Source: Candidatus Saccharimonadales bacterium
GTDB lineage: Bacteria; Patescibacteriota; Saccharimonadia; Saccharimonadales; JACDBH01
DNA length: 48,870 nucleotides
Direction: 5' to 3'
Assembly: GCA_041752595.1 (NCBI GenBank)
Contig: JBGSWE010000009.1
Coordinates: forward strand, 1 to 48,870
Shown here: piece by piece, positions 1 to 48,870 of the stretch
How positions within the stretch are numbered: position 1 is the stretch's first letter
How the letters are laid out: each line of letters opens with the position of its first letter
The notes under the pieces: model-generated
What the model saw: only the letters and a program-made list of their open reading frames with translations
The model's database searches: none
What the model was told of the DNA's origin: nothing
Made by a program: the position numbers and the translations under genes

Positions 1-711
1 GTTAGCGACATTCAATCACAGGGCGGTCGGCATTCTGGTTGTAGAATGGCAATGGATGCAAAAAACAATTTATGGATAGGTACTGGTGATTCTGCCCTAA
101 GTTCTGCGCCGCAAGATCCTAAATCACTAGCCGGTAAGGTGCTAAGAGTTGATAGAAACGGCAAAGCAGTCACCGGCAACTTAAGCGCCCCGTTTGACAC
201 AAGAATTTACAATTTTGGACATAGAAACATACAGGGCATAGTGCTACTTAATGCACCTCTAGAAAACGGCGCAATCGGACTAACCAGTGAACACGGTACC
301 GACAAACAAGACGAAGTAAACTGGTTATTGCCCGGTAATTTTGGTTGGGATCCAAAAACAACTAAAAATACCTATAACGAAACAGCCGCTATGACTGATA
401 AACAGAAATATCCTGACGCAATTAGCGCAGTTTGGAATTCTGGCGAATCAACAGTAGCAGTTTCTGGTATGACATTGCTAACTTCTGAACGCTGGAAATT
501 ATGGGGTGGCTGGCTTGCTATGGCCACATTAAAAGGCGAACACGTTCGAATGCTTCAAATTAACGGCGATGGTTCAGTGGTAAATGATAAAAAAATTCTA
601 TCTAATTTTGGCCGTATTAGGACAGTTGTTGAGGCGCCAAACGGCGATATGTTTTTGGCTACTGACAACGGTAAGGGTGACGATAAGATTGTTCGCGTGA
701 TCCCTGAATAA
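1..711 (+). CDS. PQQ-dependent sugar (glucose/sorbosone) dehydrogenase family beta-propeller, 5' truncated by window edge
   Basis: Frame is open from base 1 (VSDIQSQGGRHSGCRM...). Motifs WIGTGD, AQDPKSLAGKVLR-like, GHRNIQG, EHG..DEVN..PGNFGW and GRIRTV match the GSDH family. Confidence 0.85.
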   Translation, partial: VSDIQSQGGRHSGCRMAMDAKNNLWIGTGDSALSSAPQDPKSLAGKVLRVDRNGKAVTGNLSAPFDTRIYNFGHRNIQGIVLLNAPLENGAIGLTSEHGTDKQDEVNWLLPGNFGWDPKTTKNTYNETAAMTDKQKYPDAISAVWNSGESTVAVSGMTLLTSERWKLWGGWLAMATLKGEHVRMLQINGDGSVVNDKKILSNFGRIRTVVEAPNGDMFLATDNGKGDDKIVRVIPE

Positions 712-713
712 AT

Positions 714-779
714 AGAAAAAACCGGTCGATATACAAAATTGCGAGCATGAGCTCAAGCGAAGTTTGTAACCTGACCGGT
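714..779 (-). terminator. Long imperfect hairpin with T-run on the minus strand; probable terminator between convergent units
   Basis: ACCGGTC (721-727) pairs with GACCGGT (773-779); inner TACAAA/TTTGTA and GAGC/GCTC pairs; A-run at 716-721 gives a U-tail on the minus strand. Confidence 0.6.
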
Positions 780-905
780 ATAGTTTTGTTTGGTTTGTAC
801 CTTGTTTTGTTGGATTTCCTAAGCAAATGCCTAGAAAGTTTAAGTGTTTGTTTTGGTGGTTAGGAATTAGGGAGTTGATGTTTGGATTTGTTTAACCCTG
901 TGATT

Positions 906-931
906 CTTGAAGTTTGACTTCAAGTTTTTTT
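906..931 (+). terminator. Hairpin plus T7, intrinsic-terminator-like, nested in a larger stem (894-951)
   Basis: CTTGAAG-tttga-CTTCAAG followed by TTTTTTT. Confidence 0.4.
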
Positions 932-969
932 GACTTTCATCACCGCGGGTTTTTTGGTTCTTCTAATTG

Positions 970-1182
970 TTATTTGTCTCTGATGTAGTTCAGTAGTCCT
1001 ATCAATGCGGTCATTGATAAAACACTGATGGCAAACATCAAAAACATCAAAAGGATTCCTCTTGCAACGTCGTTGTCGAAAAGGATCATCCCTACGATGA
1101 AGAAGACGAACAATCCAACTGAAAGGAGCGTCATTGCTGCGGCAGCAATTGTTGTCATCCACAAAACATTTTTATTATTCAT
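970..1182 (-). CDS. Small two-TM hydrophobic protein (70 aa)
   Basis: AAGGAG precedes the ATG at 1182 (MNNKNVLW...); two long hydrophobic stretches; consensus promoter upstream. Confidence 0.7.
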   Translation of the reverse strand: MNNKNVLWMTTIAAAAMTLLSVGLFVFFIVGMILFDNDVARGILLMFLMFAISVLSMTALIGLLNYIRDK

Positions 1183-1248
1183 CTCAACTACTCCTTCCAT
1201 GGAGGGTTTTTGGTTGGGGCGAAATTTGGTAAGGTACTACCGAAGGCG

Positions 1249-1277
1249 ATTATACCAACTAGTCAACATATTGTCAA
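1249..1277 (-). promoter_or_regulatory. Consensus sigma70 promoter with extended -10
   Basis: Minus strand TTGACA-17 nt-TATAAT, with TG-G before the -10. Confidence 0.85.
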
Positions 1278-1340
1278 GGCTACAACAACAGGCATTATAA
1301 CTTTTGGCAATTTAACTCACCTCTGTTAATATATTGCTAT

Positions 1341-3227
1341 ATGACAGCACAAGAAATCAGAAACTCATATTTGGAGTTTTTTAAAGAGCGAGGACACTCT
1401 GTAATACCACGAGCTAAGTTGGTACCAGACAATGACCCAACTACCTTGTTTACCGGATCTGGAATGCAGCCGTTAATCCCATATCTGTTAGGTGAAAAAC
1501 ACCAGAACGGAACAAGATTAACAGATAGCCAAACATGTTTAAGAGCTGATGATATTGAAGAAATTGGCGATAATCGTCATACAACGTTTTTTGAAATGTT
1601 AGGAAACTGGAGTTTGGGCGATTATTTTAAAGCCGAACAATTGCCATGGTTTTGGGAGTTCTTAACGGCTGTAGTTGGACTAGACCCTAATAAACTCTAT
1701 GTTAGTTGTTATAGCGGAGACGAGAGTCTTGGCATACCAAAAGACACAGAATCAGCAGAAATTTGGAAAAATCTGTTCAAAAATGCTGGAATTGAAGCCG
1801 AAGAAGCCGAAATGAAATCAGAAAAAGACGGCTACGAAATTGGAATGAAGCCGGGCCAGCGCATATTTTATTACCGCGACAAAAACTGGTGGAGCAGAAA
1901 CGGTGCACCCGAAAACATGCCTACTGGCGAACCAGGTGGCCCAGATTCTGAAGTGTTTTTTGATCTTGGAACAGAACACGACGAGTCGTATGGAAGATTA
2001 TGTCACCCCAACTGTGACTGTGGCCGTTGGCTAGAAGTTGGTAACTCTGTATTTATGCAATACGTCAAAAATGAGCAAGGTGGTTTTGATGAACTTAAAC
2101 AAAAAAACGTTGATTTTGGTGGTGGTCTAGAGCGTATCGCCCAAGCGGCTATAAACTCGCCTGATATGTTTAAAATAAGTTTACTTTGGCCAATTATTGA
2201 GAAAGTGTCGCAAATATCAGGAAAGCCATATGATGATAACACTGTAGAAATGCGTGTAATTGCTGATCATTTACGTGGTGCAATGTTCCTAGCGGTTGAT
2301 GGTGTTAGGCCTAGCAACAAACAGCAAGGTTACGTAATGCGCCGATTAATGCGCCGGGCAATTTTGAAAGCTTTTCATTTGGGAATTGAGCAGAATTTTG
2401 TACAAGAGATAGCGCCAGTAATTGCCGAGCTTTATCGTGATGATTTCCCTGAACTTTTACAAAACGAAGATGAAGTAGTTAGTGTACTAGTAAAAGAAGA
2501 AAAAGCTTTTAAACAAACTTTACGCAAGGGTCTACGTGAATTCGAAAAACGCTCTGAAGATGGTATTACTGGCGACGAAGTGTTTACTCTTTATGACACT
2601 TATGGATTCCCAGTAGAACTAAGTGTTGAAGAGGCTCAAAAACAACAAATAGAAATGTCAAAAGATTGGCAAAATGAGTTTGATTCAAAAATGAAAGAAC
2701 AACGAGAGCGTAGCCAAACCGCTTCTAAAGGCACTTTCAAGGGCGGGTTAGGCGGACAAACGCTACAACATAAGAAATATCACACCGCGACCCATCTAAT
2801 GTACCAGGCGCTTAGAAACGTTTTGGGCGACCATGTTATCCAGCGGGGTAGTAATATCACTGAAGAACGACTGCGTTTTGATTTTAGTCATCCAGAAAAA
2901 GTAACCAAAGAGCAACTCGATGAAGTTGAAAAAATTGTTAATGAACAAATTGGACTAGATTTAAAAGTAAGCTACGAAGAATACCCAACTAAAGTAGCTA
3001 CCGAAGAAAAAGGTGCCTTGGGTCAGTTTGGTGACAGATACGGTGATACCGTTAAGGTCTATAAAATGATTGCTGATGGCGCTGACAAACCATTTAGTTT
3101 TGAAATATGTGGTGGTCCGCATGTTGATCATACCTTGCAACTTTTTGAGGATGGAAAGAAGTTTAATATAATCAAAGAAGAAGCCAGTTCGTCTGGAATA
3201 AGGCGCATCAAAGCCGTACTAAAATAA
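1341..3227 (+). CDS. alaS: Alanine--tRNA ligase, short form without C-Ala domain
   Basis: DPTTLFTGSGMQP, HTTFFEMLGNWSLGDYFK, VDFGGGLER, LYDTYGFP; editing motifs HTATH and CGGPH; ends at GIRRIKA. Confidence 0.97.
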   Translation: MTAQEIRNSYLEFFKERGHSVIPRAKLVPDNDPTTLFTGSGMQPLIPYLLGEKHQNGTRLTDSQTCLRADDIEEIGDNRHTTFFEMLGNWSLGDYFKAEQLPWFWEFLTAVVGLDPNKLYVSCYSGDESLGIPKDTESAEIWKNLFKNAGIEAEEAEMKSEKDGYEIGMKPGQRIFYYRDKNWWSRNGAPENMPTGEPGGPDSEVFFDLGTEHDESYGRLCHPNCDCGRWLEVGNSVFMQYVKNEQGGFDELKQKNVDFGGGLERIAQAAINSPDMFKISLLWPIIEKVSQISGKPYDDNTVEMRVIADHLRGAMFLAVDGVRPSNKQQGYVMRRLMRRAILKAFHLGIEQNFVQEIAPVIAELYRDDFPELLQNEDEVVSVLVKEEKAFKQTLRKGLREFEKRSEDGITGDEVFTLYDTYGFPVELSVEEAQKQQIEMSKDWQNEFDSKMKEQRERSQTASKGTFKGGLGGQTLQHKKYHTATHLMYQALRNVLGDHVIQRGSNITEERLRFDFSHPEKVTKEQLDEVEKIVNEQIGLDLKVSYEEYPTKVATEEKGALGQFGDRYGDTVKVYKMIADGADKPFSFEICGGPHVDHTLQLFEDGKKFNIIKEEASSSGIRRIKAVLK

Positions 3228-3238
3228 ACGAGGTAAAT

Positions 3239-3973
3239 ATGGATAAAAGTGGTAACCCTGCATTAAAACCATCAGCTCTAGACAGGCTGAGATTACTGGA
3301 ATCTTCTGACACTGCAACTGTTGGTGGAACAATCTTCAAAACTCTAATTTTGTTTGCGTTTGTAATCATCGGTGCATTTTTAGGCTGGAGAATGGCTGCA
3401 AATAATGCCGAAAGCCTAGGTCTTGTTTTGATAAGCTCTAGTATCGGTGGAATGATATTAGGTTTTACAACAATTTTTGTTCCCAAAATATCGCCCTTTA
3501 CTTCACCGGTTTACTCATTAGTTCAAGGTATTTTGCTAGGAGCTATTTCTCAAATCCTCAACACCGAATATGACGGTATAGCAATTCAGGCCTTGCTGTT
3601 AACGGGTGGCGTTTTTGTAAGTGTATTGTTTTTATACTCCAGTAGAATCGTAAAAGTTACTGCAAAATTACGTGCAGTTGTTCTAATTGCTACCCTAGCG
3701 ATCGCGCTTTATTATGTTACTGCTTTTATAGCAAGTCTGTTTGGATCAAGTCTTCCGCTTATCTATGACGGAGGAACTTTTGGGATAATATTTAGTTTGA
3801 TTGTTGTTTTTGTGGCGGCACTTAATTTGTTACTAGATTTTGATTTTATCGAAAGAACAGCTGCCTCTGGGATGCCTAAATTATTTGAATGGTACGGCGC
3901 GTTTTCCCTGATGGTCACATTAATCTGGCTTTATATTGAAATACTCCGTTTGCTAGCAAAAATACGACGATAG
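3239..3973 (+). CDS. Bax inhibitor-1/YccA family membrane protein
   Basis: About 7 TM segments; LNLLLDFDFIE and EWYGAFSLMVTLIWLYIEILRLL. Confidence 0.9.
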   Translation: MDKSGNPALKPSALDRLRLLESSDTATVGGTIFKTLILFAFVIIGAFLGWRMAANNAESLGLVLISSSIGGMILGFTTIFVPKISPFTSPVYSLVQGILLGAISQILNTEYDGIAIQALLLTGGVFVSVLFLYSSRIVKVTAKLRAVVLIATLAIALYYVTAFIASLFGSSLPLIYDGGTFGIIFSLIVVFVAALNLLLDFDFIERTAASGMPKLFEWYGAFSLMVTLIWLYIEILRLLAKIRR

Positions 3974-4061
3974 TACAAAAGCAGAATTACTCAAACTAAT
4001 CATTAGCAAAATGATGATTTACAGAGTAAAATAGAAATAATAAGTTAAAAAAGGTCTCGCA

Positions 4062-4376
4062 ATGTCACTCGACGCTTTTTTGTTTATTAGTCATGAAGAT
4101 GGTGCACCGCACTGTGAACTAAGACATGTCCCAGAAACAGGTGCGCTTGCAGTTCAAGAAGTTGCGGAGTTGGAGTACCTCGAACATCAGTTGCTTGAGG
4201 CTGGCGAAGAAACAGAGCCAATGATTGGTACAACAGCAGTAAGACTAGATGTTGAACAACTTGAAGTATTGCAAGAAGTGGGGCTATTTTGTGATGTGTA
4301 TACTATTGCTGACCCTTCTGAGTTAGGTGTTGATTCGATAGAAGATCATTTTATCAGCGGTACAAGCCTGATTTAG
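4062..4376 (+). CDS. Hypothetical acidic protein (104 aa)
   Basis: Fills the gap; AAAGG upstream; no motif recognised. Confidence 0.65.
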   Translation: MSLDAFLFISHEDGAPHCELRHVPETGALAVQEVAELEYLEHQLLEAGEETEPMIGTTAVRLDVEQLEVLQEVGLFCDVYTIADPSELGVDSIEDHFISGTSLI

Positions 4377-4406
4377 GCTAAGTTTCCGTGGTACAATATT
4401 ACGGAT

Positions 4407-5696
4407 ATGCTTAAGAAATTTAAGAGGCCTTCATTTGGTCGTTCAAAACAGACCGCAGCTGACGAAAGTCAGTACATTATTGGTCTGGATATCGGTACAG
4501 AGAATGTTAAAGCCCTAATTGGGCGTGCAAAAGGTGACAGTATTGAGATAGTTGGCGTTGGAAGAGCACGTCAGCATCTGGCTGACATGCAGGCAGGGGC
4601 AATTGCCGACATTGCATCTGTAGTTAACAATTGTGATGAAGCTCTAGCTCAAGCCGAAAAAATGGCAGGAGTATCTGTTAAAAACACGGTTATTGGAATC
4701 GCAGGTGAACTCGTAAAAGGTACTACAACAACAGTTAAATTTACTCGAAAAGAACCAAGCAAGCCGTTAGATATGCCTGAAATTGAACGAATTATTAGTA
4801 TGGTTCAATCTCGTGCACTTGAAAAAGCCAAGGCGCAACTAGCATGGGAACTTGGCGGTAAAGAAGTTGAGATTAGGTTAGTAAACAGTGCACTTGTTAG
4901 TATTACAATTGATAGTTATGTTGTTAGCAGTCCCCTAGGTTTTCAGGGAAGAGATGTGTTGATTCAGCTCTATACTGCATTTGCGCCACTGATTCATATT
5001 GGTGCATTAGAGCGAACATCTACCGAGCTTGAACTTAACTTGCTAGCTGTTGCCGCTGAGCCATTCGCTGTTGCAAGAAGTGTAATTGGCAACGATCCTA
5101 ACGCAAATCTAAATGCGATATTGATGGACGTTGGCGGTGGAACTACAGACATTGCGGTATTAAACGAGGGTGGAGTAGAAGGTACAAAAATGTTTGGAAT
5201 TGGTGGGCGAGCATTCACAAAATCTATCGAAAGAGATTTATCAACCAACTTCGAACAAGCCGAAATATTAAAACTTGCAGTTGATTCTAGTAAAGTTCCT
5301 CAGCACAAAAACGAGCAAGTAAAAGACGCACTTAAAAAGACACTAGATGTTTGGACATCAGGTGTTGAGCTGGCTTTGGGCGAATACACTAAGCTTGACC
5401 ATCTACCACACAGAATATTGCTTTGTGGCGGTGGTTCGTCGTTACAAATGCTCATGGACGTATTAGCTGAAAGTAGTTGGTATTCAACCTTACCATTTAC
5501 ACGTAAACCCGTTGTGCAACATATTGAACCCGAACAGGTTGTTGGTATTGTTGACAAAACGGGCGCCGTCACAGACCATACATACATAACTGCAATGGGA
5601 TTACTAAGAGTTGGACTCGATACACTAAACCAACAGAATCCCGAACACAGTGCTTCATCAATCAAAGAAAGAATAAACAGGTTACTAAGCGTTTAA
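4407..5696 (+). CDS. FtsA-like actin-superfamily ATPase
   Basis: GLDIGT, AAEPFA, MDVGGGTTDIA, AEILK, LCGGGS; FtsA-like SHS2 insertion; no adjacent ftsZ. Confidence 0.85.
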   Translation: MLKKFKRPSFGRSKQTAADESQYIIGLDIGTENVKALIGRAKGDSIEIVGVGRARQHLADMQAGAIADIASVVNNCDEALAQAEKMAGVSVKNTVIGIAGELVKGTTTTVKFTRKEPSKPLDMPEIERIISMVQSRALEKAKAQLAWELGGKEVEIRLVNSALVSITIDSYVVSSPLGFQGRDVLIQLYTAFAPLIHIGALERTSTELELNLLAVAAEPFAVARSVIGNDPNANLNAILMDVGGGTTDIAVLNEGGVEGTKMFGIGGRAFTKSIERDLSTNFEQAEILKLAVDSSKVPQHKNEQVKDALKKTLDVWTSGVELALGEYTKLDHLPHRILLCGGGSSLQMLMDVLAESSWYSTLPFTRKPVVQHIEPEQVVGIVDKTGAVTDHTYITAMGLLRVGLDTLNQQNPEHSASSIKERINRLLSV

Positions 5697-5700
5697 AATT

Positions 5701-7389
5701 ATGGCTGCAACAAATAAAGAAACCATTTATATTGACGTAGATGATGAAATTACCTCAATTATTGAGAAAGTTAAGTCAAGCAACAGTAAAATAGTTGCAT
5801 TAGTTCTGCCCAAAAGAGCTACCGTGCTTCAGAGTGTAGTGAATATGAAGCTGCTAAAAAAAGCTGGTGTTAGTACAAAGAAAAACATAGTTTTAATTAC
5901 TTCAGAAAAGGGCCTAATGCCACTCGCTGGTGTTGCTGGACTTTATGTAGCCAAAAGTTTACAGAGTAAGCCTGTTATTCCACCGCCTCCAATTATTCCA
6001 GGCGAAGAAACAACAGAAACTCCAACCATTAATGACGACGAAGCTGTAATAGATAAATCCGCATCAATTGGTGTACTTGCAGCTGCTGCCGCAATAAATA
6101 ACGATGATGATACTGAAACTATCGAGCTTGATAATATTGATACTGACGTGGATTCTGTCGTGGCAGCGCCTTTAAAGCCTAAGAAGAACAAGCGACTTAG
6201 AGTGCCAAATTTTGAACGTTTTAGACTGGGCTTCTTTTTGGCTGGGTTGGGTGTAGTGCTGCTAATTGTTTTTTGGTACGTGGCTGCCTTTATATTGCCT
6301 AAGGCTAATGTGACTATTACAACTAGTACATCTTCTACGGTGAGCTCTTTCGACTTTTTAGCTAGTACAACATCTGAACTAGATGTAGATAACCGCAAAA
6401 TACCTGCAATCCAAAAAAATCTAATTAAAACTGATACCGAAAAGGTTAAAGCCACTGGTCAAAAAGACCTTGGTACAAAATCTGAAGGCGAAGTGACGTT
6501 ATCAATACCGTGCTCTAGCGTTACTGGTAGCCCGCCAACCGTGCCGTCTGGAACCGCTGTCAGTACTGGCGGACTAAACTTTATCACTCAAGATTCCGCG
6601 ACATTAAATGAGGCTGCTTTTAGCCCATGTCGGTTCACAAAGAGAGTTGACGTATTGGCATCACAAAATGGTGAAGGCGGAAACATAGCTAGTGGTAAAA
6701 CCTTTGCAGTAGCTGGCTACTCATCTATAACTGGCTCAAATTCTGCGGAATTTACTGGTGGAACAAGTAAAATCGTAAAAGTAATAAGCCAAAAAGACAT
6801 TGATGATGCAACTATAACTATCAAGACACGTATTTCTGGACAGGTAAATAGCGAACTTAGTTCTGAGCTTGAAACAGATGGCTTATTTGCTCTTACTGAA
6901 ACTCAAAAAGAAGCCGAAGCAAAAGTAACTGCAGTTCCTGCGCTCGACCAAGAGGCCGAAGAAACTACAGTAACGGTTGAGACTTCATTCTCCATGTTAG
7001 GTATTAATCGTGACGACTTAAATCTACTAATTCTCAAAGATGTAGAAGGTGAAGAAACCTTAAAAGGCAAAAAAGTAACTGATAACGGTATCGACCAATC
7101 AATAATGCGGATAAACAATCAGCCAAGTCCAACAGAGGCATTTATAAGCTTCAGAACCTCTGTTACTGCTGGGCCTGAAATAGACGAAATAGCAATCAAA
7201 GAAAACATTGCAGGCAAAAAGCGTGGTGAGGCTGAGACTTATATTAAATCTCAGCCCGGTGTTCAGGATGCTATAATTGAATATAGTCCGTTTTGGGTAT
7301 ACACAACACCTAAGTCAACCGATAAAATTACGATAATTATTGAAAAGAGTAGTGATCAGTCATCTGACGACACAAATAGTAATGAGTAA
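5701..7389 (+). CDS. Single-TM protein with extracytoplasmic baseplate J/gp47-like region
   Basis: N-terminal IYIDVDDEITSII domain, acidic linker, one TM (FFLAGLGVVLLIVFWYVAAFIL), then GEVTL..VPSGTAV..F.TQ..VDVLA...GEGGNI..FTGGT resembling baseplate-J-like proteins. Confidence 0.7.
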   Translation: MAATNKETIYIDVDDEITSIIEKVKSSNSKIVALVLPKRATVLQSVVNMKLLKKAGVSTKKNIVLITSEKGLMPLAGVAGLYVAKSLQSKPVIPPPPIIPGEETTETPTINDDEAVIDKSASIGVLAAAAAINNDDDTETIELDNIDTDVDSVVAAPLKPKKNKRLRVPNFERFRLGFFLAGLGVVLLIVFWYVAAFILPKANVTITTSTSSTVSSFDFLASTTSELDVDNRKIPAIQKNLIKTDTEKVKATGQKDLGTKSEGEVTLSIPCSSVTGSPPTVPSGTAVSTGGLNFITQDSATLNEAAFSPCRFTKRVDVLASQNGEGGNIASGKTFAVAGYSSITGSNSAEFTGGTSKIVKVISQKDIDDATITIKTRISGQVNSELSSELETDGLFALTETQKEAEAKVTAVPALDQEAEETTVTVETSFSMLGINRDDLNLLILKDVEGEETLKGKKVTDNGIDQSIMRINNQPSPTEAFISFRTSVTAGPEIDEIAIKENIAGKKRGEAETYIKSQPGVQDAIIEYSPFWVYTTPKSTDKITIIIEKSSDQSSDDTNSNE

Positions 7390-7804
7390 TTATGTACTTT
7401 GTTTAGATGTAGGAGAGCGCCGCATAGGTATTGCCCTTGCCTCTACAATTGCACGTTTACCAGCACCCTTAACTACGATTGATAGAAATCAAGAGACAGA
7501 TGTGTATGAGACGATTAGCCAAATTACAAAAAGCGAAGACGTAAGCGTTGTAGTAGTTGGTTTACCCAGGGGCATGCAAGGCCAAGAAACAAAGCAAACA
7601 ATAATTTCAAGACAATTTGCTCAAAAACTAAGCGAAGCAATATCTGTCCCGATTGTTATGCAAGACGAGGCGGGCACTTCATTAGAGGCTGAACGTATAC
7701 TAAAAGAGCGTGGCAAAGCATATGAAAAGGGTGATATAGATGCAGAAGCAGCTACAATAATTCTAAGAGATTACTTAAATCAAATTACGGAACATAGTTC
7801 ATGA
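7382..7804 (+). CDS. ruvX: YqgF/RuvX family nuclease
   Basis: LDVGERRIGIA, VVGLP, QDEAGTS, IDAEAATIIL; ATG at 7382 overlaps the upstream gene end. Confidence 0.92.
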   Translation: MSNYVLCLDVGERRIGIALASTIARLPAPLTTIDRNQETDVYETISQITKSEDVSVVVVGLPRGMQGQETKQTIISRQFAQKLSEAISVPIVMQDEAGTSLEAERILKERGKAYEKGDIDAEAATIILRDYLNQITEHSS

Positions 7805-8844
7805 AACAATATAAGTTTGGTATTAGAAACAAAAGCAAATGGCAAAAGATGTTGCTGTTTGCAGTTGTGTTACTTGTTGTTGCTGCGGCCGCTGGTTTTG
7901 TGGGAATTAAATCGCTCTACACGAATAACTTACAAGCAGTTAACTCAAACTCAAACGAAGAAATTCTCTTTTTATTAGAAAGTGGAGCTACAGCACCTCA
8001 AATATCCCAAAAATTGAAAGAAAAAAACTTAATTAGATCTACTGCCGCGTTTGAACAATATGTCCGTACTAATGAGCTTGGCCAAGAGTTTAAGGCCGGC
8101 ACTTATTTGCTAAAACAGTCACAAGACGTTGCTAGCATAGTTGCTGTACTTACCGAAGGAAGGGTCGCTGCTAACTTGTTTACAATATTGCCAGGTAAAA
8201 ATCTTGAGAAAATCAAAAACTCCTTTGTTGAAAAAGGATTTACTGAATTAGAAGTTGTTGAAGCCCTTAATCCAGCAAACTATTTGGGTCACCCGGCACT
8301 TGTCGACAAGCCAGTAGAGGCAAATCTAGAGGGTTATTTATATCCAGATTCTTATGAATTTTTGCTAGGAACTACAAAACCAGAAACAATTATTAGGCAA
8401 TCATTAGATGAAATGGCGGAGGCACTTAGCCCTGAAGTAAGAGCTGGTATTGCAGCCCAGGGTTTGAGTGTTTATCAGGGAATTATACTAGCCTCAATTG
8501 TTGAACGAGAAGTTGGGGCAGTGGATAGCAATGGAGTACCTAGTGATAATCGCCAAAAGGCAGCCCAAGTATTTTTAAAACGTATTAGAGAAGGTATTAA
8601 ACTAGAGTCAAACACAACCGATGATTTTCCGGCAGAATATAACACCTATAAAATAGTTGGTTTTCCACCTACACCTGTTAGTAATGTTACCTCAAACTCA
8701 TTGCAGGCAGTTGTATCCCCGGCAGATTCAAACTATCTGTTTTTTGTATCAGGAACAGACTGTGTAACAAGATTTAGTGAGACTATTCAGCAACAAGAAT
8801 CCAATATAGAACAATATGGGGTTGCAACCAACTGCAACGGATAG
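7801..8844 (+). CDS. mltG: Endolytic transglycosylase MltG (YceG family)
   Basis: N-terminal TM, KAGTY, LEGYLYPDSY, LASIVERE (catalytic Glu), YNTY..GFPPTPVSN, YLFFV. Confidence 0.92.
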   Translation: MKQYKFGIRNKSKWQKMLLFAVVLLVVAAAAGFVGIKSLYTNNLQAVNSNSNEEILFLLESGATAPQISQKLKEKNLIRSTAAFEQYVRTNELGQEFKAGTYLLKQSQDVASIVAVLTEGRVAANLFTILPGKNLEKIKNSFVEKGFTELEVVEALNPANYLGHPALVDKPVEANLEGYLYPDSYEFLLGTTKPETIIRQSLDEMAEALSPEVRAGIAAQGLSVYQGIILASIVEREVGAVDSNGVPSDNRQKAAQVFLKRIREGIKLESNTTDDFPAEYNTYKIVGFPPTPVSNVTSNSLQAVVSPADSNYLFFVSGTDCVTRFSETIQQQESNIEQYGVATNCNG

Positions 8845-8853
8845 CTACATGCA

Positions 8854-8883
8854 TTGACTACTAATGTATATGCTTGATACAAT
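8854..8883 (+). promoter_or_regulatory. sigma70 promoter of the first LysM-CHAP gene
   Basis: TTGACT-18 nt-TACAAT with TG-A extended -10. Confidence 0.65.
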
Positions 8884-8930
8884 TACTTCTAGCTTTTTGG
8901 ATTTTTAACTACTTATATAAAGGTTTATCT

Positions 8931-10052
8931 CTGGACATTTTACCAAGAAATCAACCAAGTAAAACTACTGCAAGCAAAACGTTGCAGACTAAGCCTATCA
9001 TGAAAATGAGTGGAAATTTGAACACCTCTAGACCGGCAAGGCGTAAACGTATATTAAAGAAAAAACTGGTCCGTTATTCGTTAGTTGTGTTTAACTTGGC
9101 AGTAATTGCCTCGGTTTCATATTTGGCATTTAACTATACAGATAACCAAGCAACTAGCTATGGGTTTAGTAATACTATGGCAGAAGAAACCTCTAACCCT
9201 CTAGATTCACTATCTGCTGCAGAGGTTGCTGTAAACATTGCAAAATTAACAGGTTTACCACAAGAACTTGCTGTAACTAACCAAGCAGATACAATCGACC
9301 TATATCTAAAGGCAGCAATAAATGAAGGAGAATTTGTAACTAAAGGCCAAATACTTAGTGCAAGCATCAAAAGTAAACAGGACATTATCGAACATGCAGT
9401 CTCTCAAGACGAAACCGTATCAATTCTTGCGACAAAATACGGCGTTACATCCGATAGTATCAAATGGTCAAATGGGCTCTCTCAGGACGCTTTAGAAGTT
9501 GGTGCAAAGTTATCGATTCCTCCTGTAAATGGTTTTGTGTACATTGTAGGAGTTGGCGATACGCCAGAAAAATTAGCAGAATCATATAGCGCTAATGCAG
9601 ATGCCATAATTGCTTTTAATGATGCAGAGCTCGGTGGTTTAAAGGTTGGTGATAAGATTGTTATTCCAAACGGCACCAAACAACGAATTCCAGCCTTTTT
9701 AAGATACAAAGCTAACTATGGTCAAAATGGTTATTGGCGAGGTTATTGTACTTGGTATGTTGCATCAAAGATTAATGTTCCAAATAACTGGGGCAACGCA
9801 AATACTTGGGATAATTTTGCTAAGGTATCTCCAGGCTGGACTGTAAGCTCTGCCCCAGTAGTAGGAGCTATAGCTCAAAGCAATTCAGGAGCCGAAGGAC
9901 ACGTAGCAATTGTTGAAGCCGTTAGTGAAGATGGTTCAATGATTAAATATTCAGACATGAATGGTTTAGCAGGTTGGGGAGTAGAAGGCCGAACTGCTGA
10001 ATGGGTACCCGCACGTAGAAGCTTTCAAAACTTTATAATTAGAGTAAACTAG
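8931..10052 (+). CDS. Membrane-anchored 2xLysM + CHAP peptidoglycan hydrolase, paralog 1 (start CTG 8931 proposed; ATG 9000 is the alternative)
   Basis: Basic N-terminus plus TM; two LysM repeats; CHAP motifs GYCTWYV, WGNANTW, GHVAIVE. Confidence 0.88.
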   Translation: MDILPRNQPSKTTASKTLQTKPIMKMSGNLNTSRPARRKRILKKKLVRYSLVVFNLAVIASVSYLAFNYTDNQATSYGFSNTMAEETSNPLDSLSAAEVAVNIAKLTGLPQELAVTNQADTIDLYLKAAINEGEFVTKGQILSASIKSKQDIIEHAVSQDETVSILATKYGVTSDSIKWSNGLSQDALEVGAKLSIPPVNGFVYIVGVGDTPEKLAESYSANADAIIAFNDAELGGLKVGDKIVIPNGTKQRIPAFLRYKANYGQNGYWRGYCTWYVASKINVPNNWGNANTWDNFAKVSPGWTVSSAPVVGAIAQSNSGAEGHVAIVEAVSEDGSMIKYSDMNGLAGWGVEGRTAEWVPARRSFQNFIIRVN

Positions 10053-10085
10053 AATGATCAACAGGGGTAGGGTGGTTTAATAAAA

Positions 10086-10114
10086 TTGACAAAACCATTG
10101 TAATTTGGTACTAT
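10086..10114 (+). promoter_or_regulatory. sigma70 promoter of the second LysM-CHAP gene
   Basis: TTGACA-17 nt-TACTAT with TG-G extended -10. Confidence 0.75.
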
Positions 10115-10207
10115 CTAACAGCAAAATAACTACATTGTTCTTAAAATGTTTATATTTTGCAAAAGATATTTGAATAATCGAATGAATTATCATTCAGGGA
10201 GCAAGCT

Positions 10208-11335
10208 ATCCGTAGTCTACCCCCGGTAACTGAGCAACTTTCTGTAGTATCTAGCTCAGCCAAATCTACTCGCAACAAACTTCTTCGATCAAGTTCGAAG
10301 TATGCAAACCGAAATCGTAAGCGGTTAGTCCGCTACAGTTTACTAGCTGGCAACATAGCTATAGTTGTTCTTGCTATTGTTTTAGTTATAAATCATTCTA
10401 ACAGTACAAATTCAGCTAATTTTAGCGCTCTAAATACCGCCAATGAAACCAAGGACTCTAATCCATTAGATACCATCTCTTCTGCTGATATAGCAGCAAA
10501 CGTTGCTATAATGGCACGCCTACCTGTAACTGGGTTAATTATTAACGAAGCAGACTCTGTTAGCGCAGATTTAAATGATCCTGTTAGTATTCAAGATGCT
10601 GTATTAAAGCCTCAAATACTTAGCTCTGATATCAAAACCAAGGAAGATATTCTTGAACACTCAGTAGTAAATGGAGATACACTAGCGAGTCTTGCAGTAC
10701 TTTATGGAGTAACGTCTGATAGTATCAAATGGTCAAATAATCTTACTGCAAATAATTTAAAAGCAGGAACGACACTAGTTGTTCCACCTATTAACGGTAT
10801 TGCGTATAGTGTTAAATCTGGTGATACCGCAGATACTTTAGGTAAAAAGTATAACGTACCGGCTGAGCAAATTACTCAATTTAATGATGCAGAACTAGTT
10901 GGGTTGGTGGCTGGTGAAAGAATAGTTATACCCGGTGGAACCGTTAAAGTTGTTGTAGCGCCGAGAAGTAGCACTCCATACTATGCAAATTTTGCTTTTG
11001 GTAACTCAGCAGTATACGGCTATAACGGATATGTGCCGGGCTATTGCACTTGGTATGTAGCAAATAAACGCATTCAAATAGGTAGACCATTACCGGCTAA
11101 TCTCGGAAACGCTGCAACTTGGGACAATTATGCTCCTCAAGGTTGGGATCGATCTCCTCGTGCCGGAGACGCTGTAGTGACCGCAGAGCGCGGTGCGGGC
11201 CACGTTGCGTTTGTTGAACAGGTCAATGAGGACGGAAGTGTCCTAGTGTCTGAAATGAATAGAAGACGTCGTTACGAAGTTACTACTCGTGTATTCAGTC
11301 CAGCTGAAGCCGCAACCTATAAGTATATTCATTAA
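10208..11335 (+). CDS. Membrane-anchored 2xLysM + CHAP peptidoglycan hydrolase, paralog 2 (proposed ATC start)
   Basis: Frame is open from 10178. The part upstream of ATG 10511 encodes RKRLVRYSLLAGNIAIVVLAIVLVI and SNPLDTISSADIAANVA, homologous to paralog 1. CHAP motifs GYCTWYV, LGNAATW, GHVAFVE, SEMN. Confidence 0.88.
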   Translation: MRSLPPVTEQLSVVSSSAKSTRNKLLRSSSKYANRNRKRLVRYSLLAGNIAIVVLAIVLVINHSNSTNSANFSALNTANETKDSNPLDTISSADIAANVAIMARLPVTGLIINEADSVSADLNDPVSIQDAVLKPQILSSDIKTKEDILEHSVVNGDTLASLAVLYGVTSDSIKWSNNLTANNLKAGTTLVVPPINGIAYSVKSGDTADTLGKKYNVPAEQITQFNDAELVGLVAGERIVIPGGTVKVVVAPRSSTPYYANFAFGNSAVYGYNGYVPGYCTWYVANKRIQIGRPLPANLGNAATWDNYAPQGWDRSPRAGDAVVTAERGAGHVAFVEQVNEDGSVLVSEMNRRRRYEVTTRVFSPAEAATYKYIH

Positions 11336-11371
11336 TCTACCTCTATTAAAATATGATAAATTGTGGTATAA

Positions 11372-12655
<1,284 letters not shown>

Positions 12656-12699
12656 GTTTTTGATACTGTTTTTTATTTGGTGGTACACTACGTTTACTA

Positions 12700-14139
12700 A
12701 TGCAAAACACAATATATTTTTATGATTTAGAGACTAGCGGAATTAACGCTAGGTCGTCGCGAATAATGCAGTTCGCAGGACAGCGTACTGATATGCAGCT
12801 AAACCCTATTGGTGAGCCGGATAACATTCTTGTTAAACTATCTGATGATATTTTGCCTGAGCCTGATGCGATACTAATAACTGGTATAACCCCTCAAAAG
12901 GTTAATTCTGAAGGAGTCAGTGAAGTAGAATTTTTACGATACTTTCATAACGAGATCGCTACGCCTGGCACCGTTTTCACGGGTTTTAATAACGTAAGGT
13001 TTGACGACGAGTTTATTCGTTTTTGTAATTATCGAAATTTCTACGATGCATATGAATGGTCGTGGAAAGATAGTAGAGGGCGCTGGGATATTTTAGATGT
13101 AGTACGTATGACTAGAGCACTAAGGCCAGATGGTATTGAATGGCCATTTGATTCTAGCGGTAAGCCAAGTAATCGATTGCAGTTTATAACCGATGTTAAC
13201 AAGCTGGAGCATAGTAACGCACACGATGCATTAAGTGATGTCCGGGCAACTATTGCCGTGACACGAATGATATACAACAAACAATACAAGTTATTTAACT
13301 ACCTTATTAATATGCGTGATAAAAAAGCAGTTGATAAACTTGTTAGTACTCAAAAACCTTTTGTTTACACAAGCGGTAAATATCCTAGTGCTTACGAAAA
13401 AACTACAGTTGCGGTTAGTCTTGGAGAACACCCGGGTAAACAAGGAGTACTTGTTTATGATCTTAGACACGATCCGTTAGTATTTGCGGATATGTCACCA
13501 GCTGAACTTGTAGTTGAATGGCAGAAAAAAGTAGAAGACGAAACTAAACGTTTTCCTGTTAAAACACTTCAGCTTAATCGTTGTCCCGCTGTTGCCCCAA
13601 TTTCAGTATTAGATGAAAATAGTAAAAAACGAATATCAATTGACATAGAGCAAATTAATACAAATTTTAAAAAACTACAGCTATCAAACAACCTATACCA
13701 AAACTTATTATCTGCAATAAAAATTATGGACAATAAAAAGCAGACTAGTTTAGTAACAGATGAGTTTCAGGTGGACTCACAACTTTACGACGGGTTTTTT
13801 AATGAACAGGATAAAACAGCCATGTCAGTTGTAAGAGCTGCAGAAAAGTCCGAAATAGAATCTTTGGAAATTACTTTTAATGATGAAAGACTTAATAAGT
13901 TACTGCCATTATATAAGGCTAGAAACTTCAAAGATACCTTATCATCTGACGAAAGAGAGAAATGGGAAGCATATAGAACTAGGAAGCTAATTGGTGGAGG
14001 AATGAATAGTTCAGCCCAACGATACTTTAGTAGATTAGGTGAACTTGCAGAACGTAAAGGATTAAAACCCGAAGAAAGATACCTATTAGAGGAGTTGCAA
14101 CTTTATGGACAGAGTATCTTGCCGATTACTGAAAATTAA
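12700..14139 (+). CDS. sbcB: Exodeoxyribonuclease I
   Basis: YDLETSG, QFAGQRTD, GFNNVRFDDEF, AHDALSDVRATI, NRCP. Confidence 0.95.
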   Translation: MQNTIYFYDLETSGINARSSRIMQFAGQRTDMQLNPIGEPDNILVKLSDDILPEPDAILITGITPQKVNSEGVSEVEFLRYFHNEIATPGTVFTGFNNVRFDDEFIRFCNYRNFYDAYEWSWKDSRGRWDILDVVRMTRALRPDGIEWPFDSSGKPSNRLQFITDVNKLEHSNAHDALSDVRATIAVTRMIYNKQYKLFNYLINMRDKKAVDKLVSTQKPFVYTSGKYPSAYEKTTVAVSLGEHPGKQGVLVYDLRHDPLVFADMSPAELVVEWQKKVEDETKRFPVKTLQLNRCPAVAPISVLDENSKKRISIDIEQINTNFKKLQLSNNLYQNLLSAIKIMDNKKQTSLVTDEFQVDSQLYDGFFNEQDKTAMSVVRAAEKSEIESLEITFNDERLNKLLPLYKARNFKDTLSSDEREKWEAYRTRKLIGGGMNSSAQRYFSRLGELAERKGLKPEERYLLEELQLYGQSILPITEN

Positions 14140-14312
14140 ATAGAAATCATAGAAAGCAGTGCCTGTTGGGCAAGATGGCGCATAGTTTTTGTTCTTACAT
14201 ACCAGTAACAGCCAAAAATTAATACTACAAATACAACCATTAACAAATAGTTAGCAAAATTAAGTTGTATTGAAGTTCCCGGGACATAACCTAGGACGAT
14301 AAACTGTAACAT
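14136..14312 (-). CDS. Small single-TM protein (58 aa), absent from the ORF track
   Basis: MLQFIVLGYVPGTSIQLNFANYLLMVVFVVLIFGCYWYVRTKTMRHLAQQALLSMISI; GGTGG upstream; stop overlaps the sbcB stop. Confidence 0.65.
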   Translation of the reverse strand: MLQFIVLGYVPGTSIQLNFANYLLMVVFVVLIFGCYWYVRTKTMRHLAQQALLSMISI

Positions 14313-14385
14313 AAAGAACCACCAAATTAATTGAGCTAATTATATACCATTATAGTTGAATAAACAAATAGATTGTATAAATAGC

Positions 14386-14805
14386 TTATGCTTTTTTACG
14401 CTTAAAAAAGTTAGAAAATTTGTCAATTCGATCACGATTGAATACAAACAAAAATATACTGCCATAAATTAACAAGGCGCCAATTGCATCAACTAATCTG
14501 TTATTGTTTTCTCTAATTAAGAAAATACCAATAATGGTAAAAACTACGGATAGTAAGTCATAGGTATGTCTAAGCCATTTCTTATCAGGGAAAAGATATT
14601 TTTTATATGAAATTCCTTTATGTTTTACCGATTCTAGCCAACTTTCCGCCCAGTCATGGTTTACCGCTAGTAGAGCTATACCGATTAATAGTAACGGTAT
14701 TCCCCCAGGCCCAGGTAGCCACCCAAATAATATTACTCCAATAAAACAAAACACAGCTAGTGTATCAAAGAGTATTATTTTGCCGTATTTTTTTAGTTTA
14801 TTCAT
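14386..14805 (-). CDS. Membrane protein with PGPG(W)-type motif
   Basis: GWLPGPGGIPLLLIGIALLA..HDWA; 4 TM; TG-A-TATAAT 8 nt upstream of ATG. Confidence 0.75.
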   Translation of the reverse strand: MNKLKKYGKIILFDTLAVFCFIGVILFGWLPGPGGIPLLLIGIALLAVNHDWAESWLESVKHKGISYKKYLFPDKKWLRHTYDLLSVVFTIIGIFLIRENNNRLVDAIGALLIYGSIFLFVFNRDRIDKFSNFFKRKKA

Positions 14806-14903
14806 TCCTGCGCATTATATCAGTACTATATGACTTGTAATTTACTAAAAAAATGTTTTTACATTCTTTTATATATCTGTTAAAATGCTAAAAAAGGAGC
14901 AAT

Positions 14904-15770
14904 ATGTCGGTAAAAGAAAATCGTCATGAGCCTTATCAAGGTTATCCTGCTGTTGGTGCAGTGCATCCTGTCATTGCTAACAGAGAACTTAGAGAGCGCT
15001 TGACGCAAATTGCTAATATCGCAGATGATATTTTCGACCACACACCGACTGAAGACGATATATTATCCTGGAATAATCCTATAGAAATTGAAGGCTTAAG
15101 CAACCCTGTGCACTTTGATCAAGAAGGAGAATCTGACCTTCCCGGACACGAAGAATTAGAAGAAGATGATACTGAAAGTACATTTGCCCAAGTATATAAT
15201 CCCACAGCTCATTATAGGATGTTTGATGCTCAGACATTAGGTCTCAGCGTCTTTCCTATGGAAGTTTCAGCAGCTATTGCAAATAGAGCACGAGCCGTTT
15301 GGAAAAAAAATGATCTTGGTCAGCTTACAAAAGAAATAATAGATCGAACGCAGCGTTATTCTCTTAGCTCTGCACTGACTATAGTGAGTGACGGATTAGT
15401 TCTTTCGGGTGGTAAACTACCGGTAGTACCACATCTACCTATTCGCTCTATGCTCGCATTTAATGTTAGCCCGGCACACTATGATGAATCTTTAGAGTGC
15501 ATATTTGAGGAGCACGAGATAGTAAAATCAGCGACCTTACGCAGAATGAAAAAAAGACCGCTTGATGTTAGGGGTATCCCACAAGATCCGATTTCAGCCT
15601 TCATACCTCATATTCCATTCATGGCATACAAGCGTGGTGCAATTCCGGCAGAAATTGCTAAGGTAAATGAAAAGATCCAAGAGCTTATGCACGATGATCC
15701 GATAGTAATGCACCTTGGAGAACTCACTACAGAACGCAGCCGTTTAGTAAGTAAGGTACGTAAGGGCTAG
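14904..15770 (+). CDS. Hypothetical protein (288 aa)
   Basis: AAGGAG RBS; TTTACA-17-TAAAAT promoter upstream; no firm family. Confidence 0.75.
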   Translation: MSVKENRHEPYQGYPAVGAVHPVIANRELRERLTQIANIADDIFDHTPTEDDILSWNNPIEIEGLSNPVHFDQEGESDLPGHEELEEDDTESTFAQVYNPTAHYRMFDAQTLGLSVFPMEVSAAIANRARAVWKKNDLGQLTKEIIDRTQRYSLSSALTIVSDGLVLSGGKLPVVPHLPIRSMLAFNVSPAHYDESLECIFEEHEIVKSATLRRMKKRPLDVRGIPQDPISAFIPHIPFMAYKRGAIPAEIAKVNEKIQELMHDDPIVMHLGELTTERSRLVSKVRKG

Positions 15771-15819
15771 AAAAAAACTCATTTTTAAGGTATAATCCCT
15801 CCGTCCAAGGAGGATTTTT

Positions 15820-18636
15820 GTGACTGAATTTATTGAAATTAGAGGTGCTAGAGAACATAACCTAAAAAATGTTAATTTAAGCATTCCTAGAGAAAAATTA
15901 ATTGTTATTACTGGACTAAGTGGTTCCGGTAAATCTTCTTTAGCCTTTGACACAATTTATGCCGAAGGACAAAGACGCTACGTAGAAAGTCTGAGTTCAT
16001 ATGCTCGGCAGTTTTTGGGCATTATGGAAAAACCAGATGTAGATCAAATAGATGGATTAAGTCCGGCTATATCGATCGATCAGAAGTCAACGAGTCGTAA
16101 TCCACGCAGTACGGTAGCTACTGTTACAGAAATTTATGATTATCTACGTTTACTTTATGCTCGAATTGGAATTCCTCATTGCCCAGTATGTAGTAAAGCA
16201 GTAACTCGTCAAACAACCCAAAATATCATCGATCAAATAACTAAACTACCAGAAAGTGCAAAAATAATTGTTTTGGCACCGGTTGTGTTAGATAAAAAAG
16301 GAGCCTTCGAGCACATACCCGAGCAGTTTATGCGCTTAGGTTTTGCGCGTGCGCGTGTAGATAATGTTATTTATGCATTAGACGAGTTTCCGGTACTTGA
16401 TAAAAATTATAAACACACAATAGAAATTGTTGTCGACAGGTTAGTTAACGACGAGGCAAGTAGAAGTAGATTGGCTCAAAGCGTAGAGGCTGCATTAGAT
16501 TTAGCAGATGGCAAACTTAAACTACACCATGCCGATACTAATCTCGATACAGTCTACTCATTGCAGTATGCTTGCGTTGATCATCCCGATGTTGCAATAC
16601 CCGAACTAGAACCTAGAACATTTAGTTTTAATAGCCCTCATGGTGCTTGTCCTGTCTGTACTGGCCTAGGTAATAGGTTAGAAGTAGACCCTGATCTAGT
16701 TATACCAAACGGTCGTTTAACGATTGCCGAGGGTGCGATAAGACCTTACAACAGAATTAATGTTGATGCATGGTATATGAAGAAAATGCAAACAGTTGCA
16801 GATTCTTATGGATTTTCATTACACGTTCCTACTGGTGAGCTCAAGCCCGATCAACTTGAAAAACTTTTATACGGAACAGGTTCACAAAAATATCATGTAT
16901 CACTAGGAAGTGGTAGAGGTTTTGAGACAACGTACGAAGGTGTTATTCCAAATCTTGAGAGGCGTCATAAAGAAACAGAAAGCGACTTTATTAGGCGTGA
17001 TATAGAAAGATTCATGCAAGAAAGGCCTTGTGCAGTCTGTAAGGGCAGGAGATTAAAGCCTGAAGTTTTAGCTGTAACAATTAACAAACTATCTATAATG
17101 GATATTTGTGAATTATCCATTGACGATGCAGTAGAGCTTTTTGACACAATTAGATTAAATGATAAAGAAAAACACATCGCAGAACAGGTTTTTAAAGAAA
17201 TTAGCGCTAGGCTTAAATTCATGCAGGATGTCGGGTTAAACTACCTAAACCTTGCAAGAAGTGCTGTAAGTCTAAGTGGCGGAGAGGCGCAAAGAATTCG
17301 TCTCGCCACACAAATTGGTTCGGGGCTAATGGGCGTTCTCTATGTGTTGGATGAGCCATCAATTGGTCTTCACCAGCGTGATAACGAGAGATTAATCAAA
17401 ACCCTAATAAGACTAAGGGATTTAGGCAACACAGTTATAGTTGTTGAACATGACGAAGATACTATTCGCACTGCAGATTACTTAATTGATATAGGGCCTG
17501 GTGCTGGAATACATGGTGGTGAAATTGTTGCAACCGGTATTCCAAGTGAGGTTGCAAAAGTTAAAGGCAGTATAACTGGGCAATATTTGCGTGGAGAAGA
17601 ATCCATCCCAATACCCAAAAAACGTAGAAAAGGTAACGGAAAATCACTTGTTATTAAGGGCGCTCGAGAAAATAATCTAAAAAATATTGATGCTGAAATT
17701 CCTCTGGGTCGGCTGGTTGTAATTAGTGGAGTTAGTGGCTCTGGAAAATCTAGTCTTGTAAATGATATTCTAGCAAAAGAGTTGCAAGCTCGTTTGATGC
17801 GCGCAAATTTAGTTCCTGGTCGTCACGATGAGATACAAGGTATCAAAGAACTAGATAAAGTAATTGTTATTGATCAATCACCGATTGGTAGAACTCCTCG
17901 TTCTAATCCCGCAACCTATACAGGTTTGTTTACGCCGATTCGCGAACTATTTGCAAGCACACCAGAAGCTAAGATAAGAGGCTATAAGGCTGGTCGGTTC
18001 AGTTTTAATGTCAAAGGCGGACGCTGCGAAAACTGCTCTGGTGATGGAATAATAAAGATAGAAATGCACTTTTTGCCCGATGTTTATGTAGCCTGCGAAG
18101 TATGTCACGGTAAAAGATATAATCGTGAAGCTTTAGAAATACATTACAAAGGCAAAACAATTAGTGATGTACTTCAAATGACCGTAGAACAAGGTTTGGA
18201 GTTTTTTGAAAATATGCCAACGATTGCTAGAAAATTACAAACATTAGTTGATGTTGGGCTGGGATACATAGGATTAGGACAGCCAGCAACTACTTTATCT
18301 GGTGGAGAGGCGCAGCGTATTAAGCTTGCAACAGAACTCTCTAGGCGCGCAACTGGACGCACACTATATATTTTAGATGAACCAACAACTGGGTTACATA
18401 TGGCAGACGTCAAAAAGTTATTAGAAGTATTGCAAGCCCTTGTTGACACAGGAAATTCAATGGTTGTAATAGAGCACAATCTTGATGTGATTAAATCTGC
18501 AGATTGGCTTATTGATATGGGCCCAGAAGGTGGAGACAAGGGTGGAAACGTTGTCGGAGTAGGGACACCTGAAGATATAGCTAAAATTAATACTAGCTAC
18601 ACGGGTCAATTTCTTAAGAAAATGCTAAAAAAATGA
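15820..18636 (+). CDS. uvrA: Excinuclease ABC subunit A
   Basis: GAREHNLKN, two Walker A motifs ([18 protein letters not shown]), Zn fingers, two [12 protein letters not shown] start with AGGAGG. Confidence 0.98.
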
Positions 18637-18923
18637 AAGCCGCCTACAGGCGAACAAACGAGATATGGGGTCAAGCAATGCCAGAGTTTATAGACTACTT
18701 GCATAAAGACGCAAAGTTTCTTGAAGCAGTTCAAGAGATGATAGCAGGAGAAGTTGAACAAAAAAACATAGAACAATCAACGACTACCGCAAGGTTAGCA
18801 TATGAAGCAACTATAGATATCGACTTTGACGAGGCGAGATTTCAACAAGAAGTAGAGGAAGCTAAAGCGTATTTGTTAGATCCAAATCAATCCGCTAGTT
18901 TTTATATTGAACGCTTTAGTTAG
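18633..18923 (+). CDS. Hypothetical acidic protein (96 aa)
   Basis: ATGA overlap with the uvrA stop; ends overlapping the dedA stop. Confidence 0.6.
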
Positions 18924-19576
18924 CGACGCCGCTTCATTGATAGCCTTGTAAAAATAAAATACCCGCAGGCAATAACTATTACAACTATCACAATGTACTG
19001 CAGAAATTTTACATATTTTTCAACCAATTGCCACTGCTCACCCAATAAGTAACCAGCAAAAATAAGTGTACTGTTCCATATTAAACTACCGGCAGCAGTA
19101 TATATTATGAATATTTTTATTGGCATTTTTTCGATTCCAGCAGGAATAGAAATTAGACTACGAACTACAGGAATCATACGCCCAAAAAATACAGCTTTAT
19201 TTTCATGTTTAGTAAACCAATTCTCAGCTTTGTCTATGTCACTGATTTTCATTAGGGGTATTTTTGTAGCAAAGTGGCGTATGCGATCGCGCCCCAACAA
19301 ATTACCTAAATAATATAAAACTATAGCTCCAACAATAGAGCCAATAGTAGTCCATATAATTACCTCAAATAAACCAAGCGTACCCTGACTAGCTGTAAAA
19401 CCAGCTAAAGGCAATATTATTTCACTAGGTAGTGGTGGAAATATATTTTCAATTGCAATTAGTAAAGCAGCGCCAGGCCCTCCTAGTGTTTCCATTACAT
19501 TAACCGACCAATCTGCGATGCGCTGAGTAATAGAAGTGCTAGCAAATATTGCAGCATTATCAAAAAGTGACAACAT
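18920..19576 (-). CDS. dedA: DedA family membrane protein
   Basis: ENIFPPLPSEIILPLAGF, FFGRMIPVVRSLISIPAG; start at ATG 19576 because the longer start overlaps rplY. Confidence 0.93.
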   Translation of the reverse strand: MLSLFDNAAIFASTSITQRIADWSVNVMETLGGPGAALLIAIENIFPPLPSEIILPLAGFTASQGTLGLFEVIIWTTIGSIVGAIVLYYLGNLLGRDRIRHFATKIPLMKISDIDKAENWFTKHENKAVFFGRMIPVVRSLISIPAGIEKMPIKIFIIYTAAGSLIWNSTLIFAGYLLGEQWQLVEKYVKFLQYIVIVVIVIACGYFIFTRLSMKRRR

Positions 19577-19635
19577 ATAGAGCAGTTTACTACAATCTGT
19601 TATACTAATGATACTGTAAACGAAAAGAGGAAACC

Positions 19636-20301
19636 ATGAGCAGCGATACAATCACGCTGAAACTGACTGAACGCAAAGAATTAGGTAAGGCTGTTAAGGC
19701 TCTTCGCCGAGACGGAGTAATACCAGCTAACATTTATGAACGAGGCAAAGATTCAGTTGCCGTAAGCGCGTCATTCATAGAAATAACTAAAGTATATAAT
19801 GCCGCAGGCAAGCATCACCCAGTAGAACTAAATGTAGACGGCAAGCAACATTTAGCTATGATCAAAGATGTTGATATAGACCCAGTAAAAAATACAATTC
19901 GTCACGTAGCATTTCATGCTGTAAATAAAAACGAAACAGTTGAAGCTGAAGTTCCAGTCAAAATCGACGGAGACATTCCTGCAGAAAGAATTAGCTTATT
20001 GGTTTTACAAAACCTAGATACTGTTATTGTTGAAGCTCTACCGGGTAATCTACCGGATGAACTATTGATAGATGGCAATAAGCTTGCAAAAGATGGAGAC
20101 AAGGTTACTGTTGCAGATATCATAGTTCCTAAAAACGTCGTAATTCTAACCGATCCCGAAACTATGGTTGCTGATGTTCAGACACCTCGTGATCAAATAG
20201 CTGAAGCAGATGCAGCATTAGAAGAAAATAGTTCACCAGATCAAGTTGAGTCAGAGAATGGAACTAGCGAATCTGCAGCTAGCGAGCCTACAAAAGAATA
20301 A
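19636..20301 (+). CDS. rplY: 50S ribosomal protein L25/Ctc, long form
   Basis: LRRDGVIPANIY, HVAFH, EVPV, ALPGNLP, acidic tail; GAGG RBS. Confidence 0.95.
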   Translation: MSSDTITLKLTERKELGKAVKALRRDGVIPANIYERGKDSVAVSASFIEITKVYNAAGKHHPVELNVDGKQHLAMIKDVDIDPVKNTIRHVAFHAVNKNETVEAEVPVKIDGDIPAERISLLVLQNLDTVIVEALPGNLPDELLIDGNKLAKDGDKVTVADIIVPKNVVILTDPETMVADVQTPRDQIAEADAALEENSSPDQVESENGTSESAASEPTKE

Positions 20302-20314
20302 TTATATTCAAGTT

Positions 20315-20355
20315 TAAATTATAAAACCCGGTTTATTGCCGGGTTTTATAATTTA
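20315..20355. terminator. Bidirectional intrinsic terminator
   Basis: Perfect 17-bp inverted repeat TAAATTATAAAACCCGG / CCGGGTTTTATAATTTA with a 7-nt loop, between convergent genes. Confidence 0.9.
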
Positions 20356-22125
20356 CTCTTCTTCTAAAAATCCGCCCGATTGATGCTTCCATAGGCTAGC
20401 ATATAAGCCTTTTTTGTTTAGTAATTGACTATGTGTTCCTTGTTCCTGTATACACCCATCACCGAGTACTATTATTCTGTCCATATTGCGCAAGGTGGAC
20501 AAGCGGTGAGCAATTGCAATTACGGTTTTTTCCTTCCATAGTTTTTCTAGTGCATCCTGAATAAGTACTTCGCTCTCACTGTCTAGTGCGCTCGTAGCTT
20601 CGTCTAGAATAAGTAAGGGTTTGTCATCCAAAAAGGCTCTAGCAATAGCAATCCTTTGTCTTTGGCCGGCAGATAGTTTAACACCTCTTTCACCCACAAG
20701 AGCATCATATCCCCCTTCGATTTTTGATATGAATTCATCTGCATTAGCTTTTATCGCTGCGTTAGTTATTTCTTGACGGCTAGTATTTCCCCCGGCAGCA
20801 TATGCAATATTATCCGCAACTGTGCGATGGAACAAGCTTGTATCTTGGGGAACATACGAAATAATGCTGGCAAGTTGAGTAGTTTTAATTGGGGCGCCGT
20901 CGACTATTATTTCTCCAAAATTTCCGTAGTATCCTAGCAGTATTTTTGTAATTGTTGTTTTACCGCTACCGCTCTTACCAACTATTCCAATTTTTTCATG
21001 CTTACGTATATCTAAATTTATACCTTTTAGAACAGGAACATCTTTCTTGTCTGGATATGCAAAAGAAAGGTTTCGAATATCTAAACGTTTTTCAAAACTT
21101 ATTCCTATTGCGTCACTTTCAGGCTTTGTAGTTGAAAAATCTAGCAAAGTTTTACCAAATAAATATTCGTGAGCTTCTTCTACTCTAGAACGTTTTAGGT
21201 TGAACTGTGAAAGTTGCCATATTACATCCCAAATAGTTGCAGAAAAAAGTAAGATTGTCGTTAGAATTGTTGCTAACTGAGCAATACTTAGCTGTCCTTC
21301 GATAAAAAGATAGACATTAAGCATGATGGTTAGAGGCCATATTACATTCCTGACAAAGAACGACATCGTACCCCAGAAAAATATAGACCAATAAAATGAT
21401 CTGCTGGCGGCGTTAAGGTTGGCTACTTGCTCTAGCTCAATATTTTCCGATTCGTAGGATTCTTTTTGAAAAGATTTTACATTTACAAAATTAGCGATAG
21501 CATCAAATACCTTGCCATTTTTTGTAGACATAACATCTGCCGATATATGTTCGTACTTAAGACTATTTTTTACTGTTTTGCGACCTATCAATAACATTAA
21601 GCAAAGGCTTACAACAAAAATAGCCGTAGTTTGCCAATTGATAGTAGCGAATATTAATAGAATAGCTACTAAGTTCACAACCTGACTAATATAGTTGTAA
21701 AACACAGATTCCAGCAATCCGCGCATCTCGAGACTGATAGTTCCGATATAGGATGATATTTTACCGGTAAACTTATTTACAAAATAAGGATACGGTTTTG
21801 AAATGATTTTCCTAAAGAGTTGATTTTCATATAGATAAGAGACTGGGAGCAAATATTTTTTGAATGCTAATTCGCCAGCACGCCAAGTTAAATCGTGTCC
21901 AGTACTACAAATAATTAAAATTATTACAAGTAATATTGCTTGATTTTCGTTAACTGGTTGAGTAGCTAGGACGCCAACAAGCATACCTATAAACACAGGT
22001 AGTACCGCAAGTAATATATTTGCAACTAAGAACACCAACCCCACAAAAAGCATCTGCTTTTTATAAGAAGTTGAAAACTTAGAAAAAGATCGAAGGGCGA
22101 ACCCAGATTTATGAATTTTTTTCAT
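20353..22125 (-). CDS. ABC exporter, fused permease/ATP-binding (MdlB/MsbA-like); start 22125 or 22134
   Basis: TM domain plus GKSGSGKTT, LSAGQRQRIAIARA, LDEATSALDSESE, IAHRLST. Confidence 0.93.
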   Translation of the reverse strand: MKKIHKSGFALRSFSKFSTSYKKQMLFVGLVFLVANILLAVLPVFIGMLVGVLATQPVNENQAILLVIILIICSTGHDLTWRAGELAFKKYLLPVSYLYENQLFRKIISKPYPYFVNKFTGKISSYIGTISLEMRGLLESVFYNYISQVVNLVAILLIFATINWQTTAIFVVSLCLMLLIGRKTVKNSLKYEHISADVMSTKNGKVFDAIANFVNVKSFQKESYESENIELEQVANLNAASRSFYWSIFFWGTMSFFVRNVIWPLTIMLNVYLFIEGQLSIAQLATILTTILLFSATIWDVIWQLSQFNLKRSRVEEAHEYLFGKTLLDFSTTKPESDAIGISFEKRLDIRNLSFAYPDKKDVPVLKGINLDIRKHEKIGIVGKSGSGKTTITKILLGYYGNFGEIIVDGAPIKTTQLASIISYVPQDTSLFHRTVADNIAYAAGGNTSRQEITNAAIKANADEFISKIEGGYDALVGERGVKLSAGQRQRIAIARAFLDDKPLLILDEATSALDSESEVLIQDALEKLWKEKTVIAIAHRLSTLRNMDRIIVLGDGCIQEQGTHSQLLNKKGLYASLWKHQSGGFLEEE

Positions 22126-22237
22126 GGTCGTCATCTCCTTGATAGACGCCTAAATTTAATGAAAATTAATAGAAATTTTGTTTATTTTTTTGTTTTATTA
22201 TTTTTTGCCGCCTCGTTAGTAATAAATAGTTATTAAT

Positions 22238-22288
22238 AGTATAGCCTAACCATATGCGCGTGACAAGCAGTAATTTTTATTTTATACT
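22238..22288. promoter_or_regulatory. Back-to-back divergent promoters with overlapping -35 elements
   Basis: Minus: TTGTCA (22266-22261)-17-TATACT (22243-22238). Plus: GTGACA (22260-22265)-17-TATACT (22283-22288). Confidence 0.55.
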
Positions 22289-22297
22289 AATATATTG

Positions 22298-23161
22298 ATG
22301 GAAAAGATTATTTTATTCTACAAATTCGTTCCAATAACAGATCCAACAACTGTTATGTATTGGCAACGTGCACTGTGTGAAAAGTTAAATCTAAAGGGTA
22401 GGATAATAATTAGTCCACACGGAATTAACGGAACGCTTGGTGGTGATCTAAAATCCCTTAAATATTACACCAGAGAAATGAAGTCCCATCCTAAATTTGA
22501 AAACATTACCTATAAATGGAGCACAGGGGGAACAGAGCACTTCCCCAAGCTAAAAGTAAAAGTTAAAACAGAAATCGTTGCATTTGACGCTGCGGACGAA
22601 ATTATAGTTGGAGAAAACGGTATAGAGAACGGTGGAAAACATCTTAAGCCCCAACAACTCCATAAATTAGTACAGGAACGCGGTGATGAAGTTTTGTTTT
22701 ATGATGGACGTAACATGTATGAAGCTCAAATAGGGCGTTTCAAAAATGCAATTATACCCAAAGTTGTTACTAGTAAAGACTTCAAAGAAGATTTAGAAAA
22801 TGGAGAAATATCAAAATACAAAGATAAGCCCATTGTTACGTATTGCACGGGTGGTATTCGCTGCGAAATATTAAGTGCGATGATGATAAATCGTGGATTC
22901 AATGAGGTATATCAGATGGACGGCGGCATCGTAAAATACGGCGAAAAATTTGGTGATGATGGTATGTGGGAAGGTAAATTGTTTGTTTTTGATGATCGTA
23001 TGAAAATAGGGTTTTCTGACAAATCAAAAGATATCGCGTCTTGTGAAAAATGTGGCGAGAAGACCAGTAATCAAATAAATTCAACAAACGTCAGACGTAG
23101 ACTTCATGTCATTTGTGAAGAATGCAAAGAAAAGAATACTAACAATCAACTTCAGCTATAA
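22298..23161 (+). CDS. trhO: Rhodanese-domain tRNA uridine(34) hydroxylase TrhO/YceA family
   Basis: GRII...GINGT, F.KLKVK, DGRNMYE..IGRF, YCTGGIRCE, W.GKLFVFDDR. Confidence 0.9.
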   Translation: MEKIILFYKFVPITDPTTVMYWQRALCEKLNLKGRIIISPHGINGTLGGDLKSLKYYTREMKSHPKFENITYKWSTGGTEHFPKLKVKVKTEIVAFDAADEIIVGENGIENGGKHLKPQQLHKLVQERGDEVLFYDGRNMYEAQIGRFKNAIIPKVVTSKDFKEDLENGEISKYKDKPIVTYCTGGIRCEILSAMMINRGFNEVYQMDGGIVKYGEKFGDDGMWEGKLFVFDDRMKIGFSDKSKDIASCEKCGEKTSNQINSTNVRRRLHVICEECKEKNTNNQLQL

Positions 23162-23363
23162 GATCTTCGTAGCTATCTGAACTTAATCGTATCAAATCGC
23201 TCAACCAGCCAGCTTGGGGTTCGTCTTCGCCAATTGCTAGTTCTCCAAGCGTTGCGCAAAAACTCCTAAGTGCAACTGAATCTCTTTGTTCATACAAAAA
23301 ATCTATATGTTGTTGATATGCGTCAATATGACGAGGCAAAACTGGTTTTCCAAAATTTAGCAT
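23139..23363 (-). CDS. Hypothetical protein (74 aa)
   Basis: Acidic small ORF with TTGCAT-17-TAAATA promoter-like element just upstream. Confidence 0.55.
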   Translation of the reverse strand: MLNFGKPVLPRHIDAYQQHIDFLYEQRDSVALRSFCATLGELAIGEDEPQAGWLSDLIRLSSDSYEDLIAEVDC

Positions 23364-23439
23364 GTTTTTATATTTACTCTATAAGTTTAGACAATGCAAG
23401 TGAATAGTTTTGAAAAAGGCACGTATTAGTATTTAGTAT

Positions 23440-23468
23440 TTGCATAATTATTTATAAAAGAGTAAAGT
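23440..23468 (+). promoter_or_regulatory. Candidate promoter of the accessory operon
   Basis: TTGCAT-17 nt-TAAAGT. Confidence 0.5.
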
Positions 23469-23496
23469 CAAAAGTGTCATAGAGGTGTTATATGCG

Positions 23497-23610
23497 ATGT
23501 CGTTGCTCGAACTTAGTTGCCTAGCGCAAAAAATAGTCGATCAAAAACGAAACAATCCTGCTTCGTATCTTTTTCTTGAGCCATTTTACTTTAGTGAGAG
23601 CGAAGCGTGA
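23497..23610 (+). CDS. Possible 37-aa leader ORF coupled to the next gene
   Basis: AGAGGTG at 23481-23487; MSLLELSCLAQKIVDQKRNNPASYLFLEPFYFSESEA; TGA overlaps the GTG at 23607. Confidence 0.4.
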   Translation: MSLLELSCLAQKIVDQKRNNPASYLFLEPFYFSESEA

Positions 23611-25100
23611 AAAGGGAGCAAATTACACCTCAAGAAACTCTTGATGAAATCGCAGACGAAATTCGACGAACTGTACGTAATAGCCGCGATCAACAAAGCA
23701 CCCCATATTATAGGCTTGCGGTCTGTGGGTTAATAGCTGGTACGGCTGTTGTAGGAGTATTGGGTAGATTTCATGAAGTTACTAATGAATCAGAAGGCGA
23801 TAGTGAACTTGTAGCAATCCAAGACAGGATGAGTGTTGTTATAAGTGAGCACCAGAAATATGTCTACACACATTATGAAGACGATCAGCCTGGACCAATT
23901 GGAAACCCACAATCTACAAGGGTAGGTATTTTTGAACAGCATATGGAGTATATTCCAGACGGGCTTTTCAAAATGACCGCAAAAGACGACGAAGATCTAG
24001 GATTTTTCGTTCTTATGGAAGAAACAGATGGCGTTACTACTACGCCATTTAAATACGATAAAATAATTTTTTCTGCAGCTAAACCTGAGCCATGCGATAT
24101 GGACACAGTGGATAATAAAATTGTAATTGATGAATATTGCACGCCCCTTGAAGACCCAGAGTCACGTGGTCTGGAATATAGCGATGGATGGCAAGGGGGG
24201 GCATTCTTTAACGATACGAATATTACAGCTCGAACAAGAAGGCTGCATGATATTAAGGTTGGAAATGAATGGTGTGAGCTTGCAATGGTTCATGGCTCAA
24301 CGGGCATAGGTGGGCCAATAACCGAAGTAGTGAATAACGGGACAACCAGTCAAGAGGGTGATTTAAATTTCAATATAAACAATCAGAACATTTCCCCTAG
24401 AAAAGTGTATCTAGGTGTTAGGAGATCAATAATCGCATCTACTAGAAGAGATGCGTCATTACAAACTGGCTTACCACTTACTAATGCCGTAGGAATGCCA
24501 ATCTTTTTAATGCAAGAAGAAGTAGCATTTCTGAAAAGGGTTGCAGAACAACAAGGCAAGCCAATAAAAGATATGACGCCTGCTGAATATAGGTCGGCGG
24601 TTGGACTGGCCAAGATAAGTCTTAGTCAGGAATTTTTCCCAGGAGAAATTGACCCAGGGCCAACACTTGCCATGGAATTGGTTGAGTATTCAGAGAAGGA
24701 TTCAGAAGTGTCGCATCCAGAAAACGATAACGGAGACAAAATTACCGAACAAAACCAATTAACCTATGAAGAAAATTATTATTGTTTGCCATTTACTGAC
24801 ATTGATTCTATTCGTGAGTCTGAGCGTCAATGGTGGCTCAAAGAACAGCTAGGTGAGCTTGACGGGCTACAGCCATTCGCTGCTGCTTATTTACCCGATC
24901 AGCTTGATCAAGAAATTGATTTTGCTGGCAAGGAGCCTGATATGACTGATTGGCCTGTACAGATTGTTAATCTTGATCCAGTTGAAGCCCAAGCAGTAAT
25001 TGATGATTTTATGGTAAAAGCTGGTCTAAAAGAAGCTGGAGATATAAATTCTCAACTAGTAACTTCAGGTAGATTACCTAACTTATTAGGAGAAGATTAA
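23607..25100 (+). CDS. Hypothetical N-terminally anchored acidic protein (497 aa)
   Basis: Hydrophobic LAVCGLIAGTAVVGVLG near the N-terminus; no family recognised. Confidence 0.8.
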   Translation: MKREQITPQETLDEIADEIRRTVRNSRDQQSTPYYRLAVCGLIAGTAVVGVLGRFHEVTNESEGDSELVAIQDRMSVVISEHQKYVYTHYEDDQPGPIGNPQSTRVGIFEQHMEYIPDGLFKMTAKDDEDLGFFVLMEETDGVTTTPFKYDKIIFSAAKPEPCDMDTVDNKIVIDEYCTPLEDPESRGLEYSDGWQGGAFFNDTNITARTRRLHDIKVGNEWCELAMVHGSTGIGGPITEVVNNGTTSQEGDLNFNINNQNISPRKVYLGVRRSIIASTRRDASLQTGLPLTNAVGMPIFLMQEEVAFLKRVAEQQGKPIKDMTPAEYRSAVGLAKISLSQEFFPGEIDPGPTLAMELVEYSEKDSEVSHPENDNGDKITEQNQLTYEENYYCLPFTDIDSIRESERQWWLKEQLGELDGLQPFAAAYLPDQLDQEIDFAGKEPDMTDWPVQIVNLDPVEAQAVIDDFMVKAGLKEAGDINSQLVTSGRLPNLLGED

Positions 25101-25101
25101 A

Positions 25102-26286
25102 ATGTCACGGACTCCAGGCGAATTTTATGAGGATACTAGGGACCGTTACGCCAGACCGCTTGCTTACTCCGCGCTAGCTACAGCAGCCCTAGTTGGACTA
25201 TGGGCTAATACTGATATTCCTATTGTGGAACCGGGTGCTAAATTAGTTGCAGAACAACCACTGCACTTAGTCGGCTTGGTTGCACCATGGGAAAATGACT
25301 ACAACATGAATGAAACAGTTCAGCAAAGCGGTAAATTGACGCTGGACACTTACCTAGGTTCTTTTGTTAACTACACGGAAGCAAGAACTAGCTTGAAGTC
25401 AGAATTACTAGGCGAGACAATTAGCGAATCAAAAACGGCCCGAGAAGGATTAATCGTAAGTAGAATTCGTTTTCCAGGCTTAGTCACTCTGGATTGGGAG
25501 GCTGATGATGAAGTTATGTATCTTTCTAGGTTCGAAGACGGCAAAGAAGTTGGTATTCCCTTAGACAAAGCATTATTTGAAATGCAACAACCAGAAACTG
25601 CAACAGTGCAAAACGGCGAATTTAAATGTAGTCGAGAAATTGAGGATATTGACTATACAGGCTGCATTGAAGCAGATACAGTAAGAGTTGGTTATTTCGC
25701 ATATTTTCCGTTGATTGGTGAAGACCAAGGCAATAATTTACAAATTGCCGGTGAGATATTATTTGATGAGTTTGGCAAAATTGAAGAATGCCATTTCGAT
25801 AACATTTTTATACCTGCTTTTAATGAAATATACGCCGCAAATGGTATTACAAAGCGAATAGATGGGCCTGATGCATATAATGAAGTTATGCGTACTTTTG
25901 TGCGATATTTCATCCGTGAAAAAATTTCAGAAAAAACCCCACCTCAGCGAGTATTCCTAAATATAACAGGCAACTATACGCCAACTCCATCAGTAATTGA
26001 ACGCATCCAGGATAGGGCAGAGGTTGTAGACTTTCCATTTCAACTTGGAGAGGATATGGAGCCAAATTATTGCGCCCAAACTTCAAACGGTTTAATTCCG
26101 ATAACAGTTGTAGGCGAGCAAAATTTAGATAATGCATTACTAAAGATCGCTATCGGAGGTTTAGAGCAAGTTCCTGAAGGTTTTAATATCCAAACTGGTG
26201 GCTTTGAAGATGGCAAGTTTAAGGCGGCTTCCTTAGAAACTGGTCTTGGGGATTTAGTAAAAACTAATGTATTGGGAGGTCGGTAG
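25102..26286 (+). CDS. Hypothetical N-terminally anchored protein (394 aa)
   Basis: AGGAG RBS; 1 nt after the upstream stop; TM PLAYSALATAALVGLW. Confidence 0.8.
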   Translation: MSRTPGEFYEDTRDRYARPLAYSALATAALVGLWANTDIPIVEPGAKLVAEQPLHLVGLVAPWENDYNMNETVQQSGKLTLDTYLGSFVNYTEARTSLKSELLGETISESKTAREGLIVSRIRFPGLVTLDWEADDEVMYLSRFEDGKEVGIPLDKALFEMQQPETATVQNGEFKCSREIEDIDYTGCIEADTVRVGYFAYFPLIGEDQGNNLQIAGEILFDEFGKIEECHFDNIFIPAFNEIYAANGITKRIDGPDAYNEVMRTFVRYFIREKISEKTPPQRVFLNITGNYTPTPSVIERIQDRAEVVDFPFQLGEDMEPNYCAQTSNGLIPITVVGEQNLDNALLKIAIGGLEQVPEGFNIQTGGFEDGKFKAASLETGLGDLVKTNVLGGR

Positions 26287-26287
26287 C

Positions 26288-27205
26288 ATGGCAAACTTAG
26301 ATGAAGTACGAGCTAGGTTTGAACAAAATCCAGTAGTTATCCCAGGTTTTGTTCCTGAATCAACTGAAGCTAGTTCACCTGATCAGCGAGAATTTATGGA
26401 TTCATTTAGCGGAGTAAGCACTACTGAAACTCCAGCAATTAGTACCGAGGCTCAGAGTCAAATAGATGCACTTGAGCAAAGAATAGAAAATCTACAAAAT
26501 GCATTTGTAGCTAGTGGTAACCCACAGGTAAGTCGTGCCGAAACGCTTGCATTAGCAGGCATGGCTAACTCGATTGCAAACAGCACTAGACGTGAACGTT
26601 TAAGCAAAGGTAAAATTGCTGCCATTGCAACAGTCGGTGCAGTCTTAGGTGCTGGTGGTATGTTCCTTTTACTTAAAGACGAGCTTAATGATTACGCGGC
26701 TGCAGCAAACTCATGCGAATTCCCACAACCAAACAACGGTACGCCTTTTATAGAAGACGAAAGCTCTCAAAGCGCTTCCGCATCACCAACTACAGTCGCT
26801 GTTCCACCATCAAATCGAAATGCAGTAACTAATGGCAGTCCAGGAGAAGTCATATCCCCAACAATTGCAGGCAATTTACTATTAGAGGGCGCTGCACCTG
26901 CAATACAAGAATTTAGTGACGGTAGTTTTGTAGAAAGCCAAACAACTTTTCAGTGGAAAACACTTACAGTTAATGAAAGTCACGACAATTATGTTATACA
27001 GCTGCTACAACAAGCTCCAGCTGGTTTTGTTGCAGACTCACGAATGCAAAGATATATAGCTGAAGGAGATTATACGAAAGAGGAGCTATTGCAGTTCCTG
27101 GTTGTAAATAATGCAGTAGATCCAAATGTTTCTTCGGCATTTATTAAACTCGTTGGCTCAGATTCTGAACAGCTAACAGAAATTGTTGTAGGGAGTCAGT
27201 TATGA
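26288..27205 (+). CDS. Hypothetical single-TM protein with short coiled coil
   Basis: GGAGGT RBS before ATG 26288; QIDALEQRIENLQ; TM IAAIATVGAVLGAGGMFLLL. Confidence 0.8.
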   Translation: MANLDEVRARFEQNPVVIPGFVPESTEASSPDQREFMDSFSGVSTTETPAISTEAQSQIDALEQRIENLQNAFVASGNPQVSRAETLALAGMANSIANSTRRERLSKGKIAAIATVGAVLGAGGMFLLLKDELNDYAAAANSCEFPQPNNGTPFIEDESSQSASASPTTVAVPPSNRNAVTNGSPGEVISPTIAGNLLLEGAAPAIQEFSDGSFVESQTTFQWKTLTVNESHDNYVIQLLQQAPAGFVADSRMQRYIAEGDYTKEELLQFLVVNNAVDPNVSSAFIKLVGSDSEQLTEIVVGSQL

Positions 27206-30096
27206 ACCGCGAAGAATTAAGCTTTTTTGAAAAATCTTTGATTGCTGTTCCGGCAGTTGTCATACCAGCTGTACTATTCTTTAGCCAAGAAACGCAAGCC
27301 GCCCCAGAAGAAACACAAGATAGTTCACCTGAAACACAAGCTAAACAACCTCAAGAGGCCGCACTAGTTGAGGCAGAACCTCAAAAACCCAAAGATAACA
27401 CTACACTCACAGTAACGGGAGGTGAAACTAATAATGGTATTGCTGAACGCTATGGATTACCTGTCGAATCTGTACGGCGCGCAAGTGGTTCAGATAGGCT
27501 TGTTGCTGGACAGCAGATTGTGCTTTCGCGACCTGCTGAAACTCCTGCACCAGATGTTGATGAGCCAGAAGAAGATAGCTCAAACAATTTTGAAGTAACT
27601 ACACCTGCAATTCCAAGTCCATCAACTCCTAACAATATCCCAACAACTGAACAGGGTCCCGTAGAGCCTGCACCAGTAGTAAACACAACAGTAACAACCA
27701 CCCCTGAAGTTAGTAATTCTAACGTACAAATAGTTCCAGCAACCAACACTCAACCAACCTTTATAAGCATGCCTTCTATATCCCATACACCTGCAACACC
27801 CGAACAGGCAGAGCCAGATAGCCTAGATTCTAATCAGGCTTCTGCGCAAAATAACGTTGAGTCTATAGTTGCACCGTCAGCAGAAACGGTCGAGATGTCA
27901 AATGCAGTACTTTCTGAAAACCCAGCCGCAAACGCGTACTTTTCACCACCCCCTCAGTTTACCCAATCTTCTAGCGGTCGTAACTTTGTGGCTCCTCGAG
28001 CAAGTAGAAATGACAATTTTATAAGTAGTTTTGCAAACAGTGCAATTAATTTACTTGATGTAGAAAAACTTGAAGATAGCCCAACTCAAGAGACAGCTTC
28101 ACGACAAACCGGTGGTAATCAGCCTTTTGAAGTAATAACAGATGTTCCAACGCGTATTTCGTTTGAAGATGGTGGTTTGACTATTGAAGTTTTGGCTAAC
28201 TCAAATAGCAATTCAAGCCAAAGTGCGCCAAACGGTTCATCAGCTACGCCGACGGTTAACCAAACAACACCAGAATCAGATCCAGTAATTACTATGCCCG
28301 GTGATAGAACAACTACTTCACAGCCAGGTAACATTCCACCACTAACCATAGATCCAGGTGCAATACCTGGTGAATCAACTACGCAGCCAGAAAATAGCTC
28401 AAACAATTCATCTGCTCCACGAAAACAATTAGCCGAGGCGGTAGTAGTAGATTTTCAGGCGGGTGGTAAGCCGGATATAACACCTCTTTATCAAAGTATA
28501 GTTCAAGATCCTACATACAGGGCTCAACCCGAAGGATATTATTTTATGCCACAACCATTAGTTGTTGATGGTGTACCAGAATACTTGTTTAGTAATGGAA
28601 CAAATCGTAGCGAACAACGTGCAAATCCGGAATTAATTGCTGTAAGCTTGGCCGTTACTGAATTTGCTTCTAATCTAAACGGTCCTGAATTCGTTACTGA
28701 GGTAGGTGATTTGAACTCTCTCTATCACAAAGAACATGACGGTGAAAAACCTGCAATAGATCTTAGAAGCCGTGGCATGCAAGACCCCGAAGGCTCAAAT
28801 AATGGCCCTTTGTTTGTAGAAACTAGTCCAAATAGAGACCTGCAAAAACAGTATGCGATGTTGCAGTATTTGCGCAGACTACATATTAACGGCGTACCTG
28901 CCGTTAAGTATGTTATGGGTTATTCTGACGAACTTCTCGAAAGAGCAAACGAAGATCCAGAAATGCGTCGTACCGAAGCTAGGAAAAAGAACTTCTTCTT
29001 ATCTGAAGCAGACCATCAGGAGCATTGGCACATCGCCCTAAATCCAGCAGCTTTCTCGAGGTTGCCGATAGCAGATACTGGTAGCTGTGGTGAGGCTTGT
29101 GGTGATAATTCACCAGGAATTACGACATACCAACAAGCAATTGAGCAAGCACAGCACGTTAGTGTATCTAGTGGCATACAAGGAATAAGTTATGTTGATC
29201 CAGCATCTGGAAATTTGTCTCCCAACAACGACCAACCTATCGAAGATTCTTTTCAACAAAATCCAACTACCGTTGTAGACGTTCAACCGGCTTTGGGTTC
29301 TTTTCTAAATCGACAAGTACTAACACAAGCCGAGTATTGGCTACAACAGCAAGCGATTAGTGCTGGGGTATTGCCAAGGGGTGTAGTTGAAATAAGTCCT
29401 GTAGTTGAAGCACCAGTCGCAGTATCTGCGCCAGAAGTTGTGACTACCGTTGAATCAACTACAGAAAATCGCTACGGTATGCCAGCAGAAGCTTTCGCGC
29501 TGTTAAGTCCCGAGGCCCAAAATTATCAAGTACGTACGCGCGCAGAAGTAGATGCTGCAGTAGAAGTCAATGGCTATCGAAGCGGTAATCTAGATGTAGA
29601 ACGTGCTTACGGGCCAGCAATTAGTTACAACGATATATATGTTTTAGAACGATTTGCTGGCCATAGTCCAATAGAGGCATTCTTATTCACTGGTATTGCT
29701 GGACGCGAGAGTAGTGCCCGTCCGGCCAGTGCTGGTGATTTTCATAACGGGCATGATGGTTCATATGGTTTGCATTCAATACTTACCTACAACGATAAAC
29801 CAAATCCGCTGCGCGACCCTACTACAAACCTAAGCCCTTGGAACAATACTCTCAATGCACGAGAAATGTATCTTCAGTCTGGCTTGAGCCCGTGGGAAAC
29901 TAAAGACATTAGTGAAATATCTGAAGAACAACTTTATGATGCAATCCGACTAGGGCACCGAAATAACGGCAGAGGTGAAGGCGCAAGCTTTGAGGAACAC
30001 TGTCGTAAAGCCGCCCAGCAAGCATATGCAGCGTATCTACAAATGGAGCCTCTTGTATCACAAGCATTGCAAGGGCAAGAGGTGTTAACAGCATGA
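27202..30096 (+). CDS. Secreted or anchored multi-domain cell-wall hydrolase: LysM + P/S/T/N linker + MepA-like Zn peptidase + lysozyme/SLT-like domain
   Basis: LysM-like TVTGGETNNGIAERYGL...LVAGQQIVL; VGDLN..HKEH......IDLR and HQEHWH; IAGRESS..P.....SYGL..I....P..N...A..MY...GLSPW. Confidence 0.8.
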   Translation: MNREELSFFEKSLIAVPAVVIPAVLFFSQETQAAPEETQDSSPETQAKQPQEAALVEAEPQKPKDNTTLTVTGGETNNGIAERYGLPVESVRRASGSDRLVAGQQIVLSRPAETPAPDVDEPEEDSSNNFEVTTPAIPSPSTPNNIPTTEQGPVEPAPVVNTTVTTTPEVSNSNVQIVPATNTQPTFISMPSISHTPATPEQAEPDSLDSNQASAQNNVESIVAPSAETVEMSNAVLSENPAANAYFSPPPQFTQSSSGRNFVAPRASRNDNFISSFANSAINLLDVEKLEDSPTQETASRQTGGNQPFEVITDVPTRISFEDGGLTIEVLANSNSNSSQSAPNGSSATPTVNQTTPESDPVITMPGDRTTTSQPGNIPPLTIDPGAIPGESTTQPENSSNNSSAPRKQLAEAVVVDFQAGGKPDITPLYQSIVQDPTYRAQPEGYYFMPQPLVVDGVPEYLFSNGTNRSEQRANPELIAVSLAVTEFASNLNGPEFVTEVGDLNSLYHKEHDGEKPAIDLRSRGMQDPEGSNNGPLFVETSPNRDLQKQYAMLQYLRRLHINGVPAVKYVMGYSDELLERANEDPEMRRTEARKKNFFLSEADHQEHWHIALNPAAFSRLPIADTGSCGEACGDNSPGITTYQQAIEQAQHVSVSSGIQGISYVDPASGNLSPNNDQPIEDSFQQNPTTVVDVQPALGSFLNRQVLTQAEYWLQQQAISAGVLPRGVVEISPVVEAPVAVSAPEVVTTVESTTENRYGMPAEAFALLSPEAQNYQVRTRAEVDAAVEVNGYRSGNLDVERAYGPAISYNDIYVLERFAGHSPIEAFLFTGIAGRESSARPASAGDFHNGHDGSYGLHSILTYNDKPNPLRDPTTNLSPWNNTLNAREMYLQSGLSPWETKDISEISEEQLYDAIRLGHRNNGRGEGASFEEHCRKAAQQAYAAYLQMEPLVSQALQGQEVLTA

Positions 30097-30213
30097 TTAG
30101 CAATTTAATTCATCATGGCATGTTCTACCTCGATGGATACGGGGAGGGGCGTATGCGGTGAGGAAAGACAACTACTTAAGTAAATTTAAATAATTGAAGG
30201 ATAGGATAAATAA

Positions 30214-30795
30214 ATGAGAAGAGTACAGCAAACCGAAACAGGTGACAGGGTTAAAACAGCTGTTGCAGAAAATAGTTTAAGTGGTGGGCTAATCACAGTC
30301 GCCGATGCAACTGGTAATGCAGTCAATAATACCTACAAAAGCAAATCAGTCCGATTAGTAGCTTTAGGCGCTCTAATTGCTACTGGCGGAATCGTATCGG
30401 TTGCTGCTGGAGTATGGGACGGTGGTAGGACAGTAGTAAGTGGTACCAGAGCAGGCCTTGAGGATGGTATAGATAGAGTTACGGGCGGAGAAGGCGTGAC
30501 AGTCAATGGCCCTAGTGTGGAGTTAGGTGATGAAACTACTGGTGGACAAACCTTCGGCGTAACACCAGCTGGCGAAGCTGCCGCTCCTGTCGAAGCAAGT
30601 GGATCAGCAATTCCACAAGAAACCCTATCACTAGGTGCTGGTGCAATCATTAGATTCTGTGGTGTTGAACCAAACTATGACCCAGCTGTGCTTCAAAGCC
30701 AGTGGCAACCAATTGCAGAAGCAAACCCAGGTGTATTCAACACAGATGTCAATAATCCAAGTATCGATGCAGGCGACCAAGGCTTCTGCTTGTAG
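30214..30795 (+). CDS. Single-TM protein with degenerate LysM-like C-terminus
   Basis: TM LVALGALIATGGIVSVAAGVW; C-terminal WQPIAEANP......NP.I.AG. Confidence 0.7.
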   Translation: MRRVQQTETGDRVKTAVAENSLSGGLITVADATGNAVNNTYKSKSVRLVALGALIATGGIVSVAAGVWDGGRTVVSGTRAGLEDGIDRVTGGEGVTVNGPSVELGDETTGGQTFGVTPAGEAAAPVEASGSAIPQETLSLGAGAIIRFCGVEPNYDPAVLQSQWQPIAEANPGVFNTDVNNPSIDAGDQGFCL

Positions 30796-30823
30796 TTAAC
30801 AAGAAAATTAGGAGTAAAAAATA

Positions 30824-31621
30824 ATGGGACATTTAGACCCTTTGATTGAGCAACAGTTTCGTGAAGCTGCTCAGAGAATTCAACAACAAGAAGCTGCCGA
30901 AATGGCGACAATGGATGGTGATCCCACAAATGTTCGTTTAGAACTAGAGAGAGATCTAAGTTACTTTTTTGGAACAAATAAGCGCAATGCGCATCCTCAG
31001 GCAGGGGTTTTATTTCCTGCCTGTAACCGGGTAGAGAGCGACTATTTAAACGAAGATTTTTTTCAGTTTTACCCTGATCTTTCGAGTTTAAGGCCGGACG
31101 GTAGTGCTATAGGTAGTGAAAACGCTATAAAAGGCGGTTACAAACAAGTGATATCAGTGCCTTATAACCCACATCCAATTCAGGGTGGCATGAAAGCTTA
31201 CGAGCGAGTCGGATTTCTTTACCAAGGAACAAGATTACTAGCTTACACGCATTTTTTTGACCTTGGCGACGGCGTTGGTCCAATAAGTCGTGACGACCAG
31301 GATACTCTAGACAAAGGAGCAGTTTTTTTGGATGATAAAATTATTGTACTAGTACCCCGCGAAGGTTCAGCACCCCAAGCAGGAGTTTTTGCTAACGGAG
31401 AAGAACTACAAGAATTTCTTACAACCCATCTTTACGACGAATTAGATGAACTTACCAGGAAGCCTCACAAAGAAACTACACCAGCGAATCCAGACTACGC
31501 TTCACGTAATGAAAAGTTAGCTCAAAGTGCCAAGACAATAGGTAAATTGCCAGTAGTTTTTGCCTTTAGTGTGTTTGGTAGAAATGATAAAGCTAATTCA
31601 TTTGGGCGTGGTAGGAAATAA
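30824..31621 (+). CDS. Hypothetical cytoplasmic protein (265 aa)
   Basis: AGGAG RBS; no TM or motif recognised. Confidence 0.75.
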   Translation: MGHLDPLIEQQFREAAQRIQQQEAAEMATMDGDPTNVRLELERDLSYFFGTNKRNAHPQAGVLFPACNRVESDYLNEDFFQFYPDLSSLRPDGSAIGSENAIKGGYKQVISVPYNPHPIQGGMKAYERVGFLYQGTRLLAYTHFFDLGDGVGPISRDDQDTLDKGAVFLDDKIIVLVPREGSAPQAGVFANGEELQEFLTTHLYDELDELTRKPHKETTPANPDYASRNEKLAQSAKTIGKLPVVFAFSVFGRNDKANSFGRGRK

Positions 31622-31631
31622 GTAACTTGAT

Positions 31632-32963
31632 ATGAGTCATAGAGAGCACTTACATATTTCTTTAGATCATATAGATTTATTGCGTCGTGGTGATCTAAAC
31701 GCTGCCTGGGAAGCAGTAAACGGAGTGTTCGAAGAGGCTAACGCAGGACTCAACATCTACGAGGTTCCCATGGCATATGCTTTAGTTGATAGCCTAAGAG
31801 ATTCGCAAGGTTTTAATGGTGAGCCAATAGAAGGCATTGGTTTACTGGCTCTTAGAACATATCCAGAAAATTCCAAGCATAAAATTCCAAAAGTATTTGG
31901 CGCAACAGAAGAATTAATTGAGGGTCTAGATGCATCTGGTGAGCGTGTCGTTATGGTTAGAAATAAAAAAGGAGAACTATGGCGTACTCTTCATGTGCTT
32001 AACGCTCGTGGTTTCGATGCGTTGAGTCAGCAGGCCGGTTCAAGCGATTTAATAATTGAGGGCACAAAGTTATCCGAATCAGAAAGCACAATGCTTGAAC
32101 TTTGGGCAAGAAGACAACTAAAAGACGGTAGTGGGTTTTTGCCCGACGCTATTGTAGTAGATGATTTAGGTATAGTTCCACATACTCGCTGGTTACTTAG
32201 ACTATTAACCGAACAGCACACAACATCACTAGAAATGAAAGAGCGTTTGCGCGATTGTGATATTAAAGTAGCTGCAACAGCTGAACAGCCCAAGAGATTG
32301 TTCAATGAAAAACTCGAAGGTTTTATAGACCGTGAAACAACTCGGCTAAGAGTGAATGGTGGAGCCTATACTGTTGACCGGGCTGGTTTTGATACTTTTA
32401 CTGACAACTTAGAAAGAGTGTATCGACACATCGGGAATTACAGTAGTGAAAGTCCAGTGTTAATGAGTTTATCGCAAGACCAATCAATTGCAGCAATTAC
32501 TGGTGTTTTCAGGCTTCGTCTATATGAAATTGGTAAAGAGCTTGCCGAAGCTAAAAGTTTAGGATCTGGCGATCTCCCGGTATTGCTTGAAAGGATAAAA
32601 CAACACGACGAAGAGTCAGTACAAAAACTAAGAGCCTACATTTTTACAAATAAAGATGCCCAGGAATCAACCCACGAGAACAATGCAGTACTTGTTCCTT
32701 CTGATTTTATAGACACATTATGGGAAACAATGGACAGTAGATTTGGCGATAATGTAGTGCTAGCAAGTCATAAGAATGATTTTGATAATCCATATGCAGT
32801 TATATGGTACGGCGAAAGATATTTATTAACATTTGTACCTTCAACTATCGCAGAGCACACATGGCTACACATTGATAGTTTGCCAGCTACAGAAGTAAGT
32901 GATGATGATATAGCTGAATTTAGGGAAGTAATAGGGAAACAGCTCGGTAAAGATAGTGAATAA
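31632..32963 (+). CDS. Hypothetical cytoplasmic protein (443 aa)
   Basis: Long ORF 10 nt after the upstream stop; no motif recognised. Confidence 0.78.
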   Translation: MSHREHLHISLDHIDLLRRGDLNAAWEAVNGVFEEANAGLNIYEVPMAYALVDSLRDSQGFNGEPIEGIGLLALRTYPENSKHKIPKVFGATEELIEGLDASGERVVMVRNKKGELWRTLHVLNARGFDALSQQAGSSDLIIEGTKLSESESTMLELWARRQLKDGSGFLPDAIVVDDLGIVPHTRWLLRLLTEQHTTSLEMKERLRDCDIKVAATAEQPKRLFNEKLEGFIDRETTRLRVNGGAYTVDRAGFDTFTDNLERVYRHIGNYSSESPVLMSLSQDQSIAAITGVFRLRLYEIGKELAEAKSLGSGDLPVLLERIKQHDEESVQKLRAYIFTNKDAQESTHENNAVLVPSDFIDTLWETMDSRFGDNVVLASHKNDFDNPYAVIWYGERYLLTFVPSTIAEHTWLHIDSLPATEVSDDDIAEFREVIGKQLGKDSE

Positions 32964-33019
32964 ATTTATTTTACATTTTGACAACTTAGTATTATTATAG
33001 AACAAATTGAGGAGTGAAT

Positions 33020-35014
33020 ATGAGTGATAATTTTGGCATGGTGCCACCAGCAAGTGGACCAGAATCAATTAAACAGATTTGGGATGACGAACTAGATAGT
33101 ACCCAAAGATACGAACCAATAGTTATTGAGGTTGAGCCACCAAAACCGCAGGCCGAACAAGTTCGCTTAAGTCCATACGCGGGAATGACTCGTATACCGG
33201 AGTCTATTAGAGGCTTTGTGCCTGAAGAATATGTAATTACTATAAACGGCATTGAATTGGTTGACGATATGTTAGTTGGTGTATTAGAAGAAGCCGAACA
33301 AGAGCGTGAACTATTTGAGCGTGATTATGCTCCAGAGGATGTAAGCAATGCCGACAAAGAGTTGTTATTTTATCTTGGTGATGAAGTTTGGCAGGATGAT
33401 AATAATTCCTGGGTAAATTATGCTAGTAGAAAAGCTGTTCGCGAAGCCAAAGAGCGTCTTGAGCGAGATCGAGAAACTTTGCTAACAGCAGAAAATGACC
33501 ATGAGTCACACATTGCATCCAAGCGGCTTGAGGCTGAAGGTACGGTCCTTGATATGTTGGATAGATTTGGAAACTTCAGTCTTATTAAAGAACTGCTTGA
33601 CGATCCAATATATCAGCATCCAGCTGCAGAAATACTGAACTCAGCATACCGTGGAGCTTTGGCGATCTGTCTAGAGACTGCGATTAGTGGTAACGATGAA
33701 GAAGCATCCGGCAGGTTGGTTCAAAAATTTGTTTTAGATAATCTTGAACTTATTGACCGTACTCGTCAAGACGATAAACAAACTCTTCAGTTGAGTGGTT
33801 TTGATCCGGAAGAATTTTATATTGATAAGACAGATGAACAGATGAGACTACACCGTAATGTTGTTGGTTACTATGTTCATTTTTTGCTTACGCATGCACA
33901 GCGTAAATTTTCAATTGATGAATTTGAACAACTCAGAGCCGCTGCCGAAACACCTGATTTATCAGCCAGGCAAAATGGAATTTTTGCACGTTTGCACCGC
34001 AAGATAGTAGAAAAATCCGGTGTAGAAGTAGTAGTAGAACAAACACCAGCCGAGGTTCTACAGTCTAAACTGGATAAAATAATGAACACTCAGTCACATC
34101 AAGATGAGGCGATGGCACGCGCAAACCAAAGGTTGCAAGATCTTTTAAGCGAAAAATCAGCACTGCTTTCAAGTGAAGGTATGACAACACCGATTGATAT
34201 TAATAATCCAGAGAACAACCCACTTCTATGGGTCACAGACAAAGTGCAAGCATACAATAACTTGATGGATTTTTCTGAAGTTACACAAAATTTCAGAGGA
34301 TTTGATGTAGCTGGCGACGGAGTTACCATAAATGGAAATCTGTTAAAAGGCTTTGCAGATATGGTACGAACTGATGATATTGATCGCTTAAGTGCTAGAA
34401 TGGGCGACACAAAAGGTCCGATTGGTCGTAAAATGATTAAAATCGATAAATCTCAAGCATCTAGTGAGTTGGTAAGATTTGAAGACGGTGCAGAGCTTGA
34501 TCTTGGACAATACAGCCAAAGCGAAGAAGAGGCTGTTGCATATGTCGGGATAGTTAGACGCAATCAAGGTGATAGACCATTGAACGGTGCTTTTCTTGTA
34601 GAAGCTTGGCCACACGCCTACAAACCAATTTTTAGCCAAGGACCAGAAGACCCAGACAAAGCAGTTAGACTAATAACCTATCATTTGACCGATGCTATGG
34701 CTGCACTAGTTAGTGCTGACTATATATCATTCTATGCACCTGGTGGTAGGGCTGCACATGGTAATCTAGATGCAAAAATGTTTGATGATCTGTACAGATA
34801 TACGCAACGTGGTATTAAGCCTGGTGTTGATACCTTTAGAGAAGGTATCAGTAAGAGTCGTGATGAAAGCGTACGTGCGTATGTAATACCTAAGTTTGTG
34901 ACTCCTGCCGGTGAATTACCCGTGCCCCATCATAATAGAGGTCAAATAAATCAAACAACTGGTTCACAAGAAATACCCCGCACTCCTAATACAACTGATT
35001 TTTTAGATATCTAA
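33020..35014 (+). CDS. Hypothetical acidic protein (664 aa)
   Basis: GAGGAG RBS before ATG 33020; TTTACA-17-TATTAT promoter-like element upstream. Confidence 0.8.
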   Translation: MSDNFGMVPPASGPESIKQIWDDELDSTQRYEPIVIEVEPPKPQAEQVRLSPYAGMTRIPESIRGFVPEEYVITINGIELVDDMLVGVLEEAEQERELFERDYAPEDVSNADKELLFYLGDEVWQDDNNSWVNYASRKAVREAKERLERDRETLLTAENDHESHIASKRLEAEGTVLDMLDRFGNFSLIKELLDDPIYQHPAAEILNSAYRGALAICLETAISGNDEEASGRLVQKFVLDNLELIDRTRQDDKQTLQLSGFDPEEFYIDKTDEQMRLHRNVVGYYVHFLLTHAQRKFSIDEFEQLRAAAETPDLSARQNGIFARLHRKIVEKSGVEVVVEQTPAEVLQSKLDKIMNTQSHQDEAMARANQRLQDLLSEKSALLSSEGMTTPIDINNPENNPLLWVTDKVQAYNNLMDFSEVTQNFRGFDVAGDGVTINGNLLKGFADMVRTDDIDRLSARMGDTKGPIGRKMIKIDKSQASSELVRFEDGAELDLGQYSQSEEEAVAYVGIVRRNQGDRPLNGAFLVEAWPHAYKPIFSQGPEDPDKAVRLITYHLTDAMAALVSADYISFYAPGGRAAHGNLDAKMFDDLYRYTQRGIKPGVDTFREGISKSRDESVRAYVIPKFVTPAGELPVPHHNRGQINQTTGSQEIPRTPNTTDFLDI

Positions 35015-35031
35015 ACCACCAAATACTGTAA

Positions 35032-37026
35032 TCAACTTTGGGCGAGGCGTGCTTGATTGGCTTGTTCAATACTACACCAAGACCCAATTAGTGGGGCTAT
35101 AGCAGCCGCAGTAACTTTTGCTGGCCTATTTCCACCATCAGATTCACTACCGAGTGATGTTAGGCTTCCTGGCTGGCGTTCGATAACGAAAATTGTCTTG
35201 TTTCTACCATTTTCATCACAAAAAACTGCACTATTAGCGGCAGAAACATTGTTAGCAGCAGTACCCGTTTTGTCGGCTATCTCTGTGCTTCCTGCTATTC
35301 CTGCAAAAGCATTTGCTGCTGTTCCCGATTCAATCACGCCAGTCATCATTGCTGTAAGTTGTACGGTGAGTTCTGGTGGATCAATTTGTTCAAAAACAGG
35401 CGCAACGTATTCTGATACTTGACCATTATCCAGCTGAAAACTATTTACAAAGCGCATATCGCTATCTTGTCCCTGACGAGCTACGGTTTTCTGAACGGCC
35501 ATGGCGCGTTCCTCTGGTGTAATTTCTTGTCCTCCAAGAATAATGGCAGGGCCAACCAATCCACCAGGTTCCATGTCCAGTGTTTCCATTCTACTGAGTG
35601 TGGTGGATAGGATAGGGTCACCAGCTTCTTCAAGCCGTTTTACTTCACCTACAAATGCACCATTCACAGACTTTTCTAAAGATATCTCTAGAGTACAGAT
35701 TCTGTTTGGGCAATGATTAGTCTCAGTAACGCTATAGTTGCGTCCGTTACCATCATAATTTAGCCACTCCACGCTGTCTGGATCGGGCATTGGGGACTGG
35801 CTAGTGTAGCCTCGCTCTAAAAGTTCCATAACAAAATGAATTTTATCAAGCGAACCACCAATGACCGGTGACTCAAGTAAGTTTACGTTTGGACCATTTT
35901 TTTCGTATAAACCAGGAATATATCCTGTTACAGCGCCACTATCGTCAATGAACATAGTCCCATATTGGCGTCCGTCGGCTGGCAAAGGAACACTTTTGAT
36001 TGCATTTTGAAGCGCTGTTTGATCTTTCTTTAGTATTGTCGAACGAATGCGTACATTACTAGCCATTAATTCGTCATAGCTCATGCCGCTGGCTTTTATG
36101 ACCTGCTCGATAATTTCATCCACCACCGCTCGTGCATTTATACTATCTGCTTCTGCATAATTACTACCAACTCTAGATTGTGGGGAGTATGGTAATCTTG
36201 TGAGCGGACGCATTTTGTATTCATCTGCTTGTGCTTGAGTAAGCCTACCTAACTCAACTTGATTCTGTAGTACTTCATTACGTCTTATAATTCCATTATC
36301 ACGCGCAATCTGGTCTTCATTAGCATTTTCTTTTGGCGCATATTTTTCTGGATTTTGCAGTGCACCAACCAAGAAAGAAGCTTCATCAATTTCTAACTGG
36401 CTGGGGTCCTTGCCAAAATACATCATACTAGCTTCATATATGCCGTATGAACCATTGCCCCAATACATAGAGTTAAGATAGAGTTTTACAATTTCAGTAT
36501 CTGCAAAGGCATCGTCTAGTGTCGGAGCTATCTCAAAAGACTCCCAAAACTTTCGAGAAATAAGGTTATCGGGTACATCACCAATGTAATATATGCGACT
36601 TAACTGTTCTCTGATACCAGAGCCACCCCTTGGATTGCCCCTTAATGTATCGACGGCTGCTTTGAGGAGACCCATAACATTTGGTCCATTGACCTCACAA
36701 TATTCGCGGTCTTCAGTACTAAAAAGCGCCCAAATTAGATCTGGATCAACTTGCGAGGATAATTCTTCCTTCACCATAACGCCTTCTGTGCAAACTGCAG
36801 GAATTGTATCAACTGGTGTAGAGTTGCCGCTACGTATTTGCGCAAGTGGAGTAGTACATTCAGGATCGTCGTCATAACAGACAGTGATACTGCCTAGAGG
36901 TGTAGCCTCAGGGCTAGGCTGGGGCAATTCTGTCGAACAGCTTGCAAGCACACTGGTGCCCAAAAAGGCTCCAACTCCAAGCACTCTCATAAGACGATTG
37001 CTTTCTGCAACAACACCCTGTTCCAT
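35032..37026 (-). CDS. Divergent class A penicillin-binding protein (GT51 + transpeptidase) with lipobox
   Basis: VLASC lipobox; GT motifs TEDREY, GGSGIREQL, RKFWE, YLN..YWGNGSYGI..AS..YFGK; TP motifs SLDK, SVN, KTGT. Confidence 0.88.
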   Translation of the reverse strand: MEQGVVAESNRLMRVLGVGAFLGTSVLASCSTELPQPSPEATPLGSITVCYDDDPECTTPLAQIRSGNSTPVDTIPAVCTEGVMVKEELSSQVDPDLIWALFSTEDREYCEVNGPNVMGLLKAAVDTLRGNPRGGSGIREQLSRIYYIGDVPDNLISRKFWESFEIAPTLDDAFADTEIVKLYLNSMYWGNGSYGIYEASMMYFGKDPSQLEIDEASFLVGALQNPEKYAPKENANEDQIARDNGIIRRNEVLQNQVELGRLTQAQADEYKMRPLTRLPYSPQSRVGSNYAEADSINARAVVDEIIEQVIKASGMSYDELMASNVRIRSTILKKDQTALQNAIKSVPLPADGRQYGTMFIDDSGAVTGYIPGLYEKNGPNVNLLESPVIGGSLDKIHFVMELLERGYTSQSPMPDPDSVEWLNYDGNGRNYSVTETNHCPNRICTLEISLEKSVNGAFVGEVKRLEEAGDPILSTTLSRMETLDMEPGGLVGPAIILGGQEITPEERAMAVQKTVARQGQDSDMRFVNSFQLDNGQVSEYVAPVFEQIDPPELTVQLTAMMTGVIESGTAANAFAGIAGSTEIADKTGTAANNVSAANSAVFCDENGRNKTIFVIERQPGSLTSLGSESDGGNRPAKVTAAAIAPLIGSWCSIEQANQARLAQS

Positions 37027-37124
37027 GCATATACTAAACCACAATATTAGTGTAATTTGCAAATTATAGTAGTCAGGTTGCATGTAAACGGACATAACAG
37101 ATAAAATTAGGTACAATAACTACT

Positions 37125-38633
37125 ATGATTTCAGATAATTTGACCAAGAAACTTGCCCAGCTCCCCAAAGAGCCAGGAGTTTATTTTCATAAGAACAATA
37201 AGGGTGAAATTATTTATGTCGGAAAAGCTGCGGTTCTTAAAAACCGCGTCAGGCAATACTTTCAGGCATCACGTAATCGTGACCCTAAGACCGAAGCTCT
37301 AGTTGCTGAAATAACAGATGTGGATTGGATTACTGTCGAAAGCGAAATAGATGCCTTATTCTTAGAAGCCGAAATGATTCGTAGGTATATGCCGCGCTAT
37401 AATATTTTACTTCGTGATGACAAATCCAATACTTATGTGAGGATAGACATAAAGAGCAACTATCCCAGTGTTACCTATACCAGAAATCCAATGGACGACG
37501 ACGCGCTGTATATAGGGCCATATATATCAGCCGTTAGTGTTAAGCGCGCGCTTAAATATTTACGAAAGATATTTCCTTATTCAATCCACAGCGTATTACC
37601 AAATAGGGCATGTTTACAATTTCATTTAGGTTTGTGTCCGGGTCCTGAAACTGGTAATCTTGATTCGCAGAAATATAAAACTGATCTCAAGAAACTGATT
37701 ATGTATCTTAGGGGTGACCGGATAAGACTTATGAATCAGCTAGAAAAAGAAATGCTGGACTATTCAAAGAAGAAAGATTTTGAACACGCTGCAACTTTAC
37801 GAAATGAACTTATCGCACTTAAAAACTTAAACCGACAAATAATATTTAGCGATACTGAATTTATGGACCTAAGCCGTGATCATGCACTTAATGATTTAAG
37901 CGAGTTGCTAAGTCTAGAAAAAATTCCTAGACGAATAGAGGGCTATGATATTTCACATATGTCTGGTACAGATACGGTTGCAAGCATGGTTGTATTTACG
38001 AATGGAGTTTCAGATAAAGGTTCTTACCGTAAGTTTAAAATGCGTATTCCCGGTAACGATGACTTTGCCCATATGCATGAAGTGCTTGAACGTCGACTTA
38101 GTGAGAAACATGCAAAAGATTGGCCAAAACCTAATCTATTTCTGATAGATGGGGGTAAGGGTCAGTTAAGTAGTGCGTTAGACGTATTATCCTCGCATAA
38201 TGTTTTTATTCCTGCAATTGGACTAGCAAAGCAGTTCGAAGAAATAATTATCAAAAAAGATTGGCCGTATTTGCAACTTAATCGCAGTAAATTAGAAGAA
38301 TTAAACGGTACTGCATTAGAAAATGATGAATTTATATCTCTTAGGCTACCTCATTCATCTCATATTATTAAACTATTACAGAGAATACGTGATGAATCGC
38401 ACAGATTTGCTGTAAGTTATCACACGGTCCTTAAAACAAAACGACAAGTAAGTAGTGCCTTAGACGATATCCCTACAATCGGGCCTGAAACACGCAAAAA
38501 GCTATTAAAAACTTTCGGTAGCTATAAAGGCATCGAGCAAGCTAGAGATTTTGAACTTATAAAGGTGGTGGGTGAAAAGAAGGCTACGATATTACGTCAA
38601 TATATGAGACCTTATCGCAAAAATGAGTTATGA
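37125..38633 (+). CDS. uvrC: Excinuclease ABC subunit C
   Basis: GIY-YIG (PGVY..IIYVGKA), RIEGYDISH, LIDGGKGQ, RIRDESHRFA, HhH. Confidence 0.97.
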   Translation: MISDNLTKKLAQLPKEPGVYFHKNNKGEIIYVGKAAVLKNRVRQYFQASRNRDPKTEALVAEITDVDWITVESEIDALFLEAEMIRRYMPRYNILLRDDKSNTYVRIDIKSNYPSVTYTRNPMDDDALYIGPYISAVSVKRALKYLRKIFPYSIHSVLPNRACLQFHLGLCPGPETGNLDSQKYKTDLKKLIMYLRGDRIRLMNQLEKEMLDYSKKKDFEHAATLRNELIALKNLNRQIIFSDTEFMDLSRDHALNDLSELLSLEKIPRRIEGYDISHMSGTDTVASMVVFTNGVSDKGSYRKFKMRIPGNDDFAHMHEVLERRLSEKHAKDWPKPNLFLIDGGKGQLSSALDVLSSHNVFIPAIGLAKQFEEIIIKKDWPYLQLNRSKLEELNGTALENDEFISLRLPHSSHIIKLLQRIRDESHRFAVSYHTVLKTKRQVSSALDDIPTIGPETRKKLLKTFGSYKGIEQARDFELIKVVGEKKATILRQYMRPYRKNEL

Positions 38634-38645
38634 TGTTTTAATCTT

Positions 38646-39869
38646 ATGACAGAACCATTTACTAAAGAATTTTTTTTAAACAATCGACAAAGATTACAAG
38701 AGGCTACCGGTGCTAGTATTATAGTAATAGCAGCAAATGGATTGCTTCAACGCAGTGCAGATACAACGTTTCTATTTAGACAGGATAGTAATTTTTGGTA
38801 TCTTACTGGAATTAATGAACCAGATTTTACTCTAGTTATTACACCAGATAATACTTTTTTAATTTCTCCAAAAAGAGCAGAGCATCGTGATTTATGGGAC
38901 GGAAAAATTGATAATAATAAATTAAAACAACTTTCGGCAATTGATAAAATAATTGATTATCACGAAGGCTGGATTTTACTAGACAAACTACTTAAAAAAT
39001 ATAAAAAAGTTCACACAATTGCTCCTGCCGAAGCCTATATTGAAACATTTGGTTTTTATGCCAATCCTTCAAGAGGTAATCTTTTAAATGCGCTCAAAAA
39101 GCACAGAAATCTCGATATAGTAGATATAAGAAAACCATTAGCTAGATTACGCCAGATAAAGCAAACACAAGAAATCGAAGCAATTCAAAAGGCGATAGAT
39201 ATCACCGTACAATCCCTGACAGTTGTTAAAAAACGGCTTAGTAAGTATAAGAATGAGCTAGAAATATCAGCCGACATAAGCAAAGAGTTTTTGCTTAAAG
39301 GTGCTGATGGTCACGCCTACCAACCAATCATAGCTTCAGGCATAAATGCTACAACAATACATTATATTGATAATAATTCGGCAATAAACACAGGAGATTT
39401 ACTACTATTAGATGTTGGAGCAGAAGTTTCTAATTATAGCGCCGACATTACAAGAACTTTTGCAATAAAAGAACCTACGAAGAGGCAGATTCTAGTATAT
39501 GGGGCAGTATGTAGGGTTCACGCTAAAGCATTAGAAATGCTAAAACCTGGGGTAAAAATGCGCGAATTTGAATCACAACTAGATAAAGTAATGGCAAAAG
39601 AGCTAAAAAAACTTGGTTTAATTGACGACATTAAAGATAAGAAAAAACTCAAAAAATATTACCCTCATCTTACTTCTCATTTTTTAGGATTAGACACACA
39701 TGATGCTGCAGACTATGATATGCCACTAAGTGCAGGCATGGTTTTGACGGTTGAGCCGGGAATATACATTCCCGCTGATAGTATTGGAATCAGAATAGAA
39801 GATGATGTTCTAATAACAGAAAATGGCAATAAAGTCCTTAGCTCGTCCTTGCCCCACAGTCTTACCTAA
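38646..39869 (+). CDS. pepP: Xaa-Pro aminopeptidase (M24B)
   Basis: FRQDSNFWYLTG, DVGAE, ADITRTF, HFLGLDTHD, TVEPGIY, GIRIEDD. Confidence 0.93.
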   Translation: MTEPFTKEFFLNNRQRLQEATGASIIVIAANGLLQRSADTTFLFRQDSNFWYLTGINEPDFTLVITPDNTFLISPKRAEHRDLWDGKIDNNKLKQLSAIDKIIDYHEGWILLDKLLKKYKKVHTIAPAEAYIETFGFYANPSRGNLLNALKKHRNLDIVDIRKPLARLRQIKQTQEIEAIQKAIDITVQSLTVVKKRLSKYKNELEISADISKEFLLKGADGHAYQPIIASGINATTIHYIDNNSAINTGDLLLLDVGAEVSNYSADITRTFAIKEPTKRQILVYGAVCRVHAKALEMLKPGVKMREFESQLDKVMAKELKKLGLIDDIKDKKKLKKYYPHLTSHFLGLDTHDAADYDMPLSAGMVLTVEPGIYIPADSIGIRIEDDVLITENGNKVLSSSLPHSLT

Positions 39870-39885
39870 ACTACAATATAAGTAA

Positions 39886-40248
39886 ATGAAAAGTCCGTTT
39901 AACAGGTTTTTACTTAGGTGGTTTGTTTGTTCGTTAGGCCTGTGGATTGCAGCAGGATTCTTAAACGAAAGTATAGGTTACAATGATCAGCCAGTAATAA
40001 TTATTATTGCCGGCTTTATACTCGCTGCGATTAACACTGTTATAAAGCCTTTAGTTATTTTGCTGAGCTTACCAGTCATATTATTTAGCCTTGGACTCTT
40101 TATGATAGTCATTAATGGTTTCATGGTTTTACTGGTTAGTTACATATATAAACCACTCGAAGTATCAAGTTTTGGCGCAGCAATGCTTGTGGGTGTTATA
40201 ATAGGAATAGTAAATATATTAGTGACGGCAATAGTTGAGGAAGTATGA
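39886..40248 (+). CDS. Phage-holin-family (YvlD-like) 4-TM membrane protein
   Basis: NTVIKPLVILLSLP..LFSLGLF..VING. Confidence 0.88.
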   Translation: MKSPFNRFLLRWFVCSLGLWIAAGFLNESIGYNDQPVIIIIAGFILAAINTVIKPLVILLSLPVILFSLGLFMIVINGFMVLLVSYIYKPLEVSSFGAAMLVGVIIGIVNILVTAIVEEV

Positions 40249-40460
40249 CAATAGCAAACTACATTACAATCATTTCAGCAGTTATATTAACTGTATTAAT
40301 TTTGATGCAAACTCGTGGCGCATCACTAGGTGCAGGCTTAGGGGGTGGTGGGGAAGTTAATACAGTCAGAAGAGGCTCAGAAAAATCTCTACACAATATT
40401 ACGATATTTTTTGTAGTTGTTTTCTCGGTTTCCTTGCTCGCAAACATTATTCAACTTTAA
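40245..40460 (+). CDS. secG: Preprotein translocase subunit SecG
   Basis: LILMQTRGASLGAGLGG...RRGSEK.L..IT; two TM. Confidence 0.92.
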   Translation: MTIANYITIISAVILTVLILMQTRGASLGAGLGGGGEVNTVRRGSEKSLHNITIFFVVVFSVSLLANIIQL

Positions 40461-40488
40461 GTAAAAATAGTGAATATTTTATTACTAA

Positions 40489-42264
40489 ATGATTGATCAT
40501 GGTACAAAACTTAGGTGGCGACGTAAGTTTAGGCGTCAGCAGCGCAAAATAGAGGATATTGGTTCTAATACTGAAGAAAACTTGGATCGTCATTTTTTTA
40601 GGCGTCTAGGAAGGCTTTATAACGTTAGAAGATTCATGTTCATCTGGATTGTATTAATTGTAACCTTAATGGGTGGAGTAGCCTTACAGACTAGAGCGCT
40701 AGGAAATTATTATCTCAAAACCGTACCAATACCGGGCGGAATATACAACGAAGGCGTACTAGGTGTTTACACTAACTCCAATCCAATCTATGCATCTAGT
40801 GAGATTGATTCATCAGTGTCTAGATTACTCTATTCAGGACTCCTAACCTTTAATCAAGATAACGTATTAACCGGTGACCTAGCTGATAACTGGACTATAG
40901 ACGAATCTGGTAAAAAATATACAGTAGTATTAAGAGACAACCTGAAGTGGCATGACGGTCAGCCGCTTACTTCAGAGGATGTAGTATTTACTTATCTCAC
41001 AATACAAAACCCAGACGCAAGATCCCCGTTATTTTCAAGCTGGCAAGGCATAAAAGTTTCTGCAATAGACAATAAGACTGTCGTATTTGAGTTACCTAGT
41101 ATTCTGGCATCATTCCCTTATTCGTTAACAACCGGAATAATTCCTCAGCATAAACTTAAAGATGTTGAACCAGGAGAGCTTAGGGGTTCATTATTTAACA
41201 CGGTTGAGCCTGTCGGATCTGGCCCATTTAGGTGGAAAACCGTCGAAGTCTTTGGCGATACCGCAGAAGATAGAGAACAGCGCATAGACCTTTTAGCCAA
41301 TGAAGATTATTACAGAGGCAAACCCAAACTAAATGAATTTATCTTACGAGCATACTTAAATGAATCAACTTTAGTAACTAGCTTCAACGAGGGTGAACTA
41401 AACGGCGTCGCTGGGGCTATTTCGGTTCCTTTAACTAACGAAAACTCAAAAGAAAACAAACTTACCCTAACTGGCGGAGTTATGGTTTTCTTCAGAACAG
41501 ATCAAGCCTATTTGCAGGACGCTAAGGTTAGGCGAGCATTAACGCAGGCAACCAATCAACAGGAAATAATAAATCAATTATCAGACGAAGAATCTAGGGT
41601 AGACTCCCCGCTACTTAAAGAACATGTTGGATATCAGCCTACAATTACTCAGTATCCTTATGATGTAGAGGCCTCAAAAGTGTTACTAGATCAAGCTGGC
41701 TGGAAGGTGGATGGTTCTAGTGGGCTCAGGACAAAAGATGGTAATACGCTAACTATACAACTAAATACATTTAGCAATGCAGAGTATGCGGCGATAGCTG
41801 GGTTGCTGCAAAAGCAATGGCGAGAAGTTGGTGTTGATTTACTGGTTAGTTCTTTGTCGCAGCGAGATTTACAAACCGCGATTGATAACAGAAGCTATGA
41901 TGCTTTAGTTTACGGTATTGTTATGGGACAGGATCCTGATCAATTTGCGTATTGGCACAGTACTCAAGCAGATGTCAGAGCACAAAGACGCTTAAACTTC
42001 TCAAATTATAACAATAAAACATCAGACAATGCCCTTGAGGCTGGTCGGACACGTATTGATCCAGAACTTCGCAGTGCAAAATACCTTCCGTTTTTACAGA
42101 ATTGGCGCGAAGATGCTCCTGCCATTGGGCTTTATAGGCCAAAATTTACTTATACAAGTTATGGTAATTTATATAACTTCGACCAAAAAGCTATTAATAG
42201 TCCAACCGACAGATACAACTATGTTGAAAACTGGATGATTCGGTCTGAACGCGCTATAAAGTAA
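40489..42264 (+). CDS. Peptide ABC transporter substrate-binding protein, family 5, TM-anchored
   Basis: GDLA..W, KWHDGQPLTSEDVVFT, PVGSGPF, VRRAL, LLDQAGW, DPD..WHS. Confidence 0.92.
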   Translation: MIDHGTKLRWRRKFRRQQRKIEDIGSNTEENLDRHFFRRLGRLYNVRRFMFIWIVLIVTLMGGVALQTRALGNYYLKTVPIPGGIYNEGVLGVYTNSNPIYASSEIDSSVSRLLYSGLLTFNQDNVLTGDLADNWTIDESGKKYTVVLRDNLKWHDGQPLTSEDVVFTYLTIQNPDARSPLFSSWQGIKVSAIDNKTVVFELPSILASFPYSLTTGIIPQHKLKDVEPGELRGSLFNTVEPVGSGPFRWKTVEVFGDTAEDREQRIDLLANEDYYRGKPKLNEFILRAYLNESTLVTSFNEGELNGVAGAISVPLTNENSKENKLTLTGGVMVFFRTDQAYLQDAKVRRALTQATNQQEIINQLSDEESRVDSPLLKEHVGYQPTITQYPYDVEASKVLLDQAGWKVDGSSGLRTKDGNTLTIQLNTFSNAEYAAIAGLLQKQWREVGVDLLVSSLSQRDLQTAIDNRSYDALVYGIVMGQDPDQFAYWHSTQADVRAQRRLNFSNYNNKTSDNALEAGRTRIDPELRSAKYLPFLQNWREDAPAIGLYRPKFTYTSYGNLYNFDQKAINSPTDRYNYVENWMIRSERAIK

Positions 42265-42266
42265 GT

Positions 42267-42674
42267 CTAAGCAGCATTTTGTAGTTCCAGCGGTTGTTCT
42301 AGTGTTTGAGAATTAACGTTTTCTAATACGTCTTTTATTCGTAAGACCACGCGTACCGCTAGTGTGTTTCCGTATGGGTCCAAAATATCAATTGGGTTAT
42401 GCGAAACAATACCAAACAACCTATCATTCACACTTGACATGGGGCTATGTAAAAATTGCAAAGGATTTTCTGGGGAAAGTGGGAATTTTTTCGGATCAAT
42501 ATTTTCTTTTGGTCGAGAAGACAATACAACAGGTAGCCCATCTCTTGTTACTTCCTGTGACAATACAAAAGTTACAAATGTCTTCTGGTCTAACCATGTA
42601 AAGTTATTTGGATCAATTTCTTCACCACCCTCTGCCGTTATTACAGAAATCGAAGTTAATCTTTGTTTTTCCAT
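42267..42674 (-). CDS. Hypothetical protein (135 aa)
   Basis: AAGGA RBS; fills the gap between flanking genes. Confidence 0.6.
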   Translation of the reverse strand: MEKQRLTSISVITAEGGEEIDPNNFTWLDQKTFVTFVLSQEVTRDGLPVVLSSRPKENIDPKKFPLSPENPLQFLHSPMSSVNDRLFGIVSHNPIDILDPYGNTLAVRVVLRIKDVLENVNSQTLEQPLELQNAA

Positions 42675-42828
42675 ACATTTATTCCTTAAGTGTATACAAA
42701 TTACTCTTATGCTTAATTATACGCTCGCCTGTCAAATAAGTAGTTTATAAGATTTCAAATATCACTAACAAATCAAAAAGCCAAGCAAATAGCTGACATT
42801 TTGACAAGTATAGATCGTAGTACTTTAA

Positions 42829-45168
42829 CTACACTTGATTAGTTGGCGAAGAAGCTTTATCTTCTGGCGGGATAGGTGCATTGATAGTCTGCTGTGGAGC
42901 TGGTGAGACGGGCGCTAACGGGGGTTGATTAGGAATTGGGGTCTGCAATGTAGCTTGAGGAGCTATTGTTGGCTGAACAGGCGTTCCAACATTAACATAT
43001 TGTACTTGCTGCGCAGGGTCTGTTTTTGCAATAGGCGGAATACCTCCAATAGCAACATGTCCTGCATATGCTCTATGTCCTCTATGTTGCCTATATATGA
43101 GAGTAGCAGTGACCCCTAAACCAATAACCACCACTAAACTACCTATTCCTACCAACAAAATAGGGAAGTCTTTTATATCTTCTCCATCTAGGATTTTTTG
43201 TTCACTCGTGGCAATAAATTGGGTTACATTAGGGTGTTGTTGGTATAGTGATTCTACTTTTTCGAAATTCTTTAATGCCTTAGAGTAGCGGGCATTATAG
43301 AAGTTTTCAATGCCTTTTTCCCATTCTTTTTGCGTTTCGCTTTCAGTATTGAACTCAACTGATTTACTAGCGGCTAGGTCCTTAAGATCTTTTATGTCAC
43401 GAATATAGTTAAATGTTCCATCTCCTTTGCCACCCCCATCACTTGTGTAGGTAGCAAGTCCAATAACTTGACCGCTGCTATTTAGCGCCGGTCCACCACT
43501 ATTGCCGTGACCAATTGTCGTGTCAGTCTCTATAAGCACCTTGTCACTACCGGAAGCATTTTTGATAGAAGAAACGGTACCAGAAGTAAGCGTCACTCTA
43601 CTTTGATCAGAATCAACCAATCCATTATCGGAAGCATTACCAGGGTAACCCAGTATTAACAATTCGCTTCCTTGAGTTAATGATTTGGCATCCCCAAGTT
43701 TAACAATAGGGAAATTATCACCATTAATTTTTATTATTGCTACATCAGATGCCTTGAAACCATCTATACCATCTAGAACTCTATAATCAGATGCGATTAA
43801 TGTTGCGCGCTTAATTGTATTTTGTTCCGTGTATTCTTTTCTGTTGGTAGTTAACTCTATCAACTCTTCAATATCTGGTTTTTCTTCATTTAATCCTACC
43901 AATAAGTTAGAAACATTATTAGTTGCAGTAAATATATCTTCTGGCAAGCGTTCATATAATGCATCTACAATTTTTGCAGCAAATTCTTCTTCGGTCTTAG
44001 CTGAACTAAATTCGCTTTCGGATAATTTTGCAAGATCTATTAACTCGGCAAGGAATTGAGGTTTTCCTGCTATAACGTCATTAACTGCACTTAAAATTAC
44101 TATGTCTTTAATGCTTGTTGCAGCTACATGTCCATTTGTAGCTATGTAGCCGTTTTCAGAAACAATAAAGCCACTACCGGTTGAGCCATCACAGGCATCT
44201 CTTAAATAGGGTTTGCCATCTAGTAATATATCCATGCAATAGACGTTATAAATTTTTACAACTGCAGGACTATATAGCGAAGTTGTTTTTTCTTTATTAT
44301 TAATGTTACTTTCTGCAGCGTATGCAACTTTTGTAAATAATACTGTGTCTAAAATAGTTTGACTTCGTTCAATTTTTGTTTTGTTTGCAAAAGTGCCATT
44401 ATTTATTAAACGAGTGATTGGTTTAGCGAAATTTATTGATTCAATTACCGGGTTGTACAGTTCGCCGCTACCGGTACCGCTATTAATTTTTATAATAAAT
44501 GCTTTACCCTCTAAAGTTCCTAGGTATACGGTAGTCGACGCTTTAATTTTTGAAAGCACCCCATTTTTTGCAGAAGTTTCCCATGTATTCTTTTGGAAAG
44601 ATTTTCCACCGACTTGGACAGTTTCAGAAAAAACCCTTTGTACAGTAGTAAGCTTAGTATCGACACCTTCATAGATAATTTTGGACTCTAATTCATTTAA
44701 TGATGGGTCATCGTAATCTTTGGCGGGCGTATCTTTGGCGTAGGTGATTGTCATTGAGCTACCAGCTGTTTTATTTATGTACAAAGAAGGGGATACTCTT
44801 ACTTGTTCGTAAGCTCTATTTGTAGATAGTTCATCACCAATAAACAAATTACCAGAATTTGAGTCAATCCCACCGGCGTAGAAGTTTCTTGTGTCATAAA
44901 TGAGCGTAAAACCATATGTAGAGCTAACTGAAGCTTGATTTGACTGTTCGACACCGAATAAGGTACTAAAATAATTCTCTGCACCGTCAAGTGCTCTGTT
45001 TAGCTGTGTCCTATACTGCAAGCTAAACATAATTAGTATTACGCTAAATATAATAAAAATAGCCAAAGAACTCAAATGGCGTTTTCTGTAACGTTTTACG
45101 TGGTGATGCTTTATTTTTACTTGTTTAGAAATATTAGTCGTTTTATTTTTTAATGATTTTACAGGCAT
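42829..45168 (-). CDS. Membrane-anchored trypsin-like (S1C) serine protease without PDZ domain
   Basis: GSGFIV, ATNGHV (His), SDVAII (Asp), GYP, GNSGGP (Ser); N- and C-terminal TMs; Pro/Gln-rich tail. Confidence 0.9.
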   Translation of the reverse strand: MPVKSLKNKTTNISKQVKIKHHHVKRYRKRHLSSLAIFIIFSVILIMFSLQYRTQLNRALDGAENYFSTLFGVEQSNQASVSSTYGFTLIYDTRNFYAGGIDSNSGNLFIGDELSTNRAYEQVRVSPSLYINKTAGSSMTITYAKDTPAKDYDDPSLNELESKIIYEGVDTKLTTVQRVFSETVQVGGKSFQKNTWETSAKNGVLSKIKASTTVYLGTLEGKAFIIKINSGTGSGELYNPVIESINFAKPITRLINNGTFANKTKIERSQTILDTVLFTKVAYAAESNINNKEKTTSLYSPAVVKIYNVYCMDILLDGKPYLRDACDGSTGSGFIVSENGYIATNGHVAATSIKDIVILSAVNDVIAGKPQFLAELIDLAKLSESEFSSAKTEEEFAAKIVDALYERLPEDIFTATNNVSNLLVGLNEEKPDIEELIELTTNRKEYTEQNTIKRATLIASDYRVLDGIDGFKASDVAIIKINGDNFPIVKLGDAKSLTQGSELLILGYPGNASDNGLVDSDQSRVTLTSGTVSSIKNASGSDKVLIETDTTIGHGNSGGPALNSSGQVIGLATYTSDGGGKGDGTFNYIRDIKDLKDLAASKSVEFNTESETQKEWEKGIENFYNARYSKALKNFEKVESLYQQHPNVTQFIATSEQKILDGEDIKDFPILLVGIGSLVVVIGLGVTATLIYRQHRGHRAYAGHVAIGGIPPIAKTDPAQQVQYVNVGTPVQPTIAPQATLQTPIPNQPPLAPVSPAPQQTINAPIPPEDKASSPTNQV

Positions 45169-45310
45169 ATAGCAAAAATCCACCCTTAGCATTGTTTATA
45201 GTTAAAACCTTTAGCATATTGTAACACCACAAAAATAATTTTGCTTAGTAATTTAAGTGTTTATGCTATCATTGTTCTATATATATTAACTGAGGGTAAC
45301 AATTTAAAAA

Positions 45311-46948
45311 ATGAGCAAAGTTGCGCATTATTTGCAGGAGCATCTTGTAGGCGAAGTTATCACTAGTCCAGACGCTAGGCGTTATTTTTCTACAGATACT
45401 AGTATTTTCACTCTTACGCCTGCAATAGTTGTATATCCACGAAACGAGAACGATGTTCGCAAGACGGCCAGATTTACTTGGCAACTTGCTGAGCGTGGTA
45501 GGGTAATCCCAATAACTGCACGCGGATCAGGCACTGATCAGACTGGCGCAGCAATCGGCAGCGGCGTCATGATGGTGTTCCCGGCTCATATGAACAAGAT
45601 TCTAGAGTTGGACCCTAAAAACGGAAGTGTTGCAGTGCAGCCAGGCTTAAATTATGGCAAACTTCAACAAACTCTTCATACGCACGGTAGGTTTTTACCA
45701 CCCTATCCAGCGAGCATAGAGTACTGCACTATTGGTGGTGCAATTGGTAATAATGCCGCTGGTGAAAAAAGCATCAAATACGGTACAACAAAAGATTTTG
45801 TTCGTAGCCTCAGAATTGTGCTAGCTAACGGGGAAGTTATCGAGACTAGGCGACTTAATAAGCGTGAACTAAACAAGAAGATGGGTTTAAGTAGCTTCGA
45901 GGGTGAAGTCTACCGGACGCTAGATGCCCTAATAGAAGAAAACAAAGATTTAGTAAAACTAACAAAAAAAGAAGTAACAAAAAACTCGTCTGGTTATAAT
46001 TTGCACGAAATCAAGCGCAAAGATGGGTCTTTTGACCTTACTAAGCTAATAATTGGCTCACAAGGCACCTTAGGGATTGTCACTGAGGCTATAATAGAAA
46101 CAGAGGGCTATAACCCCCACACTAGCTTGCTAGTAGCTAATTTCAAAGACATAGAAGATGCCGCCAAAGCTATCTTAGAACTAAAGCGTTTGCCATCTAG
46201 TCCAAGTGCAATGGAGATGGTAGACGAAAATCTACTTAATTTTATAGACAAAACTAATCCAAACCAACTTAAAGGTTTATTAGAAAAGCCCTTTGATAAA
46301 GTTGTGTTATTGGTTGAGTTTGATGATGCAAATTCTAGGTTACAGAAACGAATGGCAAAAAAAGCCAAAAAAATTCTAGAAAACTATAGTTCAGCAGTAC
46401 AGCTAGAAACAGATTCAGAAAAACAAGAAAGCTTATGGAAAATCCGCCACTCGGCAGCCAGCGTAGCTTCTTATTACGAAGGTAGCACAAAAGCACTTCC
46501 TATTATTGAGGACGGTGTTGTTCCTCCAGAAATGATCGGCGAATATATACATAGTGTGTATGCTTTGTTTGAACGATATAACTTGCAAGTAGCACTGTGG
46601 GGTCATGCGGGCAGCGGCAACCTTCACATGCAACCGTTTCTTGATCTCAGCAATCTGGGTGATAGGCAAAAAATATTTCGCTTAATAGATGAATATCATA
46701 AGTTGGTTATAGGTATGGGCGGTTCACTCAGTGGCGAGCATGGTGACGGCCGTTTACGCGGACCATATTTATCAGATCTTTATGGCCCAGAAGTTTATAA
46801 TTTGTTTACCAAAGTTAAAAACATATTTGACCCGCACGGTACACTTAACCCAAATGTTAAGACAGGTGTAAGCCTTGATGACATTAAGCCACTACTTAGG
46901 AACGAATATTCCCTAGATCATCTGTATGACCATATGCCCAGAACATAA
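45311..46948 (+). CDS. FAD-linked oxidoreductase, GlcD/D-2-hydroxyacid dehydrogenase-like
   Basis: RGSGT..G, CTIGG.IGNNA, GSQGTLGIVT, GHAGSGNLH, SGEHGDG, FDP...LNP. Confidence 0.92.
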   Translation: MSKVAHYLQEHLVGEVITSPDARRYFSTDTSIFTLTPAIVVYPRNENDVRKTARFTWQLAERGRVIPITARGSGTDQTGAAIGSGVMMVFPAHMNKILELDPKNGSVAVQPGLNYGKLQQTLHTHGRFLPPYPASIEYCTIGGAIGNNAAGEKSIKYGTTKDFVRSLRIVLANGEVIETRRLNKRELNKKMGLSSFEGEVYRTLDALIEENKDLVKLTKKEVTKNSSGYNLHEIKRKDGSFDLTKLIIGSQGTLGIVTEAIIETEGYNPHTSLLVANFKDIEDAAKAILELKRLPSSPSAMEMVDENLLNFIDKTNPNQLKGLLEKPFDKVVLLVEFDDANSRLQKRMAKKAKKILENYSSAVQLETDSEKQESLWKIRHSAASVASYYEGSTKALPIIEDGVVPPEMIGEYIHSVYALFERYNLQVALWGHAGSGNLHMQPFLDLSNLGDRQKIFRLIDEYHKLVIGMGGSLSGEHGDGRLRGPYLSDLYGPEVYNLFTKVKNIFDPHGTLNPNVKTGVSLDDIKPLLRNEYSLDHLYDHMPRT

Positions 46949-47013
46949 ACGGGGCAATAATATACCTTGCCTGGTAATTGGCTAAATGAACTATAACGTC
47001 TTGTATACAAAAA

Positions 47014-47712
47014 TCATTTAATTTTAAGCCAAAAAGCATCCGCCCAGTGTTTGTAGCTAATATTGTTTGGATGAAACAAGTCAGGTGCAAAACCAAAAAT
47101 TGTTTGGTTGTCGGTTGTTTGTTTTTGCAAATCTACAAAAATTAACTTTGGATATTTAGCCAGTTCTTCTTCTATCACCTTGCTCGCAAGGCGGGCGTTA
47201 TTGGTGCTACCTGGTCGGCTATTAAATAAAGGCATGTTACTTACGTATGTTCCATCTGGCAAACTATCAAGCACCTGCCTAAACTCAGTTGTAAACTTAT
47301 TTACTTCAAAATCTTTTACGTCATTAGCACCAATTTCTATGGTTACAAAATCTGCTTTAATTTTGCTAATTTTAGGTGCTTGTTCGGTTAAATAATCTGA
47401 TAGTTTGGCGCCTGTTTTACTGATATTAACAATCCGCACAGTTTTACCGGTCTTTTGTTCTAGTCGTTTTGCTGTAATACCAACGTAGCCTCGCATTGGA
47501 CTACTTGCTCCAATACCCTGGGCTGCAGAATCACCCAGTGCAAGATAAGTTAATTCCCCGGTTTCATTTGCGGCTCTATCCCAGTATGTTTTGTATGAAC
47601 TAACTGTAGAAAATAGCCACAAAAGAGCCAAAATTTCTAGCGCCACGAGCAAGCTAATAATAATCAGTATCATTTTTTTCTTGCTCCTTATATTCTTTTC
47701 TTTTTTATTCAC
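47014..47712 (-). CDS. SGNH/GDSL hydrolase, N-terminally anchored
   Basis: LGDS, G block, IGAND, DLFHP. Confidence 0.92.
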   Translation of the reverse strand: MNKKEKNIRSKKKMILIIISLLVALEILALLWLFSTVSSYKTYWDRAANETGELTYLALGDSAAQGIGASSPMRGYVGITAKRLEQKTGKTVRIVNISKTGAKLSDYLTEQAPKISKIKADFVTIEIGANDVKDFEVNKFTTEFRQVLDSLPDGTYVSNMPLFNSRPGSTNNARLASKVIEEELAKYPKLIFVDLQKQTTDNQTIFGFAPDLFHPNNISYKHWADAFWLKIK

Positions 47713-47750
47713 TACTACCTAAGCATAGCATCTATTGGTTTTATTGATTT

Positions 47751-48713
47751 CTAAACAATTTTTACGACTACGTTGCCAGTCTTCTGTTCTGTTTCGACAT
47801 ATTTAGTTGCTTCTACGATTTCATCAAATTTATAAATTTTATCGATAAGTGGTTTGTAATCTCCACTATCAAGCAATTTTGCTATATGTTGCATTGTTTC
47901 TTGATTTATCTTGGGTATTGGAAACATTACGCGGCGACTACCAATAATTAAAAACCATAATGCCAATATTGGATTCTGTAGCTTCGGACCTAGCTCAGAT
48001 GAGCAGTACTTACCTGTGGGTTTCAATAATTTCCTACATTCCCCATAGGAACTTTTGCCAACTGCATCAAACACTAAATCAAACTTATAATTAATTTGTG
48101 TAAAATCTTGTTTCTGGTAGTCAATAACCTCGTCTGCACCTAAATTTTTAACTATTTTTATATTTTTTGTGCCACAAACAGCTGTCACTTCTGCACCAAT
48201 GCTTTTTAATATTTGTACAGCGGCCGAACCAATCGCGCCAGATGCTCCATACACTAGTACAGTTTGATGCTTTGTTATTTGGGCTGATTTAATATAGCTT
48301 AATGCGTAGGTAGCTCCCTCGCCAGCTGGTGCTACTTCTTCATAGCTAAAACCTTTAGGTATTTTAGCAACCGAGCCATTTGCTGTTTGAGCCTTGTATT
48401 CTGCATGCGCTCCGACTCTCACGTCTTCAAAACCAAATACTTTGTCGCCTGACTTAAAGTTTTTAACATTCTCACCAATTTCTACGACTCTGCCAGCGAA
48501 TTCACTACCAGCAATTGGGTTTTTAGGCTTGAAAATGCCTGTAATAAACCTGGTAATAAAATATTGTGCACTCCTAAAACCACAATCAGTTCGATTAACT
48601 GTAGTTGCATAAATCTTAATTAGGATTTCATCTTCATTAATTCTAGGCATGTCGACATCTTTTATTAAAAGGACATCTGGGGAACCGTAATTGGTAAAAG
48701 TAACTGCTCTCAT
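47751..48713 (-). CDS. NAD(P)-dependent MDR-family oxidoreductase (quinone-oxidoreductase-like)
   Basis: YGSPDVL, G.EFAG.V, YGASGAIG, LGADEVIDY, GNVVV. Confidence 0.92.
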   Translation of the reverse strand: MRAVTFTNYGSPDVLLIKDVDMPRINEDEILIKIYATTVNRTDCGFRSAQYFITRFITGIFKPKNPIAGSEFAGRVVEIGENVKNFKSGDKVFGFEDVRVGAHAEYKAQTANGSVAKIPKGFSYEEVAPAGEGATYALSYIKSAQITKHQTVLVYGASGAIGSAAVQILKSIGAEVTAVCGTKNIKIVKNLGADEVIDYQKQDFTQINYKFDLVFDAVGKSSYGECRKLLKPTGKYCSSELGPKLQNPILALWFLIIGSRRVMFPIPKINQETMQHIAKLLDSGDYKPLIDKIYKFDEIVEATKYVETEQKTGNVVVKIV

Positions 48714-48778
48714 TAAATATAACTATAACAGAGGAGTTTATGAAACGCGCCCCACCACTATCGGACTAGTCTAGGGTA

Positions 48779-48807
48779 TTGACTTTTAAGATAAGATGTG
48801 CTATAAT
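48779..48807 (+). promoter_or_regulatory. Strong sigma70 promoter for a gene starting just beyond the window
   Basis: TTGACT-17 nt-TATAAT with TG-C extended -10; GAGGTG SD in the last 12 nt of the window. Confidence 0.8.
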
Positions 48808-48870
48808 AGATAGGTTAGGGTTAATTCCTTAGCATTTGTTAGTTCGTTCCTTCAAAACAGAGGTGAAACA

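Follow-up and report, generated by a model that had tools for sequence, protein, structure and literature searches.

Why should a Saccharimonadales genome carry, between two core genes, a run of orphan genes together with enzymes predicted to cut and to build peptidoglycan? In the window that we analysed (the whole stretch of 48,870 nucleotides of contig JBGSWE010000009.1), the junction between trhO and uvrC is filled by a nine-gene block spanning positions 23607–37026. We asked whether this block is a unit, what its products resemble and what such a unit could do for the organism.

The trhO–uvrC junction and its nine-gene block

The left core flank of this variable site is trhO (22295..23161, + strand; NCBIfam NF001133 above cut-off), which is present in 204 of the 251 genomes of the order, and the right core flank is uvrC (37125..38633, + strand; Pfam UvrC domains), located 3′ of trhO in 77 of the 80 loci fetched. 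Nine ORFs were confirmed, all with open frames: eight on the + strand (o1–o8) and then a convergent penicillin-binding protein (PBP) gene on the − strand. The intergenic gaps from o1 to the PBP are 1, 1, −4 (ATGA), 117, 28, 10, 50, and 17 nt, a GGAGG motif lies immediately 5′ of the o3 start at 26288, and judged from this arrangement the first four genes, o1–o4, are translationally coupled. Coordinates and gaps thus agree with the first-pass annotation, which had described eight co-oriented genes, the first four tightly coupled, and a convergent PBP. That annotation had also listed five anchored, acidic products; one hydrophobic stretch was found in each of o1–o5 (17-residue maxima 2.25, 1.44, 2.11, 2.33, and 2.21, respectively), while o4 is better described as probably secreted (see below). 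Net acidity exceeds 0.05 in eight of the nine island products versus 87 of 718 crude ORFs of the same genome; acidity alone is therefore unremarkable, and in the same crude count acidic, fast-turnover orphans are frequent. Promoter and terminator scans of the island stayed at chance level. Scans of o1–o8 with Pfam, PHROG, and NCBIfam returned only a weak LysM match (o4) and weak NCBIfam matches (o3 and o4), no paralogues of o1–o8 were found elsewhere in the window genome, and our literature search found no published description of such a cluster.

Among the 77 relatives surveyed, the junction is 3 kb or shorter in 63, and many unrelated inserts occupy it (0.4–3 kb in 31 relatives and 3–10 kb in 12). 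The order o1-o2-o3-o4-o5…PBP is repeated at the same site in two genomes of another family (G166 and G353) and is seen in fragments in G009. Divergent versions at this site in G006, G013, G046, G085, and G163 bring together a PBP, a long hydrolase and single-anchor proteins, with gene order and orientation varying in the first four of these genomes. In G008 and about nine small versions, a hydrolase occurs with mostly one or two anchored partners and without a PBP, so that the pairing of cutting with building has exceptions. Further wall enzymes are encoded in other islands (GH3 in two, PG_binding_1 in three, and Amidase_3 in one), and almost every annotated gene in the large islands relates to peptidoglycan. 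The synteny search therefore upholds the designation as an accessory island, the linkage being conserved across families, and on gene content and order the cluster is a recurring accessory block and not a chance run of orphans. Island-type class A PBPs occur in 10 of 401 genomes of the order and o2 in 5 of 401, and the same-genus genome G001 gave no match for o1, o2, o4, o8, or the island PBP. Since most relatives live without the island, it is not a general attachment mechanism.

A patchy distribution and a fixed insertion site would also suit a decayed or very divergent integrative conjugative element (ICE) or prophage, in which o4 would be a VirB1-like or tail hydrolase; in the available passages of PMC12102498, the VirB1-like type IV secretion system (T4SS) hydrolases of monoderms and Patescibacteria are likewise multi-domain, exported proteins in which domains for cutting glycan and for cutting peptides are combined, and in which LysM or M23 is often present. 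Unlike the setting described in those passages, the island is accessory, has no VirB4, VirD4, or VirB6, and includes a class A PBP of its own. PHROG matched the PBP and none of o1–o8 (0/8), no relative of o2 was found in viral contigs, and the o2 model had no match in BFVD at E 0.001. No integrase, capsid, relaxase, or ATPase family was detected in o1–o8, nor an integrase or relaxase among the 38 window ORFs scanned, and the Pfam, PHROG, and NCBIfam scans agree with the earlier statement that the block holds no integrase, capsid, or VirB4/VirD4. The island ends carry no long repeat (repeats there are short chance pairs), island GC3 lies inside the genome’s range, sequencing depth is flat and, among four runs of contigs, none has a joint that skips the island, and TraG-D_C ATPases were found on other contigs, C4 and C13 only. 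The mobile-element reading is thus largely refuted, and we regard it as very unlikely; neither scattered homologues nor prophage, ICE, or T4SS components, which would have spoken against an island of its own kind, were what the ORFs turned out to be.

A putative modular hydrolase and a surplus class A PBP

The gene o4 (27202..30096, + strand; 964 aa) encodes a modular putative peptidoglycan hydrolase with long Pro/Thr/Ser linkers, and groups with proteins or fragments from the trhO–uvrC site in an 18-member cluster. The enzyme domains of this long hydrolase vary from genome to genome, its counterparts carrying Amidase_2, M23, GH19-like, phage tail lysozyme, SLT, glucosaminidase, or GDSL domains. 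After its hydrophobic stretch comes TQA-A, and a similar small-x-Ala motif is present in eight of nine counterpart hydrolases, although this crude test was also positive for 7 out of 11 other proteins of the islands; o4 probably has a cleaved signal peptide and is secreted, not anchored. The LysM, peptidase, and lysozyme modules named in the first-pass annotation fared unequally. The LysM (residues 70–108; 27409..27525, + strand) is degenerate and falls under the Pfam cut-off (E 0.035, 14.5 bits vs 20.9). The middle domain (28477..29061, + strand) is a putative zinc peptidase recognized by motif, H509-x2-H512-x7-D520 and H605-x2-H608-x-H610, and its His/Asp and HxH motif presumably places it near the MepA/LAS zinc peptidases. 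Across the island hydrolases D520, H605, H608, and H610 are invariant in 9/9 rows, and HxxH is in the alignment consensus. The profile of this domain matched 22 of 251 genomes; Pfam matched only DUF5715, in one of nine members (E 0.016), and the alignment had no match among PDB sequences. The C-terminal lysozyme-like domain (29458..30075, + strand), with the putative catalytic E836 conserved in G009 and G166, matched almost the full length of the SLT_3 model at E 0.071 and is linked indirectly to that family by its similarity to the SLT_3 domain of an L053 protein (E 3e-6, with 31% across 80 aa); nothing significant was found among PDB sequences. The peptidase and lysozyme identities, drawn from motifs and weak matches, are accordingly given as putative.

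The island PBP (35032..37026, − strand) is 664 aa long from the start at 37026, while the database call is longer (687 aa). Its GT51 domain scored 115.9 bits with PF00912 (Transgly) against a cut-off of 27, with E105 in EDREY, and its transpeptidase motifs are S392-L-D-K, S453-V-N, and K586-T-G. All catalytic motifs are kept in 9/9 island PBPs; PF00905 gave no score on the window PBP and scored on those of P0027, G006, and G013. The earlier proposal that wall-cutting domains are paired with a class A PBP is thus upheld, and the catalytic motifs of this PBP are intact. An ordinary housekeeping PBP (1002 aa) is encoded separately on contig C10, and the island PBP is therefore surplus. It resembles the PBP1a family (TIGR02074) in combining transglycosylase and transpeptidase with complete catalytic motifs, and scores 195 bits against that family’s cut-off of 509. 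Unlike the PBP1a family, it is a second copy, fast-evolving and with extra conserved Cys pairs, and one clade carries a lipobox in genomes where the lipoprotein enzyme Lgt was not found. This lipobox follows the hydrophobic stretch (LASC with Cys30 in G000, VTGC in G166, and LSAC in G353) and is absent in the other six island PBPs. The earlier designation of a lipoprotein class A PBP is therefore borne out for the class A motifs and the lipobox Cys30, but not for the processing enzymes: Lgt (PF01790) was detected in none of six genomes, which are 92–99% complete and could hold a very divergent enzyme, and LspA (PF01252) was not detected in the one genome searched, that of the window, with controls for these searches positive in 10 of 14. 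A conserved lipobox without detectable Lgt would point to lipidation by an unknown chemistry or to the use of host enzymes.

Within one genus, island proteins are 24–30% identical where alignable, while their flanks are 61–86% identical, and between G166 and G353 the PBPs share 28% identity and the hydrolases are not alignable. Gene order is retained across two families at 24–35% identity. For the housekeeping PBP, the G000–G001 path length is 0.18 against 2.5, and the island PBP diverges roughly ten times faster than its housekeeping counterpart with its active sites kept. The PBP tree joins G000/G009/P0027 with G166 and G353 (support 100/100) to the exclusion of G006 and G013, which belong to the window’s own family, in conflict with the uvrC tree, which separates the two families; the uvrC tree was searched for only quickly, and branches in the PBP tree are long. 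Because of this conflict and the low island identity relative to the flanks, the block has likely been exchanged as a whole unit.

Predicted anchored and soluble partners

The products of o1 (23607..25100, + strand; 497 aa, one hydrophobic stretch at residues 37–55 and five Cys) and o2 (25102..26286, + strand; 394 aa) are probable paralogues on profile comparison: hhalign between the two families gave 31%, and 76% once the alignment included a row that the o2 profile had been the first to find. Homologues of o1 are present in G009, G166, and G353, and no family match was obtained with Pfam, PHROG, or NCBIfam; relatives of o2 amount to 23 representatives among 1.84 billion proteins. The hydrophobic maximum of o2 (1.44) is weak, no stronger than that of o8 (1.43); an N-terminal hydrophobic segment is present across the aligned o2 family and the model has a helix there. 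Behind this N-terminal anchor o2 is predicted to form a long beta hairpin followed by helices, with four invariant Cys. The structure check suggested in the first-pass annotation was carried out for o2, and the AF2 model reached a pLDDT of 81.9 with 22 alignment rows (34 with five rows). Foldseek found no match in PDB or BFVD at E 0.001, the best Z in the VIA structure comparison was 4.9 (YicC), with no VirB8-like chain among the 50 matches listed for the whole-chain model, and the family alignment gave nothing significant against PDB sequences; as modelled, the o2 fold matches no solved structure. The ESM Atlas held no usable match for o1 or o2. The predicted o1–o2 complex scored 0.00, which gives no verdict and is evidence neither way.

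By eye, o1 and o2 presumably resemble DUF4230 (PF14014) in having a single anchor and a beta-rich body followed by helices. Sequence profiles did not support this assignment: PF14014 was above cut-off in 0/22 o2-family members, G000 had no match, and hhalign gave a probability of at most 1.2% against a DUF4230 alignment of three rows. Unlike DUF4230 proteins, o1 and o2 are larger and Cys-rich, and they and their partner families have no HMM or alignment match to it. A true DUF4230 gene does lie directly 3′ of a modular wall hydrolase in G119 and G066, which is the same pairing as in the small trhO–uvrC versions.

Of the other anchored candidates, o3 (26288..27205, + strand; 305 aa) has its hydrophobic stretch at residues 113–135 and a small C-terminal domain, with same-position homologues in G166 (E 4e-7) and G353 (E 1e-8). 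The product of o5 (30214..30795, + strand; 193 aa) has one hydrophobic stretch and a Cys-bracketed C-terminal domain; it has an orthologue in G009 and can be aligned with the same-position proteins of G166 and G353 by eye alone. The LysM-like tail that had been suggested for it has no HMM support, as PF01476 matched neither o5 nor its G166 and G353 counterparts. Soluble orphans follow: o6 (30824..31621, + strand; 265 aa), with homologues in G009 (E 2e-17) and G166 (E 0.006); o7 (31632..32963, + strand; 443 aa), whose one link, a weak one, is to the gene in the corresponding position of G166 (E 0.007); and o8 (33014..35014, + strand; 666 aa), with an acidic N-terminus and a C-terminal domain whose H-L/I-T motif is common to the same-position proteins of G166, G006, and G353. 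The latter protein matched a G009 fragment (E 6e-7) and had no PDB match by sequence search. Homology of o6–o8 between islands is weak, and over 45 + 17 chosen pairs hhalign gave no significant link between the o3, o5, o6, o7, and o8 groups and the groups at the corresponding positions in other island types.

Possible roles of the cassette

The reading that we favour, and hold tentatively at somewhat under an even chance, is that an exchangeable accessory cassette cuts and rebuilds peptidoglycan where parasite and host meet. The exported o4 would bind the wall through its LysM and cut peptides and glycan of the host wall or of a shared one, after which the island PBP would polymerise new strands and join these by cross-links to the ends left by cutting, so that the junction is sealed or welded. 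Both enzymes might be held in place by a membrane scaffold of o1 and o2 with o3 and o5, with o6–o8 as its cytoplasmic side. Recombination in the conserved flanks would replace whole cassettes and so match the enzymes to host wall chemistry; host specificity at strain level has been published (PMC10633639, as far as its available text goes). Bdellovibrio, in the accessible parts of PMC10127604, both cuts and cross-links its prey’s wall, with the DD-endopeptidases Bd0816/Bd3459, the LD-transpeptidases Bd0886/Bd1176, and a porthole. We take this predator only as a model for acting on another cell’s wall and claim no homology; unlike in Bdellovibrio, wall building here would fall to a class A PBP, all the genes lie in a single exchangeable cassette, and our organism presumably does not enter its host.

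The cassette may instead remodel the cell’s own wall, as a synthase–hydrolase pair for a special state or as a change of surface against phages or predators, which we consider less likely though a serious contender. Lipid II is required by any class A PBP tethered to a membrane, and the simplest source is the cell that makes the PBP; the GH3 and PG-binding genes of other islands suit turnover, and surface genes exposed to phages likewise diversify fast. Own-wall chemistry should be near-constant per genus, yet the G166 and G353 enzymes differ as described above, and the housekeeping PBP changes little over the same G000–G001 comparison. Candidate special states are free-living survival, shape change, and appendage passage. 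That the nine genes are no functional unit, the site being a recombination hotspot at which unrelated surface genes accumulate, seems decidedly improbable: the many unrelated inserts, the shuffled order in four of the divergent versions and the abundance of acidic orphans are what it predicts, whereas the order kept over two families, the coupling of o1–o4 and the peptidoglycan-related content of the large islands speak against it. A trans-envelope conduit or lance, with o1 and o2 as tube or ring, o4 as drill, the PBP as collar and o6–o8 as cargo or base, is improbable as well. It would draw on the Cys-stabilised paralogous pair with its long hairpin and unmatched fold, but the block lacks an ATPase, o1 and o2 appear to retain their anchors, and a feeding conduit should be common while the island is rare. 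In Ca. Mycosynbacter amalyticus, a tube with a width of 8.6 nm and a length of 61 nm has been seen together with lance-like structures at the Saccharibacteria–host junction, where such a structure would have to cross walls, and is unexplained (PMC11880426), a likeness to which the conduit reading appeals; the passages available from that paper name no genes for the structure.

Returning to the contact reading, a bolder version, which we rate as a long shot, would make the island an undescribed host-junction organelle: a secreted, domain-swapping hydrolase would open the host wall, and the PBP would covalently weld the parasite’s wall to it around a new-fold scaffold or conduit of o1 and o2. 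In one clade the PBP of a parasite without Lgt would be lipidated by the host’s Lgt, placing a wall synthase in the host membrane, and exchange of the cassette would shift the range of hosts.

Few genomes carry the island, and we infer its function. A class A PBP that diverges so much faster than the housekeeping copy with intact active sites is nevertheless unusual, and o2 is a confidently modelled protein without a solved structural match. How Patescibacteria cross a host wall without losing their own, and what underlies their narrow host range, are open questions in the group, and this well-delimited, exchangeable set of genes with its fixed location could be used to test both.

Layout and recurrence of the trhO–uvrC island

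The window corresponds to contig C9 of a genome that measures 889 kb and is 98.8% complete, and the interval between its core genes trhO (22295-23161) and uvrC (37125-38633) holds eight plus-strand ORFs (o1-o8, 23607-35014) followed by a convergent class A penicillin-binding protein gene (PBP, 37026-35032), which bears out the gene arrangement described in the first-pass annotation. Intergenic gaps from o1 through the PBP are 1, 1, −4, 117, 28, 10, 50 and 17 nt, and o1-o5 each carry a single hydrophobic stretch, weak in o2. Eight of the nine products are acidic, but acidity is shared by 87 of 718 crude ORFs genome-wide and so does not set the island apart. In contigs from a sequencing run that may be the source, depth is even across the region and one contig spans it, while contigs from three further runs gave no joint skipping the island. 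Elsewhere in the window, a tandem pair of LysM-CHAP genes (8874-11335) lies downstream of a YceG-like gene, where the relative G085 has a single copy, and two ORFs amid core genes (14904-15770, 288 aa; 5701-7389, 562 aa) have no Pfam or NCBIfam match.

The locus is genuine and recurs. The gene order is conserved in two genomes of another family, f7. In G166, trhO is followed by o1-o4, then by four genes in corresponding positions, the convergent PBP, a further pair of anchored genes and uvrC, with phmmer homologues of o1 (E 5e-26), o2 (1e-37), o3 (4e-7), o4 (1e-21) and the PBP (1e-96); o6 and o7 are weakly linked (E 0.006 and 0.007), and o5 and o8 are tied to their counterparts through position and motif. 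In G353 the genes fall on two contigs, the first with trhO-o1-o2-o3-o4-o5 and the second with an o8-like gene, the PBP, a pair of anchored genes and uvrC; in G009 they fall on four short ones (trhO-x-o1; o1-o2; o4-o5-o6; o8-PBP). The closest genome-borne island PBP, that of G009 (L020, contig C141), is divided among three frames around assembly gaps, and o1 and o2 of that genome are likewise broken, via gaps or genuine decay.

Among 401 genomes of the order, an o2 profile matched five, four of them already in, or near-identical to, profile rows. The island-PBP profile matched ten at E 1e-75 or better (five outside the profile), compared with just 145 bits for the housekeeping PBP. Nine of the ten (G000, the window's own genome, and G006, G009, G013, G046, G085, G163, G166 and G353) carry the gene at trhO and/or uvrC, or else within this set of genes; the tenth, G164, has similar neighbours and different core genes on its single visible side. 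The parts list is comparable in G006, G013, G046 and G085 with orientation shuffled, G008 has a 9-kb version without the PBP, and in G001, which belongs to the window's genus and is 93% complete, no match was found to o1, o2, o4, o8 or the island PBP. The G046 island (L139; C5 about 94650-97530) encodes three Thr-rich anchored proteins, two with near-identical N-terminal halves and differing tips.

The trhO–uvrC junction is a variable site at which the large island is the exception. trhO is present in 204 of 251 order genomes, and uvrC followed within 20 kb downstream in 77 of 80 surveyed, a non-random sample chosen among 150 listed trhO matches for long contigs and kinship; most of these intervals were short, with 32 of ≤400 bp and 31 of 0.4-3 kb, against 12 of 3-10 kb and two of >10 kb. 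A small version occupies the junction in seven relatives (L050, L056, L061, L101, L104, L107, L109), with an 820-970 aa modular hydrolase and then a 330-380 aa single-anchor protein from one of two families without Pfam match. A HAD-family gene lies there in 11 relatives (L055, L064, L066, L068, L069, L072, L073, L075, L081, L083, L095), beside a diacylglycerol-kinase-like partner in four. ABC-exporter-like genes stand just upstream of trhO: G046 has five tandem paralogues (L138:4866-13856), G163 has two and the window one.

Anchored proteins and the modular hydrolase

The o2 family counts 23 representatives (one likely stray) among 1.84 billion proteins, and four Cys are invariant in an alignment of 21 of them plus the single protein row P0003. 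The o2 model (pLDDT 81.9, pTM 0.75) combines a helix at the N-terminus with a long hairpin, more strands and a helical part; it found no convincing match in Foldseek or VIA, which is not proof of a new fold. By hhalign, o1 compared with o2 gave 31% over 122 columns, the Cys pair included, and 76% once the alignment also took in a row that the o2 profile had originally picked up; o1 is probably an o2 paralogue. Membership of either in DUF4230 failed in HMM and hhalign. True DUF4230 genes lie downstream of modular hydrolases in two of the three genomes passing the cut-off, which hints at DUF4230 as a possible partner of wall hydrolases. A DUF4230 deletion gave no biofilm phenotype in 10.64898/2026.03.25.714184, and a search for literature on Patescibacteria and DUF4230 returned nothing. 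In G119 and G066 (L123:1-2584, L124:1-2543) a true DUF4230 gene lies downstream of a hydrolase with, judged by eye, lysozyme-like and peptidase-like parts and upstream of a small anchored protein.

The long hydrolase o4 begins with a hydrophobic leader and then TQA-A. Eight of nine counterparts have a comparable motif after their leaders, but the same loose test was also positive for 7 of 11 further island proteins, so we grade a cleaved signal as likely. After the leader come a degenerate LysM (E 0.035) and a middle domain (residues 426-620) with HxxH-x7-D and HxxHxH motifs and no match in Pfam or the PDB, which we take to resemble MepA-type peptidases; its profile matched 22 of 251 genomes, nine being profile sources or the window itself. 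At the C-terminus is a putative lysozyme-like domain (E 0.071 to the SLT_3 model; E 3e-6 to an unambiguous SLT_3 domain of a relative). Judged from domain matches, enzyme modules are swapped among counterparts: Amidase_2 and M23 in G166, GDSL and phage tail lysozyme in G013, M23 and GH19-like in G046, and a glucosaminidase or SLT module in the small versions. Some islands carry extra wall-enzyme genes (GH3, PG_binding_1 or Amidase_3).

Divergence of the island PBP

E105, SxxK, SxN and KTG are present in the window PBP and in all nine full-length island PBPs. Between G166 and G353, which share a genus, flanking genes are 61-86% identical, compared with 28% for the PBP, 24% for o1 and 27% over 107 aa for o2, and o3, o4, o5 and o8 gave no significant BLAST alignment. 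A 13-row PBP tree with long branches joins G000, G009, P0027 (a single protein row), G166 and G353 (support 100/100) and leaves G006 and G013 outside, whereas a quick uvrC tree separates f1, the window's family, from f7. Because the PBP clade crosses families and same-genus identity is low, our reading is that whole cassettes were probably replaced at a fixed site. Natural competence is known in the window organism's group. In a related strain from a second study (run X4), known from short, low-depth contigs, divergence is 6-7% for the recovered pieces of o1, o2 and o4, compared with 2-4% for trhO, uvrC and the o5-o8 pieces.

Within the window's clade, each of the three PBPs available at full length has a lipobox, which is missing from the remaining six. 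Lgt was sought in six genomes and LspA in one, and neither was found. Two further acidic ORFs of G000 (C2:2830-3798, C3:74360-74971) have textbook lipoboxes in this genome without detected Lgt or LspA.

Candidate functions and significance

The locus lies outside every known system tested for membership, and its parts point to putative local cutting and local synthesis. Tentatively, we favour a module at the host junction that would cut the wall locally and weld it by local synthesis; beyond gene content, linkage and motifs, this is what we infer. The surplus PBP and the hydrolase co-change far faster than the housekeeping PBP, for which a variable substrate, host walls, would be a better explanation than the cell's own wall. 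Remodelling of the own wall is rather unlikely, giving a poorer account of that fast joint change. Bdellovibrio cuts and cross-links the prey wall (PMC10127604), the hosts described in PMC10633639 are Actinomycetia with specificity at strain level, and pilin adhesins attach to peptidoglycan and wall polysaccharide (10.64898/2026.10.06.756255).

A conduit, which we consider improbable, may be set beside the described tube and lance structures (PMC11880426). VirB1-like hydrolases of Patescibacteria are frequently away from virB4, and no VirB8 homologue was observed in S. epibionticum, according to PMC12102498. That the genes form a loose collection is quite improbable, and the order kept in f7 speaks against it. 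A mobile-element relic is very improbable: terminal repeats were sought at the island and none found, and GC3 of its genes (o5, too short, left out) spans the 3rd to 53rd genome percentile, thus carrying no foreign signature.

The locus appears undescribed: no published account was found among the accessible papers at the level of titles and abstract openings, and the main text of PMC10633639 mentions no lipoprotein, peptidoglycan, lysozyme or penicillin; genome-wide tables there and in PMC12102498 could list such genes. The rarity of the island and a mechanism that rests on inference limit the weight of the finding; what makes it notable is the unusual evolution of its PBP, the lipobox puzzle and its testability.

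Follow-up and report, generated by a model that had tools for sequence, protein, structure and literature searches.

A predicted secreted, divergent peptidoglycan hydrolase in a variable trhO-uvrC slot of Saccharimonadales

Cultured Saccharibacteria depend on hosts, and it is of interest how these bacteria gain access to a host under thick peptidoglycan and what underlies their narrow host range. Pili adhesins have been implicated in host recognition (bioRxiv 10.64898/2026.10.06.756255), and an essential type IV secretion locus has been reported in Saccharibacteria (PMC10633639). The window analyzed here, a stretch of 48,870 nucleotides from a Candidatus Saccharimonadales genome (contig JBGSWE010000009.1), contains a gene for a putative modular wall hydrolase and raises the question of which wall its product would cut. 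On balance, we slightly favor the view that this is an accessory secreted enzyme with two cutting domains, probably used on the host wall and encoded in a slot that is empty or differently filled in relatives.

The frame identified in a preliminary description made from the letters alone is open throughout, with no internal stops, and its ATG overlaps the stop of the upstream gene (ATGA); every motif quoted in that description is found in it, and the observation as a whole is confirmed. In the assembly check, the region is spanned by one contig (run X1, possibly the source of the sequence), another sample from the same study yields a contig over 27977-31157 that contains both catalytic domains with zero letter differences, and a run from a second study gives diverged pieces across 30 of the 30 bins of the region. 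The protein forms a single-sequence cluster, found on 2 contigs. A word-index protein search found no protein other than the query itself, two scans of metagenome contigs gave no confirmed relatives, and searching solved structures by sequence, whether with the individual domains or with the MepA-like profile, produced nothing meaningful; in a Pfam scan of the whole protein, no family reached its own cut-off. The features of the locus are listed in Table 1.

Table 1. Features of the hydrolase gene and of the surrounding trhO-uvrC island (positions in the window)
Feature	Position	Strand	Description and basis
trhO, slot left flank	22295..23161	+	NCBIfam NF001133 above cut-off
Three unnamed genes (497, 394, 312 aa)	23607..27205	+	One hydrophobic segment each (by eye)
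Hydrolase gene	27202..30096	+	964-aa predicted secreted multi-domain peptidoglycan hydrolase
Likely cleavable signal peptide	27202..27303	+	Inferred from hydropathy and by-eye comparison with relatives; end near Ala33/Ala34
Single LysM-like domain	27403..27525	+	aa 68-108; Pfam PF01476, 20.6 bits vs cut-off 20.9
Low-complexity linker	27526..28410	+	About 295 aa; composition; likely mostly disordered
MepA/M74-like LAS zinc peptidase domain	28411..29076	+	aa 404-625; alignment, predicted model, fold searches
Second linker	29077..29469	+	aa 626-756; composition
Lysozyme-like (SLT_3-type) domain, extra helices	29470..30093	+	aa 757-964; predicted model, fold searches, profile alignment
Four unnamed downstream genes	30214..35014	+	First two also follow the hydrolase in G009
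Divergent class A penicillin-binding protein paralogue	35032..37116	-	Inside slot
uvrC, slot right flank	37125..38633	+	Pfam

The N-terminal hydrophobic segment reported in the preliminary description (aa 13-27) is the only such segment in the protein and closes, here and in 16 of 17 rows inspected by eye, with a small-x-Ala motif; in 5 rows, it begins 25-104 residues into the called open reading frame. These features suggest a cleaved signal peptide. A membrane-tethered stalk is therefore doubtful, and the earlier proposal of a stalked enzyme that works away from the cell needs changing; if the signal peptide is cleaved, the linker would connect the LysM domain with the cutters rather than the cutters with the membrane. 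The LysM-like repeat gives a borderline match (E 4.4e-4 against PF01476), marginally below the Pfam cut-off; this region is 39% identical over 70 aa to that of P0002 (P0002-P0017 are database proteins, most of them without genomic context or taxonomy), and the LysM domains of P0002 and P0005 exceed the cut-off. The linker of about 300 residues noted from the sequence is indeed rich in P/S/T/N/E (aa 110-404 consist of 62% P/S/T/N/E/Q) and is likely to be mostly disordered. A beta-rich motif apparently shared with relatives (aa 308-332) was dropped because 91 of 300 shuffles scored as well, and its HMM version had no match; in the second linker, no family was found at E < 0.1.

The assignment of the middle domain to MepA-like LAS peptidases is borne out by the predicted model (pLDDT 92.2): the top Foldseek match is E. 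coli MepA (1u10/1tzp; E 3e-4, prob 1.00), and VIA-align also ranks MepA highest (Z 10.0, rmsd 3.8, 156 residues aligned), with Hedgehog as the runner-up at 7.5. Among the Asp and His residues of this domain, D503, H509, H512, D520, H605 and H608 are invariant in all 24 aligned sequences, and H610 is conserved in at least 90% of them. Both motifs had initially been placed at 29014-29031, which is correct for HQEHWH; the true place of VGDLNSLYHKEHDGEKPAIDLR is 28702-28767 (aa 501-522). The M74 (MepA) signature combines HxxH-x6-D with HxxHxH; both parts of this pattern are present in the middle domain, with a His-to-Asp spacing of x7 instead of x6. Given that neither Pfam PF03411 (M74) nor NCBIfam NF006947 matches this domain, it is filed as MepA-like rather than as a member of M74; the M74 profile matches just 3 of the 24 aligned relatives. 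The likeness to E. coli MepA consists in the predicted fold and the Asp/His pattern, whereas the differences include low identity (13-16%), one additional residue separating His from Asp and the embedding in a 964-aa protein. E. coli MepA is described as cleaving D-Ala-meso-DAP cross-links in a Zn-dependent manner, and fusions of M74 domains with LysM, amidase and SLT1 domains are on record in the same review (PMC6403190); a LysM+M74+SLT type of architecture is already known.

For the C-terminal domain, a lysozyme/SLT-like identity had been proposed, and the model (pLDDT 92.7; additional N- and C-terminal helices) has a lysozyme-type predicted fold with the catalytic Glu position present. Every top row of the fold searches is a lysozyme-fold protein, with individually modest scores: the Foldseek matches are weaker than E 0.001, and the Z of 8.7 to the lysozyme fold is near the level that the tool labels common; the profile match to fly lysozyme has an E of 0.0019. 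The motifs IAGRESS, SYGLHSI and GLSPW are present as quoted. E836, at the end of the core helix, is Glu in 19 of 19 rows and is aligned with the Glu-Ser-Ser of fly lysozyme. The substitution of HS for the usual xQ is also present, the Gln of GLxQ being Ser859, but with Gln retained in 16 of the 19 rows it is an exception within the family; the position is occupied by Ala in G009 and by Met in P0003. The second carboxylate of c-type lysozymes (GH22), Asp52 in the hen enzyme, is absent from this domain, where Ser854 is found opposite the fly lysozyme Asp (Ser in 16 and Asp in 2 of 19 rows); lytic transglycosylases, however, normally catalyze with a single Glu. Pfam PF18896 (SLT_3) does not reach its cut-off (15.7 bits against 27; E 0.022), which is exceeded by the close relatives P0002, P0005 and P0007; the orthologous domain of G009 shows 54% identity over about 205 aa. 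The domain therefore resembles SLT_3 and c-type lysozyme in fold, Glu, the G-L-x-Q-I region and the PW motif, and differs in the sub-cut-off score, the two Ser residues and the extra terminal helices. Given that the GLxQ Gln is missing, as an exception within the family, we are less sure of the activity of the glycan-cutting domain than of that of the peptidase.

The gene is accessory and occupies a variable slot. In the same-genus genome G001, as well as in G004, G005 and G015, trhO directly adjoins uvrC, and a hydrolase is found in the slot in 5 of the 13 family genomes in which both flanks are seen. Among 60 genomes of the order chosen by uvrC score, both flanks are seen in 51: the gap is shorter than 300 bp in 24, a wall-hydrolase domain is present in 7, and other cargo in 20. 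Since unrelated cargo, including sortase, kinase and MFS genes, also occupies the slot, it may merely be a recombination-prone site. Directly upstream of the hydrolase, this genome shares three unnamed genes with G166 and G353 (24-31% identity), none of which received a Pfam, PHROG or NCBIfam name. The membrane proteins adjoining slot hydrolases form several clusters, two with 14 and 4 members and three with 3 members each, the latter including genes of this window, and profile comparison revealed no linkage among these clusters (best probability 7.6%). Our literature search found no description of a swappable trhO-uvrC slot.

The slot hydrolases are large and pair a peptide cutter (MepA-like, amidase, VanY or M23) with a glycan cutter (SLT_3, SLT, GH73, GH19 or phage-tail lysozyme), some with an SGNH esterase domain. 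The MepA-like domain is joined to GH73, SLT, SLT_3, GH19-like, phage-tail lysozyme or SGNH domains, and the SLT_3-like domain to MepA-like, amidase_2 or amidase_2 plus M23. With a profile seeded with slot proteins, which favors finding slot proteins, the MepA-like domain was detected in 49 of 401 genomes of the order, 21 times in the slot, 16 times just after virB4 and 12 times unplaced. In a quick tree of MepA-like domains, 20 of the 21 slot domains form a clade that contains none of the 16 virB4-linked domains (SH-aLRT 98). In the SLT tree, few forks are well supported (4 of 16 starred). P0012 (MepA-like) and P0010 (amidase) are sisters in the SLT tree at 100/99; P0009 agrees with the protein of G353 in its length and domain coordinates, and P0011 is close to identical with that of G166. 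Like the present protein, the VirB1-like hydrolases of type IV secretion systems in Patescibacteria (SEML1_0006) and of Gram-positive plasmids (PrgK, TraG) are multi-domain peptide and glycan cutters, but this gene is accessory and located on contig C9, outside the virB4 cluster, and the slot MepA-like domains are largely set apart from the virB4-linked ones in the tree; virB4 is on contig C6, with separate hydrolase candidates after it. SEML1_0006 of Southlakia epibionticum, with two lysozyme-like domains and one cysteine-proteinase domain, is called essential (PMC10633639).

The preliminary interpretation is partly supported: the domain calls stand, at the level of predicted folds, and the membrane-tethered stalk is doubtful, given the likely cleavage of the signal peptide. 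Under the scenario that we favor, the protein would be exported via Sec and released by signal peptidase, and the LysM domain, itself a borderline match, would hold it on peptidoglycan, with the linker allowing both catalytic domains to sweep a patch around this anchor. The zinc domain, as predicted from model fold and motif, would cut D,D cross-links, a substrate assumed by analogy with E. coli MepA. Judging from model and alignment, the lysozyme-like domain might cut glycan with a single Glu in the manner of lytic transglycosylases, an activity made uncertain by the Ser in place of the usual Gln. Together, the two cuts could locally thin the wall, or breach it, where the cell is attached. 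The swapping of catalytic modules is observed, and its cause may be the fitting of the enzyme to differing host wall chemistries. We infer attack on a host wall, a reading helped by the patchy, swappable distribution; a role on the host wall has also been suggested for hydrolases of another predator among the Patescibacteria (PMC8080830). Since nothing occupies the slot in about half of the genomes, the hydrolase cannot be a general route into the host. More tentatively, and doubtful as it stands, trhO-uvrC could be a dedicated Saccharimonadales slot for an interchangeable 'wall key' matched to host wall chemistry: a secreted chassis would take one peptide-cutting and one glycan-cutting cassette, at times with an O-acetyl-removing SGNH domain, and these would be swapped along with the unnamed membrane partners.

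An unlikely but substantial competitor of use on the host wall is an autolysin that remodels the organism's own wall together with the class A penicillin-binding protein (PBP) paralogue and the island membrane proteins, for example in budding or swarmer release. The organism has its own peptidoglycan pathway, with a class A PBP as well as four Mur ligases, LysM is blind to the difference between self and host wall, and a PBP paralogue is located beside the hydrolase in this genome (G000) and in G166, G006, G013 and G164, but it does not adjoin most slot hydrolases. E. coli MepA itself is reported to be an autolysin (PMC6403190). The absence of the hydrolase from the slot in a same-genus genome and many others speaks against this scenario, as does the module swapping, which a conserved own-wall substrate would not predict. 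For housekeeping, this genome (98.8% complete) encodes MltG/YceG and two LysM-CHAP proteins; GH73 and SLT (PF01464) were not found in it. The meso-DAP motif of MurE is DNPR, and the MurE of this genome lacks it, a weak hint that the organism's own cross-link differs from the MepA substrate. Digestion of dead or non-host walls, for scavenging of amino sugars and amino acids or in competition, appears improbable. The likely cleaved signal peptide, two complementary cutters that would fully solubilize a wall, and an oligopeptide-binding protein gene (SBP_bac_5) three genes beyond uvrC are compatible with it, but the latter gene is conserved with or without a hydrolase in the slot, and a swappable enzyme present in single copy points to a narrow target more than to digestion in bulk.

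A quite improbable alternative is that the glycan domain has little or no activity and that the protein serves as an adhesin that binds the wall and carries one working endopeptidase: the variation at the motif Gln and the missing second carboxylate fit this possibility, yet Glu836 is invariant, the identity to the G009 domain implies constraint, and catalysis by a single Glu would be normal for a lytic transglycosylase. That the protein is a lysin left behind by a prophage or conjugative element inserted between trhO and uvrC is highly improbable. Phage endolysins and tail lysins typically mix and match catalytic and binding modules, and the nearest Atlas clusters of the SLT_3-like domain are viral, viral structures matching it weakly (best E 1.9e-3); however, the seven unnamed island genes have no PHROG matches at E < 0.1, tblastn of 50,697 phage records gave no match, no phage genes were found around the hydrolase, no tRNA and no att-like or long flanking repeat was found at the island, GC3 is within 1.4 SD of the genome mean, and virB4 is not adjacent. 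Modular phage lysins and the predatory hydrolases of Vampirococcus and Bdellovibrio are similar in their swappable modules and proposed use on foreign walls (PMC8080830); here, by contrast, the gene is chromosomal, its product likely Sec-secreted, and the locus is a fixed one in an epibiont lineage, with no phage context found.

The slot hydrolases would make up a second class of wall hydrolases, accessory ones encoded at a fixed locus and largely missed by Pfam, from which divergent wall-cutting domains can be drawn. Should the protein remodel nothing but the organism's own wall, it would be an ordinary modular autolysin; if the 'wall key' scenario is true, the cassettes would predict the type of host wall in uncultured lineages and would be a determinant of host range.

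The hydrolase is encoded by 964 open codons, with its start in an ATGA overlap with the preceding gene, and all the motifs quoted in the preliminary description are present in this frame; HQEHWH lies where it had been placed, whereas the first peptidase motif had to be repositioned (see the table). Contigs from public sequencing runs are consistent with the assembly of the region: in run X1, possibly the assembly's own source, one contig extends across the whole region, in run X3, from the same study, a single piece covers 27977-31157 with zero differences, and in run X4, from a second study, diverged pieces fall in 30 of 30 bins. According to their records, the full holders of the region are metagenomes from hot springs, all from one study. 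The genome (G000, order Saccharimonadales), of which the window is contig C9, is 889 kb and 98.8% complete. Pfam identified a weak LysM alone on the whole protein and, after the protein was cut in pieces, LysM at 20.6 bits (cut-off 20.9), SLT_3 in the C-terminal piece (E 0.022) and nothing relevant in the middle-domain piece. The nearest Atlas clusters, taken as leads only, contain M74 in 13% of members for the middle domain and are SLT/SLT_3, mostly viral, for the C-terminal domain.

The model of the middle domain (pLDDT 92.2) has E. coli MepA as its first Foldseek match (E 3e-4) and as its closest structure in VIA-align (Z 10.0, followed by Hedgehog, 7.5, VanX, 5.3, and Ply500, 5.1), in agreement with the LAS/MepA-like endopeptidase proposed earlier. 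In the alignment of 24 middle domains, D503, H509, H512, D520, H605 and H608 are invariant and H610 nearly so; we take these residues as counterparts of the zinc-binding residues and catalytic histidines of MepA. For the C-terminal domain, the model (pLDDT 92.7, built from 17 rows) resembles c-type lysozymes and lytic transglycosylases; the scores are modest (Foldseek E 7.9e-3 at best; Z 8.7) and uphold the lysozyme/SLT-like assignment. When the family profile is compared with fly lysozyme (E 0.0019), Glu aligns on Glu and Ser is opposite the lysozyme Asp; the Glu is universal (19 of 19 rows), and the Asp position is occupied by Ser in 16 and Asp in 2. The usual motif Gln, correctly noted as missing, is found in 16 of the 19 rows and is absent from the window's protein, its orthologue in G009 and the database relative P0003. 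Given these modest matches and the missing Gln, peptidase activity is predicted to be the surer of the two.

After the sole hydrophobic segment (aa 13-27) come TQAA and a stretch that is acidic and rich in proline. By eye, the segment terminates in small-x-Ala in 16 of 17 rows, which include two near-duplicates and five in which the called ORF runs for 25-104 residues before the segment; this pattern favours a cleaved signal peptide. The long linker that had been described as a stalk is present, and its supposed reach away from the cell is disfavoured by the apparent cleavage; the linker of the putatively secreted protein would instead join a wall-binding LysM anchor to the cutters. A linker motif seemingly common to relatives was dropped, as 91 of 300 shuffles scored as high.

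A search with aa 404-964 against 1.84 billion representatives retrieved 17 proteins, query included. The C-terminal domain is combined with a MepA-like middle domain in P0003, P0004, P0006, P0008 and P0012, with amidase_2 in P0010 (Pfam) and P0002, P0005 and P0007 (own profile), and with amidase_2 plus M23 in P0011 and P0013. In the C-terminal-domain tree, P0012 (MepA-like) and P0010 (amidase_2) are sisters (100/99), and the starred branches, only 4 of the 16 inner ones, imply that the MepA-like label changed three times or more. Elsewhere, the MepA-like domain is fused to GH73, SLT, GH19-like, phage-tail lysozyme and SGNH domains. SGNH esterases can remove O-acetyl groups that block glycan cutters; the window's hydrolase lacks such a domain.

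The 14-kb run between trhO and uvrC comprises the hydrolase, seven unnamed genes and a divergent PBP. Among the 13 genomes of the taxonomic family with both flanks visible, five carry a hydrolase in this slot (G000, G006, G008, G011, G013), four, including the same-genus G001, have no ORF of at least 100 aa between the flanks, and four have small other genes. The MepA-like profile matched 49 of 401 order genomes, once per genome, and 9 of 401 in a phylum sample, 5 of these outside the order; the unpublished genomes G547 (one of these five), G003 and G016 entered this scoring and nothing else depends on them. The order matches are located in the slot (21, one or both flanks visible), at most 4.5 kb after virB4 (16) or are unplaced (12), and in a quick tree with long branches, a branch with SH-aLRT 98 separates all 16 virB4-linked domains from 20 of the 21 slot domains, including the window's.

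Because this profile was seeded with slot proteins, a separate sample was chosen by uvrC match (60 of 110 matching genomes, in descending score, passing over genomes that had been included before and some whose upstream sequence was short). In 51 of them trhO was within reach; the interval was below 300 bp in 24, contained a wall-hydrolase domain in 7 and other cargo in 20, with the cargo scan restricted to 32 ORFs of at least 200 aa. Three of the seven hydrolases combine a peptide and a glycan cutter by Pfam (one below cut-off), in three the second domain was recognised by eye alone, and the remaining one consists of an SLT by itself. The MepA-like and SLT_3-like profiles matched 0 of the 60 genomes, so slot hydrolases extend beyond the family of the window's protein. 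Sortases, kinases and transporters are also found as cargo.

Features of the window, of other contigs of its genome and of related loci
Feature	Location	Strand	Observation
Tandem LysM-CHAP gene pair	window 8874-11335		after mltG/yceG
Three unnamed single-pass membrane-like genes	window 23607-27205		with hydrolase also in G166, G353 (L038, L039) despite other catalytic modules there
Hydrolase	window 27202-30096	+	964 aa
First peptidase motif	window 28702-28767	+	
HQEHWH	window 29014-29031	+	
Class A PBP paralogue, divergent	window 35032-37116	-	SxxK, SxN, KTG-like motifs by eye; glycosyltransferase motif 1 altered; also beside slot hydrolases of G166, G006, G013, G164
Phage_holin_4_2 gene, 120 aa, conserved	window 39886-40248		after uvrC-pepP in most loci examined; no phage context
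MurE	G000:C3:7634-8926		EEDDR
Type IV secretion locus	G000:C6:11643-21114		adjoins dnaA/dnaN
Unnamed membrane-anchored genes, 300-380 aa	L010:3229-4194; L045:4141-5118; L043:11267-12307; others		immediately after the hydrolase in many slots; ORF clusters with 14 and 4 members; unnamed in Pfam; candidates for a scaffold or immunity role
virB4-linked single chain	L060:9693-12479 (G295)		SGNH, GH3, phage-tail lysozyme, M74-like domains
uvrC	L074 (G010:C2:6375-7973)		match in two parts within single 539-aa frame; suggests in-frame insertion of about 37 residues
Pup-ligase (PF03136) gene	L110:16606-17991 (G141)		in slot; actinobacterial-type function; possibly host-derived

Given that the island genes share 24-33% identity with their G166 and G353 counterparts, against 57-74% for trhO and uvrC, and have GC3 ordinary for G000, the island appears to be old and fast-evolving, and not a recent arrival. 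Neither phage signs nor integration signs turned up around the slot hydrolase. The type IV secretion locus encodes a PrgI-like protein and virB4, followed by a 973-aa and a 616-aa protein. Both have matches among the virB4-linked proteins of relatives, the 616-aa protein over SGNH and lysozyme regions; this second protein contains SGNH-like, lysozyme-like and probable M15-type regions. The slot hydrolase thus comes on top of these two candidates.

VirB1-like multi-domain hydrolases have been described, and in S. epibionticum the homologues of peptidases and lysozymes that follow virB4 are reported as essential (PMC12102498). Also described are host-wall roles proposed for hydrolases of another Patescibacteria predator (PMC8080830), M74 fused to LysM, amidase and SLT1 domains (PMC6403190) and LysM proteins of oral TM7 (PMC7739484). 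In supplement rows of PMC10633639, SEML1_0006-0008 are essential, the phage-tail lysozyme gene SEML1_0667 is non-essential and the string 'M74' is absent. A literature search with subscription papers mostly outside its range yielded no description of the trhO-uvrC slot or the MepA-like clade in Saccharibacteria; neither is described in passages of PMC10936435, bioRxiv 10.1101/2024.02.27.582363 and 10.64898/2026.10.06.756255, and the supplements of the two preprints could list such proteins. Domain combinations of this sort have precedents; what is new is the swappable slot.

The protein is real and divergent and is predicted to be a wall hydrolase with two cutters; two targets can be considered. 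G000 encodes four Mur ligases as well as a class A PBP and likely builds its own wall; its MurE has EEDDR at what is presumably the site of the meso-DAP motif, and the absence of this motif is a weak hint on wall chemistry. This pathway, together with the PBP in some islands, would fit remodelling of the own wall, which we nevertheless consider rather improbable: if the target were a conserved own wall, there would be little cause to swap cutters or lose the gene, whereas varied host walls would provide one. Chiefly on this argument, we lean, by a small degree, towards a hydrolase aimed at the wall of the host.
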